DNA of 64,000 nt from Macrostomum lignano (GCA_002269645.1 NIVC01001971.1:1-64000), one strand, 5' to 3'; counted from the first letter of the stretch, positions 1 through 64,000 are shown. The notes: generated from the sequence alone by a model not told the origin. Numbers and translations are program-made.

Positions 1-25
1 ACTGACTTTGTCTATTGGCGCTCAG

Positions 26-312
26 GTGAACCATTTTCCGGCAGTTTCACTATTGGCGAAAAGACCGCCTGTGGCGCTGTTTGCACGGATGCAGTGCGCA
101 GTACGTCGTCGCGAGTTCGATTTCTTTCCGTTAACATCTGCCTGCCGGGCGACCTCAAGCAGCTCCGCAGGGCGTGGGACGCGACGCAGGCGCCAAGCAG
201 AAATGGATTGTGAAGCCCCGGCCAGTGCCAGGGGTATCGGGATCCGAGTCGTCAACAAGTGGAAGCAGGTGCCGAAACGGCGGGCGGTTGTGGTTCAGAC
301 CTACCTGGCCAG
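26..312 (+). CDS. TTLL4: TTLL4-type tubulin polyglutamylase, internal exon (several single-base deficits)
   Basis: CAG acceptor at 23-25, GTGAG donor at 313. Peptide blocks across frames: VNHFP..RKDRLW, REFDFFPLT, KWIVKP, ASARGIGIRVVNKWKQVPKRRAVVVQTYLAR, matching the TTL domain of TTLL4. Upstream exons lie outside the window. Confidence 0.85.
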
Positions 313-742
313 GTGAGCTATTGACGAGGCCGATTGATGAAGATATTGATCGGTACTTGAGCCATACAATCGACGGTAGTCTGTGGGATGACTAGCCATC
401 CATCATCCATGAATGATCAATTACATTGGGATTTTAGCAGAAGCGTATCAGCCTCGCTGCAAAACTAAAACTGCTACAGTTGATTAAAGATACTAAGGAA
501 TCATGCTTGGCGGTAACCATTCTGAATGGTGATTGGTGAGTACGAGTAGCGCTGTGGTGACGGGTCTGACTCTCGCGTGAACGTCCTGGCCTGGCGCTCG
601 TTCGTGCAGTTCACACTAATGAAAACCAACATCTACATAGAGAGTGTACATGCCTGCGACTAGTCAGGGCCTCTAGACGCTCGGTTTGTCAACTTAACCC
701 ACCTTGGATGACTCCCAAACTAACCGCTAATCTTCCAACCAG

Positions 743-1111
743 GCCCTACCTGATCAACGGAAGCAAATTCGACTTGCGCGTTTACGTCTACGTGACCAGT
801 TTTGATCCGCTGCGAGTCTACGTTCACGAGCGCCCGGCTGGTCCGCTTCGCCAGCGTGCCCTACAGCGGTCAGGCAAGACCATCGGCAACCGCTTCATGC
901 ACCTCACAACTACAGCGTCAATAAGCGCAACATCAACTACAGTGCCAGCGCGGCGAGGCCGAAGAAAGCGACGGCGAAGGTCACAAATGGAGCTGCGAGC
1001 GTTGTGGGCCCACCTGAGACAGGCGGGCAAAGATCCCGAGGCCGTGTGGTCCAGCATCAAGGATCTGGTGGTGAAAACTATCATTGGCGGGAGTCGCACA
1101 TCAACTCGCAG
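743..1111 (+). CDS. TTLL4: TTLL4-type polyglutamylase, internal exon (frameshifted)
   Basis: AG acceptor at 741-742; phase joins AG|G = Arg. Encodes PYLINGSKFDLRVYVYVTSFDPLRVY, NRFMHLT(N)YSVNK and VWSSIKDLVVKTII. GT donor at 1112. Confidence 0.85.
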
Positions 1112-1350
1112 GTTGGTGCCGTTTCGGCTGACTGGAATTTTATTTGCTTCTCTTACACGATCTCCTCTCGTCTCGTCCACTCCTCTTCTGTATACCTACT
1201 CCGAACCCACCCGAACCCATCCTGATCCTACCCTGAACCTACCCCGACTCACCCCAAACTCACCCCGAATCCACCCGAAATCCACTTTGAGTCCACTTTA
1301 TCCACACCAACCCAAAGCCAAGCCTCACTTTCGGCTGCTCAAATCCGCAG

Positions 1351-2035
1351 GTGAAAGCCTTCTGCCGCCGTCGCTACTGCGTCCACGAGCTGTTCGGCTT
1401 TGACATCCTGCTAGACGATCGCCTGAAGCCCTGGCTGCTCGAAGTGAACATATCGCCATCGTTGCACTCGAATTCACTGCTAGACATCGAAGTTAAAAGC
1501 GCCGTCATTCGCGACTTCATGAACCTGGCCGGCTTCCAGCCCCGAGCCGGCCTCGGTGATGTCGACCGCGCCAGGCTCAGCTTCGGCTTCGGCAATGTCG
1601 ACAATGGCAGATTCTACCAGCGAAGCGGCACCGTACGCTGACAGACGCTGCTGGCCGGAGAGGCCGCTGAGCTCGGACGAGCGCGCCAAAAAGCTGTGGT
1701 TCAGCCAGCGGCCGGACGACCGCAGCATTCTGGACACGCTGACGCCGGACGACGTTCGAGTTCTGGTAGAATCGATGGACGAATTCGCGCGGGCTGGCGA
1801 GTTCGGCCGGGTGTTCCCAGCCGGCGAGGAGGCCGTCACCAGGCGCTACCTCGGCTTCATGGAGCAGCCGCGCTACTACAATCTGCTGCTCATGCACCAC
1901 CTGTCCCGCTATCGGGCCTGCGAATCGCAAGGCATCGACGCTCTGGCGGCGATGTGCCGACGAAAATTGCACCTGGAGTCGCCCACCGCGGATCCCGCGC
2001 ACCAGTGGAGCGCGCCGTGTGGGAGACGGCATTAA
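1351..2035 (+). CDS. TTLL4: TTLL4-type polyglutamylase, terminal exon (one frame change near 1560-1640)
   Basis: CGCAG acceptor ending at 1350. Encodes HELFGFDILLDDRLKPWLLEVNISPSLHS and the TTLL4-like tail LDTLTPDDVRVLVESMDEFARAGEFGRVFP...FMEQPRYYNLL. TAA stop at 2033-2035. Confidence 0.88.
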
Positions 2036-2837
2036 AGTGTAGAAAAGAGAGAAAGAGAGAGAGAATTGCATTTCAATTCCGTAGTAGCATGCAGCTATAT
2101 TATAACAATATTAGAGATGGTGAAACGATTCCTTTATGGTGAGCACAATAAGGTACGGTCCCAGCGTAGCAACAATAGCTCAGCAGTTAGTCATGCATTA
2201 CATTCCTGAATTTCGCCAATTTTGTTAGAGGCCGGTTGCAAGTTTCAGTCTTTTCGTAGCTAATATCTCACCTTCTGAGCTTCGGAATTTCAACTATAGC
2301 AAGAATGCGTTTCGTTTAAGATGCACTCGCAAGTTTGTCAAGTGAAAAGGTTGAGAGCGTATTACTGGAGAGTGGCAACGCTTAATTAAAGTACAATTGT
2401 GTTTTATTATCGAATTTCACTAAGATTTGCTGTTTTGCACATCGCTGAATCCTGTACCTAGCTACATAGCATTTCATGAAACAATAGCTAGATAACCTTG
2501 AGAGTGCGACTTGAGCGAAACAAAACTCTCGTTGAAAACGTTACAGTGACAAGAATAGCTATAAAGTCATTGCAAACAACTCAACTAGTGACTCTAGCGG
2601 CCCTGGGGCCGACTGTTGCGACTTTTTAACGACTCAAACGACTGTAATGCGACGTAGAGGTAGGTGACTGTTGAGTCTCGAGCGCATTGCGTGAGTTGCT
2701 GAACCGTAAAAAAGTCGTGAAAAGTCGTCCAAGTGTCGTTGTGTTATCGTTTGACTTTCTACTAACTCAAGTAGATTAAATACAGTTGTTATAAATGTGA
2801 AATGCGATTCAAATTCATGAAAGTAAAGATGCGCTTT

Positions 2838-3832
2838 AGACACAACTTAGTGACTCTGCAGCAACTCCAGCACGCCTCTGACACGACTCAGTGACTCTGC
2901 AGCAACTCTAGCACGCCTCAGACACGACTCAGTGACTCTGCAGCAACTCTAGCACGCCTCAGACACAACTCAGTGACTCTGCAGCAACTCTAGCACGCCT
3001 CAGACACAACTCAGTGACTCTGCAGCAACTCTAGCACGCCTCAGACACAACTCAGTGACTCTGCAGCAACTCTAGCACGCCTCAGACACAACTCAGTGAC
3101 TCTGCAGCAACTCTAGCACGCCTCAGACACAACTCAGTGACTCTGCAGCAACTCCAGCACGCCTCAGACACAACTCAGTGACTCTGCAGCAACTCCAGCA
3201 CGCCTCAGACACGACTCAGTGACTCTGCAGCAACTCTAGCACGCCTCAGACACAACTCAGTGACTCTGCAGCAACTCTAGCACGCCTCAGACACAACTCA
3301 GTGACTCTGCAGCAACTCCAGCACGCCTCAGACACAACTCAGTGACTCTGCAGCAACTCCAGCACGCCTCAGACACGACTCAGTGACTCTGCAGCAACTC
3401 CAGCACGCCTCAGACACAACTCAGTGACTCTGCAGCAACTCTAGCACGCCTCAGACACAACTCAGTGACTCTGCAGCAACTCCAGCACGCCTCAGACACA
3501 ACTCAGTGACTCTGCAGCAACTCCAGCACGCCTCAGACACAACTCAGTGACTCTGCAGCAACTCCAGCACGCCTCAGACACGACTCAGTGACTCTGCAGC
3601 AACTCCAGCACGCCTCAGACACAACTCAGTGACTCTGCAGCAACTCTAGCACGCCTCAGACACAACTCAGTGACTCTGCAGCAACTCCAGCACGCCTCAG
3701 ACACAACTCAGTGACTCTGCAGCAACTCCAGCACGCCTCAGACACGACTCAGTGACTCTGCCGCAACTCTAGCACGCCTCAGACACGACTTAGTGACTCT
3801 GCAGCAACTCTAGCACGCCTCAGACACGACTC
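2838..3832. repeat. 41-bp minisatellite, ~24 copies
   Basis: Head-to-tail unit AACTCAGTGACTCTGCAGCAACTCTAGCACGCCTCAGACAC, period 41 (e.g. 2941 vs 2982), no spacers. Confidence 0.95.
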
Positions 3833-5313
3833 TACGGCCCCAGAGTCATTGTAGAATCACCCAAAGCCTTTTCATAGTCGCAGACTAAAACGCCACAAAT
3901 TAATTCTTAGGACGAATTTTTGGCGACTTGTATCGTGACATCTTGTCGTTTTAGAGTCGTCTTGAGTCACTTCTTTCCCATTTTACCTGTGTTACCTGTA
4001 AGGACTCTGAAACGATTCTGGGGTGACGCAAGTGACTCTGAGAAGACGCTTCTTGGCCTGAGTACCGTTTTTATCGGACTTATTTAGAATTCGAATGTAC
4101 AGAATGGGAGAACGGGGCGACACAGAAGCACAATTGTCAGTGAGCAAACTTCTTAAATTTATACCTTTGTATGGCACCGTGTCTTTAACGTATTGTGTCA
4201 GCGGTCCTGGTGTTTTTCAACTCCGGATCTTCTCTTTAAAATGGTATATTAAGACTACTGTTACCAGCAGTAGCATGCTGAGCATATTGTGCGCTGAATT
4301 GCCTGACTGATGCATCATACCTCTTTGCATTGTTGTGTTGTTGTGCTTTATTTCAAATTCAAGATTTTGTGTGTTCAAAGAGAATACCTAACTATACACA
4401 TATAGCTATAGTCTGATCACATATTGTTATTTGTCTGACAGATTTCACTAATTTTCTTTTATACTGTGACAATATTTGCCAAAAAATATAATATATACAT
4501 ACTGTTTTACCTGGTGTTTAACTTCAGTAACGAGTATATCGATGAATTTATTGATTCACAAAACTTTCTTACTTATACGGTCGTCACAAATGAAGTGACC
4601 GAGATTTTATCAAACTAAAGACTTTTAGTGTTGTGGCACAGCTACTGCCGCAAATGAAGGCGACAGAACTGCAACTGTTTAAACAAATTAATTGTTTCAA
4701 ACAACTTAATCTGTCTGTTAATCATCCAGTTCTAAGCCTTGTAAAAGATTTCTAATTTACAACACGAAATATTCGAAATTATTATTTTGCAGAATGCAAA
4801 CTCGAACAAACCATATTCAACTTGAGCGCACTCTCCATATCCCAGTTTCTGCCTAGACCGGTTCTAACCGGTACAGAGAAGGACGCTGAGAAGTTCGGTG
4901 AGTCACGTGAATCACGTGAATAATTGATGAACAGCCCCTCTAAGTCCAAAGGAAACAATCTGATGACAGAAGCAAATGAAACCGTCTTTTTGCAATATCC
5001 TTATTTCAAAAAAAGTCGAAGAAAAGCGAATAGGATTTGCCAAAAATGACAATAGATCTTGTTCACCTGAGTTGTAGCAATTTCCTTTGCATTTCGCACA
5101 AATTACGTCGTTGGCTTCTTATTGGCAAAGTGACTTTCTAAGTTACTTCTAGAAGAGAGACACCACAGGGACTCCCACCTTACCTTTTTCAGGCGCTGCG
5201 TGCCTGCTGCGTTAATTAAAAGCAAATTAAATCATGTTATTAAAAGTACAAGTTACCTCTGTCTTCAGAGCGTACCGAACTTCTTTGTTCTGTTAATCAT
5301 TAGAGATCTTTCA

Positions 5314-6583
5314 ACAGACTCTTGCACAGTTGCACCAACAGACTCTTGCACAGTTGCACCAACAGACTCTTGCATGGTTGCACCAACAGACTCTTGCATG
5401 GTTGCACCAACAGACTCTTGCACAGTTGCATTAACAGACTCTTGCACAGTTGCACCAACAGACTCTTGCACAGTTGCATTAACAGACTCTTGCACAGTTG
5501 CACCAACAGACTCTTGCACAGTTGCATTAACAGACTCTTGCACAGTTGCATTAACAGACTCTTGCACAGTTGCATTAACAGACTCTTGCACAGTTGCATT
5601 AACAGACTCTTGCACAGTTGCATTAACAGACTCTTGCAAAGTTGCATTAACAGACTCTTGCACAGTTGCATTAACAGACTCTTGCACAGTTGCATTAACA
5701 GACTCTTGCATGGTTGCATTAACAGACTCTTGCACAGTTGCATTAACAGACTCTTGCACAGTTGCATTAACAGACTCTTGCAAAGTTGCATTAACAGACT
5801 CTTGCACAGTTGCATTAACAGACTCTTGCACAGTTGCATTAACAGACTCTTGCACAGTTGCATTAACAGACTCTTGCACAGTTGCATTAACAGACTCTTG
5901 CAAAGTTGCATTAACAGACTCTTGCACAGTTGCATTAACAGACTCTTGCACAGTTGCAACAACAGACTCTTGCACAGTTGCACCAACAGACTCTTGCACA
6001 GTTGCACCAACAGACTCTTGCACAGTTGCACCAACAGACTCTTGCACAGTTGCAACAACAGACTCTTGCACAGTTGCAACAACAGACTCTTGCACAGTTG
6101 CAACAACAGACTCTTGCACAGTTGCACCAACAGACTCTTGCACAGTTGCATCAACAGACTTTTGCACAGTTGCATCAACAGACTCTTGCACAGTTGCACT
6201 AACAGACTCTTGCACAGTTGCAACAACAGACTCTTGCACAGTTGCACCAACAGACTCTTGCACAGTTGCACCAACAGACTCTTGCACTGTTGCACCAACA
6301 GACTCTTGCACAGTTGCACCAACAGACTCTTGCACAGTTGCACCAACAGACTCTTGCACAGTTGCACCAACAGACTCTTGCACAGTTGCACCAACAGACT
6401 CTTGCACTGTTGCACCAATAGACTCTTGCACAGTTGCATCAACAGACTCTTGCATGGTTGCACCAATAGACTCTTGCACAGTTGCACCAACAGACTCTTG
6501 CACAGTTGCATCAACAGACTCTTGCATGGTTGCACCAATAGACTCTTGCACAGTTGCATCAACAGACTTGTACGGTTGCACCA
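5314..6583. repeat. 24-bp minisatellite, ~53 copies
   Basis: Unit ACAGACTCTTGCACAGTTGCA(CC/TT/AC/TC)A; explains the repetitive ORFs at 5200-6616. Confidence 0.95.
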
Positions 6584-8231
6584 CATTAACTTGTAAATTC
6601 TCAACATAGACAGCACATTACATAAATTTGTAACACTGTGTTTGAATGCAGAATTTAATGGAATATCAGCGAAACTACTTCTGTAATGCTTTTAAACTGG
6701 TCATTGAGAGACAGACAACTTTCTATTCAAAATAGTGCCTACATCATCAAAACCTTTTCCTGTCCTTAAATGACCTAATGGACGGCCAAATTTCGTTTTC
6801 AAAGTGTTCCTGCAGTCGAAAGCGCAATGCTAATTTGATGCCCAATACTAGGCATAATATATTGCCCAGCTGTGACTACAGCTGTCTCGCCCTTTCGCCC
6901 TCTCCGGTCAGGACAAAGGTCCATGCAGCAGTCAACATCGCTCGTCGCGCAACCAGCCATCAGCTTCAAAGCGGGTAAGTCCACCCACCGCCAAGCAAAG
7001 TCCTTTCGCCTGTTTCTGCAGAAAGTTTTTTCTCCACCATACAGGCAGTCATAAAAAGCAACACGTCTAGGATCTTTGTTGCTGCTTTCGGATTCGGACA
7101 AAAACATATCAGCTGGGCGTCGCTTTCATCTCGCCGCCGCCTCGTTTGAAAGCCATCTGAGGGGGAGAGATGGACTTTTGACCCGAGGAAACTAGTGGAA
7201 TAAGGTATCAGGGAGAAGGACGAGAATCCTTAAGACGTACCGTTCCCTAATATTCCAGAGTTTCAAGTATCCCTGCAAGTCCAGGTGCGCTGGCGACCTC
7301 AGACGACCCCGTCTGGGAGGCCGATTCCTTACCCGAAATTGCCCGTTTAATATGTTACCTTTGAAGGGCAAGGGAAAGTGAAGGTTCAACTCAAGGCTAA
7401 CGCAGCCTTGAACTTGCTGACGTGGTGAAAGCAAATCCAACTTTGTTTCCGGCCTTGATTGCCCAGTTGCTAGAGTTATTAGCCAATGCACTAGTCTTGA
7501 TGAAGCAGGCGTCAAGAGGCATGATTGCCCTACAGTACAAACTTGGTGAACTCACAAATTCAAAAAGCATTTAATAGGATTCGTTTATTGCATTTGACTA
7601 TATAGACAAGTTAAGTATTTCCATATAGAGTTGTTCCGTCTCAGTCTGATGTCAAAACTTCTGGATACAATTAACCTTTTCCCTCTAGCTCTCGGACTTC
7701 GCCGCCATTATTTCACCTTCTCTCATCAGGGGGTTTGTCTCATCTCATCAGTCAGGGCCGCTGAAGTCAGGAGTCAGTGGAATGGACAGAATCGCTTCAG
7801 CGCTGGTTGTGTCACAATATCGCGTTGAGAGCGTTGCACCGGGGTCTCCGCTGCCCATCCCATCCGTCTTTCTCGTCTCCTCACTTTCTCAACGCCTGTC
7901 TTTGTCGACAATTGTCTTTATTAATTTGTCACAGTTTGCCGTCATATCGGAGCGCGCTTTCGATTGTTCTCAAAGCAGGTCAAGACTGACGAGCTTTTTC
8001 TGTGATTAATAATTCTGAACTGGACGAACGGAAGGATTAAATGCTGTTCTCTGAGGGGACTGCGTCATTAAAAATTAATTACAGATTAATTAGGATGCCT
8101 AAGGGCCAGTTGAGTTTCTAAATTTACCTCAACTTTTCGGCTGTCTAACATTTCGCAGTCTGTATCTGCAAGCTAAATACTCTGAAATCTGGTTTTCGAA
8201 AAAGGTTCTTTATGTTCTTGATTGTCAAATC

Positions 8232-8571
8232 CATCTGACTCGATTATGTCTGACCCAGCTTTGTCTGACTCAGCTTTGTCTGACTCAGCTTTGTCTGACT
8301 CAGCTTTGTCTGACCCAGCTTTGTCTGACCCAGCTTTGTCTGACTCAGTTTTGTCTGACCCAGCTTTGTCTGACCCAGCTTTTTCTGACCCAGATTTGTC
8401 TGACCCAGCTTTGTCTGACTCAGCTTTGTCTGACCCAACTTTGTCTGACCCAGTTTTGTCTGACCCAGCTTTGTCTGACCCAGCTTTGTCTGACCCAGCT
8501 TTGTCTGACCCAGCTTTGTCTGACCAGCTTTGTCTGACTCAGTTTTGTCTGACTCAGCTTTGTCTGACTCA
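8232..8571. repeat. 15-bp minisatellite
   Basis: Unit TCTGACCCAGCTTTG, about 22 copies. Confidence 0.93.
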
Positions 8572-9340
8572 GTGGTCATCAAAACCACTTTTTCGAACTT
8601 CTGGGACCTAAAGTTATGTAGCTTAACACCTTTCATAAGCTTGACTTTCGTGGTCCGCACTTGCATCTTGCACCGCATTGGTGCTTAGCAGTTGATTGAA
8701 ATGTTATTCAGCTAATCGTTTTCTGTAGAATCGACATTGAAATGTTATTTCCATTCCAGAGGATAGATTAGGCTGGCTCGTATAATGATTAGTTGATAAG
8801 AATGGCGGAATTACGAGCAATAAGGGAAGTTCGGCTGCACCGAAAGCGAAGAGACATTCCGAGAACGCAGTCCCTGCAGGGAGCGAGATCCGGTTTTTAT
8901 CGGGTATCTCATATCAGGTACTTCGGATAAAAGGGCCAACTCCTAAAAATGGAAGGATGGAGGACAGGATAATTTCGATCTAAAGACTCAGTGGGCGGCG
9001 AGTTAACAGGTGGCCTAGAAATCGTTTATCTTGGTGCCTGGATGATCTGCTCCCAAACTGGAGTGGAAACCGGCTTCCCGACTCAGAGGAAGTCCAGCTG
9101 ACTGGAATTCAGATCAAATAGAAAAACCGGTTCGGCCCTGTGTGCAATATCTTCTGCTTAATACTCGGCCAGTCTAAATATGGAATTTGAAGAACTGATA
9201 TGATTAGAGCTGAGAAAACGATATTAATTAAGAAATTATAACATCTAAATCATAACTTGTAACAGAAGTTAAAGTTTGCTTCTAAATAGAGCCTTAGGTC
9301 TGCATCTAGGGCTGCATTTTTGGTTGTCAAGAAATTTGTT

Positions 9341-9527
9341 TGTGCCGTTCGTTGCTAAGGACGCACTTTGTCTGTGCCGTTCGTTGCAAAGGACGCACTG
9401 TGTCTGTGCCGTTCGTTGCTAAGGACGCATTGTGTTTGTCCCGTTTGTTGCTAAGGAAAAATTGTGCCTGTGCCATCCGTTGCTAAGATCAGATTGCACC
9501 TGTGCTGTTTGTTTCTAAGGACACATT
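9341..9527. repeat. degenerate 32-bp tandem repeat, ~6 copies
   Basis: TGTGCCGTTCGTTGCTAAGGACGCACTTTGTC recurs at 9341, 9373 and onward with decay. Confidence 0.8.
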
Positions 9528-11475
9528 GTGCTGTCTACAAGTAGCTACGTACCTTTTAAAAGCAACAAGCTTAAGCAAGCAGTTCAAATCACCCATAGCA
9601 ATTACAAAAAGCCGCTTTCTACAGAGCAGCGTCAATGTTTAGTCAGACAGAAATGTAATGACGCAAGCACCCGAAATGGTCGAGCTAAAATTAGCATTGC
9701 TGAGAAAGCGAGACAGACGGACAGTGAGAAGAAAATGACAGGTAAACAGGTTTCTCATGGAAAACAAAATCACCGATCGTCCATCTGTTTTGGACAACAA
9801 TTTTCATCAGCAAAAAATGTCAATAATAATACTGGAACAGATCGCGTTTTGATTGCTGCGTTCTAAATAAAAAAGAGAGCCGCCTCTAGTCCGAACGGAA
9901 GAGAAATGCGTAATTGCAACTGCTTGCTCTTATATACGAATAGATGATAAATAGGCAGCCATTTTATAGTTTGAGTCCATTTACTCAGATCTGCATCGCG
10001 CTGTCGTTGCTGCCTCGGGTAAAAAAAACTAGGGAGAAGTAGTGCGTGCTTGTTTTTTACTGCGTCGATGAGTAGCTATGAGCGGTTGGGATGCGAGAGT
10101 GCAGATGGATGCAGGGCGCGCTGTAATTATTGAGGGAAAACCTGCATCCACCCATGGGTATTAATGAGATGCTTTTTCTTTCTCAGTCAGGCTCTGCCAG
10201 AGGTAAAGGGTTAAATGTAATATTCAGGACGGTGCACGGTAGCCGGGCGTGATCGACAGGTAGACAGACCAACGACCCCCAGTCGGTCACGGCATCTTTG
10301 CGTGATTTCATGCATGCCACTACATTCTGTCCGCTTTTTGTCCAATATTACCGAATAAGCAAAGTACAATAAACGGATTCACTATCATGCCAGACTCGCG
10401 TGATACTGTAATCCATGCTACCAGATCACCTGTGTTGAAAATTGCTAACTAAACTAAAAACCTGAACACGCAGCCAATGCGTGATAAAAATGGTTAAATA
10501 GGCGAGAGTAATAATGATTGGCAGGTAATCATTCCCCTTGGCTTGCTTACCTTTCTCGGGGGGGGGGGGGGGGTTGGTTGATTTCCCTTTCGGGTAAATG
10601 AAGCTCAGCAAAAATTGTACCCATCTTCTCCCCCTGACTTTCTCTCCCAGACTGTCAGCCAAACAGCACCCCAGAGCACCCTTGGATGAGTGCTTGAGCA
10701 CTTGAATGAGTTGATGACTGGATCGTGCTACATTTTAACCGCTGATCGGTTCAGCGTTGACCAAAGCCGTGTGCATTCGGCCTTGTTGACAGTGCGCCGT
10801 GGTTTAGGGGATGAGATGTGAGGTGCCCGCGTTATTAATCATCCCCCTAATGCAGAAGAGACAGAGAGGGAAATTCAAACCCTGGATAGATGTCCCGCCT
10901 CATGATGCAGCTCGTCTAGTTGCGAGTCATACAAACATTAAGCTGGGTAAGCTCCATCCGGACATATTGAACTTTCTGCTCCATCATAACCAAGTTTGAT
11001 ATTAATAAATTACTGGTAATCTATCTAGACTGTAAAAAGGTCAAAAGCTACATGCAGTTTATTGAAAAATATTATATTCCTTTCTTTGTTGCCGCCCCAG
11101 CGGGGGAGGGCGCAGATTGCTAGTAGCTATTCTAAGGGTTCAACAGAAGATCTTTAACACAGCGCAGCAGTTGAGAATCAAAAATTTTTATTAAAAAAAG
11201 AATTAATTTGATTTTATCCGCGCCAGATCAGGCAGAAGCTGGTCTTCCCGCATCCGACCCTGAGTCTCCTAAGCGTCAGTCCGTCTGCAAAGCCGAATTA
11301 GAAATAAGACTGAAGCGAGACGGGGGGGCGCTTCGGATTGGCTGATCGCGTCTCCCCTTCCTACTGCCGCTCTGTAGCAGATTATAAATACGGGAAAGTC
11401 CAGAATGCGCCGCACGCTAAACTATTGCAGCTTCTTCTTTGCGTTGATTTTTCAGTCTGGAAGCAGCAAGCCACG

Positions 11476-11487
11476 ATGCAACAACAA

Positions 11488-11520
<33 letters not shown>

Positions 11521-13830
11521 TATCCGACACTGGCCTCCGCAGCCGGAGTCGTGGCCGCCAATTTCCTGGCCGTGCCGGGAGTTCCCCGGTCCCAGTCGCG
11601 CCCGGACTCGATTCCAAACTCGCCGAGCCGGCCGGCGTGCGCTCGCTCGGCCCCGAAGGACCTCGGCTCCGGCAAGGCGGCGCGCTTCAACTGCGGCGGC
11701 TTCGTGGCCTCGTCCGAGTGCCTGGCCGAGGCTGAAGGCAGGGCGAAGCCGGCCTCGCTGCCAGATCGGGCGTCGCCTCTGGCTCGATTCCGCCGCAGCG
11801 GCAGCGGCGGCTCCTCTCAGAAGCAGCAAAGCGGCAGCCGGCTGAACTTCATCAAACGCTTCAAACGATTCAACAGCAACAAGAACGTCGAGGACTGGAG
11901 CTCGGAGACCTATCGCTCGGCCACCATCCTGGACGACGCCAATCGCCTCTACGAAGCTGTCGAAGCCGACGACGCCGTTTCCGTGGCCGACATCCTCGGC
12001 CGGCGGCCAGTGCTGAAGAACTGCATCAACGATCTGCAGCTCAGCCCGCTGGACATGGCGCTGATCCGCGACCGGCACCGAGTCGCTCAGCTGCTGTCCA
12101 GCCAGGACGCCGTCTGCAACCCTCGCCTCATTGGCGGCATGGAGAGACACCTGGTGGACATCGCGCACCGCCTGGCGGAGGAGATCGTGAGCACCTCGGC
12201 CAAGCTGCTTAGCCGGTCGTCGGCCAGCAGCCAGGACACTGAGGAGGAGCTGGACAGCCTCGATCAGACGCACCGCTTGGCCCAGCAGCTGCTCACCGAT
12301 CTTCGCCAGTCGCCGCCGACGCCACCTCCGGCCAGAGTCAGCTTGGAGGTGTCCGGCGCCGAGTCGCTCAAAGTGACGGTGGCTGCGCCGTCAAGTTGGG
12401 TAGCGCTGCGCTATCGCATCGACTGGTCTGAGTCACCCGAATTCTCCAGTTTGCTAGGCAGCCGCGAGGCCGAAGCTCGGACGCCTCGGTCGGCATTCCA
12501 AATCCAGCGGCTGGTGCCCGGCCGGCCAGTTTTTGTCCGAGTCGCCGCCTACTGTCACGCCGGCTGGGGCACAGCACGCGTCTCCGAGCCTGCCTCGTTG
12601 GTGCCGTCGGCTTGGTGGCAGGCGCCGGGATGCTCAGCGCCTCCGCCTACGCCGCCGGGTGACCAGGTGACCAGCTTGCGGACCGGCTTCGCTGACGAGC
12701 TGGCGGCCTGGCTGCACAGCAAGCAGGAGCAGCAGTCGCCTCAGCGGCAGCGGCAACGACAGCAGAATCAGCAAGAGGGGGTGCAGCATTGCCAGCAGCT
12801 GCAGCAGGCCGCCAGGAGCAAGTCGCCTCTGCGCAAGAGAACCAGCCTGCACCGGCTGTTCTCCGGCGGCGGCAGCGGTAGCAGCAGCAGCGACGGCGGC
12901 AGTGGCAGCGGCGGCGGCAGCAGCGTCTCTGGCGGCTCTGGCTCCGGCAACGACTGTCGCGGCGACATCGTCCGCCGACCAAGACAGGGCCTCTTCGTCA
13001 CAGCCCTGCTGCACACTGCCGATCGGGTCCTGCTGCTCGATGACGCCCTGCCGCACGCCCAGGCCGAGACTGAGCTGAGCCCGACGATGAACCTCACGGC
13101 CGACCTGGCCTGGCTGTCCCGCCTGCTGGCCGACGGGGCGAACCTCCGCTGCCTGGCCGCCCGGCTCGAGCGGCTGGGCTGGCCAGAGTCGCAGTCCACC
13201 CGGGTGGGCCTCACCCTGGCGGCCAGCCGGCTGCAGGAGGCGCTGGGCACCGACGTGCTCGGCCAGGTGTACCCGACGGTGGTTCGCAATGCCTCGGTCG
13301 CCTTTTTCGTGCTCGTCTGCCGGCTGGACTCCATGCGCCACGCCGAGCCGGCCTCGTCCGCCGCCGCCCGCTGGACGCCGCTAACAAGCCTGGCAGGCAG
13401 GAATGCCTCCTGCCCGGGGGAGGAGCTGCTGCTCAGCCGACTAGATGACTTACTGGCGTTCTCATCGCGGGCTCTGGTTGCTATGGAGACTGGGCTTTAC
13501 CTGGGCTACGTGCACCTGCGCAGCGGGATGGACAGTATCAGCATCCTGGTCGATGGCGGGCAGCCCAGCTGCGTGCCCTGCGTGCGGCTACGAGAAAATC
13601 CGCACGTGAGCTGCAACGAATGGCGACGCCTACGCAATCAGACTGGCGTTGGCGGCGAGGGCGAGAGAGAAGCCAGCGGAGAGGTTGAGGCCGAAAGCGA
13701 CAGCGGCGACGAGGAAGGCGAAATTGGGCGCCTATTTGTTGAATCGGTGCGCTGCGGTGCCGGCCGTCTGTGCGACCTGCTGCAGCTGCCGTCTGACCAG
13801 CGGGCTAGGCTTCGGGTCTTCACGGGCCAG
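11476..13830 (+). CDS. ANKFN1: Ankyrin repeat and fibronectin type-III domain protein (ANKFN1 / wide awake / banderuola homologue), coding exon 1
   Basis: ATG at 11476, shortly after a TTTCAG acceptor at 11455. Ankyrin-like segment (LSPLDMALIRDRHRVAQLL), FN3 domain (SLKVTV..YRIDWSESPEF..IQRLVPGRPVFVRVAAYCHAGWG..PSAWW) and the family motifs GLYLGYVHL..DSISILV and PCVRLRENPHVSCNEW. Phase-0 GT donor at 13831. Confidence 0.85.
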
Positions 13831-13906
13831 GTGTGTTGGGAGACTCGCTACCTGTTGCCCATCTCTAGGCTTAACTAGCATATTAGTTGCATTTACATAA
13901 GTATTC

Positions 13907-14186
13907 GCATTCACATCCGCATTCACATCCGCATTCACATGCGCATTCACATCCGCATTCACATCCGCATTCACATCCGTATTTACATCCGCATTCACAT
14001 CCGCATTCACATCCGCATTCACATCCGCATTCACATCCGCATTCACATCCGCATTCACATCCTCATTCACATCCGCATTCACATCCGCATTCACATCCGC
14101 ATTCACATCCGCATTCACATCCGCATTCACATCCGCATTCACATCCGCATCCGCATTCACATCCACATTCACATCCGCATTCACTT
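13907..14186. repeat. 12-bp intronic minisatellite (CACATCCGCATT)n
   Basis: About 23 near-perfect copies inside intron 13831-14257. Confidence 0.95.
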
Positions 14187-14257
14187 CCGTGTTCATAAAC
14201 CCGGAAATTCAAATTCACACAGACACTCAACTATATCCACATCCGGATTCCTCACAG

Positions 14258-15176
14258 GTGGTGCAGCTGAGCCCGCGGGTGGCCCTTCTGCTGGCCTTCC
14301 TCCGCCAGACTCGGTCTGCACGGTACCTGGCGCCGCTGACCCCTTAGCCGGCGTGTCCGGTCTGACCCGCGTGCCGCTGCCGCTGTTCGACCAGCTGCAT
14401 TTTCGCGTCTACGGCGGCCGTTGGCACGCGGATCTGGCTTCTCTGGGCGCCAGTCTGGAGCTGTTTCTAGCCCTGGCGCTGCACGTCCAGAGGGGGCCTT
14501 CTCGGACGCCGAATTAGCCGAGGCCAAGGGCCGGGTAGCGCGGCTGCAGTCGGTGCAGGCCAGTCTGGAGTCGCTAGTCCGGCCGCAGCGCTGGTCGCAC
14601 ACAGCCATCAGTATGGCACGGGATCGGTCCGGCTGCTGCCACTGCTGCTTGGAGATCTGCCCCACGCCACCGGCGGCTGCCGCTTCTCCGGAGGGCCGAC
14701 GTCTCTCCCCGCCGCAGGGTTCGCTGCCGGTTCGAGCTCCGGTGGCCTCACCAACTGGCCAGGAAATGTGGCTAACGTTGCAGGCCACGTGTCAGACCAC
14801 GGCCGAGGATCTGTGCAACCACGTGCTGGCCCAGGTTGAGCAGCGAGCACCGCGACGTCGTCAGAGACAGTCGGAAAGCGATGCAGCCTCCGCGTCAGCC
14901 GCTGGCGTATCTTTGGTGGTGTCGCTCGGCGACATTGAAATGCCGCTGCCGCCAGCGGCTCGTCCGTTGCAGCTGCCGCAGCCGTGGCGCGACGGCCAGC
15001 TGTCGGTGCGCCGGAACTCTGATCTGGCGTCGTCGCCGGGTCCGTCGCCGGGGCTGCAGCCGATGGTTCACGCGCAGCAGCAGCAACAGTTCGCGGTGCT
15101 GGCTGCGGCGGCGGCGGCGACTGCAGCTGCCGCTTCCGCCATCAGCTCCGAGGGCACCGTCGTGTTCGACTTGTGA
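14258..15176 (+). CDS. ANKFN1: ANKFN1/wake homologue, terminal exon with Ras-association-like domain (two single-base deficits)
   Basis: CACAG acceptor ending at 14257. Reads VVQLSPRVALLL / LPPPDSVCTVPG..PLFDQLHF / QR(E)AFSDAELAEAK and the RA-like tail PLQLPQPWRDGQLSVRR. TGA at 15174-15176. Needs one extra base near 14295 and one near 14495. Confidence 0.8.
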
Positions 15177-16356
15177 ATTGCTATGTGTAATCGTGAACTA
15201 TTGACAAAAATATCTGACGAGCTTAGGAAGGAACAGGAAAGGAAAATGTATATATTTATATTACTCATTCATTGTCTCGTTCGTTCAATTGAATTTGTTG
15301 AGCTGTCATTGAACACTTTAGGAAGATCACCAAGTCAAGAGCAGTGCCGCCTAAACAGCTCAACAATTTGATGAAACTTGCTTGATCTATAATTAATATT
15401 CTTTTTGCAAATTCGACCGGTAATTATACATGTATTAGGTGTCCAGCAAGTCTCTAGCAAGTTTTTCCCTTCAGCTTTTAGTTGGTTTCGAATTTTAGTC
15501 GCGAAAGTTCATTATTGTTCATCCCGCAATGCCATTCCGTGTAAACTATTGGTCAGATCAATCTATTTTTTTGTGGTGGCTTATAGACCTACAAAAAGAA
15601 CTTTTTAAACAGTAGAATTTCTCCTCCTCAGCTCGATGTTGTGCGATTCAACCCACTTTCTGACCTTGTGATAATTTGTATTCAAAGTATCTAACGTCCT
15701 TCTCGGTGTTGAACCACTTGTTAACGAGTCAATAACGTCTGTCTGCACAGTAAAACCGCTATGCACTAAAATGATGAAATAAAATTCAATTGAGCCCTGT
15801 GACGCCACTCGCACTAAAAAAGCACGTTGATCGATGACCATTTTCAGGTGGAAAATTCCATCATTTGATTGCTCCATCCTATGAAAAATAATAAAGCACA
15901 GAGGCGGGGATAATAAGCATTCTGCATCTTATCTACGACTGCGGAGCCGATTATCCTCACTCAGCTGCACCAATTTTAGCAATCCCCATTTCGGTTAAGT
16001 AAACGGAGGTCCCTCCGGGGCAGTGCCGTCATTTTCGGAATATTTTCCGCCATCTGCTGAGCAATATCACAGATTAAAGCAAAGATTATCTAGCCATCAA
16101 CCTCGGTACGGCCCAAGGGCTTCCTAATCAGAAAATAGCACCGCAAAACAGCTCTGAAATTTTATTTGGGACAAAATTACAGGACAACCGGCTGATGGAA
16201 ACGGTGCGCGAATGTGTATCTGATATTGCAGCTGAGCCCAAACGAACTGACCTATCCTCGTATGCACGGTAGTAAGATGATGTCGGCGAATGCACTACAC
16301 CGAGCTGACTTGTCAGAAAATAACTAAGGCTGGGTTTACTAAAACATGTTTTGTTC

Positions 16357-16796
<440 letters not shown>

Positions 16797-18019
16797 ATAA
16801 CTACTTAACTAGCTAGTTTGCTGCACATCCAACTAAAATTCCTGCCTAGGCCACTGCACCATTTAGTGGCTGTGACCTGTATATACAATACATAATAACT
16901 GCAACTATAGAGGCCCGATACAGGAGCTTTAACTGTGGTTGAGGCAGGGCAAGGTGCCACAGACATTGTTACACAAAGGTCGTTCGTGCTCTGTCTGAGC
17001 TCAATCTGAGAGAGATGTCGAAACGTGCGTCACGTGCCTAAGCACACACCTCCAAAAATTTAATCACGAAAAATCGTCACCCTTCAATTCCTAAACTCCC
17101 CCTCCAGCCAATTCCTGGAATAATCTGAGCTTGATTTTTCAGGTGTCCTCTCGAGTGCTAGCCAGGGCTTTCCAGGCCTGCATAGGAACGGGAGGATAAT
17201 CCCCTTTGCATCAAGGCCGGGCGGAGTAGTCTTGTAGGCCGCTCATCATGTGACTCAATTTTTTTACTGCGAGACACTCTTTGCCGCTTCATCACTCACT
17301 CTAGTCCAGCATTAATAATCCTCTTAAGTTTTCTAAACCTCTGCAAGCTGTGCAGGACCTGCCGCTGGGTGCTAGTGCAGTGTCTCTTGGATGAGGAGAA
17401 GCTGCAATTGATGTAGTAGTTGGTTGCAGTTGTAGTCTCAAAGTTTTTATCTGTCAGCTTTTTCGTGTAATTTACTATCTCCAATACTATTTAAACCGCT
17501 GAGCTCATTCTTTTGTTTTTTAGTGTAAATGGCTGCTCTGAAACCACTGAAGACAGAAATAAATAAAGAGTCATTTGAGTAGTTCTTATTCTCCGCTCAA
17601 AATATGACGACAAACGCAAGACCAGAGTCAGAAATTGTGTTTGCAAATGGCAAATGGGGACAATTAGTTATAGTGTAAACATTTATATTAATAACCCTTT
17701 TATTATCCAAAATCTGCGTCAGAGGCGGACTTGCAAGTTCTGGCATGCAGTCCAGCACAAGAATAGAATAATTCCTACTTTTGCTAAAAATCGTTTTCTA
17801 AAAATATTAGTTGACATATAAATAGGAGTGATAACTTTGCAAGATTTGTCAATTTGGATTTTGTCACCTTCAGGATATCTGCAGAAATTGGTCCCTAGTC
17901 AGAGTAATTTTGCTTGCTACCAGCGTTAGTAAATGGCCCGTGCTCCAATGCTTTGTCCCCCAACTTCACCTTGTGACCCGTTATGGAAATCAATAATTTT
18001 GCTGCAGGGTGACAAAACA

Positions 18020-18380
18020 GAGTGCCTTTGGCGCTAAAATGAGTGCCTGTGGCGCTAAAATGAGTGCCTGTGGCGCTAAAATGAGTGCCTGCGGCGCTAA
18101 AATGAGTGCCTTTGGCGCTAAAATGAGTGCCTGTGGCGCTAAAATGAGTGCCTGCGGCGCTAAAATTGCCTGCGGCGTCTAAATGAATGCCTGCGGCGGT
18201 AAAATGAGTGCCTGCGGCGGTAAAATGAGTGCCTGCGGCGCTAAAATGAGTGCCTGCGGCGGTAAAATGAGTGCCTGCGGCGGTAAAATGAGTGCCTGCG
18301 GCGGTAAAATGAGTGCCTGCGGCGGTAAAATGAGTGCCTGCGGCGCTAAAATGAGTGCCTGCGGCGCTAAAATGAGCGCT
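18020..18380. repeat. 21-bp minisatellite
   Basis: Unit GAGTGCCTGCGGCG(C/G)TAAAAT, about 17 copies. Confidence 0.93.
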
Positions 18381-19135
18381 GACAACATTGATTCTAAAAA
18401 TAATTCACGCGTATGAATTTAGTTATGTACATGTACAATTTAGAATTCTTGGCTTCTAAACTTAGGCTGCAATCTTGTCGATTGAAAATGAGTGCCCAAG
18501 GCAACCAGGGGCTTATACTCGTAGTTTGTTTAATTGCATAGTGCTCTGTCCTTGCTTCGACAACTCTATCGCCTTGGCTTGCGCATGTGCAGGTGTATGT
18601 CAGGTTATGGAGAAAATTTGTATGACGCACTGCGGACTGGCCCTTGCTTGAAATATCTCACTGTCTTTTGTGAAGAATCTCGGGCTCCCAGCTATTTTCG
18701 GTAATAATTTCCATTGGATGAAAGGTTTTGTAAGTCCAGTCACGCACACTTCGGGGTAGCTTTGAATCGCACCTGCGACTCATTTTGCCAATTAGCGATC
18801 TGGAATTCTCGAGTTTCTGATTAGTAATTCATTTTGAAGCGTCCATTGCTCTCGTATTGACTTGGCCATTTAATAGTACACTGTCTGAGCCGACCGTATC
18901 TTTGCTGAAAGTATGCAATTGAAATATGCACAACCAGTTATTTTTAACTTTGTTCTAAGCACGTACTGTTCCCACATTATACTTTGAGAAACTTGCGACG
19001 AATAAACCTTCGGACAGAACTCATATTTGCTCTACTTTTAATTCAAAAGTCCAGGAGATGAGACATTTGTTTATTTATAGTACTAAAACACTACACAAAT
19101 TCAAATTTCGCCAATGCATTACGCAGCCAAAACCG

Positions 19136-19492
19136 GGGTTCAAGTTAGGGTTTGGGTTTGGGATGGGGTTCAAGTTAGGTTTAGGTTAGGGTTGGGTTTG
19201 GGATGGGGTTCAAGTTAGGGTTTGGGTTTGGGTTTGGGATGGGGTTCAAGTTAGGTTTAGGTTAGGGTTTGGGTTTGGGATGGGGTTCAAGTTAGGGTTT
19301 GGGTTTGGGTTTGGGATGGGGTTCAAGTTAGGTTTAGGTTAGGGTTTGGGTTTGGGATGGGGTTCAAGTTAGGTTTAGGTTAGGGTTTGGGTTTGGGATG
19401 GGGTTCAAGTTAGGTTTAGGTTAGGGTTTGGGTTTGGGATGGGGTTCAAGTTAGGTTTAGGTTAGGGTTTGGGTTTGGGATGGGGTTCAAGT
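19136..19492 (+). repeat. G-rich telomere-like minisatellite (30-41 bp units)
   Basis: Units such as GGGGTTCAAGTTAGGTTTAGGTTAGGGTTTGGGTTTGGGAT (period 41 at 19321/19362), containing TTAGGG and TTTGGG. Confidence 0.9.
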
Positions 19493-21089
19493 TTGAAGCT
19501 ACATGTAGTCTGCTTCTGTTGGTCCAAAAGCTCCGCCATCAAACGAGGCAATATTTTTCGTCCCTTTGTACATCATTAAGGTGACTCTGGATGCTGTACT
19601 GGAAGGAAAGGATTCGGGCCCTGTTAAAAGTGCGACAAACCTCCACTGTGGGGCAAATCTATGAGTTGTTTATAGGACGATTTCAAGCTTCAGAGCAGGA
19701 GACCTTTTTGATTTAAAAAAAACTGAGCGAACTTGTGACGAGGACGCACAGCCAACTTAAAAAGTATTTAACAAGTGTCGCGTAGAATGTATAAACTATT
19801 TAATAACATAAACTTATCTTTCTCATTAGAGAACAAACAATTGTCTTAATTCAAATAAAAATTGCAAAGGGTTTTGCAATGAACAGAAGCAAACAAAAAG
19901 GCCTATAGCTATGACTGGCTTTGTAATTGCACGAATCAAGTTCAATTATTTTGATATTGATGTAATATTGCCCCCTTTCAGGCTTCCTGAGAGAGCAAGA
20001 TGGTTAAAGGGGAAACAAATCCTGACTTCTTTTCGGCTACCTGGCTTGTGACCACAGAATTTAAGCAACTCGCTACATGTCGTAGGCATGCATGCACGCA
20101 ATCCTCTTCGATGTAGTGAGACCATGCAGTCAATGAGACGTGAATGGCGCCTGATTGAACGACTGACCATACTTTCTCTCTATCGTCTTAACGTTAGCTT
20201 TTAAGCAGGACAGAGAGAGGAATCGCGTCGTAAGTACGAGTTAGCAAAAATTGTTTTGATGTCCCTGCCGTCATACGGTCTATAAACATTGCAATTATAC
20301 AAGCGTATAGCCATACGGGTCTAACAATAAATGGCGCGGAAGTAAACAGTACATGCTAGTCGTTTGTAATACCGTCCTACAGTGCACACTGCAATGTATA
20401 TATAAATTACATTACATTTGAAAACCTAAAGAAAACCTAAGTCTAATCAACATACTAAAGTTTGATTTGTTTATTTTGCGTCTGCACAGAAAAGGTAATT
20501 TAGGAGAAGAGACATACTCTGCATGCATACGAGCGTAGTACATGCAAACAGTACGTATAAGAGTTACAAATTTGGTTACAATAATAGAGTGATAGTGAGA
20601 GACAATTTTAAAAGCAAAAGAAATGCAGATAGCTTGAATTACTCTTTTTATTATACATTAGCAAAAATATTAAACAAACTGAGCGAGAATACGACACTAA
20701 AATAGTTTTCCTTTCATGCGATATTTATCGAAATTTATTACTATTTTTGTCGTTTTTTGCAGAAACAATTAACCGGAAAATGATAAGTTAAAACAAATTA
20801 TCTTAAATAAAACTTATACTAAAATTTCATATTTTGTTCTAGATGATGCTACATATTGTCTAAATTAAAATCAAAACAAGTTTTTGCTATTATTTTAAAA
20901 TGTTTATACCACGAAAATGCCTAGATTAATCGACTTTAAAACAATTTTTAACGTGTAGAGCATGAGCAAATGTTATGAGCAAAAACGCTTGAAACTTCTA
21001 CTCGCTCGCGGCAGTTCAAAGTTTTTCTACGAATTCATGCGCGATTTGCGCAGAAAGTTGGATAGCATGAAAGCAGCATCAAAAACAAT

Positions 21090-21111
21090 ATGTTTTTAAT
21101 TTATGTGCAAG
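21090..21111 (+). CDS. unc-13: unc-13/Munc13, coding exon 1 (22 nt, MFLIYVQ + G)
   Basis: ATG TTT TTA ATT TAT GTG CAA G|GTAATT. The phase-1 donor fits the next exon and aligns with the Munc13 start MSLLCVG-V. Confidence 0.7.
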
Positions 21112-21431
21112 GTAATTCCAGACTCATAGCTGCAAACTAAAAAGTTGAATCAGTGTAGTATATAATTCATGCACTTCATTCATAATAAGACAATTAATTG
21201 CAATCTTAATTATCTTTGCACATTATTTATGCATAATTTATACACGGTCGTAGTTTTGTGATAAGTTTGTTGCTACAAAACTATTGTAATACATTTGTAA
21301 TATATATTGCAGCTCGTTTATTTACATGTACTATTATAAATAAACTATTGTAAAGAGATACGTTTTACACATACCTATTAAAATATTCATGTGATTCATT
21401 TTTTTTTCATTTTTCAACTTCTAATTTACAG

Positions 21432-21573
21432 TACAACGCGCAATTTTGGTCACCAGCCACTGTCCATGGGCTCCCAGCTGTCTAACTTTTGTCAGCATTC
21501 GTTTAAACAAAGTCAAATCTAGCACTGTGGCTTTGTCTGGCATGGCGCCAAATTGGGAGCAGGAGTTTATTTT
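21432..21573 (+). CDS. unc-13: unc-13/Munc13, exon 2 (C2A domain)
   Basis: TTTACAG acceptor, GTAAGT donor. Encodes (V)QRAIL...FVSIRLNKVKSSTVALSGMAPNWEQEFIF, aligning with Munc13 [29 protein letters not shown]. Phase 1 to 2. Confidence 0.88.
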
Positions 21574-22059
21574 GTAAGTCAAAGAAAGTTCATTTGTTTT
21601 TGTAAATGAAAATCAGTATAACAAACTCCTAATTTGACTTTCATATTTTATTGCCATCAGATTTAAATTAAATTTCATGAAAAGGATCACGTAGTATTAA
21701 TACATCGCAAGAATCTGATTTAAAGATAACGCTAAAGTCGATTTGCAAGTCGGCATTCGTAACATCGACACACTGCAAATTCTATTACGAACGATAATTT
21801 TAAAGTATCTTATCAAATTTCACGTGTAGTTATTCCTCCAAAAACTAACCCTTGCGACAATATTTACGTATTTGCATACATGTTGTGTTTTAAGCCAGAG
21901 GAAAAGTCCGGATCGAACCGGTCCGGTGAATTTCAATCAGTCAGTCCGTGAGAGCTGACAAACCTCAAACTAATAGCTACTGTTAATTAACTTGAAAACT
22001 TCTCTCCCTTACCCTTCTCCACCTCTGATTTTTACGCGAAAATTCTTCACAATTTGCAG

Positions 22060-22204
22060 TGAGGCCAGCCCAGCTGACGCTGGCTTAGCGGTGGAGCTAT
22101 GGCGCCTGCCAAGACCGTTAAAGCAGCAACTGCCGGACTACGATGAGGCTCAGAGGCTGGGCTGCGCTTGGATGCCGCTGCATCACGTAATTCAAACGGA
22201 CGAG
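22060..22204 (+). CDS. unc-13: unc-13/Munc13, exon 3 (C2A domain)
   Basis: TTTGCAG acceptor, GTAATG donor. Encodes EASPADAGLAVELWR...LGCAWMPLHHVIQTDE, aligning with EINRLDLGLTVEVWN...VGTVWIPLRTIRQSNE. Phase 2 to 0. Confidence 0.85.
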
Positions 22205-22227
22205 GTAATGCGGAGAAGGAGAGCAAT

Positions 22228-23135
22228 GGGGATTTCAGGGAATGAAGAGGGGAAGAGGGGGAATTTCAGGGAATAAAGAGGGGAAGAAGGGAATTTCAGG
22301 GAATGAAGAGGGGAAGAGGGGGAATTTCAGGGAATGAAGAGGGGAAAAGAAAGAATTTCAGGGAATGAAGAGGGGAGAGGGGGAATTTCAGGGAATGAAG
22401 AGGGAAGAGGGGGAATTTCAGGGAATGAAGAGGGGAAGAGGGGGAATTTCACGGAATAAAGAGGGGAAGAGGGAGAATTTCAGGGAATGAAGAGGGGAAG
22501 AGGTGGAATTTCAGGGAATGAAGAGGGAAGAGGGGGAATTTCAGGGAATGAAGAGGGGAATAGGGGGAATTTCAGGGAATGAAGAGGGGAAGAGGGAGAA
22601 TTTCAGGGAATGAAGAGGGGAAGAGGGGGAATTTCAGGGAATAAAGAGGGGAAGAGGGGGAATTTCAGGGAATAAAGAGGGGAAGAGGGGGAATTTCAGG
22701 GAATGAAGAGGGGGAGAGGGAATTTCAGGGAATGAAGAGGGAAGAGGGGGAATTTCAGGGAATGAAGAGGGGAAGAAGGGAATTTCAGGGAATGAAGAGG
22801 GGGAGAGGGAATTTCAGGGAATGAAGAGGGGAAAAGGGGGAATTTCAGGGAATAAAGAGGGGAAGAGGGGGGATTTCAGGGAATGAAGAGGGGGAGAGGG
22901 AACTTCAGGGAATGAAGAGGGGAAGAGGGGGAATTTCAGGGAATAAAGAGGGGAAGAGGGGGGATTTCAGGGAATGAAGAGGGGGAGAGGGAATTTCAGG
23001 GAATAAAGAGGGGAAGAGGGGGAATTTCAGGGAATAAAGAGCGGAAGAGGGGGGATTTTAGGGAATGAAGAGGGGGAGAGGGAATTTCAGGGAATAAAGA
23101 GGGGAAGAGGGGGAATTTCAGAGAATGAAGAGGGG
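22228..23135 (+). repeat. ~31-bp purine-rich minisatellite
   Basis: Unit GGGAATTTCAGGGAATGAAGAGGGGAAGAGG, period 30-32, starting ~25 bp after the exon 3 donor. Confidence 0.92.
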
Positions 23136-23865
23136 ATCAATGTGGATTTTTGGAATTACGAGGGTCAGAAGGGATTTTAGTGAAAGTAGAGGGAGGGAAC
23201 AGGGGTCTTAGAGAATTAAAAGGGAGACGGTGGGGATTTCGGAAAATGTTGGCGTCTGAGTCAAGAAATTCAAACCTTAAAGGTACAGAGTTTCTTTTCA
23301 AAGCGAAATCAAACACAAAAGTACCTGTTAAATGAAATTTATTAAAAAACAGACTCGTTATGTGAAATGTGAAAAGAATATTTTACTTGCTCTGACCTGA
23401 TGATGATGACTTTGATGACTTTGGAGCTGAGTACGGGGGATCAGGCCGGATCGAGAGGTAAGGAGGAAAAGTCTCGCCATGATGCAGAAAGGAAGCATGA
23501 CATGAGAGAGAGAGGAGAGGAAGATTAAAGTAGGATGGGCCACTGAGAAGCAGCTCCTTAGTCTATCCGGAGTATATAGTCGTACTGCACCTGCGGCTCG
23601 TTAAGGCAACTTTATGCCGAGCAGTTGTTCGACAAGAGTTTAGGGACAGTCGAACTTGCACGACATGAGAGGGGAAGAGGGGGAAGTCTGTCAGCAGAGA
23701 AAAAGTAAGAGGTAGAGAGCAGCAGGTGAGCTGTGTGACTCGTTAGTGCAATTAGTTCTGAACAGTAAAGCTTTTGATACAGGCTCGTGTGGACCAAGGG
23801 CTAGCAGGTTCCATGCGCATTTCTGATCTCTTCCTGTGGATCGCGGGCACTAATGAGATGAGATA

Positions 23866-24068
23866 AGGTAAGATAAGCTTAGATGAGATAAGATTAGATT
23901 AGATGAGATAAGATTAGATAAGAGGAGATGAGGTGAGGTGAGGTGAGGTGAGGTAAGATAAGATTAGATTAGATGAGATAAGATAAGATACGATTAGATT
24001 AGATCAGATTAGATTAGATTAGATAAGGTGCCATGATATTGGATAGGGTGAGATTATAGGAGATGAGA
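23866..24068. repeat. degenerate pentanucleotide (AGATN)n / (AGGTG)n
   Basis: Runs of AGATA, AGATT, AGATG and AGGTG. Confidence 0.85.
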
Positions 24069-24268
24069 TGAGATAAGAAAACCAATAAAATTAACTTTAC
24101 AACCATCTGATAGCTATAAATTAAATTATCGAGCCATTTTGATAACAATAAGCTCCCAAATCGAGAGTGCAAATTCTTTTCACATTAATACTCAATGCTC
24201 CTAGCTCACATACCTGACTTGGAAGTAGATATACTACTCACATATGCTACTCAATCGCTACTTACCAG

Positions 24269-24398
24269 AGCTCTGAGGGTCGCTGGCTGAGACTGGACTC
24301 AAGCTTCATCACCGACTCAAACGGCAAGCTCACTGTGGGCACCCGCGGCTGCGCTGGTCACCGCCTCCTGCTTGGCCTCCGGTGGCAGCGGCTTCCTG
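24269..24398 (+). CDS. unc-13: unc-13/Munc13, exon 4 (end of C2A)
   Basis: TACCAG acceptor, GTAAAG donor. Encodes SSEGRWLRLDSSFITDSNGKLTVGTRGCAGHRLLLGLRWQRLP, aligning with EGPGEWLTLDSQ...GTKDPTFHRILLD. Phase 0 to 1. Confidence 0.85.
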
Positions 24399-24581
24399 GT
24401 AAAGGCGCCGACCAGTGCAATTATTGAATTTCACATCAAGGCCAAGGCCACATGACCTTGTAGAACAAGACACCAATTTTTAGTTGAAGTAATGTAGTAT
24501 AGCAATAAATTCAAATTTACTAAATAATTTTTTAAGCAGCATTTTTTATCGATTGACACTTCACCGGGTGCACTGCCATAG

Positions 24582-24673
24582 GTCTGAACTTGCGGGTGGA
24601 GCTGCGTAGGAGGCGGCGGCTTCTTCATCAGCGGCTTGCCAAGGCAACGCGTACTGACGTCCTTGACTTTGAG
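24582..24673 (+). CDS. unc-13: unc-13/Munc13, exon 5 (helix after C2A)
   Basis: CCATAG acceptor, GTAAGT donor. Encodes (G)LNLRVELRRRRRLLHQRLAKATRTDVLDFE. Phase 1 to 0 matches both neighbours. Confidence 0.72.
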
Positions 24674-24776
24674 GTAAGTACAAGAGTGCACAGTTGTAAT
24701 TCAAGTAAATGTCTATTTAAATACTCAGTTTGCTATCTTGCGGAGAGCTTGGGATGGGCAGAAAACTCCTGACTGG

Positions 24777-25378
24777 GTGTCTATGGCCAAGCCATCTAAC
24801 AAAGCGTGCACTAACTAGATGTCTATGGCCAAGCCATCCAACAAAGCGTGCACTAACTAGATGTCTATGGCCAAGCCATCTAACAAAGCGTGCACTAACT
24901 AGATGTCTATGGCCAAGCCATCTAACAAAGCGTGCACTAACTAGATGTCTATGGCCAAGCCATCTAACAAAGCGTGCACCAACTAAATGTCTATGGCTAA
25001 GCCATCCAACAAAGCGTGCACTAACTAGATGTCTATGGCCAAGCTATTCAATAAAGCGTGCACTAACTAGATGTCTATGGCCAAGCCATCCAACAAAGCG
25101 TGCACTAACTAGATGTCTATGGCCAAGCCATCCAACAAAGCGTGCACTAACTAGATGTCTATGGCCAAGCCATCTAACAAAGCGTGCACTAACTAGATGT
25201 CTATGGCCAAGCCATCTAACAAAGCGTGCACTAACTCGATGTCTATGGCCAAGCTATTCAACAAAGCGTGCACTTACTAGATGTCTATGGCCAAGCCATC
25301 TAACAAAGCGTGCACTAACTAGATGTCTATGGCCAAGCCATCTAACAAAGCGTGCACTTACTAGATGTCTATGGCCTA
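24777..25378. repeat. 42-bp minisatellite, ~14 copies
   Basis: Unit TGTCTATGGCCAAGCCATCTAACAAAGCGTGCACTAACTAGA, period 42 (24781/24823). Confidence 0.95.
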
Positions 25379-26264
25379 GATAATAGCCTAGATAATGTGT
25401 ATGGCCTAGAGAGCTGGTACTAGATAAATATATATATTATAAGCCATAGACATAGGTATATATAATATACCTTGTATATAATGATATTTTTATCATTATT
25501 GATTTGTACAGTTGCTACAGGATGCCAAAACTATGAAATAGTTATACGAAATTTCTCAGAGCGGTATTCATGAAAGATGGCGCACTTTTAGATTTCAAAT
25601 CCCAGTTGAATCAGTTCTCATCAGGGAGATTTTTCTCCTCTTGCTGCTACAAAATCGGGCAGTGGGATTCTTCTTGAAGCAGAAAATTGGGGAGAAGAAG
25701 CAAAGGATGGCCAGAGTGTAAAGTTAAGCTAGGCCGAAGAGCAACTTGAATAAAAATGGTAACTCCAGCTCTTACTGAACTTTCGATCCTCGATAAAATG
25801 CACTTCTGATGGAGTTTCTTATTTTTCTATACAAAAAATTCAACTTGCTTCACGATTATTACTTTTTTATCCAACGGCTGAGGAACTTGCTGTAACCTGG
25901 TAATTATTGGGGAAAACTCACTAATAATCACTATAATTATGGGGCAATGTTGCATTATATTAGACACAAGCGAAGAGGGTAAGTTCCTGTTTTCTAGTAA
26001 ATTCCACCGCCAAAAATCGGGGTTTGGGATAGCTATTCAAGAGAGAAGAGTTGAGTCAATTTAATCAGCCGGTTTCAGGATCAACTTGGGTAATTTAGGG
26101 TGCTCTCATGCATGGCACTGGGCACGCACTTCCTCCTGCGATGAGAGTGCATTGGAGTTTTTTTTGTCTCGATATATCTATTGGTAGAAAGTTTAATAGT
26201 TTTATTACAGTCAAATCAAGCAGAGGAGGTTGAAAACTCATGCATAAGTTTGTAGACTTATATA

Positions 26265-27107
26265 TGAGACTGGGAACTCATGTATGAGACTGGAAACTCG
26301 TTTATGAGACTGGAAACCAATGTATGAGACTGGAAACTCGTTTATGAGACTGGAAACTCATGTATGAGACTGAGAACTCATGTATAAGACTGAAAAACCA
26401 ATTATGAGACCGAGAACTCATGCATGAGACTGGAAACTCATTTATGAGACTGGGAACTCATTTATGAGACTGGGAACTCATATATGACACTGGGAACTCA
26501 TGTATGAGACTGAGAGCTCATGTACGAGACTGGGAACTCATGCATGAGACTGGAAACTCATGTATGAGACAGAGAACTCATATATGACTCTGGGAACTCA
26601 TCCATGAGACTGGAAACTCATGTATCAGACTGGGAACTCATGTATCAGACTGGGAACTCATATATGACACTGGGAACTCATGTATGAGACAGAGAACTCA
26701 TATATGACTCTGGGAACTCATCCATGAGACTGGAAACTCATGTATCAGACTGGGAACTCATGTATCAGACTGAGAACTCATATATGACACTGGGAACTCA
26801 TGTATGAGACAGAGAACTCATATATGACTCTGGGAACTCATCCATGAGACTGGAAACTCATGTATCAGACTGGGAACTCATGTATCAGACTGGGAACTCA
26901 TGTATCAGACTGGGAACTCATATATGACACTGGGAACTCATGTATGAGACAGAGAACTCACATATGACTCTGGGAACTCATCCATGAGACTGGAAACTCA
27001 TGTATCAGACTGGGAACTCATATATGACACTGGGAACTCATATATGACACTGGGAACTCATGTATGAGACTAAAAAACCAATTATGAGACCGAGAACTCA
27101 TGCATGA
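26265..27107. repeat. 20-bp minisatellite with 120-bp higher-order repeat
   Basis: Unit ATGAGACTGGGAACTCATGT; the stretches starting at 26581, 26701 and 26821 are identical for 60 nt. Confidence 0.93.
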
Positions 27108-27194
27108 CATTAGGATCGAGAACTCTTCTACAAGACTGAAAACTTATGTAGAAGGCTCGGTACTTATCCAAAAAAGCAATACATTTGCTTTTAG

Positions 27195-27430
27195 ATCACA
27201 GCAGACTGCCACTGCGCGGACTGCTGGCTGCCTGCCAGGGATGACGCGGCGGAGTTTGACATTGACAACGACGAATTGGATGACGGCAGCAATTCAGCCA
27301 GACCTTCGCGAGCTCATATGGCTTCATCTTCTCAATCGCTGGCCGCCAAGTCTGCCTACTGTGGGGCGAGCTGGCGGAAACAGCTGGACAGATCGCTTGA
27401 TAGGCAACTTGGCCTGGATTCCAGTGGCCT
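27195..27430 (+). CDS. unc-13: unc-13/Munc13, exon 6 (divergent linker)
   Basis: TTTTAG acceptor, GTGAGA donor. Open in phase 0 as ITADCHCADCWLPARDDAAEFDIDNDELDD...GLDSSG and ends in phase 2, matching the exon at 28705. No homology recognised; supported by phase and composition only. Confidence 0.65.
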
Positions 27431-27437
27431 GTGAGAT

Positions 27438-27815
<378 letters not shown>

Positions 27816-28258
27816 ACACGGATGGGTGGATTCATTTTTTTGCTTCTCCTTTATTCTTCCGTTGCTCCGCTGTTTCTTGGAATCGAAGTCAACCGCGATA
27901 AACTCCAAAGCGCGTTTACTGATACTACTAAAGTTCTATCCTATGGTAGTAAAGTAGGCGAACTATTCGTAAAATTTCAGACTCCACGAAGGCGGCTCAA
28001 TGCGGGAGCTTGTTTGGCCTGCACGGGCAAACGGTTTTCATTATGACTGGTAAGTTTGTTTAAACTGAAGCTCTTGGAAATTCACGGTTGAAAATTTTTG
28101 TTTATGGTTGCAAAAGTGGCACAGCAGCATTTAATTTAGTTCAAAAAGCATCAATTACTGGTAAGTCCATAGCGGCCCGCCGTGCTACTCGTACATTACC
28201 ATAGACAAAAGCTTCAGTACTTTGACAAACAAATCGAGGTAGAGGGGTAGAGGTTTTG

Positions 28259-28365
28259 CTCTATCTCTCTCTCTCTCCATCTCTCTCTCTCTCTCTCTTT
28301 TTCCATCTCTCTTTCTCTTTCTCTCTCTCTCTATCTCTCTCCATCCATCTCTCCCTCTCTCCATA

Positions 28366-28463
<98 letters not shown>

Positions 28464-28517
28464 CATCCATCTCTCCCTCTCTCCATATCTTTCTCTCTCT
28501 CTCTCTCTCTCTCTCTT

Positions 28518-28607
<90 letters not shown>

Positions 28608-28635
28608 CATCCATCTCTCCCTCTCTCCATCTCTT

Positions 28636-28697
<62 letters not shown>
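28259..28697. repeat. (CT)n microsatellite with CCAT-containing interruptions
   Basis: Long CT run ending 7 nt before the acceptor at 28703-28704. Confidence 0.95.
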
Positions 28698-28701
<4 letters not shown>

Positions 28702-28704
28702 CAG

Positions 28705-29952
28705 CCGCCACCGATTCCCCAGTCCAACAGGTCGATCGCCCAGCCCAGATCCGTGCGCCCTGTTTGGCTCGCCAGCCAGCAGCTGCGAGGAAGTCGACAC
28801 GCCGCCGCCTGTCGAGACCGCCGCCGCGGCCGCCGCGGCTGTGGCGCTCGCCGCTGCTTCCTCCGGCCGCTGCCGCTGCTGCCGCTGCGCCCCGTCGCCC
28901 GCCGGCCGGGCATCTGAAGCGGAACTCGAGCCGGCGGCTGTCGGACGAAGCGAATCGTTCTATGAGAACTGCGGCCCGAATCTGTCGCGAGAGTACATTG
29001 AGAAGCATTTCGGCTCCGCTGTAGGAGACTCTACTGAAGGGCCATCGCCCACTCCACCTATGCAGCGCCTGCAGCTCAACACTGGACAGCGCCAGCTGCT
29101 GATTGGGGGCCGCGTCTACGAACGGCTCAAGCCGTCGCCGCCGCCTTCACCGCCGCCTCCCGTGTCTCCGCCACGGATTTCTGCTTTGACACCTCCGACG
29201 CCGCCCATGATGCCGAGTTTGCTGTCACAGCCGCCTCCGTCGCAGCCACCTTCGTCCCAATCGTCTCCGTCAAAGTCAACTCAACTACATACGCCTCCGG
29301 CAAAGATGCTTCCGTTGGAGCTGCCTCAGTCACAGCTACCTCCGTCCCGATCACCTCCGCTGCCTTCGCCATCTGCGTCGCAGCCGCCATTCCTGCCTCC
29401 ATCGCCTCCATCGCAGCCGCCAACATCACAGCTGCCTCCGCCGCCTCTGTCGCCTCCGTCAAAGCCACCTCCGCTGCCTCCGCCGCCTCTGTCGCCTCCG
29501 TCAAAGCCACCTCCGCTGCCTCCGCCGCCTCTGTCGCCTCCGTCAAAGCCACCTCCGCTGCCTCCGCCGCCTCTGTCGCCTCCGTCAAAGCCACCTCCGC
29601 TGCCTCCGCCGCCTCTGTCGCCTCCGTCAAAGCCACCTCCGTCACAGTCGCCTCAAACACCGCCGCCTCTGCTGCTTCCGTCCGAGCCACCTCCGCCGCT
29701 GGTGCCCCTGATCGCGTCACCACCCCCGTCCGCACGATTGCCGCAACTACCGGCTACAACTCTGCCGCTCACCTTTGTCGCTGGTGGCGATTTTCGACGG
29801 GCCTGGTCGGCTGACACCGGCCAGCAGTATGGCGAGTGCCGCCGCAGAGTCGTCCGTCAGCATCGGTTCTGTTCGGTCGACTGCTGGGATGAGACGAGAA
29901 ATGCTGTCACTGCTCATCATCAGCTGACTGGCGGTTCCGGCAGCGATCCAGG
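28705..29952 (+). CDS. unc-13: unc-13/Munc13, exon 7: large proline-rich exon with internal 42-bp coding repeats
   Basis: CATCAG acceptor, in frame with ORF 28256-29956. The TGA ending that ORF lies within a GTGAGC donor at 29953. Phase 2 to 2. Encodes RHRFPSP..ESFYENCGP..(PPPPLSPPSKPPPL)x~5. Confidence 0.7.
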
Positions 29953-30386
29953 GTGAGCGGCAAGGCTTATTAGCGATTGCAGTTCTTAGAAAGCGTCTTA
30001 GGTCCGAATGCGGGGAGAAGTAACAAAACTGAGTCCCCCCGTGTTATTCCGCTGGCACACGCTCACACAGGGTGTGCAGCGTAGTTGCATAGGTGGGTCC
30101 TCATGGGCGTCAAGCCGGCAGCCTCCCGGAATCAAGACAGCAAAGTTCGTTGCCAGATCTGGCTATAGTGACTTCAAACTTTTCAATTTTTCGAACCCTT
30201 GATAGCCAAAATTATGCACTGGGCGCAATGATTTTTTCAACGGGCGCCAAAAGTTATATTTAGTATAGATATTTTACTGTTTAAATTTGTTCATTAATAT
30301 GGTTGCTTATTGCGATAGTCATGTCCAATATTACTATCTTCATGAAAGTAGTTAATGAGGGATTAAATCAGTCTTATTGTCCTGCT

Positions 30387-31101
30387 TCACCGAGCGCGAA
30401 ACTGTCCACCAAACTTGTTGACAATGCTTCGCAGCCGCTGGCACTCGGTCACCAGCTGCTCGTGCTGCTCAACCAGGCTATCGACGACCTGCTCCGCCAT
30501 CTTCTTGTCATTCAAATCGCCGATTCCTCGACCCTCGGACTGCAGCTCGTCATTGAAGGATCGCGTCAGCTGTTGGATTCGTTCGCCGATGACGCGAACC
30601 TCCGACTGCCAGGCGTCGTTGGCTTCGTTTGCGTCCAACAGTACGCAGGTGTACTCGAGCAGGTAGCTCGCCACGAGTACATCGGCAATGAGCTGCTCGG
30701 CGTTAGCAGCCGATCTGCCGACCGTAGTCAGCAGGCGGGCGGTGAGATGGGCCTGGCCCTCCAGCAGACGCGGCCCCTCATGCCGGGCTCGCCGTACCCG
30801 GATGGCGGTGCAGTAGATCAGCGATCTTTCGCTTGTTGGCGCCAGCAGGTCATCTTCGGCGAAAAATTTCTTTCGAATGAAAGTAACCCGACTCTCGCCG
30901 CAGACGTGATCTGAGTCGTAGTCGTCGCCGCAGTTCCAGCAGAACTCGTGACCGCAGGCGCAGCTCATATGGTTGCAACCGTCCGTCTTTTCCACAAGCG
31001 TCTGACAGCCTGGGCACCGTTTGCCTCGCACAGACATCACGGCGAAGAGCTCCCGAGAGCGCAGGTTGGCGTGGCCTTTTACTGCCATCTCGCTCAGGTA
31101 G
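30387..31101 (-). CDS. Ariadne-like RBR E3 ubiquitin ligase, exon 3 (RING2/Rcat plus helical Ariadne-like domain)
   Basis: Minus-strand TTTAG acceptor (31103-31102). Encodes KRCPGCQTLVEKTDGCNHMSCACGHEFCWNC with the catalytic GCNHM cysteine. Stop at 30389-30387. Confidence 0.88.
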
Positions 31102-31337
31102 CTAAATTTTTGGGTTTGGTAGGTGCGAACCTTTGATTGGCTCTGTAGTGCCAATTTTCATAAACAGTTGTGAAAAGTCCTATACTTAATTATGAGTCAA
31201 GTCGGACGGGAAACTTAGTTTCTTAGAAATCAGAAAAAGCCAAAGGAGCGAACCTAAAAAATTGAAAGCTTCTAGCTCGGTAGCGTATTTTTCATGCAAA
31301 ATCAGCCTCTAGTTTTCTAAGAAACAAGATAACTCAC

Positions 31338-33131
31338 CGTTCCGCAGTGGCGCAGTCAACTGGCCAATGGGGTTCTTTGCCGCACGCTAAACAGAAGCTG
31401 GTCCAGCAGCAGCACAGTGCGCTCTTGCCTCCGTTGTCAGCCGCAACGAGAAGGCGCCCGCACCGAGGCAGCGGGCAGAACCGCGACACGGGCAGACGGC
31501 GCTGCCAAGCCCGAAACGCCGCACCGGCCAGCGCTGGAAGCAGGCGATCAGGACAGAACCACAGCAGGACGGCACCGTCAAGCGGAGTGCGGCAGCCGCT
31601 GCTTGGACACTCAACGCTGGCAGCACCTGCGCTAAGAGCCGTAGTCACGTGTCTCACCCAGCAGGCGTTGCAGAATCGGTGCCGGCAGCCTCCCAGAGCG
31701 GTGGATCGCTTTGAAAACTTCGCAGCTGAGCTTGTCCGCATCAGATTGTTGCAAATGCCGCACTCGATCCCTGCGGAGTCGATGCTATCCTCGAGAGTGA
31801 CAGTAGCCGATGCGGAGAACATTGGCAGAGCTCTAATCGCGGCCACTCTCGCGTCTGTCTCGTTCCAGACTTCGGTGCGGCACCAGCCAACTGGGACCTG
31901 GCCGTACTGCGGCTGGTACACCACCAGACCTCTGGTGCTAGTCGGCCCGGGAGTCAGCAGACCGCGAAGGTACTCAAACGGATCCGACTTGTTGGCAAGC
32001 TTAGCAGCGGAAATTCGTCGATGCCTCATCGAGTCCGAGTTAGCTGCGGCCACAATGTGCCTCATCGACAGTTTAGTAAAGCCGTTCGCTTCGCTGATGA
32101 CCTCGAATGCAACTGACTCACAGAGGTTTTCCTGCAGAAGCACCGCAAACTTCCGCGGCTGCGAACTGCTCATACAGAGAGCATCAGTACCAGCGAAAAT
32201 CCACTCGAGTCGCTCCGGCAAGACCAGGTGCGACTTTACGTTTAAAATTGGACGTTTCTGCAAAAGAACAGAATCGATATGGCCTGATAGAGCACCCGGG
32301 GCTGTAACCTCTTCGGCGGCTTGGTCATCTTCAGCAACCAGAATCCAATCGTCTTGCTCAGTTGTCCCTTCGGGCTCTACCTCGAACGGCAAGAGAGGCT
32401 TTCCATTCACCGATGACTGCGACCCAGGCTTGACACGCATCGCATCGAACACGGTCGGAGCGGCTGATCGATCTGACGCGGTCAATTCATCAAACGACTC
32501 GTCCGCTTCGCTCTCGTCCGCAGAGTCCTCGTAATCGACGCTGTTGAAGTCGCAATAGTCGTCCTCAATTAGCGCTTGGCCTCGACAGTTCAAGCGTCGT
32601 CTCTGTCTTCCGCAAGCACGACTATGACAGCTGTCATCAATCAGCCGCGAGTGAGGGATCTTGTTCGCCGCTCCACCGGTCGGCTTTCGAATTTCAACGA
32701 GAACTTCCGTTCGTCTGTCACTGTCCAGGCGCAACGTTTCGGCGTCTTCGAGCTCCGATTTCGGCATTTCAAATGCTCGGAGCATCGATTCACGATTTAC
32801 TTGACCGCGATGGCCACCGAAACTGACGAGTGCTCGAGCTTGCCGAGCATGCTCAACCTGGCTGCTGAATGAAACCTTGCCACCTCGCAGCTTCGACTCG
32901 CTGTTGAGTCGACTTCGCAGCTCGTTAGCAGCCAGGCGCATGTAGTCGAAATTGGTTGCCAAGCGTCTGGTGGCGAGCTTGCCTCTGCCCTGCGGTCTCC
33001 ACTCGGTGTCAAGCAGGGCCAGGCTGTAGTTGCGCAGGCTTCTGTCTCCGCTGTTGCACTGATTGGCAATCTGGTCCTGCATGTCCCAGCGTGACTTCTT
33101 GTTGAGCGAGTAGGCCACTCTGAAGTCGTAG
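31338..33131 (-). CDS. Ariadne-like RBR E3 ubiquitin ligase, exon 2 (N-terminal extension, RING1, IBR)
   Basis: TTGCAG acceptor (33133-33132), GTGAGT donor at 31337. RING1 CGIC..CRHRFCNAC..CPSSGC; IBR CPLPRC..CCCWTSFCLAC..HWPVDC. Phase 2 to 2. Confidence 0.88.
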
Positions 33132-33260
33132 CTGCAATTGTAAATTGTTATTTTCTTTTTTGAAAAGCTTTCGAATGCATGAAGAATAATATAACTAACG
33201 ATAATAATTGATTACACCTGCCCCAATTGGGCCAGATTTACAACCGACAGCTCAGCCGCA

Positions 33261-33480
33261 GCTATTGCGCGGCGCATCTGAAGGCTGCGTACGGCTGTTC
33301 AGTCCAAGGACTGGGGGGGTCGCCACACACAGCCTCAATTACCCCAGCTAATGCCGGCACCCATTTTACAGCTGGGTTAACTGAAGCAATGCAGAGTTAA
33401 GTGTCTTGCTCATGGACGCGAATCGAACCCCGACCTTCAAGTCGTAAGTCCGACGCTCTAGCCACTGGGCTACAACCCCC
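33261..33480 (-). mobile_element. tRNA-derived SINE, copy 1 (internally deleted), in intron 1 of the nested RBR gene
   Basis: Minus strand begins GGGGTTGTAGCCCAGTGGCTAGAGCGTCGGAC (A box) and has GGTTCGATT (B box); body is homologous to the copy at 37732-37965. Confidence 0.8.
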
Positions 33481-33588
33481 TTTTAGAAACGACGACTTAA
33501 TTAGGACGGAAACTTCGTTTGTAAGAAAGCTTTATTGGAAAATAAACTACGGAGTTGGGGATTGACTTTTGATTTGTTCCACACTTAC

Positions 33589-33875
33589 TCATTGTCAGCC
33601 AAGCAAATCCGGTCCAATTCGCTATGGTTCGCATTGGGCTTTGAGATCAACCTTTTGGTCGGCTCTCTGCAGTACCGCTTGCTGTCGTACGGTGAAACTT
33701 CAAATGAGACTATACCGCAGTTTCTCATCTCCTTGTTAATCCTGTGCGTTCTTCGCATCGTGTTGCCGTTCTTGAATCTGACCGGGCCGTCTCCTTGGTT
33801 GAGGGGTTGTAAGGAGGCGCTGGCAGCTCTTGTACTAGCAGATTTTCTAGCTCTGCGACGCCTTGACAATCCCAT
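33589..33875 (-). CDS. Ariadne-like RBR E3 ubiquitin ligase, coding exon 1
   Basis: ATG at 33875 (MGLSRRRRARKSAS...NCGIVSFEVSPYDSKRYC), GTAAGT donor at 33588. Phase 2 matches the acceptor at 33131. Joined CDS is 287+1794+715 = 2796 nt, 931 aa with no frameshift. Confidence 0.72.
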
Positions 33876-34341
33876 GCCTCTTGCAGAAATAGTAGTTTTC
33901 TCCTTGCTGTTGCCTAATTCGCTGGTGTGTCCTTGGCTTGCTTGTCTTCTCAATCGGAGCAAATTGTGCCCGAGACGTCAACTGTTTTATAGTGTAGTTC
34001 CAAACGTTGCAATACGCATGACTCCTGTTCTATTTATAGACCACAGATGCCCAGTGCAACTGTTGGCTGGGGTGATCCTGCAATGTTCTAAAAATAGCTC
34101 ACCCTGTTTGTGTCTCCCAATCTAGCGCAAGAGCAATGACAGTATTTGGTAAAAAGTCCGTCACTGGTATTTCTATTACTGACAGTAGAAAAGTTGAGTT
34201 TTTCGTATTTTTAATTGGATTTACTCCTCATTTGTATCTTTTCTTGGGAGTACATACCGGTAGTAAAATTTAATGGTATCAAATATTAACAAAATTGGTT
34301 TTCCATAAATTATTTAAGCGAATTTGGCATCATTTTGACTG

Positions 34342-36200
34342 TATGGCTGGGACTGGCATGGCTGGGACTGGCACAGCTGGGACTGGCACAGCTGGGACTG
34401 GCACAGCTGGGACTGGCATGGCTGGGACTGGCATAGCTGGGACTGGCATCGCTGGGACTGGCATAGCTGGGACTGGCATAGCTGGGACTGGCATAGCTGG
34501 GACTGGCATCGCTGCGACTGGCATCACTGGGACTGGCATCACTGGGACTGGCATCGCTGCGACTGGCATCGCTGGGACTGGCATGGCTTGGACTGGCATG
34601 GCTGGGCATCGCTGGGACTGGCATGGCTGGGACTGGCACAGCTGAGACTGGCACAGCTGGGACTGGCACAGCTGGGACTGGCACAGCTGGGACTGGCACA
34701 GCTGGGACTGGCACAGCTGGGACTGGCATCGCATCCCTGAGACTGGCATCGCATCCCTGAGACTGGCATCGCATCCCTGAGACTGGCATCGCATCCCTGA
34801 GACTGGCATCGCATCCCTGAGACTGGCATCGCATCCCTGAGACTGGCATCGCATCCCTGAGACTGGCATCGCATCCCTGAGACTGGCATCGCATCCCTGA
34901 GACTGGCATCGCATCCCTGAGACTGGCATCGCATCCCTGAGACTGGCATCGCTGGGACTGGCATGGCTGGGACTGGCATCGCTGGGACTGGCATGGCTGG
35001 GACTGGCATCGCTGGGACTGGCATCACTGGGACTGGCATCGCATCCCTGAGACTGGCATCGCTGGGACTGGCATGGCTTGGACTGGCATGGCTGGGCATC
35101 GCTGGGACTGGCATGGCTGGGACTGGCACAGCTGGGACTGGCATGGCTGGGACTGGCATAGCTGGGACTGGCATAGCTGGGACTGGCATAGCTGGGACTG
35201 GCATAGCTGGGACTGGCATAGCTGGGACTGGCATCGCTGCGACTGGCATCACTGGGACTGGCATCACTGGGACTGGCATCGCTGCGACTGGCATCGCTGG
35301 GACTGGCATGGCTTGGACTGGCATGGCTGGGCATCGCTGGGACTGGCATGGCTGGGACTGGCACAGCTGAGACTGGCACAGCTGGGACTGGCACAGCTGG
35401 GACTGGCACAGCTGGGACTGGCACAGCTGGGACTGGCACAGCTGGGACTGGCACAGCTGGGACTGGCACAGCTGGGACTAGCACAGCTGGGACTGGCACA
35501 GCTGGGACTGGCACAGCTGGGACTGGCACAGCTGGGACTAGCACAGCTGGGACTGGCACAGCTGGGACTGGCACAGCTGGGACTGGCACAGCTGGGACTG
35601 GCATCGCATCCCTGAGACTGGCATCGCATCCCTGAGACTGGCATCGCATCCCTGAGACTGGCATCGCATCCCTGAGACTGGCATCGCATCCCTGAGACTG
35701 GCATCGCATCCCTGAGACTGGCATCGCATCCCTGAGACTGGCATCGCATCCCTGAGACTGGCATCGCATCCCTGAGACTGGCATCGCATCCCTGAGACTG
35801 GCATCGCATCCCTGAGACTGGCATCGCATCCCTGAGACTGGCATCGCATCCCTGAGACTGGCATCGCATCCCTGAGACTGGCATCGCATCCCTGAGACTG
35901 GCATCGCATCCCTGAGACTGGCATCGCTGGGACTGGCATGGCTGGGACTGGCATAGCTGGGATTGGCATAGCTGGGATTGGCATAGCTGGGACTGGCATA
36001 GCTGGGACTGGCATCACTGGGACTGGCATCACTGGGACTGGCATCGCTGGGACTGGCATCACTGGGACTGGCATCGCTGGGACTGGCATCACTGGGACTG
36101 GCATCGCTGGGACTGGCATCACTGGGACTGGCATCGCTGGGACTGGCATCACTGGGACTGGCATCGCATCCCTGAGACTGGCATCGCTGGGACTGGCACC
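34342..36200. repeat. composite satellite alternating 15-bp and 20-bp unit blocks
   Basis: 15-mer GCTGGGACTGGCA(TG/CA/TC/TA) and 20-mer GCATCCCTGAGACTGGCATC share the core GACTGGCA. 20-mer blocks lie at ~34725-34950 and ~35600-35925. Confidence 0.93.
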
Positions 36201-36234
36201 TGGCACGTTAGAAACCGCACCTGAACATCCGCAG

Positions 36235-36319
36235 AGCCGGTCAGAGCTTCGCCGAGTCGATCTGGTCGCGCCAGCGCTGGGCAGAGGCATTCAGTCTGGT
36301 GTGCAACCGCATCAATACC
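36235..36319 (+). CDS. unc-13: unc-13/Munc13, exon 8 carrying a calmodulin-binding-like motif
   Basis: CCGCAG acceptor, GTGAGT donor, phase 2 to 0. Encodes AGQSFAESIWSRQRWAEAFSLVCNRINT; WAEAFSLVCNRI has the W1-F5-V8 spacing of Munc13-1 WLRAFNKVRMQL. Confidence 0.78.
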
Positions 36320-36980
36320 GTGAGTCCAAATGCTTTCTGTTGAATGGTGCTGCAATGGATTACCGGCAGCTGTAACCCAGGCATACAAAACCCCAACTGG
36401 TGACTCTATAGCTCGGTTTGGAATCTGACCAACCTGAACAAACGCCATCTACTTTCAGCATCCCTAGCTCTCTCCATCATTAATCTATGGAGTAATTTGC
36501 TGAGCATATCAGCTCTTTCAGGCTCTCTAGAGAAGGAACTTCCTACCCAAGGGCCTCCGCAGTGGCCCAATCCCCATTGCGGAGTCTTTATCGGACTTTA
36601 GGGAGAGGAGAATTAGTGGGGAAGCGATTAGATTGGAAGCAAACAGTGGGGGGGGGGCTTAGGAAAGGAACGACTGACCGGCTTTCAAATTCTTCTGCTC
36701 AAGCGGACCTCCTTTTTTAACTTGCTGGCCCTAAATTCTTAGAGGAAAAAAGCAGCCTCGTACGAGCTCAGAGTTCATGCTCCACTCTCACTCTGTCCCT
36801 TCTCTCTCGCTCTCTTCAACGCCATCCCCGGGGGGGGGGAATTTCGGGGCATCAAGTTATCAAGCTGAAACGGCGGCAGCGCCACATTGTCGGAGTCGGA
36901 CCGGGGGACGTCAATTTCCCTTCAGTACTGGCTCCCCTGCCCTTGGGTCCAGTCAACTGATGGCACTTCATCTCGCTTGG

Positions 36981-36985
<5 letters not shown>

Positions 36986-37058
<73 letters not shown>

Positions 37059-37161
37059 AGACTGCCAGACAGACGGAGAGAAAGCAATTTGCTAGTTCAA
37101 ACTTGAAAGCCAGTCCAAGGAGTACCAGAGAGAGAAGGAGAGAGAGAGAGAGAGAGAGAGA

Positions 37162-37212
<51 letters not shown>
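36986..37212. repeat. (GA)n microsatellites, two runs
   Basis: GA runs at 36986-37056 and ~37135-37212. Confidence 0.92.
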
Positions 37213-37215
<3 letters not shown>

Positions 37216-37731
37216 AGAATCTGAAAATGGAACTTTGCCTATTTGCACACAAAATCCCTTGACAATGTTCTCAATAAATTCATGGCTAAACAGTTCTCTA
37301 AAGTCCAGATTTCTAGTCTGCAGTGTCCATGGCCAGACAGAGACTATAGCGGGCTGATGACTGTACTGGATAATACTGACTGCCTGGCTGCTAAATCGAG
37401 CGCGATTCGTTAAGGCGTAACGACTGAACCGCACTGCACTCTTCGTAATTACGTATCGACCGAATCGCCCAATAATATAAGCTAGTACGAATGCTGTGTA
37501 GTGTATATTTACAGTCTGAATAATCTGAAATTACCGCCCCAGAGGTCCCTACTGGCGCCAGAAAATTGTCTGTGACTACTAAAATCCAAAGCAGTGGACA
37601 GGGCAGCTCAGCGTCTTGACTCTCGCGTCACGACCCCCGAGCACTCACGAGCACTTCTTCATCGTCAATAATAAATAATTAATTGATTGCATCTGCATCT
37701 GCATCAACTGGGCTAGATGTGCAACCTTCGA

Positions 37732-37965
37732 GCTATTGCACGGCGTATCTGAAGGCTGCGTACGGCTGTTCAGTCTAAGGATTTGGGGACACCCTCAATT
37801 ATCCCAGCTAATGCTGGCACCCATTTTACAGCTGCTGGGTGAACTGAAGCAATGCAGAGTTATGTGTCTTGCTCAAGAACACAAACTGTTCCGAGTGGGT
37901 CGAGAATCGAACCCCCGACCTTTCAGTCGTGAGTCCGACGCTCTAGCCACTAGGCTACAACCCCC
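37732..37965 (-). mobile_element. tRNA-derived SINE, copy 2 (more complete)
   Basis: Minus strand: GGGGTTGTAGCCTAGTGGCTAGAGCG (A box), GGTTCGATT (B box), then CTTGAGCAAGACACATAACTCTGCATTGCTTCAGTTCACCCAGCAGCTGTAAAATGGG, reminiscent of the MIR/CORE-type central domain. Confidence 0.82.
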
Positions 37966-39676
37966 TCATCGTCAGGCAATGTCCACAGAGTTGGCCCTAA
38001 CAAGCATGAGTATAGCATAGCAGAAGCTTTCAGCGTGAAACCCAGCATTCATGAGGTGACACCGCGGACTCGAAGCTATGATGCCTGTTACGAGGATCTC
38101 ACGCGTTACAGCTCCACCGCTTGTCATTCCCTGGATCAATCATTCATCTACCGTCGTCTTCGCTTGGGTGCCAACCAATAGGGATAATATAGCTTTGTCA
38201 ACATGCGTTAAGTAAGGAAAAACTCTCCGAGTCTTGACACTCCCCCCCCCTAGATCGTACACTCAGCTTTCCTCAACCTATCCTATCAACATGCTTCGCT
38301 GCCTCTCCAGCCCCCGTGACCCCGCTCTGATCAATAAATAGCTCAGAAGTTCATTCTGAGGTTGGAGAGCGCATAAAAAAAGAGAAAGCCACACTGCAAA
38401 GGCGTCTCTCCCCCCCCCAAGCCTTTGCCATTTCATTCTCACTGGCTTCGCCGTCTTCCGCTTTGGCAATCGGCGGCAGCGTCATTGACAGAGAGTTTGT
38501 GCGCCATCGAATGCGGCAGGGTGTGCCCTGGCTACTCTGCTCCCCGCTACCTCTCTCCCCATCCCTCCTGCCTCACCATCGCTGTTAAAAGTACACAGGA
38601 CACGGGGGGGATAAAGTGGCTTGACCATTCACCTTAGGAAATGAGCATGATTGAGATAGAAGTGATGACGAATGACGACGGGAATAAACTTACTGCATCG
38701 TTCGCTCCCATAAAGCCTAAAAGTTAGCCCCCTCAAAATTGGAGCCATATTGCAGATTCCAATTTTCTATTTATCTCTACCGAAAATGCTTCCAAGCTGC
38801 ATCTAGCAGCCTAATCCCACAGGCTGATTGCTCGCATTTAGTGGATCAGATGAAGAAGCGCAGGCAGCTGCGAAGGGATGTGCGCGCGACAGCTATCAGC
38901 TCAAGATGCCACTTCTTGCCATCCTATGGGGAGCTGCCAGTGCATCCCTATTCCTTCCTGTCATCGGCTTCTTGCTCGCGCCTCGCCCCAGCCTCGCCCT
39001 CGCCCAGAAAGAAGGGCTATGAGAGATGGCCACTAGGAGAGGGGGAGGGGCATGGCTGCTCCAGACCGCCCAGGCCTCTGTCACTATAAAACCACGCCAG
39101 CACACGGCACTGGTGGCAGCAGTTATCATCTCTCTCTCCCTGTCTCGTTCGCCAGCCTCAAGACAAACCGTCCCTCTGAATTATCGGCAACTGCTGAGAG
39201 TCAAACTGCTTCAGCACTAAGCTGTGGACTATAGTTTCCTTTGTCCTCTACCGCCTGCTGGTTGAGACGACTTTGGAAGGCTCACCTCTAAAAACTGAGA
39301 CAGAGAAAAGCCAAGGAAGGAGGCTGAGGGACAGAGCGGAGGAACACCGGTTGAAGACCTTTCTCCCTGTCTCTTTCTCAAGGCCGGCCTAAAAGTTTTC
39401 TTCCCAAGTCATCCGACCTCGCTGAGCTTCCTATACTTTTCTATTCCGCCTCCCTATACTCCCCAAGGCCCTCCTTCTGTCTCCGTTTTCTCGCCAACCA
39501 GCGCTCTCGCACACTCGGGAGGGAATTAGTGCGGCACCCTCCCCCCAGCCCCGTGCCTCGTCCCCACACACACACGCGCGCGCCCTACTGGTGGAGAGGG
39601 ACTTTTTTTATCGCGCGCCAAACAGAGAGAGAGAGAGAGGCAGAGATAGCAGTAGCAGCGGCAGCCAGAAGGCCGC

Positions 39677-39792
39677 ATGGGAATCGGCCCCAGCTCACTG
39701 TGCCCACCGTTGCATCCGTCAGCGCCGCCCCAATCGAGCTTAACCTTCGCCCTGAGGCCAGGCCGCCCAGGCAGCAGCAGCAGCAGCAGCAG
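39677..39792 (+). CDS. unc-13: 5' part of a giant low-complexity exon (probable alternative unc-13 N-terminus), interrupted by the retrotransposon
   Basis: ATG at 39677 reads MGIGPSSLCPPLHPSAPPQSSLTFALRPGRPGSSSSSS. Removing the element and one (CAG)7 copy joins it in frame to 44491-47191 (116+2701 = 2817 nt, 939 codons). Confidence 0.6.
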
Positions 39793-39834
39793 CCCGTTGA
39801 TTCCCATAGGAGTCGAGCGCCTCCTGGCGCGGTC

Positions 39835-41385
39835 ATGGGGGGTGCCTCTTCGCGGCGACCCGGACGTAGCGCCAAACCCCCTTTCCATAGGTCACCTCAC
39901 TATCACCTGGCTAGAGCCCTCGGCTCTGCCAGGTCGGTGATCGCTCAAGTTGCTCCTCTGCTCGTGCTGCTTCTTCTTCTGCTGGGCTGCGTCGAACTCA
40001 ATCCGGGCCCCATCTGCACGACCTGCTCCAAAGCGATTCGCACCACCAACTCTCCGCAATGTGCCGCTGCCTCTTGCGCTGAGCGTTGCCATCTACAGTC
40101 GCGCTGCAGCGGTCTCTCGCGGCTCCAGCTGGCTGACCCCGCGCGTATCTGGCTGTGCCCCAGGCACAGCGCTGCCCCGCGGGGCGCGTCCGCGGGCAGG
40201 CCCTCCCGGCCGCCCCGGCCCCCGCCCCCGGCTCTGCGCAAGCGCCAACGATCGACTTCTGCGCGGCTTGCGGCACACGCATTCGTTCCGGCACTGCTCC
40301 GCTCAGATGCTCCCACAGCGACTGCCCACTCCTTGTGCACCGTTCTCGCAATTGCAGTGGCCTCTCTCGTTATCTCGGCGCCCCTGCTTGGACCTGCCAG
40401 GCGCATTGTCCAGCCCCTCAGCGCTCAATTGCCGGTCGCCATCCGGCCAGGCCCCACGAACTGCGCCCCCTCGCCCGCACCACCTGCTCCAAGTGCGGCA
40501 CCAGCATTCGTCAGGGCGCCCCTCGCCTCACCTGCTCCGTCTGCGGCGGCACTAGCCACAAGAGCTGCTCTGGCCTCACGCGCGAAGGCGCCAACTCAGC
40601 TCTCCGGGGAGCCTGGCTCTGCAAATCCTGCTCCCCGCGGGCACTTCCAGCCAGTCGATCCGTCACCTTGGAGATCACTCCGCGTCTTCTCGTGTACGCT
40701 CCACTGCCCTCACGGTCTGCTCCTCTACGCTTCCCTCGGCTAGCAGCATTCGCTTTCTGCAATGGAACGCCGACGGGCTATGTCCCAAACTCAGTGAGCT
40801 CATGGACAGACTTAAAGAGCTCCACATTGACGTCGCTGTCATCCAGGAGACGAAACTCAACTCCAGAATTCAGCTCCCGTCGACCCCCGGCTACTCCCAA
40901 GTCAGAGCGGACAGGCCAGGGACTCAGTCTGGAGGCGGTCTCCTCTTCCTCATCAACGAGCACCTCTGCTTTCGTCGCGGACCGTACACCTACTCGGCCC
41001 CGGTTGAGGTCCTACAGGTTGACATCCAAATCTCCAAGCGCTCCTGGCTCAGAGCTGTTAACCTGTATGCGGCGCCGCTTCGCTCTTGCGAAGACCCTGT
41101 TCCCGCTTCGGAATGGAACTGCGTCCCAACCGACAGCAACACGATAGTTTTTGGAGACGTCAACGCGCACTCTCCGCTGTGGGATGGCTCCCAACCGCCC
41201 GACGCGCGTGGCGACTCCCTCGTGGACTGGAGCACTTCCCACAACATGTGCTTTCTGAATGATGGTTCCCACACCCGGGTGAACAGAGCCACTGCAGGCC
41301 TCAGCACCCCGGATGTCACGGCTGCCCCGCCGGGCTGGGCTGAGAAGGCCGACTGGAGCGTCGATGAAGATCTCGGGCGGATCAC
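39835..41385 (+). CDS. Retrotransposon polyprotein, N-terminal part: 2A-like peptide, three PHD-like fingers, APE endonuclease (split by single-base deficits)
   Basis: ATG at 39835; LLLLLLGCVELNPGP; three CxxC..C..H..C..WxCxx(C/H) modules; APE motifs IRFLQWNADGL, AVIQETKL, GGGLLFLI, FGDVNAHSPLW and PDVT. Frames run 1, 3, 2. Confidence 0.8.
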
Positions 41386-44300
41386 TTGCCTATCATCGTC
41401 CGGTTCCACACGGCTACCATCCAGCACAAGGCTCCTGGCCGCATGGTTTGGCGCAAGAAGGGCGCCGACTGGCAGGGCTTCAGCGCCGCCACCGAGGAAG
41501 CCTTCCGCAACCTCCCTAAGTCCCGCCTGTCGGTTCACAAACGCATCCTTCGCTTCAATCAGATCATCCTGGAGCAGGCGCACAAACACATAGGCAAAAT
41601 CCGGCTTAAGAGACAATCCAAGCCCTGGCTTACCCAAGAAGCTAAAGCTGCCATCAAGCGCCGCAACCGCCTCCGGCACGAAGTGCATCATAGGCGTCAA
41701 GAGTGGCTCGACGCTTGCATCGAAGCTTCCCGGCTCACCCGCGACGCCAAAGACTCTGCCTGGAAGGAATACCTCGCCGACCTGCACCACAGCCATGATT
41801 CGAGCCAGGCGTGGAAACTGATCAGGTCCCTCAGCGGCTCCCCGGGCTCCTCCGCGCCCAACGAGGCTCTGCTCGTGGGTGAACGCTCTCTCACTGACAA
41901 CCGCAGCAAAGCCAACGCCTTCGCCAGCCACTATGCTTCTGTCTGTCGCCTCAAGATCGACAGTGACGACCGGGCGGTCGTCAGGCGCGCCAAAGCCATT
42001 CTGCGGAGCAACGCGCCGGCTACCGCGGAGACCCCACCCATCACCATGGAGGAGCTTCGCGGAGCGATTGCTCATCAGAAGACTAACGGCGCCGCCGGCC
42101 CGGACGACATTTCCCCGCGCATGTTGCAACACCTGGGGGACGCAGCCCTCTTAGAGTTGCTGTTTATCTTCAACATGTCGCTGCACACCGGATCCCTGGG
42201 CCACATCTGGCGTTGCGCCATTATCATCCCGCTTCTTAAAGCCGGCAAGTCGGCCAGAGAGATCTCCAGTTTCCGCCCAGTGAGCCTCACCTCCTGTGCC
42301 GTTAAACTTCTGGAGCGAATCATCGACACCAGACTGAGACACCTCGCCAACTCTCGTGGCTGGATCTCGCCGGCCCAGGCTGGCTTCCGTGCGATGTACT
42401 CGTGCGAGGACCTGTTACTCAGAGTTGTGCAGGACATTAGCGACGGCTTCCAACTCAAACCGGCCGAAAGGACCATTCTCGCCCTCCTGGACTACTCTAA
42501 GGCGTTCGACAAAGTGTGGCGCGAGAAGCTTATCACCATCCTCGCTGATAAAGGTGTCCCGCTTGCTTACATTCGCTGGATTTCGTCCTTCCTCAGCGAC
42601 CGCCGCGCTCGGGTTTCCTTCAACGGGTCCCTCAGCAAGTCCAAGCCGATGCGCCAAGGCCTTCCGCAGGGATCCGTCCTGGGACCGCTGCTATTCACGC
42701 TTTTCATTGACCCTGTCGTCTCCGTTATCCCTGAGGATGTTGGCATCACGTTATACGCTGACGACATCTCTCTCAGATGCAGGCACCGCAACAAGCTCAC
42801 GGCCGCCTCCCGCCTTCAGGCCGCCCTCAACGCTGTTACCGCCTGGAGCTCCTCCAACAAGATGGTGCTCAACGCTGACAAGAGTGAAATCGCCTTCTTT
42901 TCTACCGACCCCAGCGAAGCGAGCTGGAGCCCCTCGCTCTTCATCGGGCATTCCCAAGTTCGGCACTGCAGCACTCCTAGACTCCTAGGCATTACCCTGG
43001 ACCGTACGCTCAGCTTTAACGCGCACGTCAACGACATCTGCAGCAGAGTCCTGTCCCGCTGCCGCATGCTGTCCTGCCTCGCGGCTCGGGACTGGGGTTG
43101 GCGCAAGGAGCGCCTTCGCGGCGTCTACCTGGCTATGCAGCAGAGCCTTCTTAACTACGCGGCCCCGGCTTGGCAACCTTGGCTTTCCAGCACCTCCTTC
43201 GAGCGCCTTGAGCGCGCGCAAAACCAGGCCCTCAGAATCGTCACGGGCTTGCACCGCTCGGCGCCGCTTGACGCTGTGCACCTGGAGGCCGGCATCGGCA
43301 GCTACAGGAACACCAGCGACCGCCTTTGCCTCATCGCCAGGGAACGCGCGCTCAGGCTGCCCAACGACCATCCTCGCGCCATCGCCCTCTCGGGCACCGT
43401 GCAACACCGGCTCGCCCGCAGTAGCTGGAGACTCCGCTCGGCTCAGCTTGCCAATGGCCTTGGCATTGATCTCACGCCGCGTCTGCCGCTCACACCGGCC
43501 TTCCCATGCCCCTGGCTGGACCAACATCTTCCGGCGATCCTAGCTGACAATCCTTTGCCTCCGGCCACCACGCCCCCGTTGGAGCGCTGTCTTGCCGCTC
43601 TCGACGTCATCCGGTCTCACCCGGCTGAGCTCGTCATTTACTGCGATGGTTCGGCGGCCGGCGGCTCCGAGGCTGGCGGGGCGGCCGCTGTGGTCACCAT
43701 CGGAGACCCGGCAGTCCCGACGACCGTGGAAGCCCGCACGTCCGCTGGCAGCCGCTACACCAGCTCCTTTGAAGAGGAACTCCGCGCTCTGGTCCTAGCC
43801 CTCGACTACCTCCGCTCGCACCCCACGCGCCCTGCCATCATCTGCTCTGACAGTCAGTCTCTTCTGCGCGCCCTTCAGCGTCCCTTCAGCCGCCTGGCCT
43901 CTTCCCTCCGCTTCCCGCACAACTGCCGCGCTCTCCTGTGGGTCCCGGGTCATGTCGGCATTCCGGGCAATGAACTCGCGGACCGCGCTGCTAACTCCGC
44001 TGCCGCCAACGCCGATGAAGCACCGCGCCCCAGCATCAGTTTTCCCACTGCCGCCTCGGTGATCCGCCGCACTCTGGTTGACAAGCCGGTCACCCACGCG
44101 AGATCTCGTCTCACCTATGCCTCCGCCGACGCCGAAAAGGAACGTCGGCTTATTACTAACCGCAAAGACGCTGTCCTTCTTGCCCGGCTGCGCTCCGGCC
44201 ACTCCAGCCTCTTCGGAGCCTTCCGCGCCCTCATGGACCCCACGGTGGATCCGACGTGCCAAAGGTGCTTCCTCGAACCAGACACCCTTGAGCACTGGAC

Positions 44301-44437
44301 AGCGTGCCCTGCTCTCGAGGCCGCCCGCCGTCGCTTCATTGGAGCTCCGCTCTCCCTCAGCAACTTGTCCGATTACCCTGATGGTTTGGTCGCGCTGGCC
44401 AGGTTCTGCATGGATCCTGGGCGCGTTTGGGCCAACT

Positions 44438-44439
<2 letters not shown>
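41386..44439 (+). CDS. Retrotransposon polyprotein, C-terminal part: reverse transcriptase, RNase H and C-terminal Cys/His motif
   Basis: 1017-aa uninterrupted ORF with FRPVSLTS, QAGFR, LDYSKAFDKV, GLPQGSVLGPLLF and YADD; RNase H YCDGS..EEELRAL..SDSQS..WVPGHVGIPGNELADRAA; CQRC..EHWTAC. Confidence 0.93.
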
Positions 44440-44471
<32 letters not shown>

Positions 44472-44490
44472 GCAGCAGCAGCAGCAGCAG

Positions 44491-47191
44491 CTCAAACTGC
44501 TCAGCCAATAGTGATCCAGCTGCCGACTTCTCGGCCGCCACCCCAGCAGTCGGCCGCCCCAACGCCGCCGGCGATTCTCAAACCTATACAAGCAGCCGAG
44601 CCCGGATGACCGCAGCCAGCAACAGTGCCAGGCTGAGGCCGCTAAATCGACAACGCGCGGTGCAACATCAGAATGAAGCGGACAGCCTCCGCTGGTGGCA
44701 GCCGCCGCCACCGCCGCCGCCGCCGCAGCTGTTATCAAACGAACTCGTCCAGCAACCAAAACTATCAGCTACGCTAATTATCAGCAACTGCTGCGCCGAT
44801 AGCCAAATGTCGTCCATTCACCTGCGCAATCACCCGCTCAGCCCGCGGCCGTCGCGCTCCCCCAGCCCGGACCTCATGCCCGGCTACACACCGCCGCTGC
44901 CTGCGCCTGCCGCCGGTCTCTCCTGGACAGCCAGCTCGAGTCCCGGCGGCAGCAGCACCAATCCCTACCTGGCCAGGTCTCGCTACCTGACCGCCGCTGC
45001 CAACTCCGACCTGCACGGCCCGCTGACTGTCGACACGCGGCACCAGCCGCCTCATCCGCTGTTCCACCAGCCCGAGGCCTCCGTCAAGCGGGACAAATTC
45101 GCCAATGCCGGCTACTCTTCTGGCTACTATTCGAACTCGAATGCCGCCATCGACAATAATAGCAGCTTTCAGCTGATGCCGATGGAGTCGGCCACCTCCT
45201 TCGAGTCCGGAGACGATGCCGAATCTATCGAGGCTGAGCTGCTTCAGCATCACCGCGGAGCTCAGCAGAGGCAGCACTGCCCCCGGCACGGCGGCCCCAC
45301 CGATCCCATGGACCCCTTCGGCCAGTTCGCCGACTGCGTATGCCCGCACCCGCGCTACGCCGGTCCAGCAGCCGCCCGCATCAACAGCGACTTTGACGAG
45401 TCGGACGGCAACGCCGGCGAGGAGGACGCAATGGCGATGGCGGCCGCGCTTAGGCCCCCGACTGTTCGGGTCTTCTTCGACCCGAACTGGGAGTCCGCCA
45501 GGGAGACCGACATCCTCGGCGGCGTCGGCTGCAGCGGCGCCGGTATCGACTCACCGGACGCCGATTCTAGTAGCGACTTGGCGGCCCTGTCCGATTTCCA
45601 GCGTCGCTATCCGGTTCACCTGGACGACAAGGACGAGCGCAACACCTGGTCGTCTTCGTCGACAGCGACTTCGTCGGCTTCGTCCTCACCGACAACTCTG
45701 CTGGGCAGGAGCAGCTCCGCCTACTTGCGCGTCGGCGCCCCGTTTACCATGCGCGGCGCCTCCGATCGGGATAGAAGCGTCGAGGACGTCACTAAACTGG
45801 ACGACATCGACGTGCGCTCGATCAAATCCTCGCATTCGCAGGACTGCATCACCTGCGAGATCCTGGCATCTGCTGTGCCACATGACGTCGACTCGACGAC
45901 TGCTAAACTGAGCGAAGTGCCGAACGGAAGCGGCGCGCCGCCAGGGACCTACGGTGCCGGGGCCGAGGAGCGGCGCAGCCAAGGTCTGGAAGTGTCGGTT
46001 ACCGAATGCCCAAACGATCGACTTTCACCGTACGACAATCTGGATAATATCATACACGAGGAGGATGAGGAACTGGTTTCCTCTCCAGACTCCGTGCCCA
46101 GCGTGATCAACAGTCAACAGGCTGCGGCGGCGGATTCTCGTCACGGAGAACTCGCCAAATTCAGCAGCAAGTCGAGGCTGCCGCCGACCGGAGCGATCTC
46201 CGTGGCCGCCACCGTGCATCGTCGGCCGCCGGACGCTACGACCCAGCCTGCGGTTTCGACATCGGCAACGGCAGGTTTTCCAGCGGCGTTGCCAGTTTCA
46301 TCTTCGATGGCAACACAGCCAGCACCGTCTCCAATGGCAACACAGCCAGCACCGTCTCCAATGGCAACACAGCCAGCACCGTCTCCGATGGCAACACAGT
46401 CAGCGGAGTCTTCAACGGCAACACAGCCAGCACCGTCTCCAATGGCAACACAGCCAGCACCGTCTCCGATGGCAACACAGCCAGCACCGTCTCCAATGGC
46501 AACACAGCCAGCACCGTCTCCGATGGCAACACAGCCAGCGGAAACAGTGCCACCAGCGCAGCCCCCAACACCATCGAAGCCTCCACCGCCGCGTCCACCT
46601 CCACCACAGCGGGCGACTCCAAACAGGCAGCAAGCGCAGCCGCAGCCGCAGCCTCTACTAACTCCGTCATCAGCCGCTGAATCTGACCAGCCAATGCAGC
46701 CGCCGCTGTCTCAGGGACGAGCGCCGCATCTGTCGAACTCGCAGCAAACCGACGCCTCGCCGGTCGGTCCGGCAAGCGGCGAGCCGGCTACTGCAGCCGG
46801 CAAGAAGGACAGCCTCGAGTGCGGCGCATCGTCGGGCTACGCGTCCTACGAGAGCCGCTCCAGCGAGCGCCTGGTGGACCGAATGGACCATCAGCAGCAG
46901 CAGCGCCGACCGTCAGAGGGTCCCGAGGCCTCGACGGAGCTCGCGGAGGACGCGGACAGTCAAGCAGCCGCCGCAGCCGGCCAGAGTGGCAACAAATTCG
47001 CCGGCTTCGTTCGCTCGCATTTCGTCAAATTGATGTCGTTCGAATCGGAGGACGGCGCGGGCGCGGCGCCAACGGCGGCAGCGGCGGCCAATTCCGCGGC
47101 GTCGGACGCTCCCGGAGCCGCGCTAGGCGCAGGTGCGGGCTTTCGGCGCCAGCTGCTCAGGAACGCCGCCTCGTCTGAGTCCTCTGGACGC
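44491..47191 (+). CDS. unc-13: 3' part of the giant low-complexity exon (probable alternative unc-13 N-terminal exon)
   Basis: GC-rich open frame with an internal 27-bp coding repeat (ATQPAPSPM, ~46310-46535). A phase-0 GTAAGC donor at 47192 is compatible with the phase-0 acceptor at 55968. The unspliced ORF runs on to a stop at 47308. The link to unc-13 rests on position and phase, not homology. Confidence 0.62.
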
Positions 47192-47994
47192 GTAAGCCTC
47201 GCTAATTCTCCTCGCCCCGCCCCTTCTTCCCCCTCGATAAAGAAATTGCCTCAAGGCCCGCTGCTGGTCTACCGTGGGGAGCTCCCGAGGCAGCGCAAAC
47301 AGCCCTAGGGAGTTGGCCGGGACGGGACCGAGTCGCGGAGAGGGTCGGGGGAGAGAAGTGCGCTCGCTTGGCCAGTTAGGCCGAAACAGGAAGGCGAGGT
47401 TTTCAGTTTCCAGCTAGGGGGCTTCTAGTTAGCCTTCCCTGGTCAACCCCCCACCGCCGAGCTTTGAACAGTCGATCGCCCACTCTGATGGCGCCTCGTC
47501 AATTTATCATCCAACACGCTGAGCTCACTCTCGCACTGTCTCGCCCACGCCTTAGTCAAGTGCCGCGTCCAGTTCGCACCAGCAGCAGCACCACTACCAT
47601 TGAGCTGGCTCTTCTTCCTTTTTCGGCTTCTCTCCCCCGACCCCCGACTCGTCCTTCAATTCCCAATTTCAGCGATAATAGAAGCATAGCGCCAGACACA
47701 AACAGGGCTTATTTGAGCGTGTATAATGGCTAGATTAGGCCGGCTGAGACAGCGAAGGAATTGGAAAAGCCCCGATGGGGATAGGGGAGAGAACGGGAGT
47801 TGAGGAGTTGAGTGTCTCGTATGACTTTTAGGCTGGCTCCCAGCGTGTCCATCAGACTGAGAGTCCTGGATGGCCTAGGCGTCGGGAAAGGGTGTGCTTC
47901 TTCACCCCGAATAACCCTTACTAGCTGAGAGTTGAATAGTGCAGAGAGAGCTTCAGAAAGACTGAGAGAAAAGTACCAGTATGTTTTTGTGTGG

Positions 47995-49132
47995 GGTCAT
48001 TGTTGGATAGACTCACTGCTGGGTAGGCTCATTGTTGAGTAGTCTCATTGTTGGGTAGGCTCATTATTGGGTAGGCTCATTGTTGGGTAGGCTCATTATT
48101 GGGTAGGCTCATTGTTGGGTAGGCTCATTGTTGGGTAGGCTCATTATTGGGTAGGCTCATTGTTGGGTAGACTCATTGTTGGGTAGACTCATTGTTGAGA
48201 AAACTCACTGTTGGGTAGTCTCATAGTTGGATAGACTCATAGTTGGGTAGCCTCATTGTTGGATAGAGTCATTGTTGGGTAGACTCATTATTAGTAGAAT
48301 CATTATTGGTAGACTCATTATTGGTAGACTCATTATTGGTAGACTCATTATTGGTAGACTCATTATTGGTAGACTCATTATTGGTAGACTCATTATTGGT
48401 AGACTCATTATTGGTAGACTCATTATTGGTAGACTCATTATTGGTAGACTCATTATTGGTAGACTCATTATTGGTAGACTCATTATTGGTAGACACATTA
48501 TTGGTAGACTCATTATTGGTAGACTCATTATTGGTAGACTCATTATTGGCAGACTCATTATTGGTAGACTCATTATTGGTAGACTCATTATTGGTAGACT
48601 CATTATTGGTAGACTCATTATTGGTAGACTCATTATTGGTAGACACATTATTGGTAGACTCATTATTGGTAGACTCATTATTGGCAGACTCATTATTGGT
48701 AGACACATTATTGGTAGACTCATTATTGGTAGACTCATTATTGGTAGACTCATTATTGGTAGACTCATTATTGGTAGACACATTATTGGTAGACTCATTA
48801 TTGGTAGACTCATTATTGGTAGACACATTATTGGTAGACTCATTATTGGTAGACTCATTATTGGTAGACTCATTATTGGTAGACTCATTATTGGTAGACT
48901 CATTATTGGTAGACTCATTATTGGTAGACTCATTATTGGTAGACTCATTGTTGGGTAGACTCATCTTTGAGTAGACTCAATGTCGGGTAGGCTCAATGCT
49001 GGATAGACTCATAGTTGGATAGACTCATAGTTGGGTAGTCTCATAGTTGGGTAGTCTCATTGTTGGGTAGACTCATAGTTGGATAGACTCAATTTCGGGT
49101 AGACTCAATGTTGGATAGACTGACTCGCTGTT
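47995..49132. repeat. 15-bp minisatellite with degenerate longer-unit flanks
   Basis: Homogeneous core TGGTAGACTCATTAT (~48290-48950) flanked on both sides by variable ATTGTTGGGTAG(G/A)CTC units. Confidence 0.93.
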
Positions 49133-49741
49133 GGATAAGTACGAGTCATATTGATTGTTGGCTTATGCTGACTGTTACGTGTACTCAAATAACATTGAAC
49201 AGACACACAGAAAATAAGTAAAACAGGCCTAAAAAAGCAGTTGGTATTAGTTAATATAGAAGCTGGGGGAGGAAATCTTTAATCTACAGTACCAATATTG
49301 CAATCTTTTTCTCTTCTTGCACTCCTCTTGCCTCGTGCCCAGGTGAGTGGCAGTGCAGGACAGAGATAACTCACTAAGATTTCGCTATATTAAGATCGGA
49401 TTTATGGGAACTTTATCCCAAATTCCTTCGCTTATGTCCGCTGTCACGTCTGCCCACCTGATTGTAAAGTTAGTGAGGCCCGATTTACAGTCAACTTGTC
49501 ATAAAATAAGAATCTCGCTAATCCTCTCTGATGGAAGTTGCTTGCATGTATGGTAAGGGAAAAAAGGATTTTAAGGATTTAAACAAAATGCGTGGGAGGG
49601 AAAAACAGTATGCGGCTTAGTTTTGGAAATTGACACAAAGACGATTTAAGTATCCTTTTATCGACTTTGTTCTTAAATTGGCATTGAGGGAAGTTCATGA
49701 CTGATAGGCCGACAATGTTGTCTGCCGGTGAGGGGCTGATA

Positions 49742-50770
49742 AATGACTGGTAGGAGCTAATGAAGGACTAGTAGGAGCTAATTAAGGACTGGTTTGAGCT
49801 AATGATAATTAAGGCCCGGTAGGAGCTAATTAAGGACCGGTAGGTGCTAATTAAGGCCCGGTAGGAGCTAATTAAGGACCGGTAGGAGCTAATTAAGGAC
49901 CGGTAGGTGCTAATTGAGGCCCGGTAGGAACTAACTAAAGACCGGTAGGAGCTAATTAAGGACCGGTAGGAGCTAATTTAGGCCCGGTAGGAACTAATTA
50001 AAGACCGGTCGGAGCTAATTAAAGACCGGTAAGAGCTAATGAAGGACTAGTAGGAGCTAATGAAGAACTGGTAGGAGCTAATGATAATTAAGGACCGGTA
50101 GGAGCTAATTAAGGACCGGTAGGAGCTAATTAAGGAACGGTAGGAGCTATTTGAGGCCCGGTAGGAACTAACTGAAGACCGGTAGGAGCTAATTAAGGAC
50201 CGGTAGGAACTAATTAAAGACCGGTCGGAGCTAATTAAAGACCGGTAAGAGCTAATGAAGGACTGGTAGGAGCTAATTAAGGACCGGTAGGAGCTAATTA
50301 AGTACCGGTAGGAGCTAATTAAGGACCGGTAGGAGCTAATGAAGGCCCGGTAGGAGCTAATTAAGTACCGGTAGGAGCTAATTAAAGACCGGTAAGAGCT
50401 AATGAAGGACCGGTAGGAGCTAATTAAGGACCGGTAGGAGCTAATTAAGGACCGGTAGGAGCTAATTAAGTACCGGTAGGAGCTAATTAAGGACCGGTAG
50501 GAGCTAATTAAGTACCGGTAGGAGCTAATTAAGGACCGGTAGGAGCTAATGAAGGACCGGTAGGAGCTAATTAAGGACCGGTAGGAGCTAATTAAGGACC
50601 GGTAGGAGCTAATTAAGGACCGGTAGGAGCTAATTAAGGACCGGTAGGAGCTAATTAAGGACCGGTAGGAGCTAATTAAGGACCGGTAGGAGCTAATTAA
50701 GGACCGGTAGGAGCTAATTAAGGACCGGTAGGAGCTAATTAAGGACCGGTAGGAGCTAATGAAGGCCCGG
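49742..50770. repeat. 21-bp minisatellite, ACCGGT variant
   Basis: Unit GGACCGGTAGGAGCTAATTAA. Confidence 0.94.
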
Positions 50771-51254
50771 TGTGTCTGTGTGGGTTTTTCGCCGATTTGG
50801 CCTACTACGCGCCAAAATCCATAAAAACAAAAACATCAAAGCCCGGTATATTTAGTTTTTTTATTACTCTAGATTTTTTCAGTCATCTTGGCTTGTTTGG
50901 TTGTTTCAGAAAAACTAACAGCCAGCCTCGTGTTGCTTGTGCATTTGCAAATAATCTAAATGGCTTTCAGTGGGTTGTTATTCCGCTACATCAATATTGC
51001 AGCATCTCTCTTTGCAGTTGTGCCTCCCCTTCTCATGTTTCTGAGAGGGATTTTTCCCAGCCGTCCTTCCAGTTCATCCTCCATTTGCCTTCAAGGAAGC
51101 TGTGGGTTGCAGCAAAAAAGAAGAAAAAAAAGCTGAAGTTGTTGTTAGTCACAGAAACCGCCACCCCTCTATTGGTGGAGGAGCTTCCTAATGAAAATTT
51201 AAAGAAATTTCTATGAAAACTTTTTTTGCAAAGAACTGCTTGCAACGAAGAAAC

Positions 51255-51900
51255 GTGACAAAGAGAAGGAAAGGGAGAGAGGAAGAGGAGAGGGAGACAA
51301 GGCAAGAGGGAGAGGAGGAGAGGGAGAGAAGGTGAGAGGGAGAGGAGGAGAGGGAGAGAAGGTGAGAGGGAGAGGAGGAGAGGGAGAGAAGGTGAGAGGG
51401 AGAGGAGGAGAGGGAGAGAAGGAGAGGGAGAGAAGGTGAGGGAAAGAAGGTGAGAGGGAGAGGAGAGGGAGAGAAGGGGGAGAAGAGAGGGAGAGAAGAT
51501 GGAGAGGAGAGGGAGAAGAGAGCGAGAGGAGAGAGAGAGAAGGTGACGGAGAGGAGGAGAGGAGGAGACGGAGAGGAAGAGAGGGAGAGAAGGTGAGAGG
51601 GAGAGAATGTAAGAGGGACAGGAGGAGAGGGAGAGAAGGAGAGGTAGAGAAGGTGAGAGGAGAAGGAGAGAAGCGGAAGGAGAGAAGCTGAGGGAGACTT
51701 GAGGGAGAGTTGAGGAAGAGGAGGAGAGGGAGAGGTGGAGAGGTAGGGAAGGAGAGGGAGAGGAGGAGAGGGAGAGAAGGTGCGGGAGAGAAGGTGCGGG
51801 AGAGAAGGTGAGGGAGAGGAGAGAGGGGAGGAGAGAGGGAGAGAGGAGAGGGAGAGGAGAAGGGAGAAAGAGAGCAGAGGGATGGGAGGAACAGAAGCAG
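51255..51900 (+). repeat. polypurine (GA-rich) low-complexity tract
   Basis: Almost exclusively A/G on the + strand, with local 27-bp repeats GAGAAGGTGAGAGGGAGAGGAGGAGAG. Confidence 0.9.
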
Positions 51901-52624
51901 AAAGAAGGCAGTCAGGGGCAGAGGGAAGGGTACGGGTGAGAGGGAGTGAGAGACCGCTAAGATCTTTCAATATAAATCAGGCTGGATCAGAGGAACTCTC
52001 CAAGCGCTCTGCTCTTTTTAATCCCAATTTTCTCCGTCATTTTTTAATCCCAGGATTAGTGGGATCAGATGGCCCTTCGTTGTAGCTGCGGAAGCAGACT
52101 AAAAGCAGATTATTGTAGAGATGCGAAAGCGATGAGGCTAAACAGCAATGAGGAAAAAACCCTCATAATCCCTGGGAAAGATTTGAGCCCTTATTATATT
52201 GAACCCATCTATTCCTATAAAATTGAAAACTCTTATTATAAATATAAATTGAATATTTTGTGATCCATACCTGGAGGCATGGGTTACGCATTCCAGTTAG
52301 AGTTGTCAGCATATCTGTCAATTACTGTGAATTCCGCGATGCAAGGCTCGGAGGCCTGACCCAATATCGGTGTGTTTCACTGAGGCTGAAAGAAAAAGTT
52401 CTTTTGTATTGTTAAAGAACCGCCTCATCGGTCGCATAAGAGCGACGACTTAAAAGTTGAGTGACTTTTTCAAAGGATTAGCCACAACTGCAATTCTTAA
52501 TCCGCTAGTATGTGGGTGGGATGTGGGGTTATCCTGACTGACTGAAGTCATCAAGGCACTTAAAGGACTCTGTGTCCTTTTAGGACTTGTGCTGCCGTGT
52601 TACTGATGCAGATGACTTTGATGG

Positions 52625-53295
52625 CAGCTGACACTGACACTAAAGCAGCTGACACTTTAGGATGCTGACACTTGAAGATGCTGAAACTTAAGCAGCAGAC
52701 ACTTGAGGATGCTGACACTTGAGGATGCTGTCACTTGAGGATGCTGTCACTTGAGGATGCTGTCACTTGAGGATGCTGTCACTTGAGGATACTGTCACTT
52801 GAGCAGCTGACACTTGAGAATGCTGACACTTGAGGATGCTGACACTTAGGATTCTGACACTTTAGGATGCTGACACTTAGGATGCTGACACTTTAGGATG
52901 CTGACACTTTAAGATGCTGACACTTAAGCAGCTGACACTTGAGGATGCTGACACTTCAGGATGCTGACACTTTAGGATGCTGACACTTAGGATGCTGACA
53001 CTTTAGGATGCTGACACTTTAAGATGCTGAAACTTAAGCAGCAGACACTTGAGGATGCTGACACATCAGGATGCTGTCACTTGAGGATACTGTCACTTGA
53101 GCAGCTGACACTTGAGAATGCTGACACTTGAGGATGCTGACACTTAGGATTCTGACACTTTAGGATGCTGACACTTAGGATTCTGACACTTTAGGATGCT
53201 GACACTTAGGATGCTGACACTTTAGGATGCTGAAACTTTAAGATGCTGACACTTAAGCAGCTGAAACCTAAATTAAGATGCTGACACTTAGGGAT
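52625..53295. repeat. 15-17-bp degenerate minisatellite
   Basis: Unit GAGGATGCTGACACTT, with a duplicated block (~52782-52900 vs ~53082-53200). Confidence 0.9.
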
Positions 53296-53777
53296 TCAAT
53301 TTCAGTTTTACTGTTGCATATTCAATGAAAAGTCACTGCCAATTTCGCATTTAACAGAAAAATATTTTATCAGTCAGCAGGCAATTGCAAATTTGATTAA
53401 TATTTTTCCATTGAATATTTTTTAGGAATTATTCAATGAATATTCAATGAGTCGGGGACAGACAGTGTAGGATAAGTGCGTGCTGCTTTTATTGATGCAT
53501 TGGAAAATTCATGTCACGCAAGGTTTTTGTTTTAAATAGCTCGTAAAATAGACACGTCTTCCGGATTTAACTTAATCTACGGCAAAGAAAGGAAACTTGC
53601 TAGAAAAGCTCATTAGCCTAATTAAGTCGCTACCTACTGCACTATTCGAGAAAATTTAACTCAAGAACTGTGTGCCACTATTCGAAAGATCGATTATTTG
53701 ATTTCAAAATCAACTGCATGTAAAGTAATAAAGCTAGGATGAGACAGGATAAGGGTTAGTAGATACAGAGGTAACGA

Positions 53778-54620
53778 AGGACTAGTAGGAGCTAATGAAG
53801 GACTAGTAGGAGCTAATGGAGGACTGGGAGGAGCTAATGATGGACTAGTAGGAGTTAATGAAGGACTAGTAGGAGCTAATGAAGGACTAGTAGGAGTTAA
53901 TGAAGGACTAGTAGGAGCTAATGAAGGACTAGTAGGAGCTAATGAAGGACTAGTAGAAGTTAATGAAGGACTAGTAGGAGCTAATGGAGGACTGGGAGGA
54001 GCTAATGGTGGACTAGTAGGAGCTAATGGTGGACTAGTAGGAACTAATGATGGACTAGTAGGAGCTAATGAAGGACTAGTAGAAGTTAATGAAGGACTAG
54101 TAGGAGCTAATGGAGGACTGGGAGGAGCTAATGAAGGACTAGTAGGAGCTAATGAAGGACTAGTAGGAGCTAATGAAGGACTAGTAGGAGCTAATGAAGT
54201 ACTAGTAGGAGCTAATGAAGGACTAGTAGGAGTTAATGAAGGACTAGTAGGAGCTAATGAAGGACTAGTAGAAGTTAATGAAGGACTAGTAGGAGCTAAT
54301 GAAGGACTAGTAGGAGCTAATGGAGGACTAGTAGGAGCTAATGAAGGACTAGTAGGAGCTAATGAAGGACTAGTAGGAGCTAATGAAGGACTAGTAGGAG
54401 CTAATGAAGGACTAGTAGGAGCTAATGAAGGACTAGTAGGAGCTAATGAAGGACTAGTAGAAGTTAATGAAGGACTAGTAGAAGTTAATGAAGGACTAGT
54501 AGGAGCTAATGAAGGACTAGTAGGAGCTAATGAAGGACTAGTAGGAGCTAATGAAGGACTAGTAGGAGCTAATGAAGGACTAGTAGGAGCTAATGAAGGA
54601 CTAGTATGAGCTAATGAAGG
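53778..54620. repeat. 21-bp minisatellite, ACTAGT variant (sister of 49742-50770)
   Basis: Unit GGACTAGTAGGAGCTAATGAA, about 40 copies. Confidence 0.94.
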
Positions 54621-55083
54621 ACCTAGGCTCTTGTTACGCCGGTTCTGGCAAGTCCATCAAGACTACATTAAAAACAGTAAATCTTGTTTTTCAGTCTACC
54701 ATATTCTGTTGCACAGTCGGATGCGTGCGCAAGAATCACCCAGAAAGTTTTTTTACTTATTATACGTACTCGTAGTAAAATAAATGGCAAAATGCGAGCT
54801 CAAACATCTGGGACAAATCCTCAAAAACGTTTGAGCCGAAATATTGGACACGGAAAAGACACCAATTTATTTGAGTGGGTGGGCGGCTTCGCGAGGGCTC
54901 TGATTGAATTATTCATTGCAGCTGCCCTGCCGCTGGTGCGTCTCACTTGCTCACATTGTTTCTGAGAGCTGAAGCCGCCGCTGCCGCCTCTGTCTCACCA
55001 CAGTGCTGGCTGATGGCAAAGGAAAACTAACTAAACCAAAATCTATTTGCACTCGGAGGTCTCGTGCTGTATACTATTTTTAG

Positions 55084-55366
<283 letters not shown>

Positions 55367-55967
55367 GCTAGGTTCCTAGGGGATGTACATACTGTACTTT
55401 CAAAGAATAGCGAGCCGCACTTATCTGTCTGAACTATTTTCGACATCTTGCAATCTCTTGTCTGAGCTGGTCTCTCACGTCCGGAATCTCAAATGTCTGA
55501 AATTGAAAAGAAAGCTGCAGACTCAGGAGCGAATGATGAAGAGTGAATACATAATTAATAATGCTAAAGTCTCAGTGCAGGGTTAGGCTTGAATTCTTCT
55601 CTCGTTCTAAGAAGCACAATCAGCTAAGCAAAATGGACTCGGGTGAGAGAGAGGGGGGAGGGGGAAGGCCAGAGGGGGCCGCAGTGGGAGGAGTAGAGTG
55701 CAGCTGGTGGACCGTTTCCGTGCTTCAACTCAAAGCAGCTTAGCATTAGCTTACTAAGGTAGCGTGCGCAGCATTCTGGGCCTAAAATGTTTCTCTCCCC
55801 CCCCCCTAGCTACCTTGCATAATTAGCCTGCCTACCTACTTGTTCTTTTTTCCTTGTTTTTGCGAGAGCTCTCTGCCGTTCGCTGCAATTCTCTGATGGA
55901 GGCGCTGGGGGGAGATTTATGCAATTCTTCCCAGTGACAATGAAAATTTTCTGACCTGGCATTTCAG

Positions 55968-56029
55968 TCCGTGTCCTGCGCTGACGATGGCAGCAACTTT
56001 GACGCTGCCTGCACTACGGACTCAAGGCG
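55968..56029 (+). CDS. unc-13: unc-13/Munc13, small exon upstream of the conserved pre-C1 region
   Basis: ATTTCAG acceptor, GTAAGC donor. Encodes SVSCADDGSNFDAACTTDSR plus 2 nt. Phase 0 to 2 matches the acceptor at 56565. Confidence 0.65.
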
Positions 56030-56039
56030 GTAAGCTGCG

Positions 56040-56400
56040 ATGAGGCTAGAAATAGGATGAGATGAAGCTGAGTATGAAGCTAGGGATGAAGCTAGGAATG
56101 AAGCTGGGGATGAAGCTAGAGATGAAGCTGGGATGAAGCTAGAGATGAAGCTGGGGATGAAGCTGGGGATGAAGCTGGGGATGAAGCTGGGGATGAAGCT
56201 ATCACGATGAAGCTAGAGATGAAGCTATCGAGATGAAGCTAGAGATGATGCTAGAGTTGAGGCTGGAACGTAGGGTGAGGATCACTAGGGATGAAGCTAG
56301 GGGTGAAGCTAGGGGTGAAGCTAGGGATGAAGCTGGGGATGAAGCTAGGGATGAAGCTGGGGATGAAGCTAGGGATGAAGCAAGGAATCATTATATCAAT
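56040..56400. repeat. 12-bp degenerate minisatellite
   Basis: Unit GGATGAAGCT(A/G)G, starting ~10 nt after the donor at 56030. Confidence 0.88.
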
Positions 56401-56564
56401 GAGGCTGGGGATATAAGCTAAGGATGAGACTGTGGCAGGGGATGTGGCAGAGACGAAGCTAAGAATAAAATTTGACAAGTATTTAAATCTCAAGCTAGTA
56501 CAAGGTACCACCTATTCAAAATCTAATGAATTGTTAAACCCTTCGATAATCCGAAACACTGCAG

Positions 56565-56655
56565 CAGCGATAAGAGCAGTTCGTTCTTCGACAGCATTGA
56601 CATAATGCCGGAGGTGCGCGCAAAGAGGCGAGCGATGCCATTGGTCAGCGATTTG
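56565..56655 (+). CDS. unc-13: unc-13/Munc13, conserved pre-C1 exon
   Basis: CTGCAG acceptor, GTGAGT donor. Encodes SDKSSSFFDSIDIMPEVRAKRRAMPLVSDL, aligning with Unc13 ..IDSMPDIR.RK.IPLVSDL. Phase 2 to 0. Confidence 0.88.
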
Positions 56656-57717
56656 GTGAGTCATTTTTGGCTGTATCCAATGATTTATAGCGAAAAAGTG
56701 ACCTTGAGGGAATTCCGTTTCTATTTTTAGAAACTAGCGGGCAGAAAAGCCGTTAAGATTAAAGAATGAACAAATATTTTTATTTCAATGAATCTTGTGA
56801 CCTTGTACAGTATCTAGGGCTCTGGAAATTCCGGAAGGAAAATGTTACTTTTTAAATAAGAGAATAGAAAAGCTTTTAAGAGTCACCTGCAGATATAGCA
56901 CGTATAAAGTTTTGTAGTCTCAAAAGAGCTTTCCGCTTTCAGTTGCGGAATAATCTGTATCATCAGGCGAGGCTGTACCTAGGGAAAATGACCTTGAGGG
57001 AATTCCACTTCTATTTTTAGAAACTAGCGAGTTGAAAAGCTTTTTAGGCTTCTCCCTTAGATGAAATTTTTGAATCTTATAATGACCTTGAAGGAATTCC
57101 TGTTTCTATTTTAGTAGGAGTTAAAGAATTCAAAAAGTACACGTTTAAAGCCATGGTAAAGCGTCATAAAACGTTTAATTTATGTTAATTATATACTTTG
57201 TATTTTCCGGACCTCTGGCAATTCATCATTGGCTTGATTGGCGAGCTGAAGTTGTGCGTAGTCGGCTTTGACTTTGATGGATGAATTCCGAATACTCAAT
57301 ACACAGGGGAGAGGGCCAGAAAGAGGAAGACAGAAAAGGGGGAATGTCTGGGGGGGGGGCACTCCCTCCTTTCTTCGCTTGACTCAAACAGCTCATTTTA
57401 GTGGCTCACACTCTGATCATCAAGGAGACCTGGCGCTGGAGACTGGAGTGCAGAAACTCTTTCATTAAACTCTGACTCTCCTGCACATGAAGGCTGAGTA
57501 CGAGAAGAGAAAGATGAAGAACCTTGCTTTTGGTAGAGTCTAATCGAAGGGATCACAAAACCGAAATATCATATAGCATATGAGGTGCGCGCGATAAACT
57601 GAAAAGGAAGAGAAAATTTCACTATCAAGTACTAGCAAATAGCTCTAGCTGGCTCTAGCAAGTACTAGTACAAGCGAAAGTGCTAGCAGTGCCCAACGCT
57701 ATTCACGTTTTCGAGTT

Positions 57718-57867
57718 ATGATATTTCGGGTTGTGATATTCCAGGTTTGTGATGTTTCGGGTTTGTGATATTTCGGGTTTGTGATATTCCAGGTTTGTGA
57801 TATTTCGGGTTTGTGATATTTCGGGTTTGTGATATTTCGGGTTTGTGATATTTCGGGTTTGTGATAT
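57718..57867. repeat. 16-bp minisatellite
   Basis: Unit GTTTGTGATATTTCGG, about 9 copies. Confidence 0.88.
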
Positions 57868-58477
57868 AGCTGCATTCTCCAGATCTTGGTTAGAAAATCT
57901 CCATGACTCAGATGGAGCGAAAATACCAATTTAACCGATGGTAGAAGATCCAGCACTGTATATATGTACATACTAGATGCTTATGGATTGTAGACTCAAC
58001 CATCTGGCTATGCAGTTGCACTGTGGCCTCTCTCAGCCTCCCACAAAATTTGATGGATGCCCCCAAAAATTTTTATCCCAAGTTCGTTTAATCCATCTCG
58101 CCCTGAGCTGTTGCTCTCGAACATTCGCTCTAATAAAGCTTCGATAGCCAAAACTTAACTCCACAGGCCCGGAAGCCTGGCTTTTTGGATGAGCAGTGGG
58201 AGAAACTCCTAACCCGATTCTTCTCTACCCAGATCAGATCCCCTTTCCTAGCTTAGCAGCACTATGCAAAACTGGCCCGGGCAGACAGCAATTATGTATG
58301 CCCTTCTCCCTCTAGCGAATTTCCTGCAACTCCCCGTTGGGATTGGAATGGGATTAGGGAAGTTTGGTTCCGAGTTGTTCAGCTTGTAAAATTTAATCCC
58401 CACTGACTGCCCTACTGAATTCCCAGTTCTAATTACTTCAAGCTGCAACTTCAATTACAGAATCCCTTGGCTTTAAC

Positions 58478-60665
58478 TACTGGGAATCCCTGGCTCTAAC
58501 TACTGGGAATCCCTGGCTCTAACTACTGGGAATCCCTGGCTCTAACTACTAGGAATCCCTGACTCTAAATATTGGGAATCCCTAGCTCTAACTACTGGTA
58601 ATCCCTGGCTCTAACTACTGGGAATCCCATGCTCTAACTACTGGGAATCCCTGGCTCTAACTACTAGGAATCCCTGACACTAAATATTGGGAATCCCTAG
58701 CTCTAACTACTGGTAATCCCTGGCTCTAACTACTGGGAATCCCATGCTCTAACTACTGGGAATCCCTGGCTCTAACTACTAGGAATCCCTGACTCTAAAT
58801 ACTGGGAATCCCTAGCTCTAACTACTGGTAATCCCTGGCTCTAAATACTGGGAATCCCTGGCTCTAAATAATGGGAATCCTTGGCTCTAACTACTGGGAA
58901 TCCCTGGCTCTAACTACTGGGAATCCCTGGCTCTAACTACTGGGAATCCCTGGCTCTAACTACTGGGAATCCCTGGCTCTAACTACTGGGAATCCCTGGC
59001 TCTAAACTACTGGGAATCCCTTGACTCTTAACTACTGGGAACCCCTGGCTCTAACTACTGGGAATCCCTGGCTCTAACTACTAGGAATCCCTGACTCTAA
59101 ATACTGGGAATCCCTAGCTCTAACTACTGGTAATCCCTGGCTCTAAATACTGGGAATCCCTGGCTCTAAATATTGGGAATCCTTGGCTCTAACTACTGGG
59201 AATCCCTGGCTCTAACTACTGGGAATCCCTGGCTCTAACTACTGGGAATCCCTGGCTCTAAACTACTGGGAATCCCTTGACTCTTAACTACTGGGAACCC
59301 CTGGCTCTAACTACTGGGAATCCCTGGCTCTAACTACTAGGAATCCCTGACTCTAAATACTGGGAATCCCTAGCTCTAACTACTGGTAATCCCTGGCTTT
59401 AAATACTGGAAATTCCTGGCTCTAAATACTGGGAATCCCTGGCTCTAAATAATGGGAATCCTTGGCTCTAACTACTGGGAATCCCTGGCTCTAACTACTG
59501 GGAATCCCTGGCTCTAAACTACTGGGAATCCCTTGACTCTTAACTACTGGGAATCCCTGGCTCTAAATAATGGGAATCCCTGGCTCTAACTACTAGGAAT
59601 CCCTGACTCTAAATACTGGGAATCCCTGGCTCTAAATACTGGGAATCCTTGGCTCTAACTACTGGGAATCCCTAGCTCTAACTACTGGGAATCCCTGGCT
59701 CTAACTACTAGGAATCCCTGACTCTAAATATTGGGAATCCCTAGCTCTAACTACTGGGAATCCCTGGCTCTAACTACTGGGAATCCCATGCTCTAACTAC
59801 TGGGAATCCCTGGCTCTAACTACTAGGAATCCCTGACTCTAAATACTGGGAATCCCTAGCTCTAACTACTGGTAATCCCTGGCTCTAAATACTGGGAATC
59901 CCTGGCTCTAAATAATGGGAATCCCATGCTCTAACTACTGGGAATCCCTGGCTCTAACTACTAGGAATCCCTGACTCTAAATACTGGGAATCCCTAGCTC
60001 TAACTACTGGTAATCCCTGGCTCTAAATACTGGGAATCCCTGGCTCTAAATAATGGGAATCCTTGGCTCTAACTACTGGGAATCCCTGGCTCTAACTACT
60101 GGGAATCCCTGGCTCTAACTACTGGGAATCCCTGGCTCTAAACTACTGGGAATCCCTTGACTCTTAACTACTGGGAACCCCTGGCTCTAACTACTGGGAA
60201 TCCCTGGCTCTAACTACTGGGAATCCCTGGCTCTAAACTACTGGGAATCCCTTGACTCTTAACTACTGGGAATCCCTGGCTCTAACTACTGGGAATCCCT
60301 GGCTCTAACTACTAGGAATCCCTGACTCTAAATACTGGGAATCCCTAGCTCTAACTACTGGTAATCCCTGGCTCTAAATCCTGGGAATCCCTAGCTCTAA
60401 CTACTGGGAATCCCTGGCTCTAAATACTGGGAATCCCTGGCTCTAAATACTGGGAATCCCTGGCTCTAACTACTGGGAATCCCTGGCTCTAACTACTGGG
60501 AATCCCTGGCTCTAAATACTGGGAATCCCTGGCTCTAAATCCTGGGAATCCCTGGCTCTAACTACTGGGAATCCCTGGCTCTAAACTACAGGGAATCCCT
60601 AACTCTAACTGCTGGGAATTCCTGGCTCTAAATACTGAAAATTCCTGGCTCTAAATACTGGGAAT
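58478..60665. repeat. 23-bp satellite, ~95 copies, with higher-order structure
   Basis: Unit TACTGGGAATCCCTGGCTCTAAC, period 23 (58501/58524). Confidence 0.95.
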
Positions 60666-61206
60666 CTCTGACTCGATGCTCATGAGAATGCTCGGTACTC
60701 ATGAGATACCCATGATTTATTATATACTTCACGACCCAGCTAGGCTGATCACATCGCAAAAAAGGCTGAGCATAAAAAAAGTATGGGAGAAGTATTTGTC
60801 TACGAGATATATGCATGAATATCTAGAGCATACACGCCAATTTCATTGATTTGATGTGTTTGATGAGAGTGTGTGTGTCGGAGGCAGGGAGGGGAGGTGA
60901 TGAGGAAGCGAGAAAGATGGAATGGCTCTACCGGCCGAATCTGCCTCTATGCAGCCCCTGCCCTCTCCCTAACTATTTAGCATTGAATCGCCGCGCGAAG
61001 TTCTCACGCGATGGCTGATCAGCCTCGATAGCCTCTCAGGGCCGAGCACTAATCTATATAGCTAGCAGTATCCTGTGCCTTCTTTTATTCCCTCCTGATG
61101 CTGCTCAGGTGACCTGGTGCAGAGGAAATATTAGATGCATCTGATGGAATTGGAGTGCCACTCTGTACAATTAAATAATAGTACATTGAATACTGTTAAA
61201 ATACAT

Positions 61207-61553
61207 CACTCTCTCTCTTCCCTGTCTCCCTCTCCCTTCCCTGTAGCACTCTCCCTTCCCTGTAGCACTCTCCCTTCCCTGTAGCACTCTCCCTTCCCTG
61301 TAGCACTCTCCCTTCCATGTAGTACTCTCCCTTCCCTGTCTCCCTCTCCCTTCCCTGTAGCACTCTCCCTTCCCTGCCTCACTCTCCCTTCCCTGTAGCA
61401 CTCTCCCTTCCCTGTAGCACTCTCCCTTCCCTGTAGCACTCTCCCTTCCCTGTAGCACTCTCCCTTCCCTGTAGCACTCTCCCTTCCCTGTAGCACTCTC
61501 CCTTCCCTGTAGCACTCTCCCTTCCCTGTAGCACTCTCCCTTCCCTGTAGCAC
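61207..61553. repeat. 19-bp pyrimidine-rich minisatellite
   Basis: Unit CTCTCCCTTCCCTGTAGCA. Confidence 0.92.
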
Positions 61554-61605
61554 TTTATCATACACCGTCTCCCAGCCACATACTCATTTTACCCTTTTTG
61601 TCTCC

Positions 61606-61729
<124 letters not shown>

Positions 61730-62439
61730 ATGACTGTTTGCACTCCTATAGAGGCCCATACAGTTCACTTGATCATACATGAACTTACGCCCCAGCACAC
61801 ATGAATGCGAAGTTTTGCATCCGATATATATGACCTACCAGGGTAGCATAGCTCGGCTGCTTTTACATGTATTCAAAGTCAACAAAAGAATTAGCAGTTT
61901 GAAAGTCTGGTCGCATACTGAATAGCTCTAAGTTCTGGTTGCATTGGTTTACCCTCGTACTATGGAAATTCACTCGCATTTTGTGTATATGATCGATGAG
62001 TAGTGCAGGATGGAGTTGGCCCAACCAGTGAGGATGTCAGTTGCTGTGAACTTTTCCAGGCTAAACAAATTTGTTGAGCCGATGCCAGGAGAGAATTCTA
62101 GCTTAATCCAATAGTTGCCTGACAAAGATTTTTGCTAATACTCGTAGATTGTTATCTGGTTTGGTCGGCAACTCATTTGATCCTCGATGTCATATCTGAT
62201 GTCTACAATAAGCTGATTTAAACTCTTTGTTATTTCTTTAATTTTTAGGTGATGAAGGTAAACGATGGAAACTTTTCTATACTGAATCTTTTTTTGTAAT
62301 TTTTCCTCAAATTTAGTCCTGCGATGCCTTGCGTATCGCATGCGCAGCGCTTTCCTATTGTAACGGTTTATTACTCCAGCCTTGCTGAAGCACTTGCAAT
62401 TGTTAAATGGCACACATCAGGTCCCCAAAGTAGCACGCA

Positions 62440-63175
62440 TCAGGCCCCAAAAATGACACTCATGAGATCCCCAAAATGGCACCCAACAGATCCCCAAAAT
62501 GGCATCCAACAGATCCCCAAAATGGCACCTAACAGATCCCCAAAATGGCACCCAATAGATCCCCAAAATGGCACCCAACAGATCCCCAAAATGGCACCCA
62601 TCAGATCTTCAAAATGGCACTAATCAGATCCCCAAAATGGCACTAATCAGTTCCCCAAAATGGCACTCATGAGATCCCTAAAATGGCACTCATGAGATCC
62701 TTAGAATGGCACCCATCAGATCCTCAAAATGGCACCCATCAGATCCTCAAAATGGCACCCATCAGATCCCCAAAATGGCACCCATCAGATCCACAAAATG
62801 GCATCTATCAGATCTCAAAAATGGCACCCAATAGATCCCCAAAATGGCACCCAACAGATCCCCAAAATGGCACCCATCAGATCTTCAAAATGGCACTAAT
62901 CAGATCCCCAAAATGGCACTAATCAGTTCCTCAAAATGGCACTCATGAGATCCCTAAAATGGCACTCATGAGATCCTTAGAATGGCACCCATCAGATCCT
63001 CAAAATGGCACCCATCAGATCCTCAAAATGGCACCCATCAGATCCTTAGAATGGCACCCATCAGATCCTCAAAATGGCACCCATCAGATCCTCAAAATGG
63101 CACCCATCAGATCCCCAAAATGGCACCCATCAGATCCACAAAATGGCATCTATCAGATCTCAAAAATGGCACCAA
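62440..63175. repeat. 23-bp degenerate minisatellite
   Basis: Unit CAGATCCCCAAAATGGCACCCAT, period 23 (62706/62729), with block duplications. Confidence 0.92.
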
Positions 63176-63612
63176 CAATTCGATTCACTCAACACCGTAA
63201 TTTTTTTTCAAATACGAGCTAAATATGATTTGTTAACGTTATGCATATGCATCACATCCATAAATTTTCTGTTCTGCTTGGATTCGAAATAATAATAATA
63301 ATATATTTGCACAAAGTCTACTAACACATTTTATTCCCACCTATCAAATCGCACCTGTGAGTCAATCAATTTGATTAATTTTATTCAGCTTAAAGCAATA
63401 TTAAAAAGTTAAACTTTAACTTTCTACATACTATTCGCTGGATATTAAGAGTAATTCTTGTGCTTTAAATGAGTCCAATTTGCTATTATCACTTTCGCTT
63501 AAAACTTTTTTTATAATTTAATTTTGCGCACCTGACATACCAGTATATAGCTGCACTAAAATAACATATTGCACTTTCAAAAGTATAAAAATAAAACCGT
63601 CGCCGCACGCAG

Positions 63613-63693
63613 ACGATGGCCGCTCAGAAAAGAAATCAACTTGGCGCGTCTCTGGCCTTGGCCGCCAGGCAGAGTCTCAACGACGAAGAGCTG
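63613..63693 (+). CDS. unc-13: unc-13/Munc13, conserved exon just before the C1 region; gene continues beyond the window
   Basis: CGCAG acceptor, GTGAGT donor, 81 nt, phase 0 to 0. Encodes TMAAQKRNQLGASLALAARQSLNDEEL, aligning with fly Unc13 TMAATKRNAG..ATLNDEEL. Confidence 0.9.
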
Positions 63694-64000
63694 GTGAGTC
63701 AGTGCTTAACTGGGAGAATTCCACCATGATTGGGGAATTCCCATTGATATGATTTATTGTCAGAATTTATTGAATCCAATTCGATCATTATTATTAAGGA
63801 ATCCCTATGTGGCCATCATTAGAGAATCCCATTTATGACCTTTGGAAAATCCCTATATCGTTTTGATAGGGAATTCCAACCTCCATGAAGAACGACCCCT
63901 TTGATAGGGAATCCCAAATGCCATTATTGAGAAATCTCTAGACTGCCTTGATGGGAAGCCCCATCAACCAGAATCCTATCCGCTATGAGAGGGGAATCCT

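Follow-up and report, generated by a model that had tools for sequence, protein, structure and literature searches.

A LINE-split reading frame of 939 codons as a candidate alternative first exon of unc-13 in Macrostomum lignano

We analyzed a 64,000-nucleotide stretch of Macrostomum lignano DNA (GCA_002269645.1, NIVC01001971.1:1-64000), referred to here as the window, and found a giant open reading frame (ORF) on the same strand as the surrounding exons of unc-13 ( Table 1 ). This ORF, known here from genomic sequence, may well be an alternative first exon of unc-13 with its own promoter. The promoter would lie within a long intron, between exon 8 (which ends at 36319) and the next shared exon (at 55968). 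Transcription would start about 30-36 nt 3' of the TATAAAA at 39085, and a leader of about 560 nt with zero ATG would then lead to the ATG at 39677. The product would comprise about 939 residues, disordered and Ser/Ala/Pro-rich, without C2A and with two short helices at its end. The donor at 47192 (phase 0) would join this exon to those of the C2A isoform, and hence to a C1-C2B-MUN-C2C core outside the window. With two N-termini, a single priming machine would be targeted or tuned in different ways, as is the case for bMunc13-2/Munc13-3, UNC-13S, Unc13A/B and Aplysia unc13.

The N-termini of unc-13/Munc13 proteins set the place of the vesicle-priming machine in the active zone, and synaptic facilitation or depression. 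If the proposal is true, a gene that encodes two N-termini, one with C2A and the calmodulin motif and the other long and C2A-less, would be a further case of the repeated evolution of C2A-less isoforms that has been proposed for bilaterians (PMC9282427), and gene models that skip the LINE-split exon would be corrected. The finding leaves the current understanding of unc-13 unchanged.

Table 1. Positions of the features discussed, counted from the first base of the window
Feature	Position	Strand	Evidence
Three unc-13 C2A-domain exons	21485-21574, 22060-22207, 24268-24388	+	PDB match, colinear tblastn matches, splice sites
unc-13 exon 8, ...SIWSRQRWAEAFSLVCNRINT, calmodulin-type W1-F5-V8 motif	about 36235..36319	+	Phase-0 end, then GTGAGT
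TATAAAA, candidate TATA box of an internal promoter	39085..39091	+	Read directly
Initiator-like GCAGCAGTT, candidate starts A39118 and A39121	39117..39124	+	Sequence reading; candidate only
ATG-free leader, putative 5'UTR from about 39118	39054..39676	+	(TC)5, (CA)5, (CG)4, (AG)8 repeats
5' part of coding exon	39677..39792	+	ATG + 38 codons (MGIGPSSLCPP...PGSSSSSSS), ends in (CAG)7 / poly-Ser tract
Left target-site duplication, (CAG)7, 21 nt	39772..39792	.	Identical 21-mer at 44470-44490
LINE (non-LTR retrotransposon), sense-oriented, 4,677 bp, splits exon	39793..44469	+	Pfam domains, (CAA)10 tail, flanking duplication
Right target-site duplication, (CAG)7	44470..44490	.	Identical to left copy
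3' part of coding exon	44491..47191	+	900 stop-free codons, Ser/Ala/Pro-rich, predicted disordered
27-nt tandem repeat, 8.6 copies, encodes MATQPAPSP repeats	46307..46539	+	TRF: 91% matches, 0% indels
Predicted helix GNKFAGFVRSHFVKL, candidate divergent calmodulin-binding site	46988..47032	+	AlphaFold2, residues 833-847 of 900; motif scan
Second predicted helix AGFRRQLLRNA, ends 8 residues short of donor	47135..47167	+	AlphaFold2
GTAAGC splice donor, phase 0	47192..47197	+	Only GT[AG]AG in 44470-47700
TAG met when donor is unused, 38 extra codons	47306..47308	+	Reading of frame
Proposed shared downstream exon (SVSCADDGSNFDAACTTDSR)	55968..56029	+	Phase-0 acceptor after pyrimidine-rich tract, GTAAGC donor

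The unc-13 locus and the reading frame within it

By the sequence of its exons, the locus is unc-13. A composite of the first two C2A exons matches the C2A domain of Munc13-1 ('UNC-13 homolog A') in PDB entries 2cjt and 2cjs (E=4.6e-10 and 3.4e-9), and the third C2A exon is colinear with the other two by tblastn. Exon 8, translated in the frame with a phase-0 end, reads ...SRQRWAEAFSLVCNRINT and contains the sole W..AF..[VILM] motif in the six frames of the 64 kb. Both the C2A exons and this W..AF..V motif bear out an earlier note on this DNA, which had named the gene as unc-13. With calmodulin motifs defined as in PMC7017353 and PMC9282427, the exon 8 motif reads RW(1)AEAF(5)SLV(8)CNRI(12); when the exon is joined to that at 55968 the next aromatic (F) falls at position 25, whereas the 1-5-8-26 type needs 26. 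The combined exon 8 and exon 9 peptide had no match in a PDB sequence search, and calmodulin-site and C1 peptides used as tblastn queries had none in the window. Since no C1 domain was found in the window, the core should lie downstream, beyond base 64000, and the giant exon within an unc-13 intron. The ORF (39.7-47.2 kb) sits 3' of the C2A exons (21.5-24.4 kb) and of exon 8 (36.3 kb), all on the + strand. Another N-terminal exon of unc-13, at about 28700-29952, is similarly large, Pro-rich and repeat-bearing. We rejected an upstream 854-codon ORF (11314-13875) as part of unc-13: it has an fn3 match, its repeats are ankyrin-like, and its position is 5' of the C2A exons.

From the ATG at 39677 to 47191 the sequence reads as 939 codons once 39793-44490 (4,698 nt, a multiple of 3) is taken out. 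The 939-codon exon is a reconstruction of the empty site: the 21-nt duplication is identical on both sides of the LINE, and removal of 4,698 nt restores the frame, in which the codons before the LINE share the frame (mod 3) of the 900 codons past it. The coordinates that the earlier note had given for a frame of ~939 codons with the LINE removed were all correct on re-reading. In the assembly as it stands, that frame is not continuous: from ATG 39677 it stops at 39940, inside the LINE.

The 900-codon part was compared with its own off-frames and with randomized sequence. Frame 0 contains no stop in 44492-47191, against 12-28 in the other five frames, and in 2,000 second-order Markov shuffles the longest ORF reached at most 747 codons, with a median of 305. 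A codon model trained on a neighbouring gene scored the first two thirds (600 codons) at +0.17 to +0.19 per codon, with negative off-frames, and gave no clear signal in the last third; the 38 codons ahead of the LINE are too few for an informative score. The repeats inside the ORF are trinucleotide or 27-nt only, that is, of 3n period (TRF, SSR scan). The excess over the shuffles, the frame-specific codon usage, the 3n-only repeats and the ATG-free leader described below together make pure chance a very unlikely origin of this frame. The CpG observed/expected ratio is higher in the ORF (1.14) than in its flanks (0.55-0.77), an observation from which we draw no conclusion.

The protein encoded by the giant exon is predicted to be disordered: AlphaFold2 returned a mean pLDDT of 35 for the 900-codon part, and only two helices, both short, in the last 70 residues. 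The first of these helices holds the only 1-5-8 pattern and one of the two 1-5-10 hydrophobic patterns in the 939 residues. In a hydrophobic-moment scan these two helices did not stand out.

Searches for homologues of the ORF were negative. Pfam assigned it no domain or family, and the last 164 residues had no match in a PDB sequence search. A full HMMER scan of 1.84 billion representatives returned 32 matches, all at residues about 570-820, which we rejected as homologues: they reflect low complexity (the MATQPAPSP repeat and the flanking Pro-rich tract). In a word-indexed protein search, neither the joined 977-residue ORF nor the neighbouring 660-residue ankyrin/fn3 ORF had a match, for the former among up to 8,000 candidates listed, probably saturated by low-complexity sequence. 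The positive control for this search, a clean 123-residue C2A composite, returned nine candidates, none of them significant; missing homologues of the giant ORF therefore say little and are not counted against its annotation or conservation, and the coverage of the lineage is doubtful. Alternative N-termini of this kind are, moreover, known for poor conservation. An exact-sequence look-up found seven start variants of the ORF and the LINE-free ORF all absent, as were the controls (LINE ORF2 and the ankyrin/fn3 ORF).

The leader, the donor and the exon's two ends

The leader speaks for a separate 5' end. ATG is absent from 39052 to 39677 (625 nt), where 7.2 would be expected (P(0)=0.0004 by a Markov model, 0.0002 by shuffling), and this is the longest non-repetitive ATG-free gap of the 64-kb window. 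The gap opens 33 nt before the TATA box, and the first ATG after it, 39677, is in the right frame. The simple sequence repeats of the leader (four dinucleotide, zero trinucleotide) are the opposite of those in the ORF. The lack of ATG indicates past or present selection on a 5'UTR.

TATAAAA occurs three times on the + strand of the 64 kb, and the copy at 39085 lies 33 nt past the last ATG that precedes the leader. Counted from the first T of the TATA box, the candidate starts would fall 33-36 nt downstream, within a GCAGTT that partially matches the arthropod Initiator TCAGTY; this TATA-Initiator spacing is at the long end. Upstream of ATG 39677 are GA, CA and TC dinucleotide repeats, and the sequence before the possible acceptor AGs at 39654-55 and 39657-58 is purine-rich, with no pyrimidine tract. 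The TATAAAA at 39085-39091, the GA repeats and the missing pyrimidine tract had all been described in the earlier note, and we confirmed each in the sequence. The internal promoter that the note had favoured gains new support from the 625-nt leader (P about 2-4e-4) and from the lack of a pyrimidine tract at the acceptors, and we propose that this promoter is used.

At the 3' end, re-reading upheld the phase-0 GTAAGC donor at 47192 and the same phase at the end of exon 8, both claimed previously. The acceptor at 55968 shares this phase, and the donor of the 55968 exon has the same GTAAGC hexamer. GTRAG occurs window-wide at 1.14 per kb, and the probability of a phase-0 site within the last 38 codons by chance is about 0.04. 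The lack of further GTRAG sites within the exon, where 1.5 would be expected, is not significant alone (P(0)=0.22). We propose the 55968 exon as a shared unc-13 exon, and a splice from 47191 to 55968 would be compatible with the sequence, as suggested by the lone phase-compatible GTAAGC together with the lack of a poly(A) signal downstream.

The main rival reading, possible if doubtful, is that the same 5' end belongs to a separate gene with a single exon, nested within the intron of unc-13 and using the same TATA promoter and ATG 39677 without a splice at 47192. Its product would be a free-standing disordered protein of 977 residues, unrelated to unc-13 function and ending at the TAG at 47306-08, which is the stop that the earlier note had placed at 47308. 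The promoter and leader evidence fits a nested gene equally well, and no homology in Pfam or HMMER ties the ORF to any unc-13 protein, although such negatives are weak. At the 3' end, another 38 codons stay open beyond the donor, likewise Pro-rich and with a GC content that remains at 0.62-0.68 up to about 47400, which would suit a terminal exon. The codon score of this read-through segment is near zero, however, and neither AATAAA nor ATTAAA occurs in 47192-49500, which covers 2.2 kb after the stop. A nested gene would also leave to chance the position of the region's only GTRAG, just before the stop and in the one phase compatible with exon 8 and with the acceptor at 55968, while the layout with alternative first exons is one that the unc-13 genes of four phyla share (PMC9282427).

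The LINE and the state of the exon

The element that splits the exon has all the identity features of a LINE: APE endonuclease, reverse transcriptase (RT), RNase H, a 3' repeat tail and a target-site duplication. Pfam matches were to Exo_endo_phos (6.6e-9), Exo_endo_phos_2 (2.2e-11), RVT_1 (2.2e-34) and RNase_H (7.2e-11), and the element also contains a Cys-rich ORF1 and the (CAA)10 tail, an array detected by TRF. With a (CAG)7 microsatellite as its target, the insertion leaves the real extent of the duplication uncertain. The insertion resembles those LINE insertions in coding exons that are insertional null alleles (an element in sense orientation within an ORF, encoding endonuclease, RT and RNase H, ending in repeats and bounded by a perfect duplication), except that its target is a microsatellite. 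No second copy was found in the 64-kb window, and the sense strand of the LINE contains no AATAAA or ATTAAA. The LINE sits in the poly-Ser tract, 38 codons past the ATG, and the stop at 39940 makes the full N-terminus proposed from ATG 39677 impossible in the assembled allele.

The ORFs of the LINE are not intact. The frame changes at least twice: near 40150 the Cys-rich ORF1 motifs are divided between two frames, and the endonuclease, in the frame of 40556, is out of frame with the RT, in that of 41368. The insertion may therefore be not very recent, which would raise a puzzle: Why is the exon still open?

It is unlikely, but consistent with part of the evidence, that there is no functioning coding exon here, the ORF being either a compositional or chance product of GC-rich low-complexity DNA or an exon or gene that the LINE has killed and that has not yet acquired stops. 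The exon is physically split, its 5' frame ends within an insertion that may not be new, and at the apparent decay rate of the LINE we estimate a probability of about 30% that a 2.7-kb frame would have stayed open; the lack of homologues and of a codon signal in the last third of the ORF point the same way. This reading is opposed by the 900 codons, which exceed all of the shuffles, by the frame-specific codon usage over the first 600 codons, by repeats that keep the frame and by the ATG-free leader, with its sign of past or present selection. Pure chance is thus very unlikely, whereas an exon or gene may have died recently.

We consider it quite improbable that the LINE-bearing allele is the normal, fixed state and that the 900-codon frame is still maintained and expressed, through a start downstream of the insert (ATG 44606, in frame, is the first ATG after the LINE's stop) or through removal of the LINE from the transcript. 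If so, an orphan N-terminus of unc-13, specific to the lineage and carrying its own convergently evolved calmodulin-type helix, would have had its 5' end reshaped by a retrotransposon. If the LINE allele is polymorphic, it would be a natural isoform-specific knockout.

Finally, the ORF is most improbably a symmetric cassette exon of the C2A transcript. Such an exon would begin after one of the two AGs (39654-55 or 39657-58), end at the donor at 47192, and place about 945 extra residues after the calmodulin motif and ahead of the shared exon. This option of the earlier note stands as to frame, with starts at 39656 and 39659 giving stop-free stretches of 2,838 and 2,835 nt (both multiples of 3) and exon 8 ending in phase 0. 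Against it, both acceptors follow the purine-rich GA repeat, TAGs lie in frame just 5' of ATG 39677 (39647-49 and 39653-55), the 625-nt absence of ATG would be unexplained for an intron, and internal exons of 2.8 kb are unusual. The insertion would also part the W1-F5-V8 helix from a hydrophobic residue that the 55968 exon supplies about 25 positions on.

Comparison with known unc-13 isoforms

As an alternative first exon, the giant ORF would have clear precedents. Isoforms of unc-13 without C2A are produced from intronic alternative promoters in Aplysia, worm, fly and mammals (PMC9282427, PMC8762327), and the precedent cited in the earlier note, of alternative N-termini on a shared core, holds in these reports. 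Among the closest are bMunc13-2 (the brain isoform of UNC13B) and Munc13-3, whose long, poorly conserved and largely unstructured N-termini lack C2A and join the common CaM-C1-C2B-MUN-C2C core; bMunc13-2 shares its gene with the C2A-bearing ubMunc13-2 (PMC7017353, PMC9282427). All Munc13 isoforms have a calmodulin site N-terminal of C1 (PMC7017353), and those of bMunc13-2 and Munc13-3 are conserved in this position and divergent in type, being 1-5-10 in bMunc13-2 (PMC7017353, PMC9282427). By likeness to bMunc13-2 (PMC7017353), the predicted helix KFAGFVRSHFVKL is a candidate divergent calmodulin-binding site: the only 1-5-8 pattern of the giant exon and a 1-5-10 pattern coincide in it, about 55-65 residues before the end of the exon. 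In contrast, we detected no sequence similarity between the giant exon and bMunc13-2 or Munc13-3, and identified no ELKS-binding or other known motif in it. The alternative exon here also lies downstream of the conserved calmodulin-motif exon, so that the new isoform would lose that motif.

Aplysia californica has a single unc13 gene whose intronic alternative promoters give the forms Ac-unc13-A to D; C2A is present in one form only, the putative calmodulin sequence is divergent in one form, and one form has no such site (PMC9282427). These forms are backed by a transcriptome, whereas the giant exon is read from the genome. In C. elegans (UNC-13L and UNC-13S) and Drosophila (Unc13A and Unc13B), one gene yields isoforms that differ solely in the N-terminus, which sets active-zone position and release kinetics (PMC8762327). 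The worm UNC-13L has C2A and the calmodulin motif, and UNC-13S is without C2A; the fly isoforms lack any C2A (PMC8762327), in contrast to the unc-13 gene here, and their likeness to the giant exon is one of arrangement, not of shown sequence homology. The fly Unc13A carries a PxxP motif for the SH3 domains of RIM-BP (PMC8762327), to which the KPPPPRPPPPQR-type SH3 motifs that a motif scan found in the giant exon may be likened. SH3-type motifs are common in any Pro-rich sequence.

A 939-codon reading frame interrupted by a LINE

The reading frame under study opens at an ATG at 39677, downstream of a TATAAAA at 39085-39091, where an earlier note had placed both; a GA repeat lies immediately 5' and a pyrimidine tract is absent, again as described there. 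The note also claimed that, with a LINE (Table) removed, the frame continues from this ATG to a GTAAGC donor at 47192. This holds; in the sequence as assembled, the frame enters the LINE and terminates at 39940. The LINE lies in a poly-Ser tract, 38 codons 3' of the ATG, and is bounded by identical 21-nt (CAG)7 copies (39772-39792 and 44470-44490). Excision of the LINE together with one of the duplicates takes out 4,698 nt, which is divisible by three, and fuses the ATG-39677 frame to that of 44492-47191; the fused frame has exactly 939 codons up to the GTAAGC at 47192. Since the insertion site is itself a trinucleotide repeat, the length taken out would be divisible by three wherever the duplication is placed, so that continuity of the frame is independent of the exact duplication length. 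The nearest in-frame stops 5' of the ATG are TAG 39647-49 and TAG 39653-55; if the donor is ignored, the frame reads through 38 further codons to TAG 47306-08.

We observed no stops in the 900 codons of 44492-47191, vs. 12-28 in each of the other five frames; when this segment was shuffled 2,000 times under a second-order Markov model, the longest ORF across all frames measured 305 codons at the median and 747 at most. A codon model trained on the neighbouring 800-codon ORF (11476-13875) gave +0.17 to +0.19 per codon for the first two thirds of the 900-codon frame, similar to the LINE reverse transcriptase, and negative scores for both off-frames; it is uninformative for the last third (repeat- and Pro/Ala/Gln-rich) and for the 38 codons 5' of the LINE. 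All repeats within the ORF have lengths divisible by three (CCG, CAG, and a 27-nt minisatellite without indels), and the 577 nt 5' of the ATG contain four dinucleotide and zero trinucleotide repeats. The lack of stops relative to shuffled sequence, the codon scores and the restriction to three-fold repeats indicate that this giant ORF is, or recently was, protein-coding.

The Cys-rich ORF1 motifs of the LINE are divided between two frames near 40150, and its endonuclease and reverse transcriptase are in different frames; barring assembly errors, this copy is therefore not intact. Its sense strand lacks a canonical poly(A) signal, and the window contains only this one copy. The element, with its (CAA)n tail, sits exactly in a (CAG)7 microsatellite (39772-39792, 44438-44490) with flanks identical at 21 of 21 positions, which could reflect a microsatellite-preferring element, or slippage masking the true duplication length.

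Features of the window and of the predicted giant-exon protein
Feature	Position	Strand	Details
TTL/TTLL (tubulin-tyrosine-ligase family) exon	1291-1638	+	Pfam E=5e-17
854-codon open frame	11314-13875	+	ATG 11476; poly-Gln start; weak fn3 Pfam match; ankyrin-like repeats
C2A-domain exons	21485-21574, 22060-22207, 24268-24388	+	colinear; sensible splice sites in all three
N-terminal exon, probably of the C2A isoform	28700-29952 (approx.)	+	Pro-rich open frame; ends at CAG/GTGAGC donor
LINE	39793-44469	+ (sense)	APE-type endonuclease, reverse-transcriptase and RNase H domains; (CAA)10 tail
Predicted helix 1	46988-47032	+	GNKFAGFVRSHFVKL; AlphaFold2
Predicted helix 2	47135-47167	+	AGFRRQLLRNA; AlphaFold2

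The host gene and its neighbours

The identification of the locus as unc-13 in the earlier note was confirmed: a composite of the first two C2A-domain exons matches Munc13-1 C2A structures (E=4.6e-10). Exon 8 (~36235-36319), whose frame ends in phase 0, encodes AGQSFAESIWSRQRWAEAFSLVCNRINT, in which W-x3-F-x2-V forms a Trp-anchored 1-5-8 pattern, as in the calmodulin site of Munc13-1 and ubMunc13-2 (PMC7017353, PMC9282427). Across all six frames of the window, W..AF..[VILM] is unique to this exon. When exon 8 is joined to the proposed shared downstream exon at 55968 (SVSCADDGSNFD...), an aromatic next occurs at position 25, one short of the canonical 26; the spacing is suggestive, though no proof. 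A C1 query found no C1 domain in the 64-kb window, placing the conserved core further downstream and the giant ORF within an unc-13 intron, in sense orientation.

The exon at ~28700-29952 carries PPPLSPPSKPPPLPP repeats, is preceded by a long (CT)n array and has no internal GTRAG sites; the C2A isoform probably uses it as its main low-complexity exon, placed after the C2A domain and before the calmodulin motif. The giant ORF shares several traits with this exon, a bona fide N-terminal one of unc-13: both are large and Pro-rich, contain repeats and have no GTRAG inside; for the giant ORF, this lack of sites is insignificant taken alone (P(0)=0.22).

A minisatellite of ~2 kb with GGCATCGCTGGGACTGGCATCACT-type units (34300-36200, + strand) abuts exon 8 and is open in several frames on both strands, producing many spurious long ORFs. 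Two unc-13 introns contain a dispersed ~240-nt repeat in the same orientation (33260-33481 and 37731-37966, + strand; 78.5% identity), probably a SINE-like element; ARAGORN found no tRNA gene in 33000-39700. The 854-codon open frame was rejected as an unc-13 exon: its fn3 match and ankyrin-like repeats mark it as a separate gene upstream of unc-13, resembling ANKFN1 / fly wake. The clear TTL/TTLL match indicates a third gene at the window's left edge.

First exon, nested gene or cassette

We propose that the giant ORF is an alternative first exon of unc-13, a reading to which we give about an even chance: an intronic promoter of its own would drive a long, disordered, C2A-less N-terminus, and the donor at 47192 would join it to the core common with the C2A isoform. 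This GTAAGC is in phase 0 and is the sole GT[AG]AG in 44470-47700; such sites occur at 1.14 per kb across the window, a density at which the last 38 codons of an ORF would contain one in phase 0 in ~4% of cases. Neither AATAAA nor ATTAAA follows the read-through stop within 2.2 kb. Together, the unique phase-0 donor and the missing poly(A) signal give splicing only a moderate edge over termination. The same two features count against an independent single-exon gene nested in the unc-13 intron, which the promoter evidence fits equally well and which gains from GC content and composition that stay exon-like for ~200 nt beyond the donor; we consider such a gene unlikely, though a serious competitor.

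The allele as assembled cannot make the 939-residue N-terminus, and a dead or non-functional ORF seems to us improbable. If the insertion is polymorphic, the LINE allele would be a natural isoform-specific null; if fixed, the open frame would have to begin elsewhere, for example at ATG 44606 (+ strand). This is the first ATG in any frame after the LINE's stop codon; it is in frame with the 900-codon ORF, and a protein begun there would run 900 residues to the read-through stop.

Between 39052 and 39677 every frame is free of ATG. The gap spans 625 nt, making it the longest ATG-free stretch of the window outside tandem repeats, and ~7.2 ATGs would be expected in it (P(0)=0.0004 by Markov model, 0.0002 by shuffling); it starts 33 nt 5' of the TATA box and ends at the ATG of the one frame running 939 codons. 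It looks like a 5'UTR selected against upstream start codons, which is not expected of an intron. TATAAAA occurs only three times on the + strand of the 64 kb, and an initiator-like GCAGTT lies 33-36 nt 3' of the one at 39085. The ATG-free leader, the TATA and initiator-like elements and the purine-rich DNA that precedes the candidate acceptors favour a promoter-driven first exon, in line with the internal promoter preferred in the earlier note; an exon of the cassette type, entered through those acceptors, is very improbable.

The proposed N-terminus and comparable isoforms

Ser, Ala and Pro make up 42% of the giant-exon protein, which contains no Pfam family. AlphaFold2 without an alignment gave a mean pLDDT of 35, with secondary structure limited to two helices within the last 70 residues (Table). 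The first helix holds the protein's only 1-5-8 hydrophobic pattern; of the two 1-5-10 patterns in the protein, one lies there as well. All four mammalian Munc13 isoforms bind calmodulin just N-terminal of C1, at a site conserved in position and not in motif type, that of bMunc13-2 being 1-5-10 (PMC7017353). A giant exon that swaps the exon 8 motif for its own near-junction helix would fit this pattern.

A word-indexed protein search with the giant ORF returned no match, nor did the ankyrin/fn3 gene or a clean C2A query; since even a conserved animal C2A went unmatched, the database evidently lacks this lineage, and its negatives are not evidence for eukaryotic windows of this kind. When 1.84 billion representatives were scanned exhaustively with HMMER, the ORF matched in its repeat tract only, and exact-sequence look-ups found none. 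The negatives show only that this N-terminus is without detectable relatives in the searched libraries; missing homologues are expected for unc-13 N-termini and are not counter-evidence.

The proposed layout, in which a C2A isoform and a C2A-less isoform from an intronic promoter, with a long disordered N-terminus, share a common core, matches ubMunc13-2/bMunc13-2 and Munc13-3, and likewise C. elegans UNC-13L/S, the four Aplysia forms and the fly isoforms, the last of which lack C2A (PMC8762327, PMC9282427). C2A-less isoforms appear to have arisen several times (PMC9282427), and the giant exon, if the proposal is true, would be one more instance.

The predicted N-terminus, MGIGPS (39677-39694, + strand), fits the N-myristoylation pattern M-G-x-x-x-S/T, as a pattern match only; a lipid anchor on an unc-13 N-terminus, if true, would be functionally interesting.
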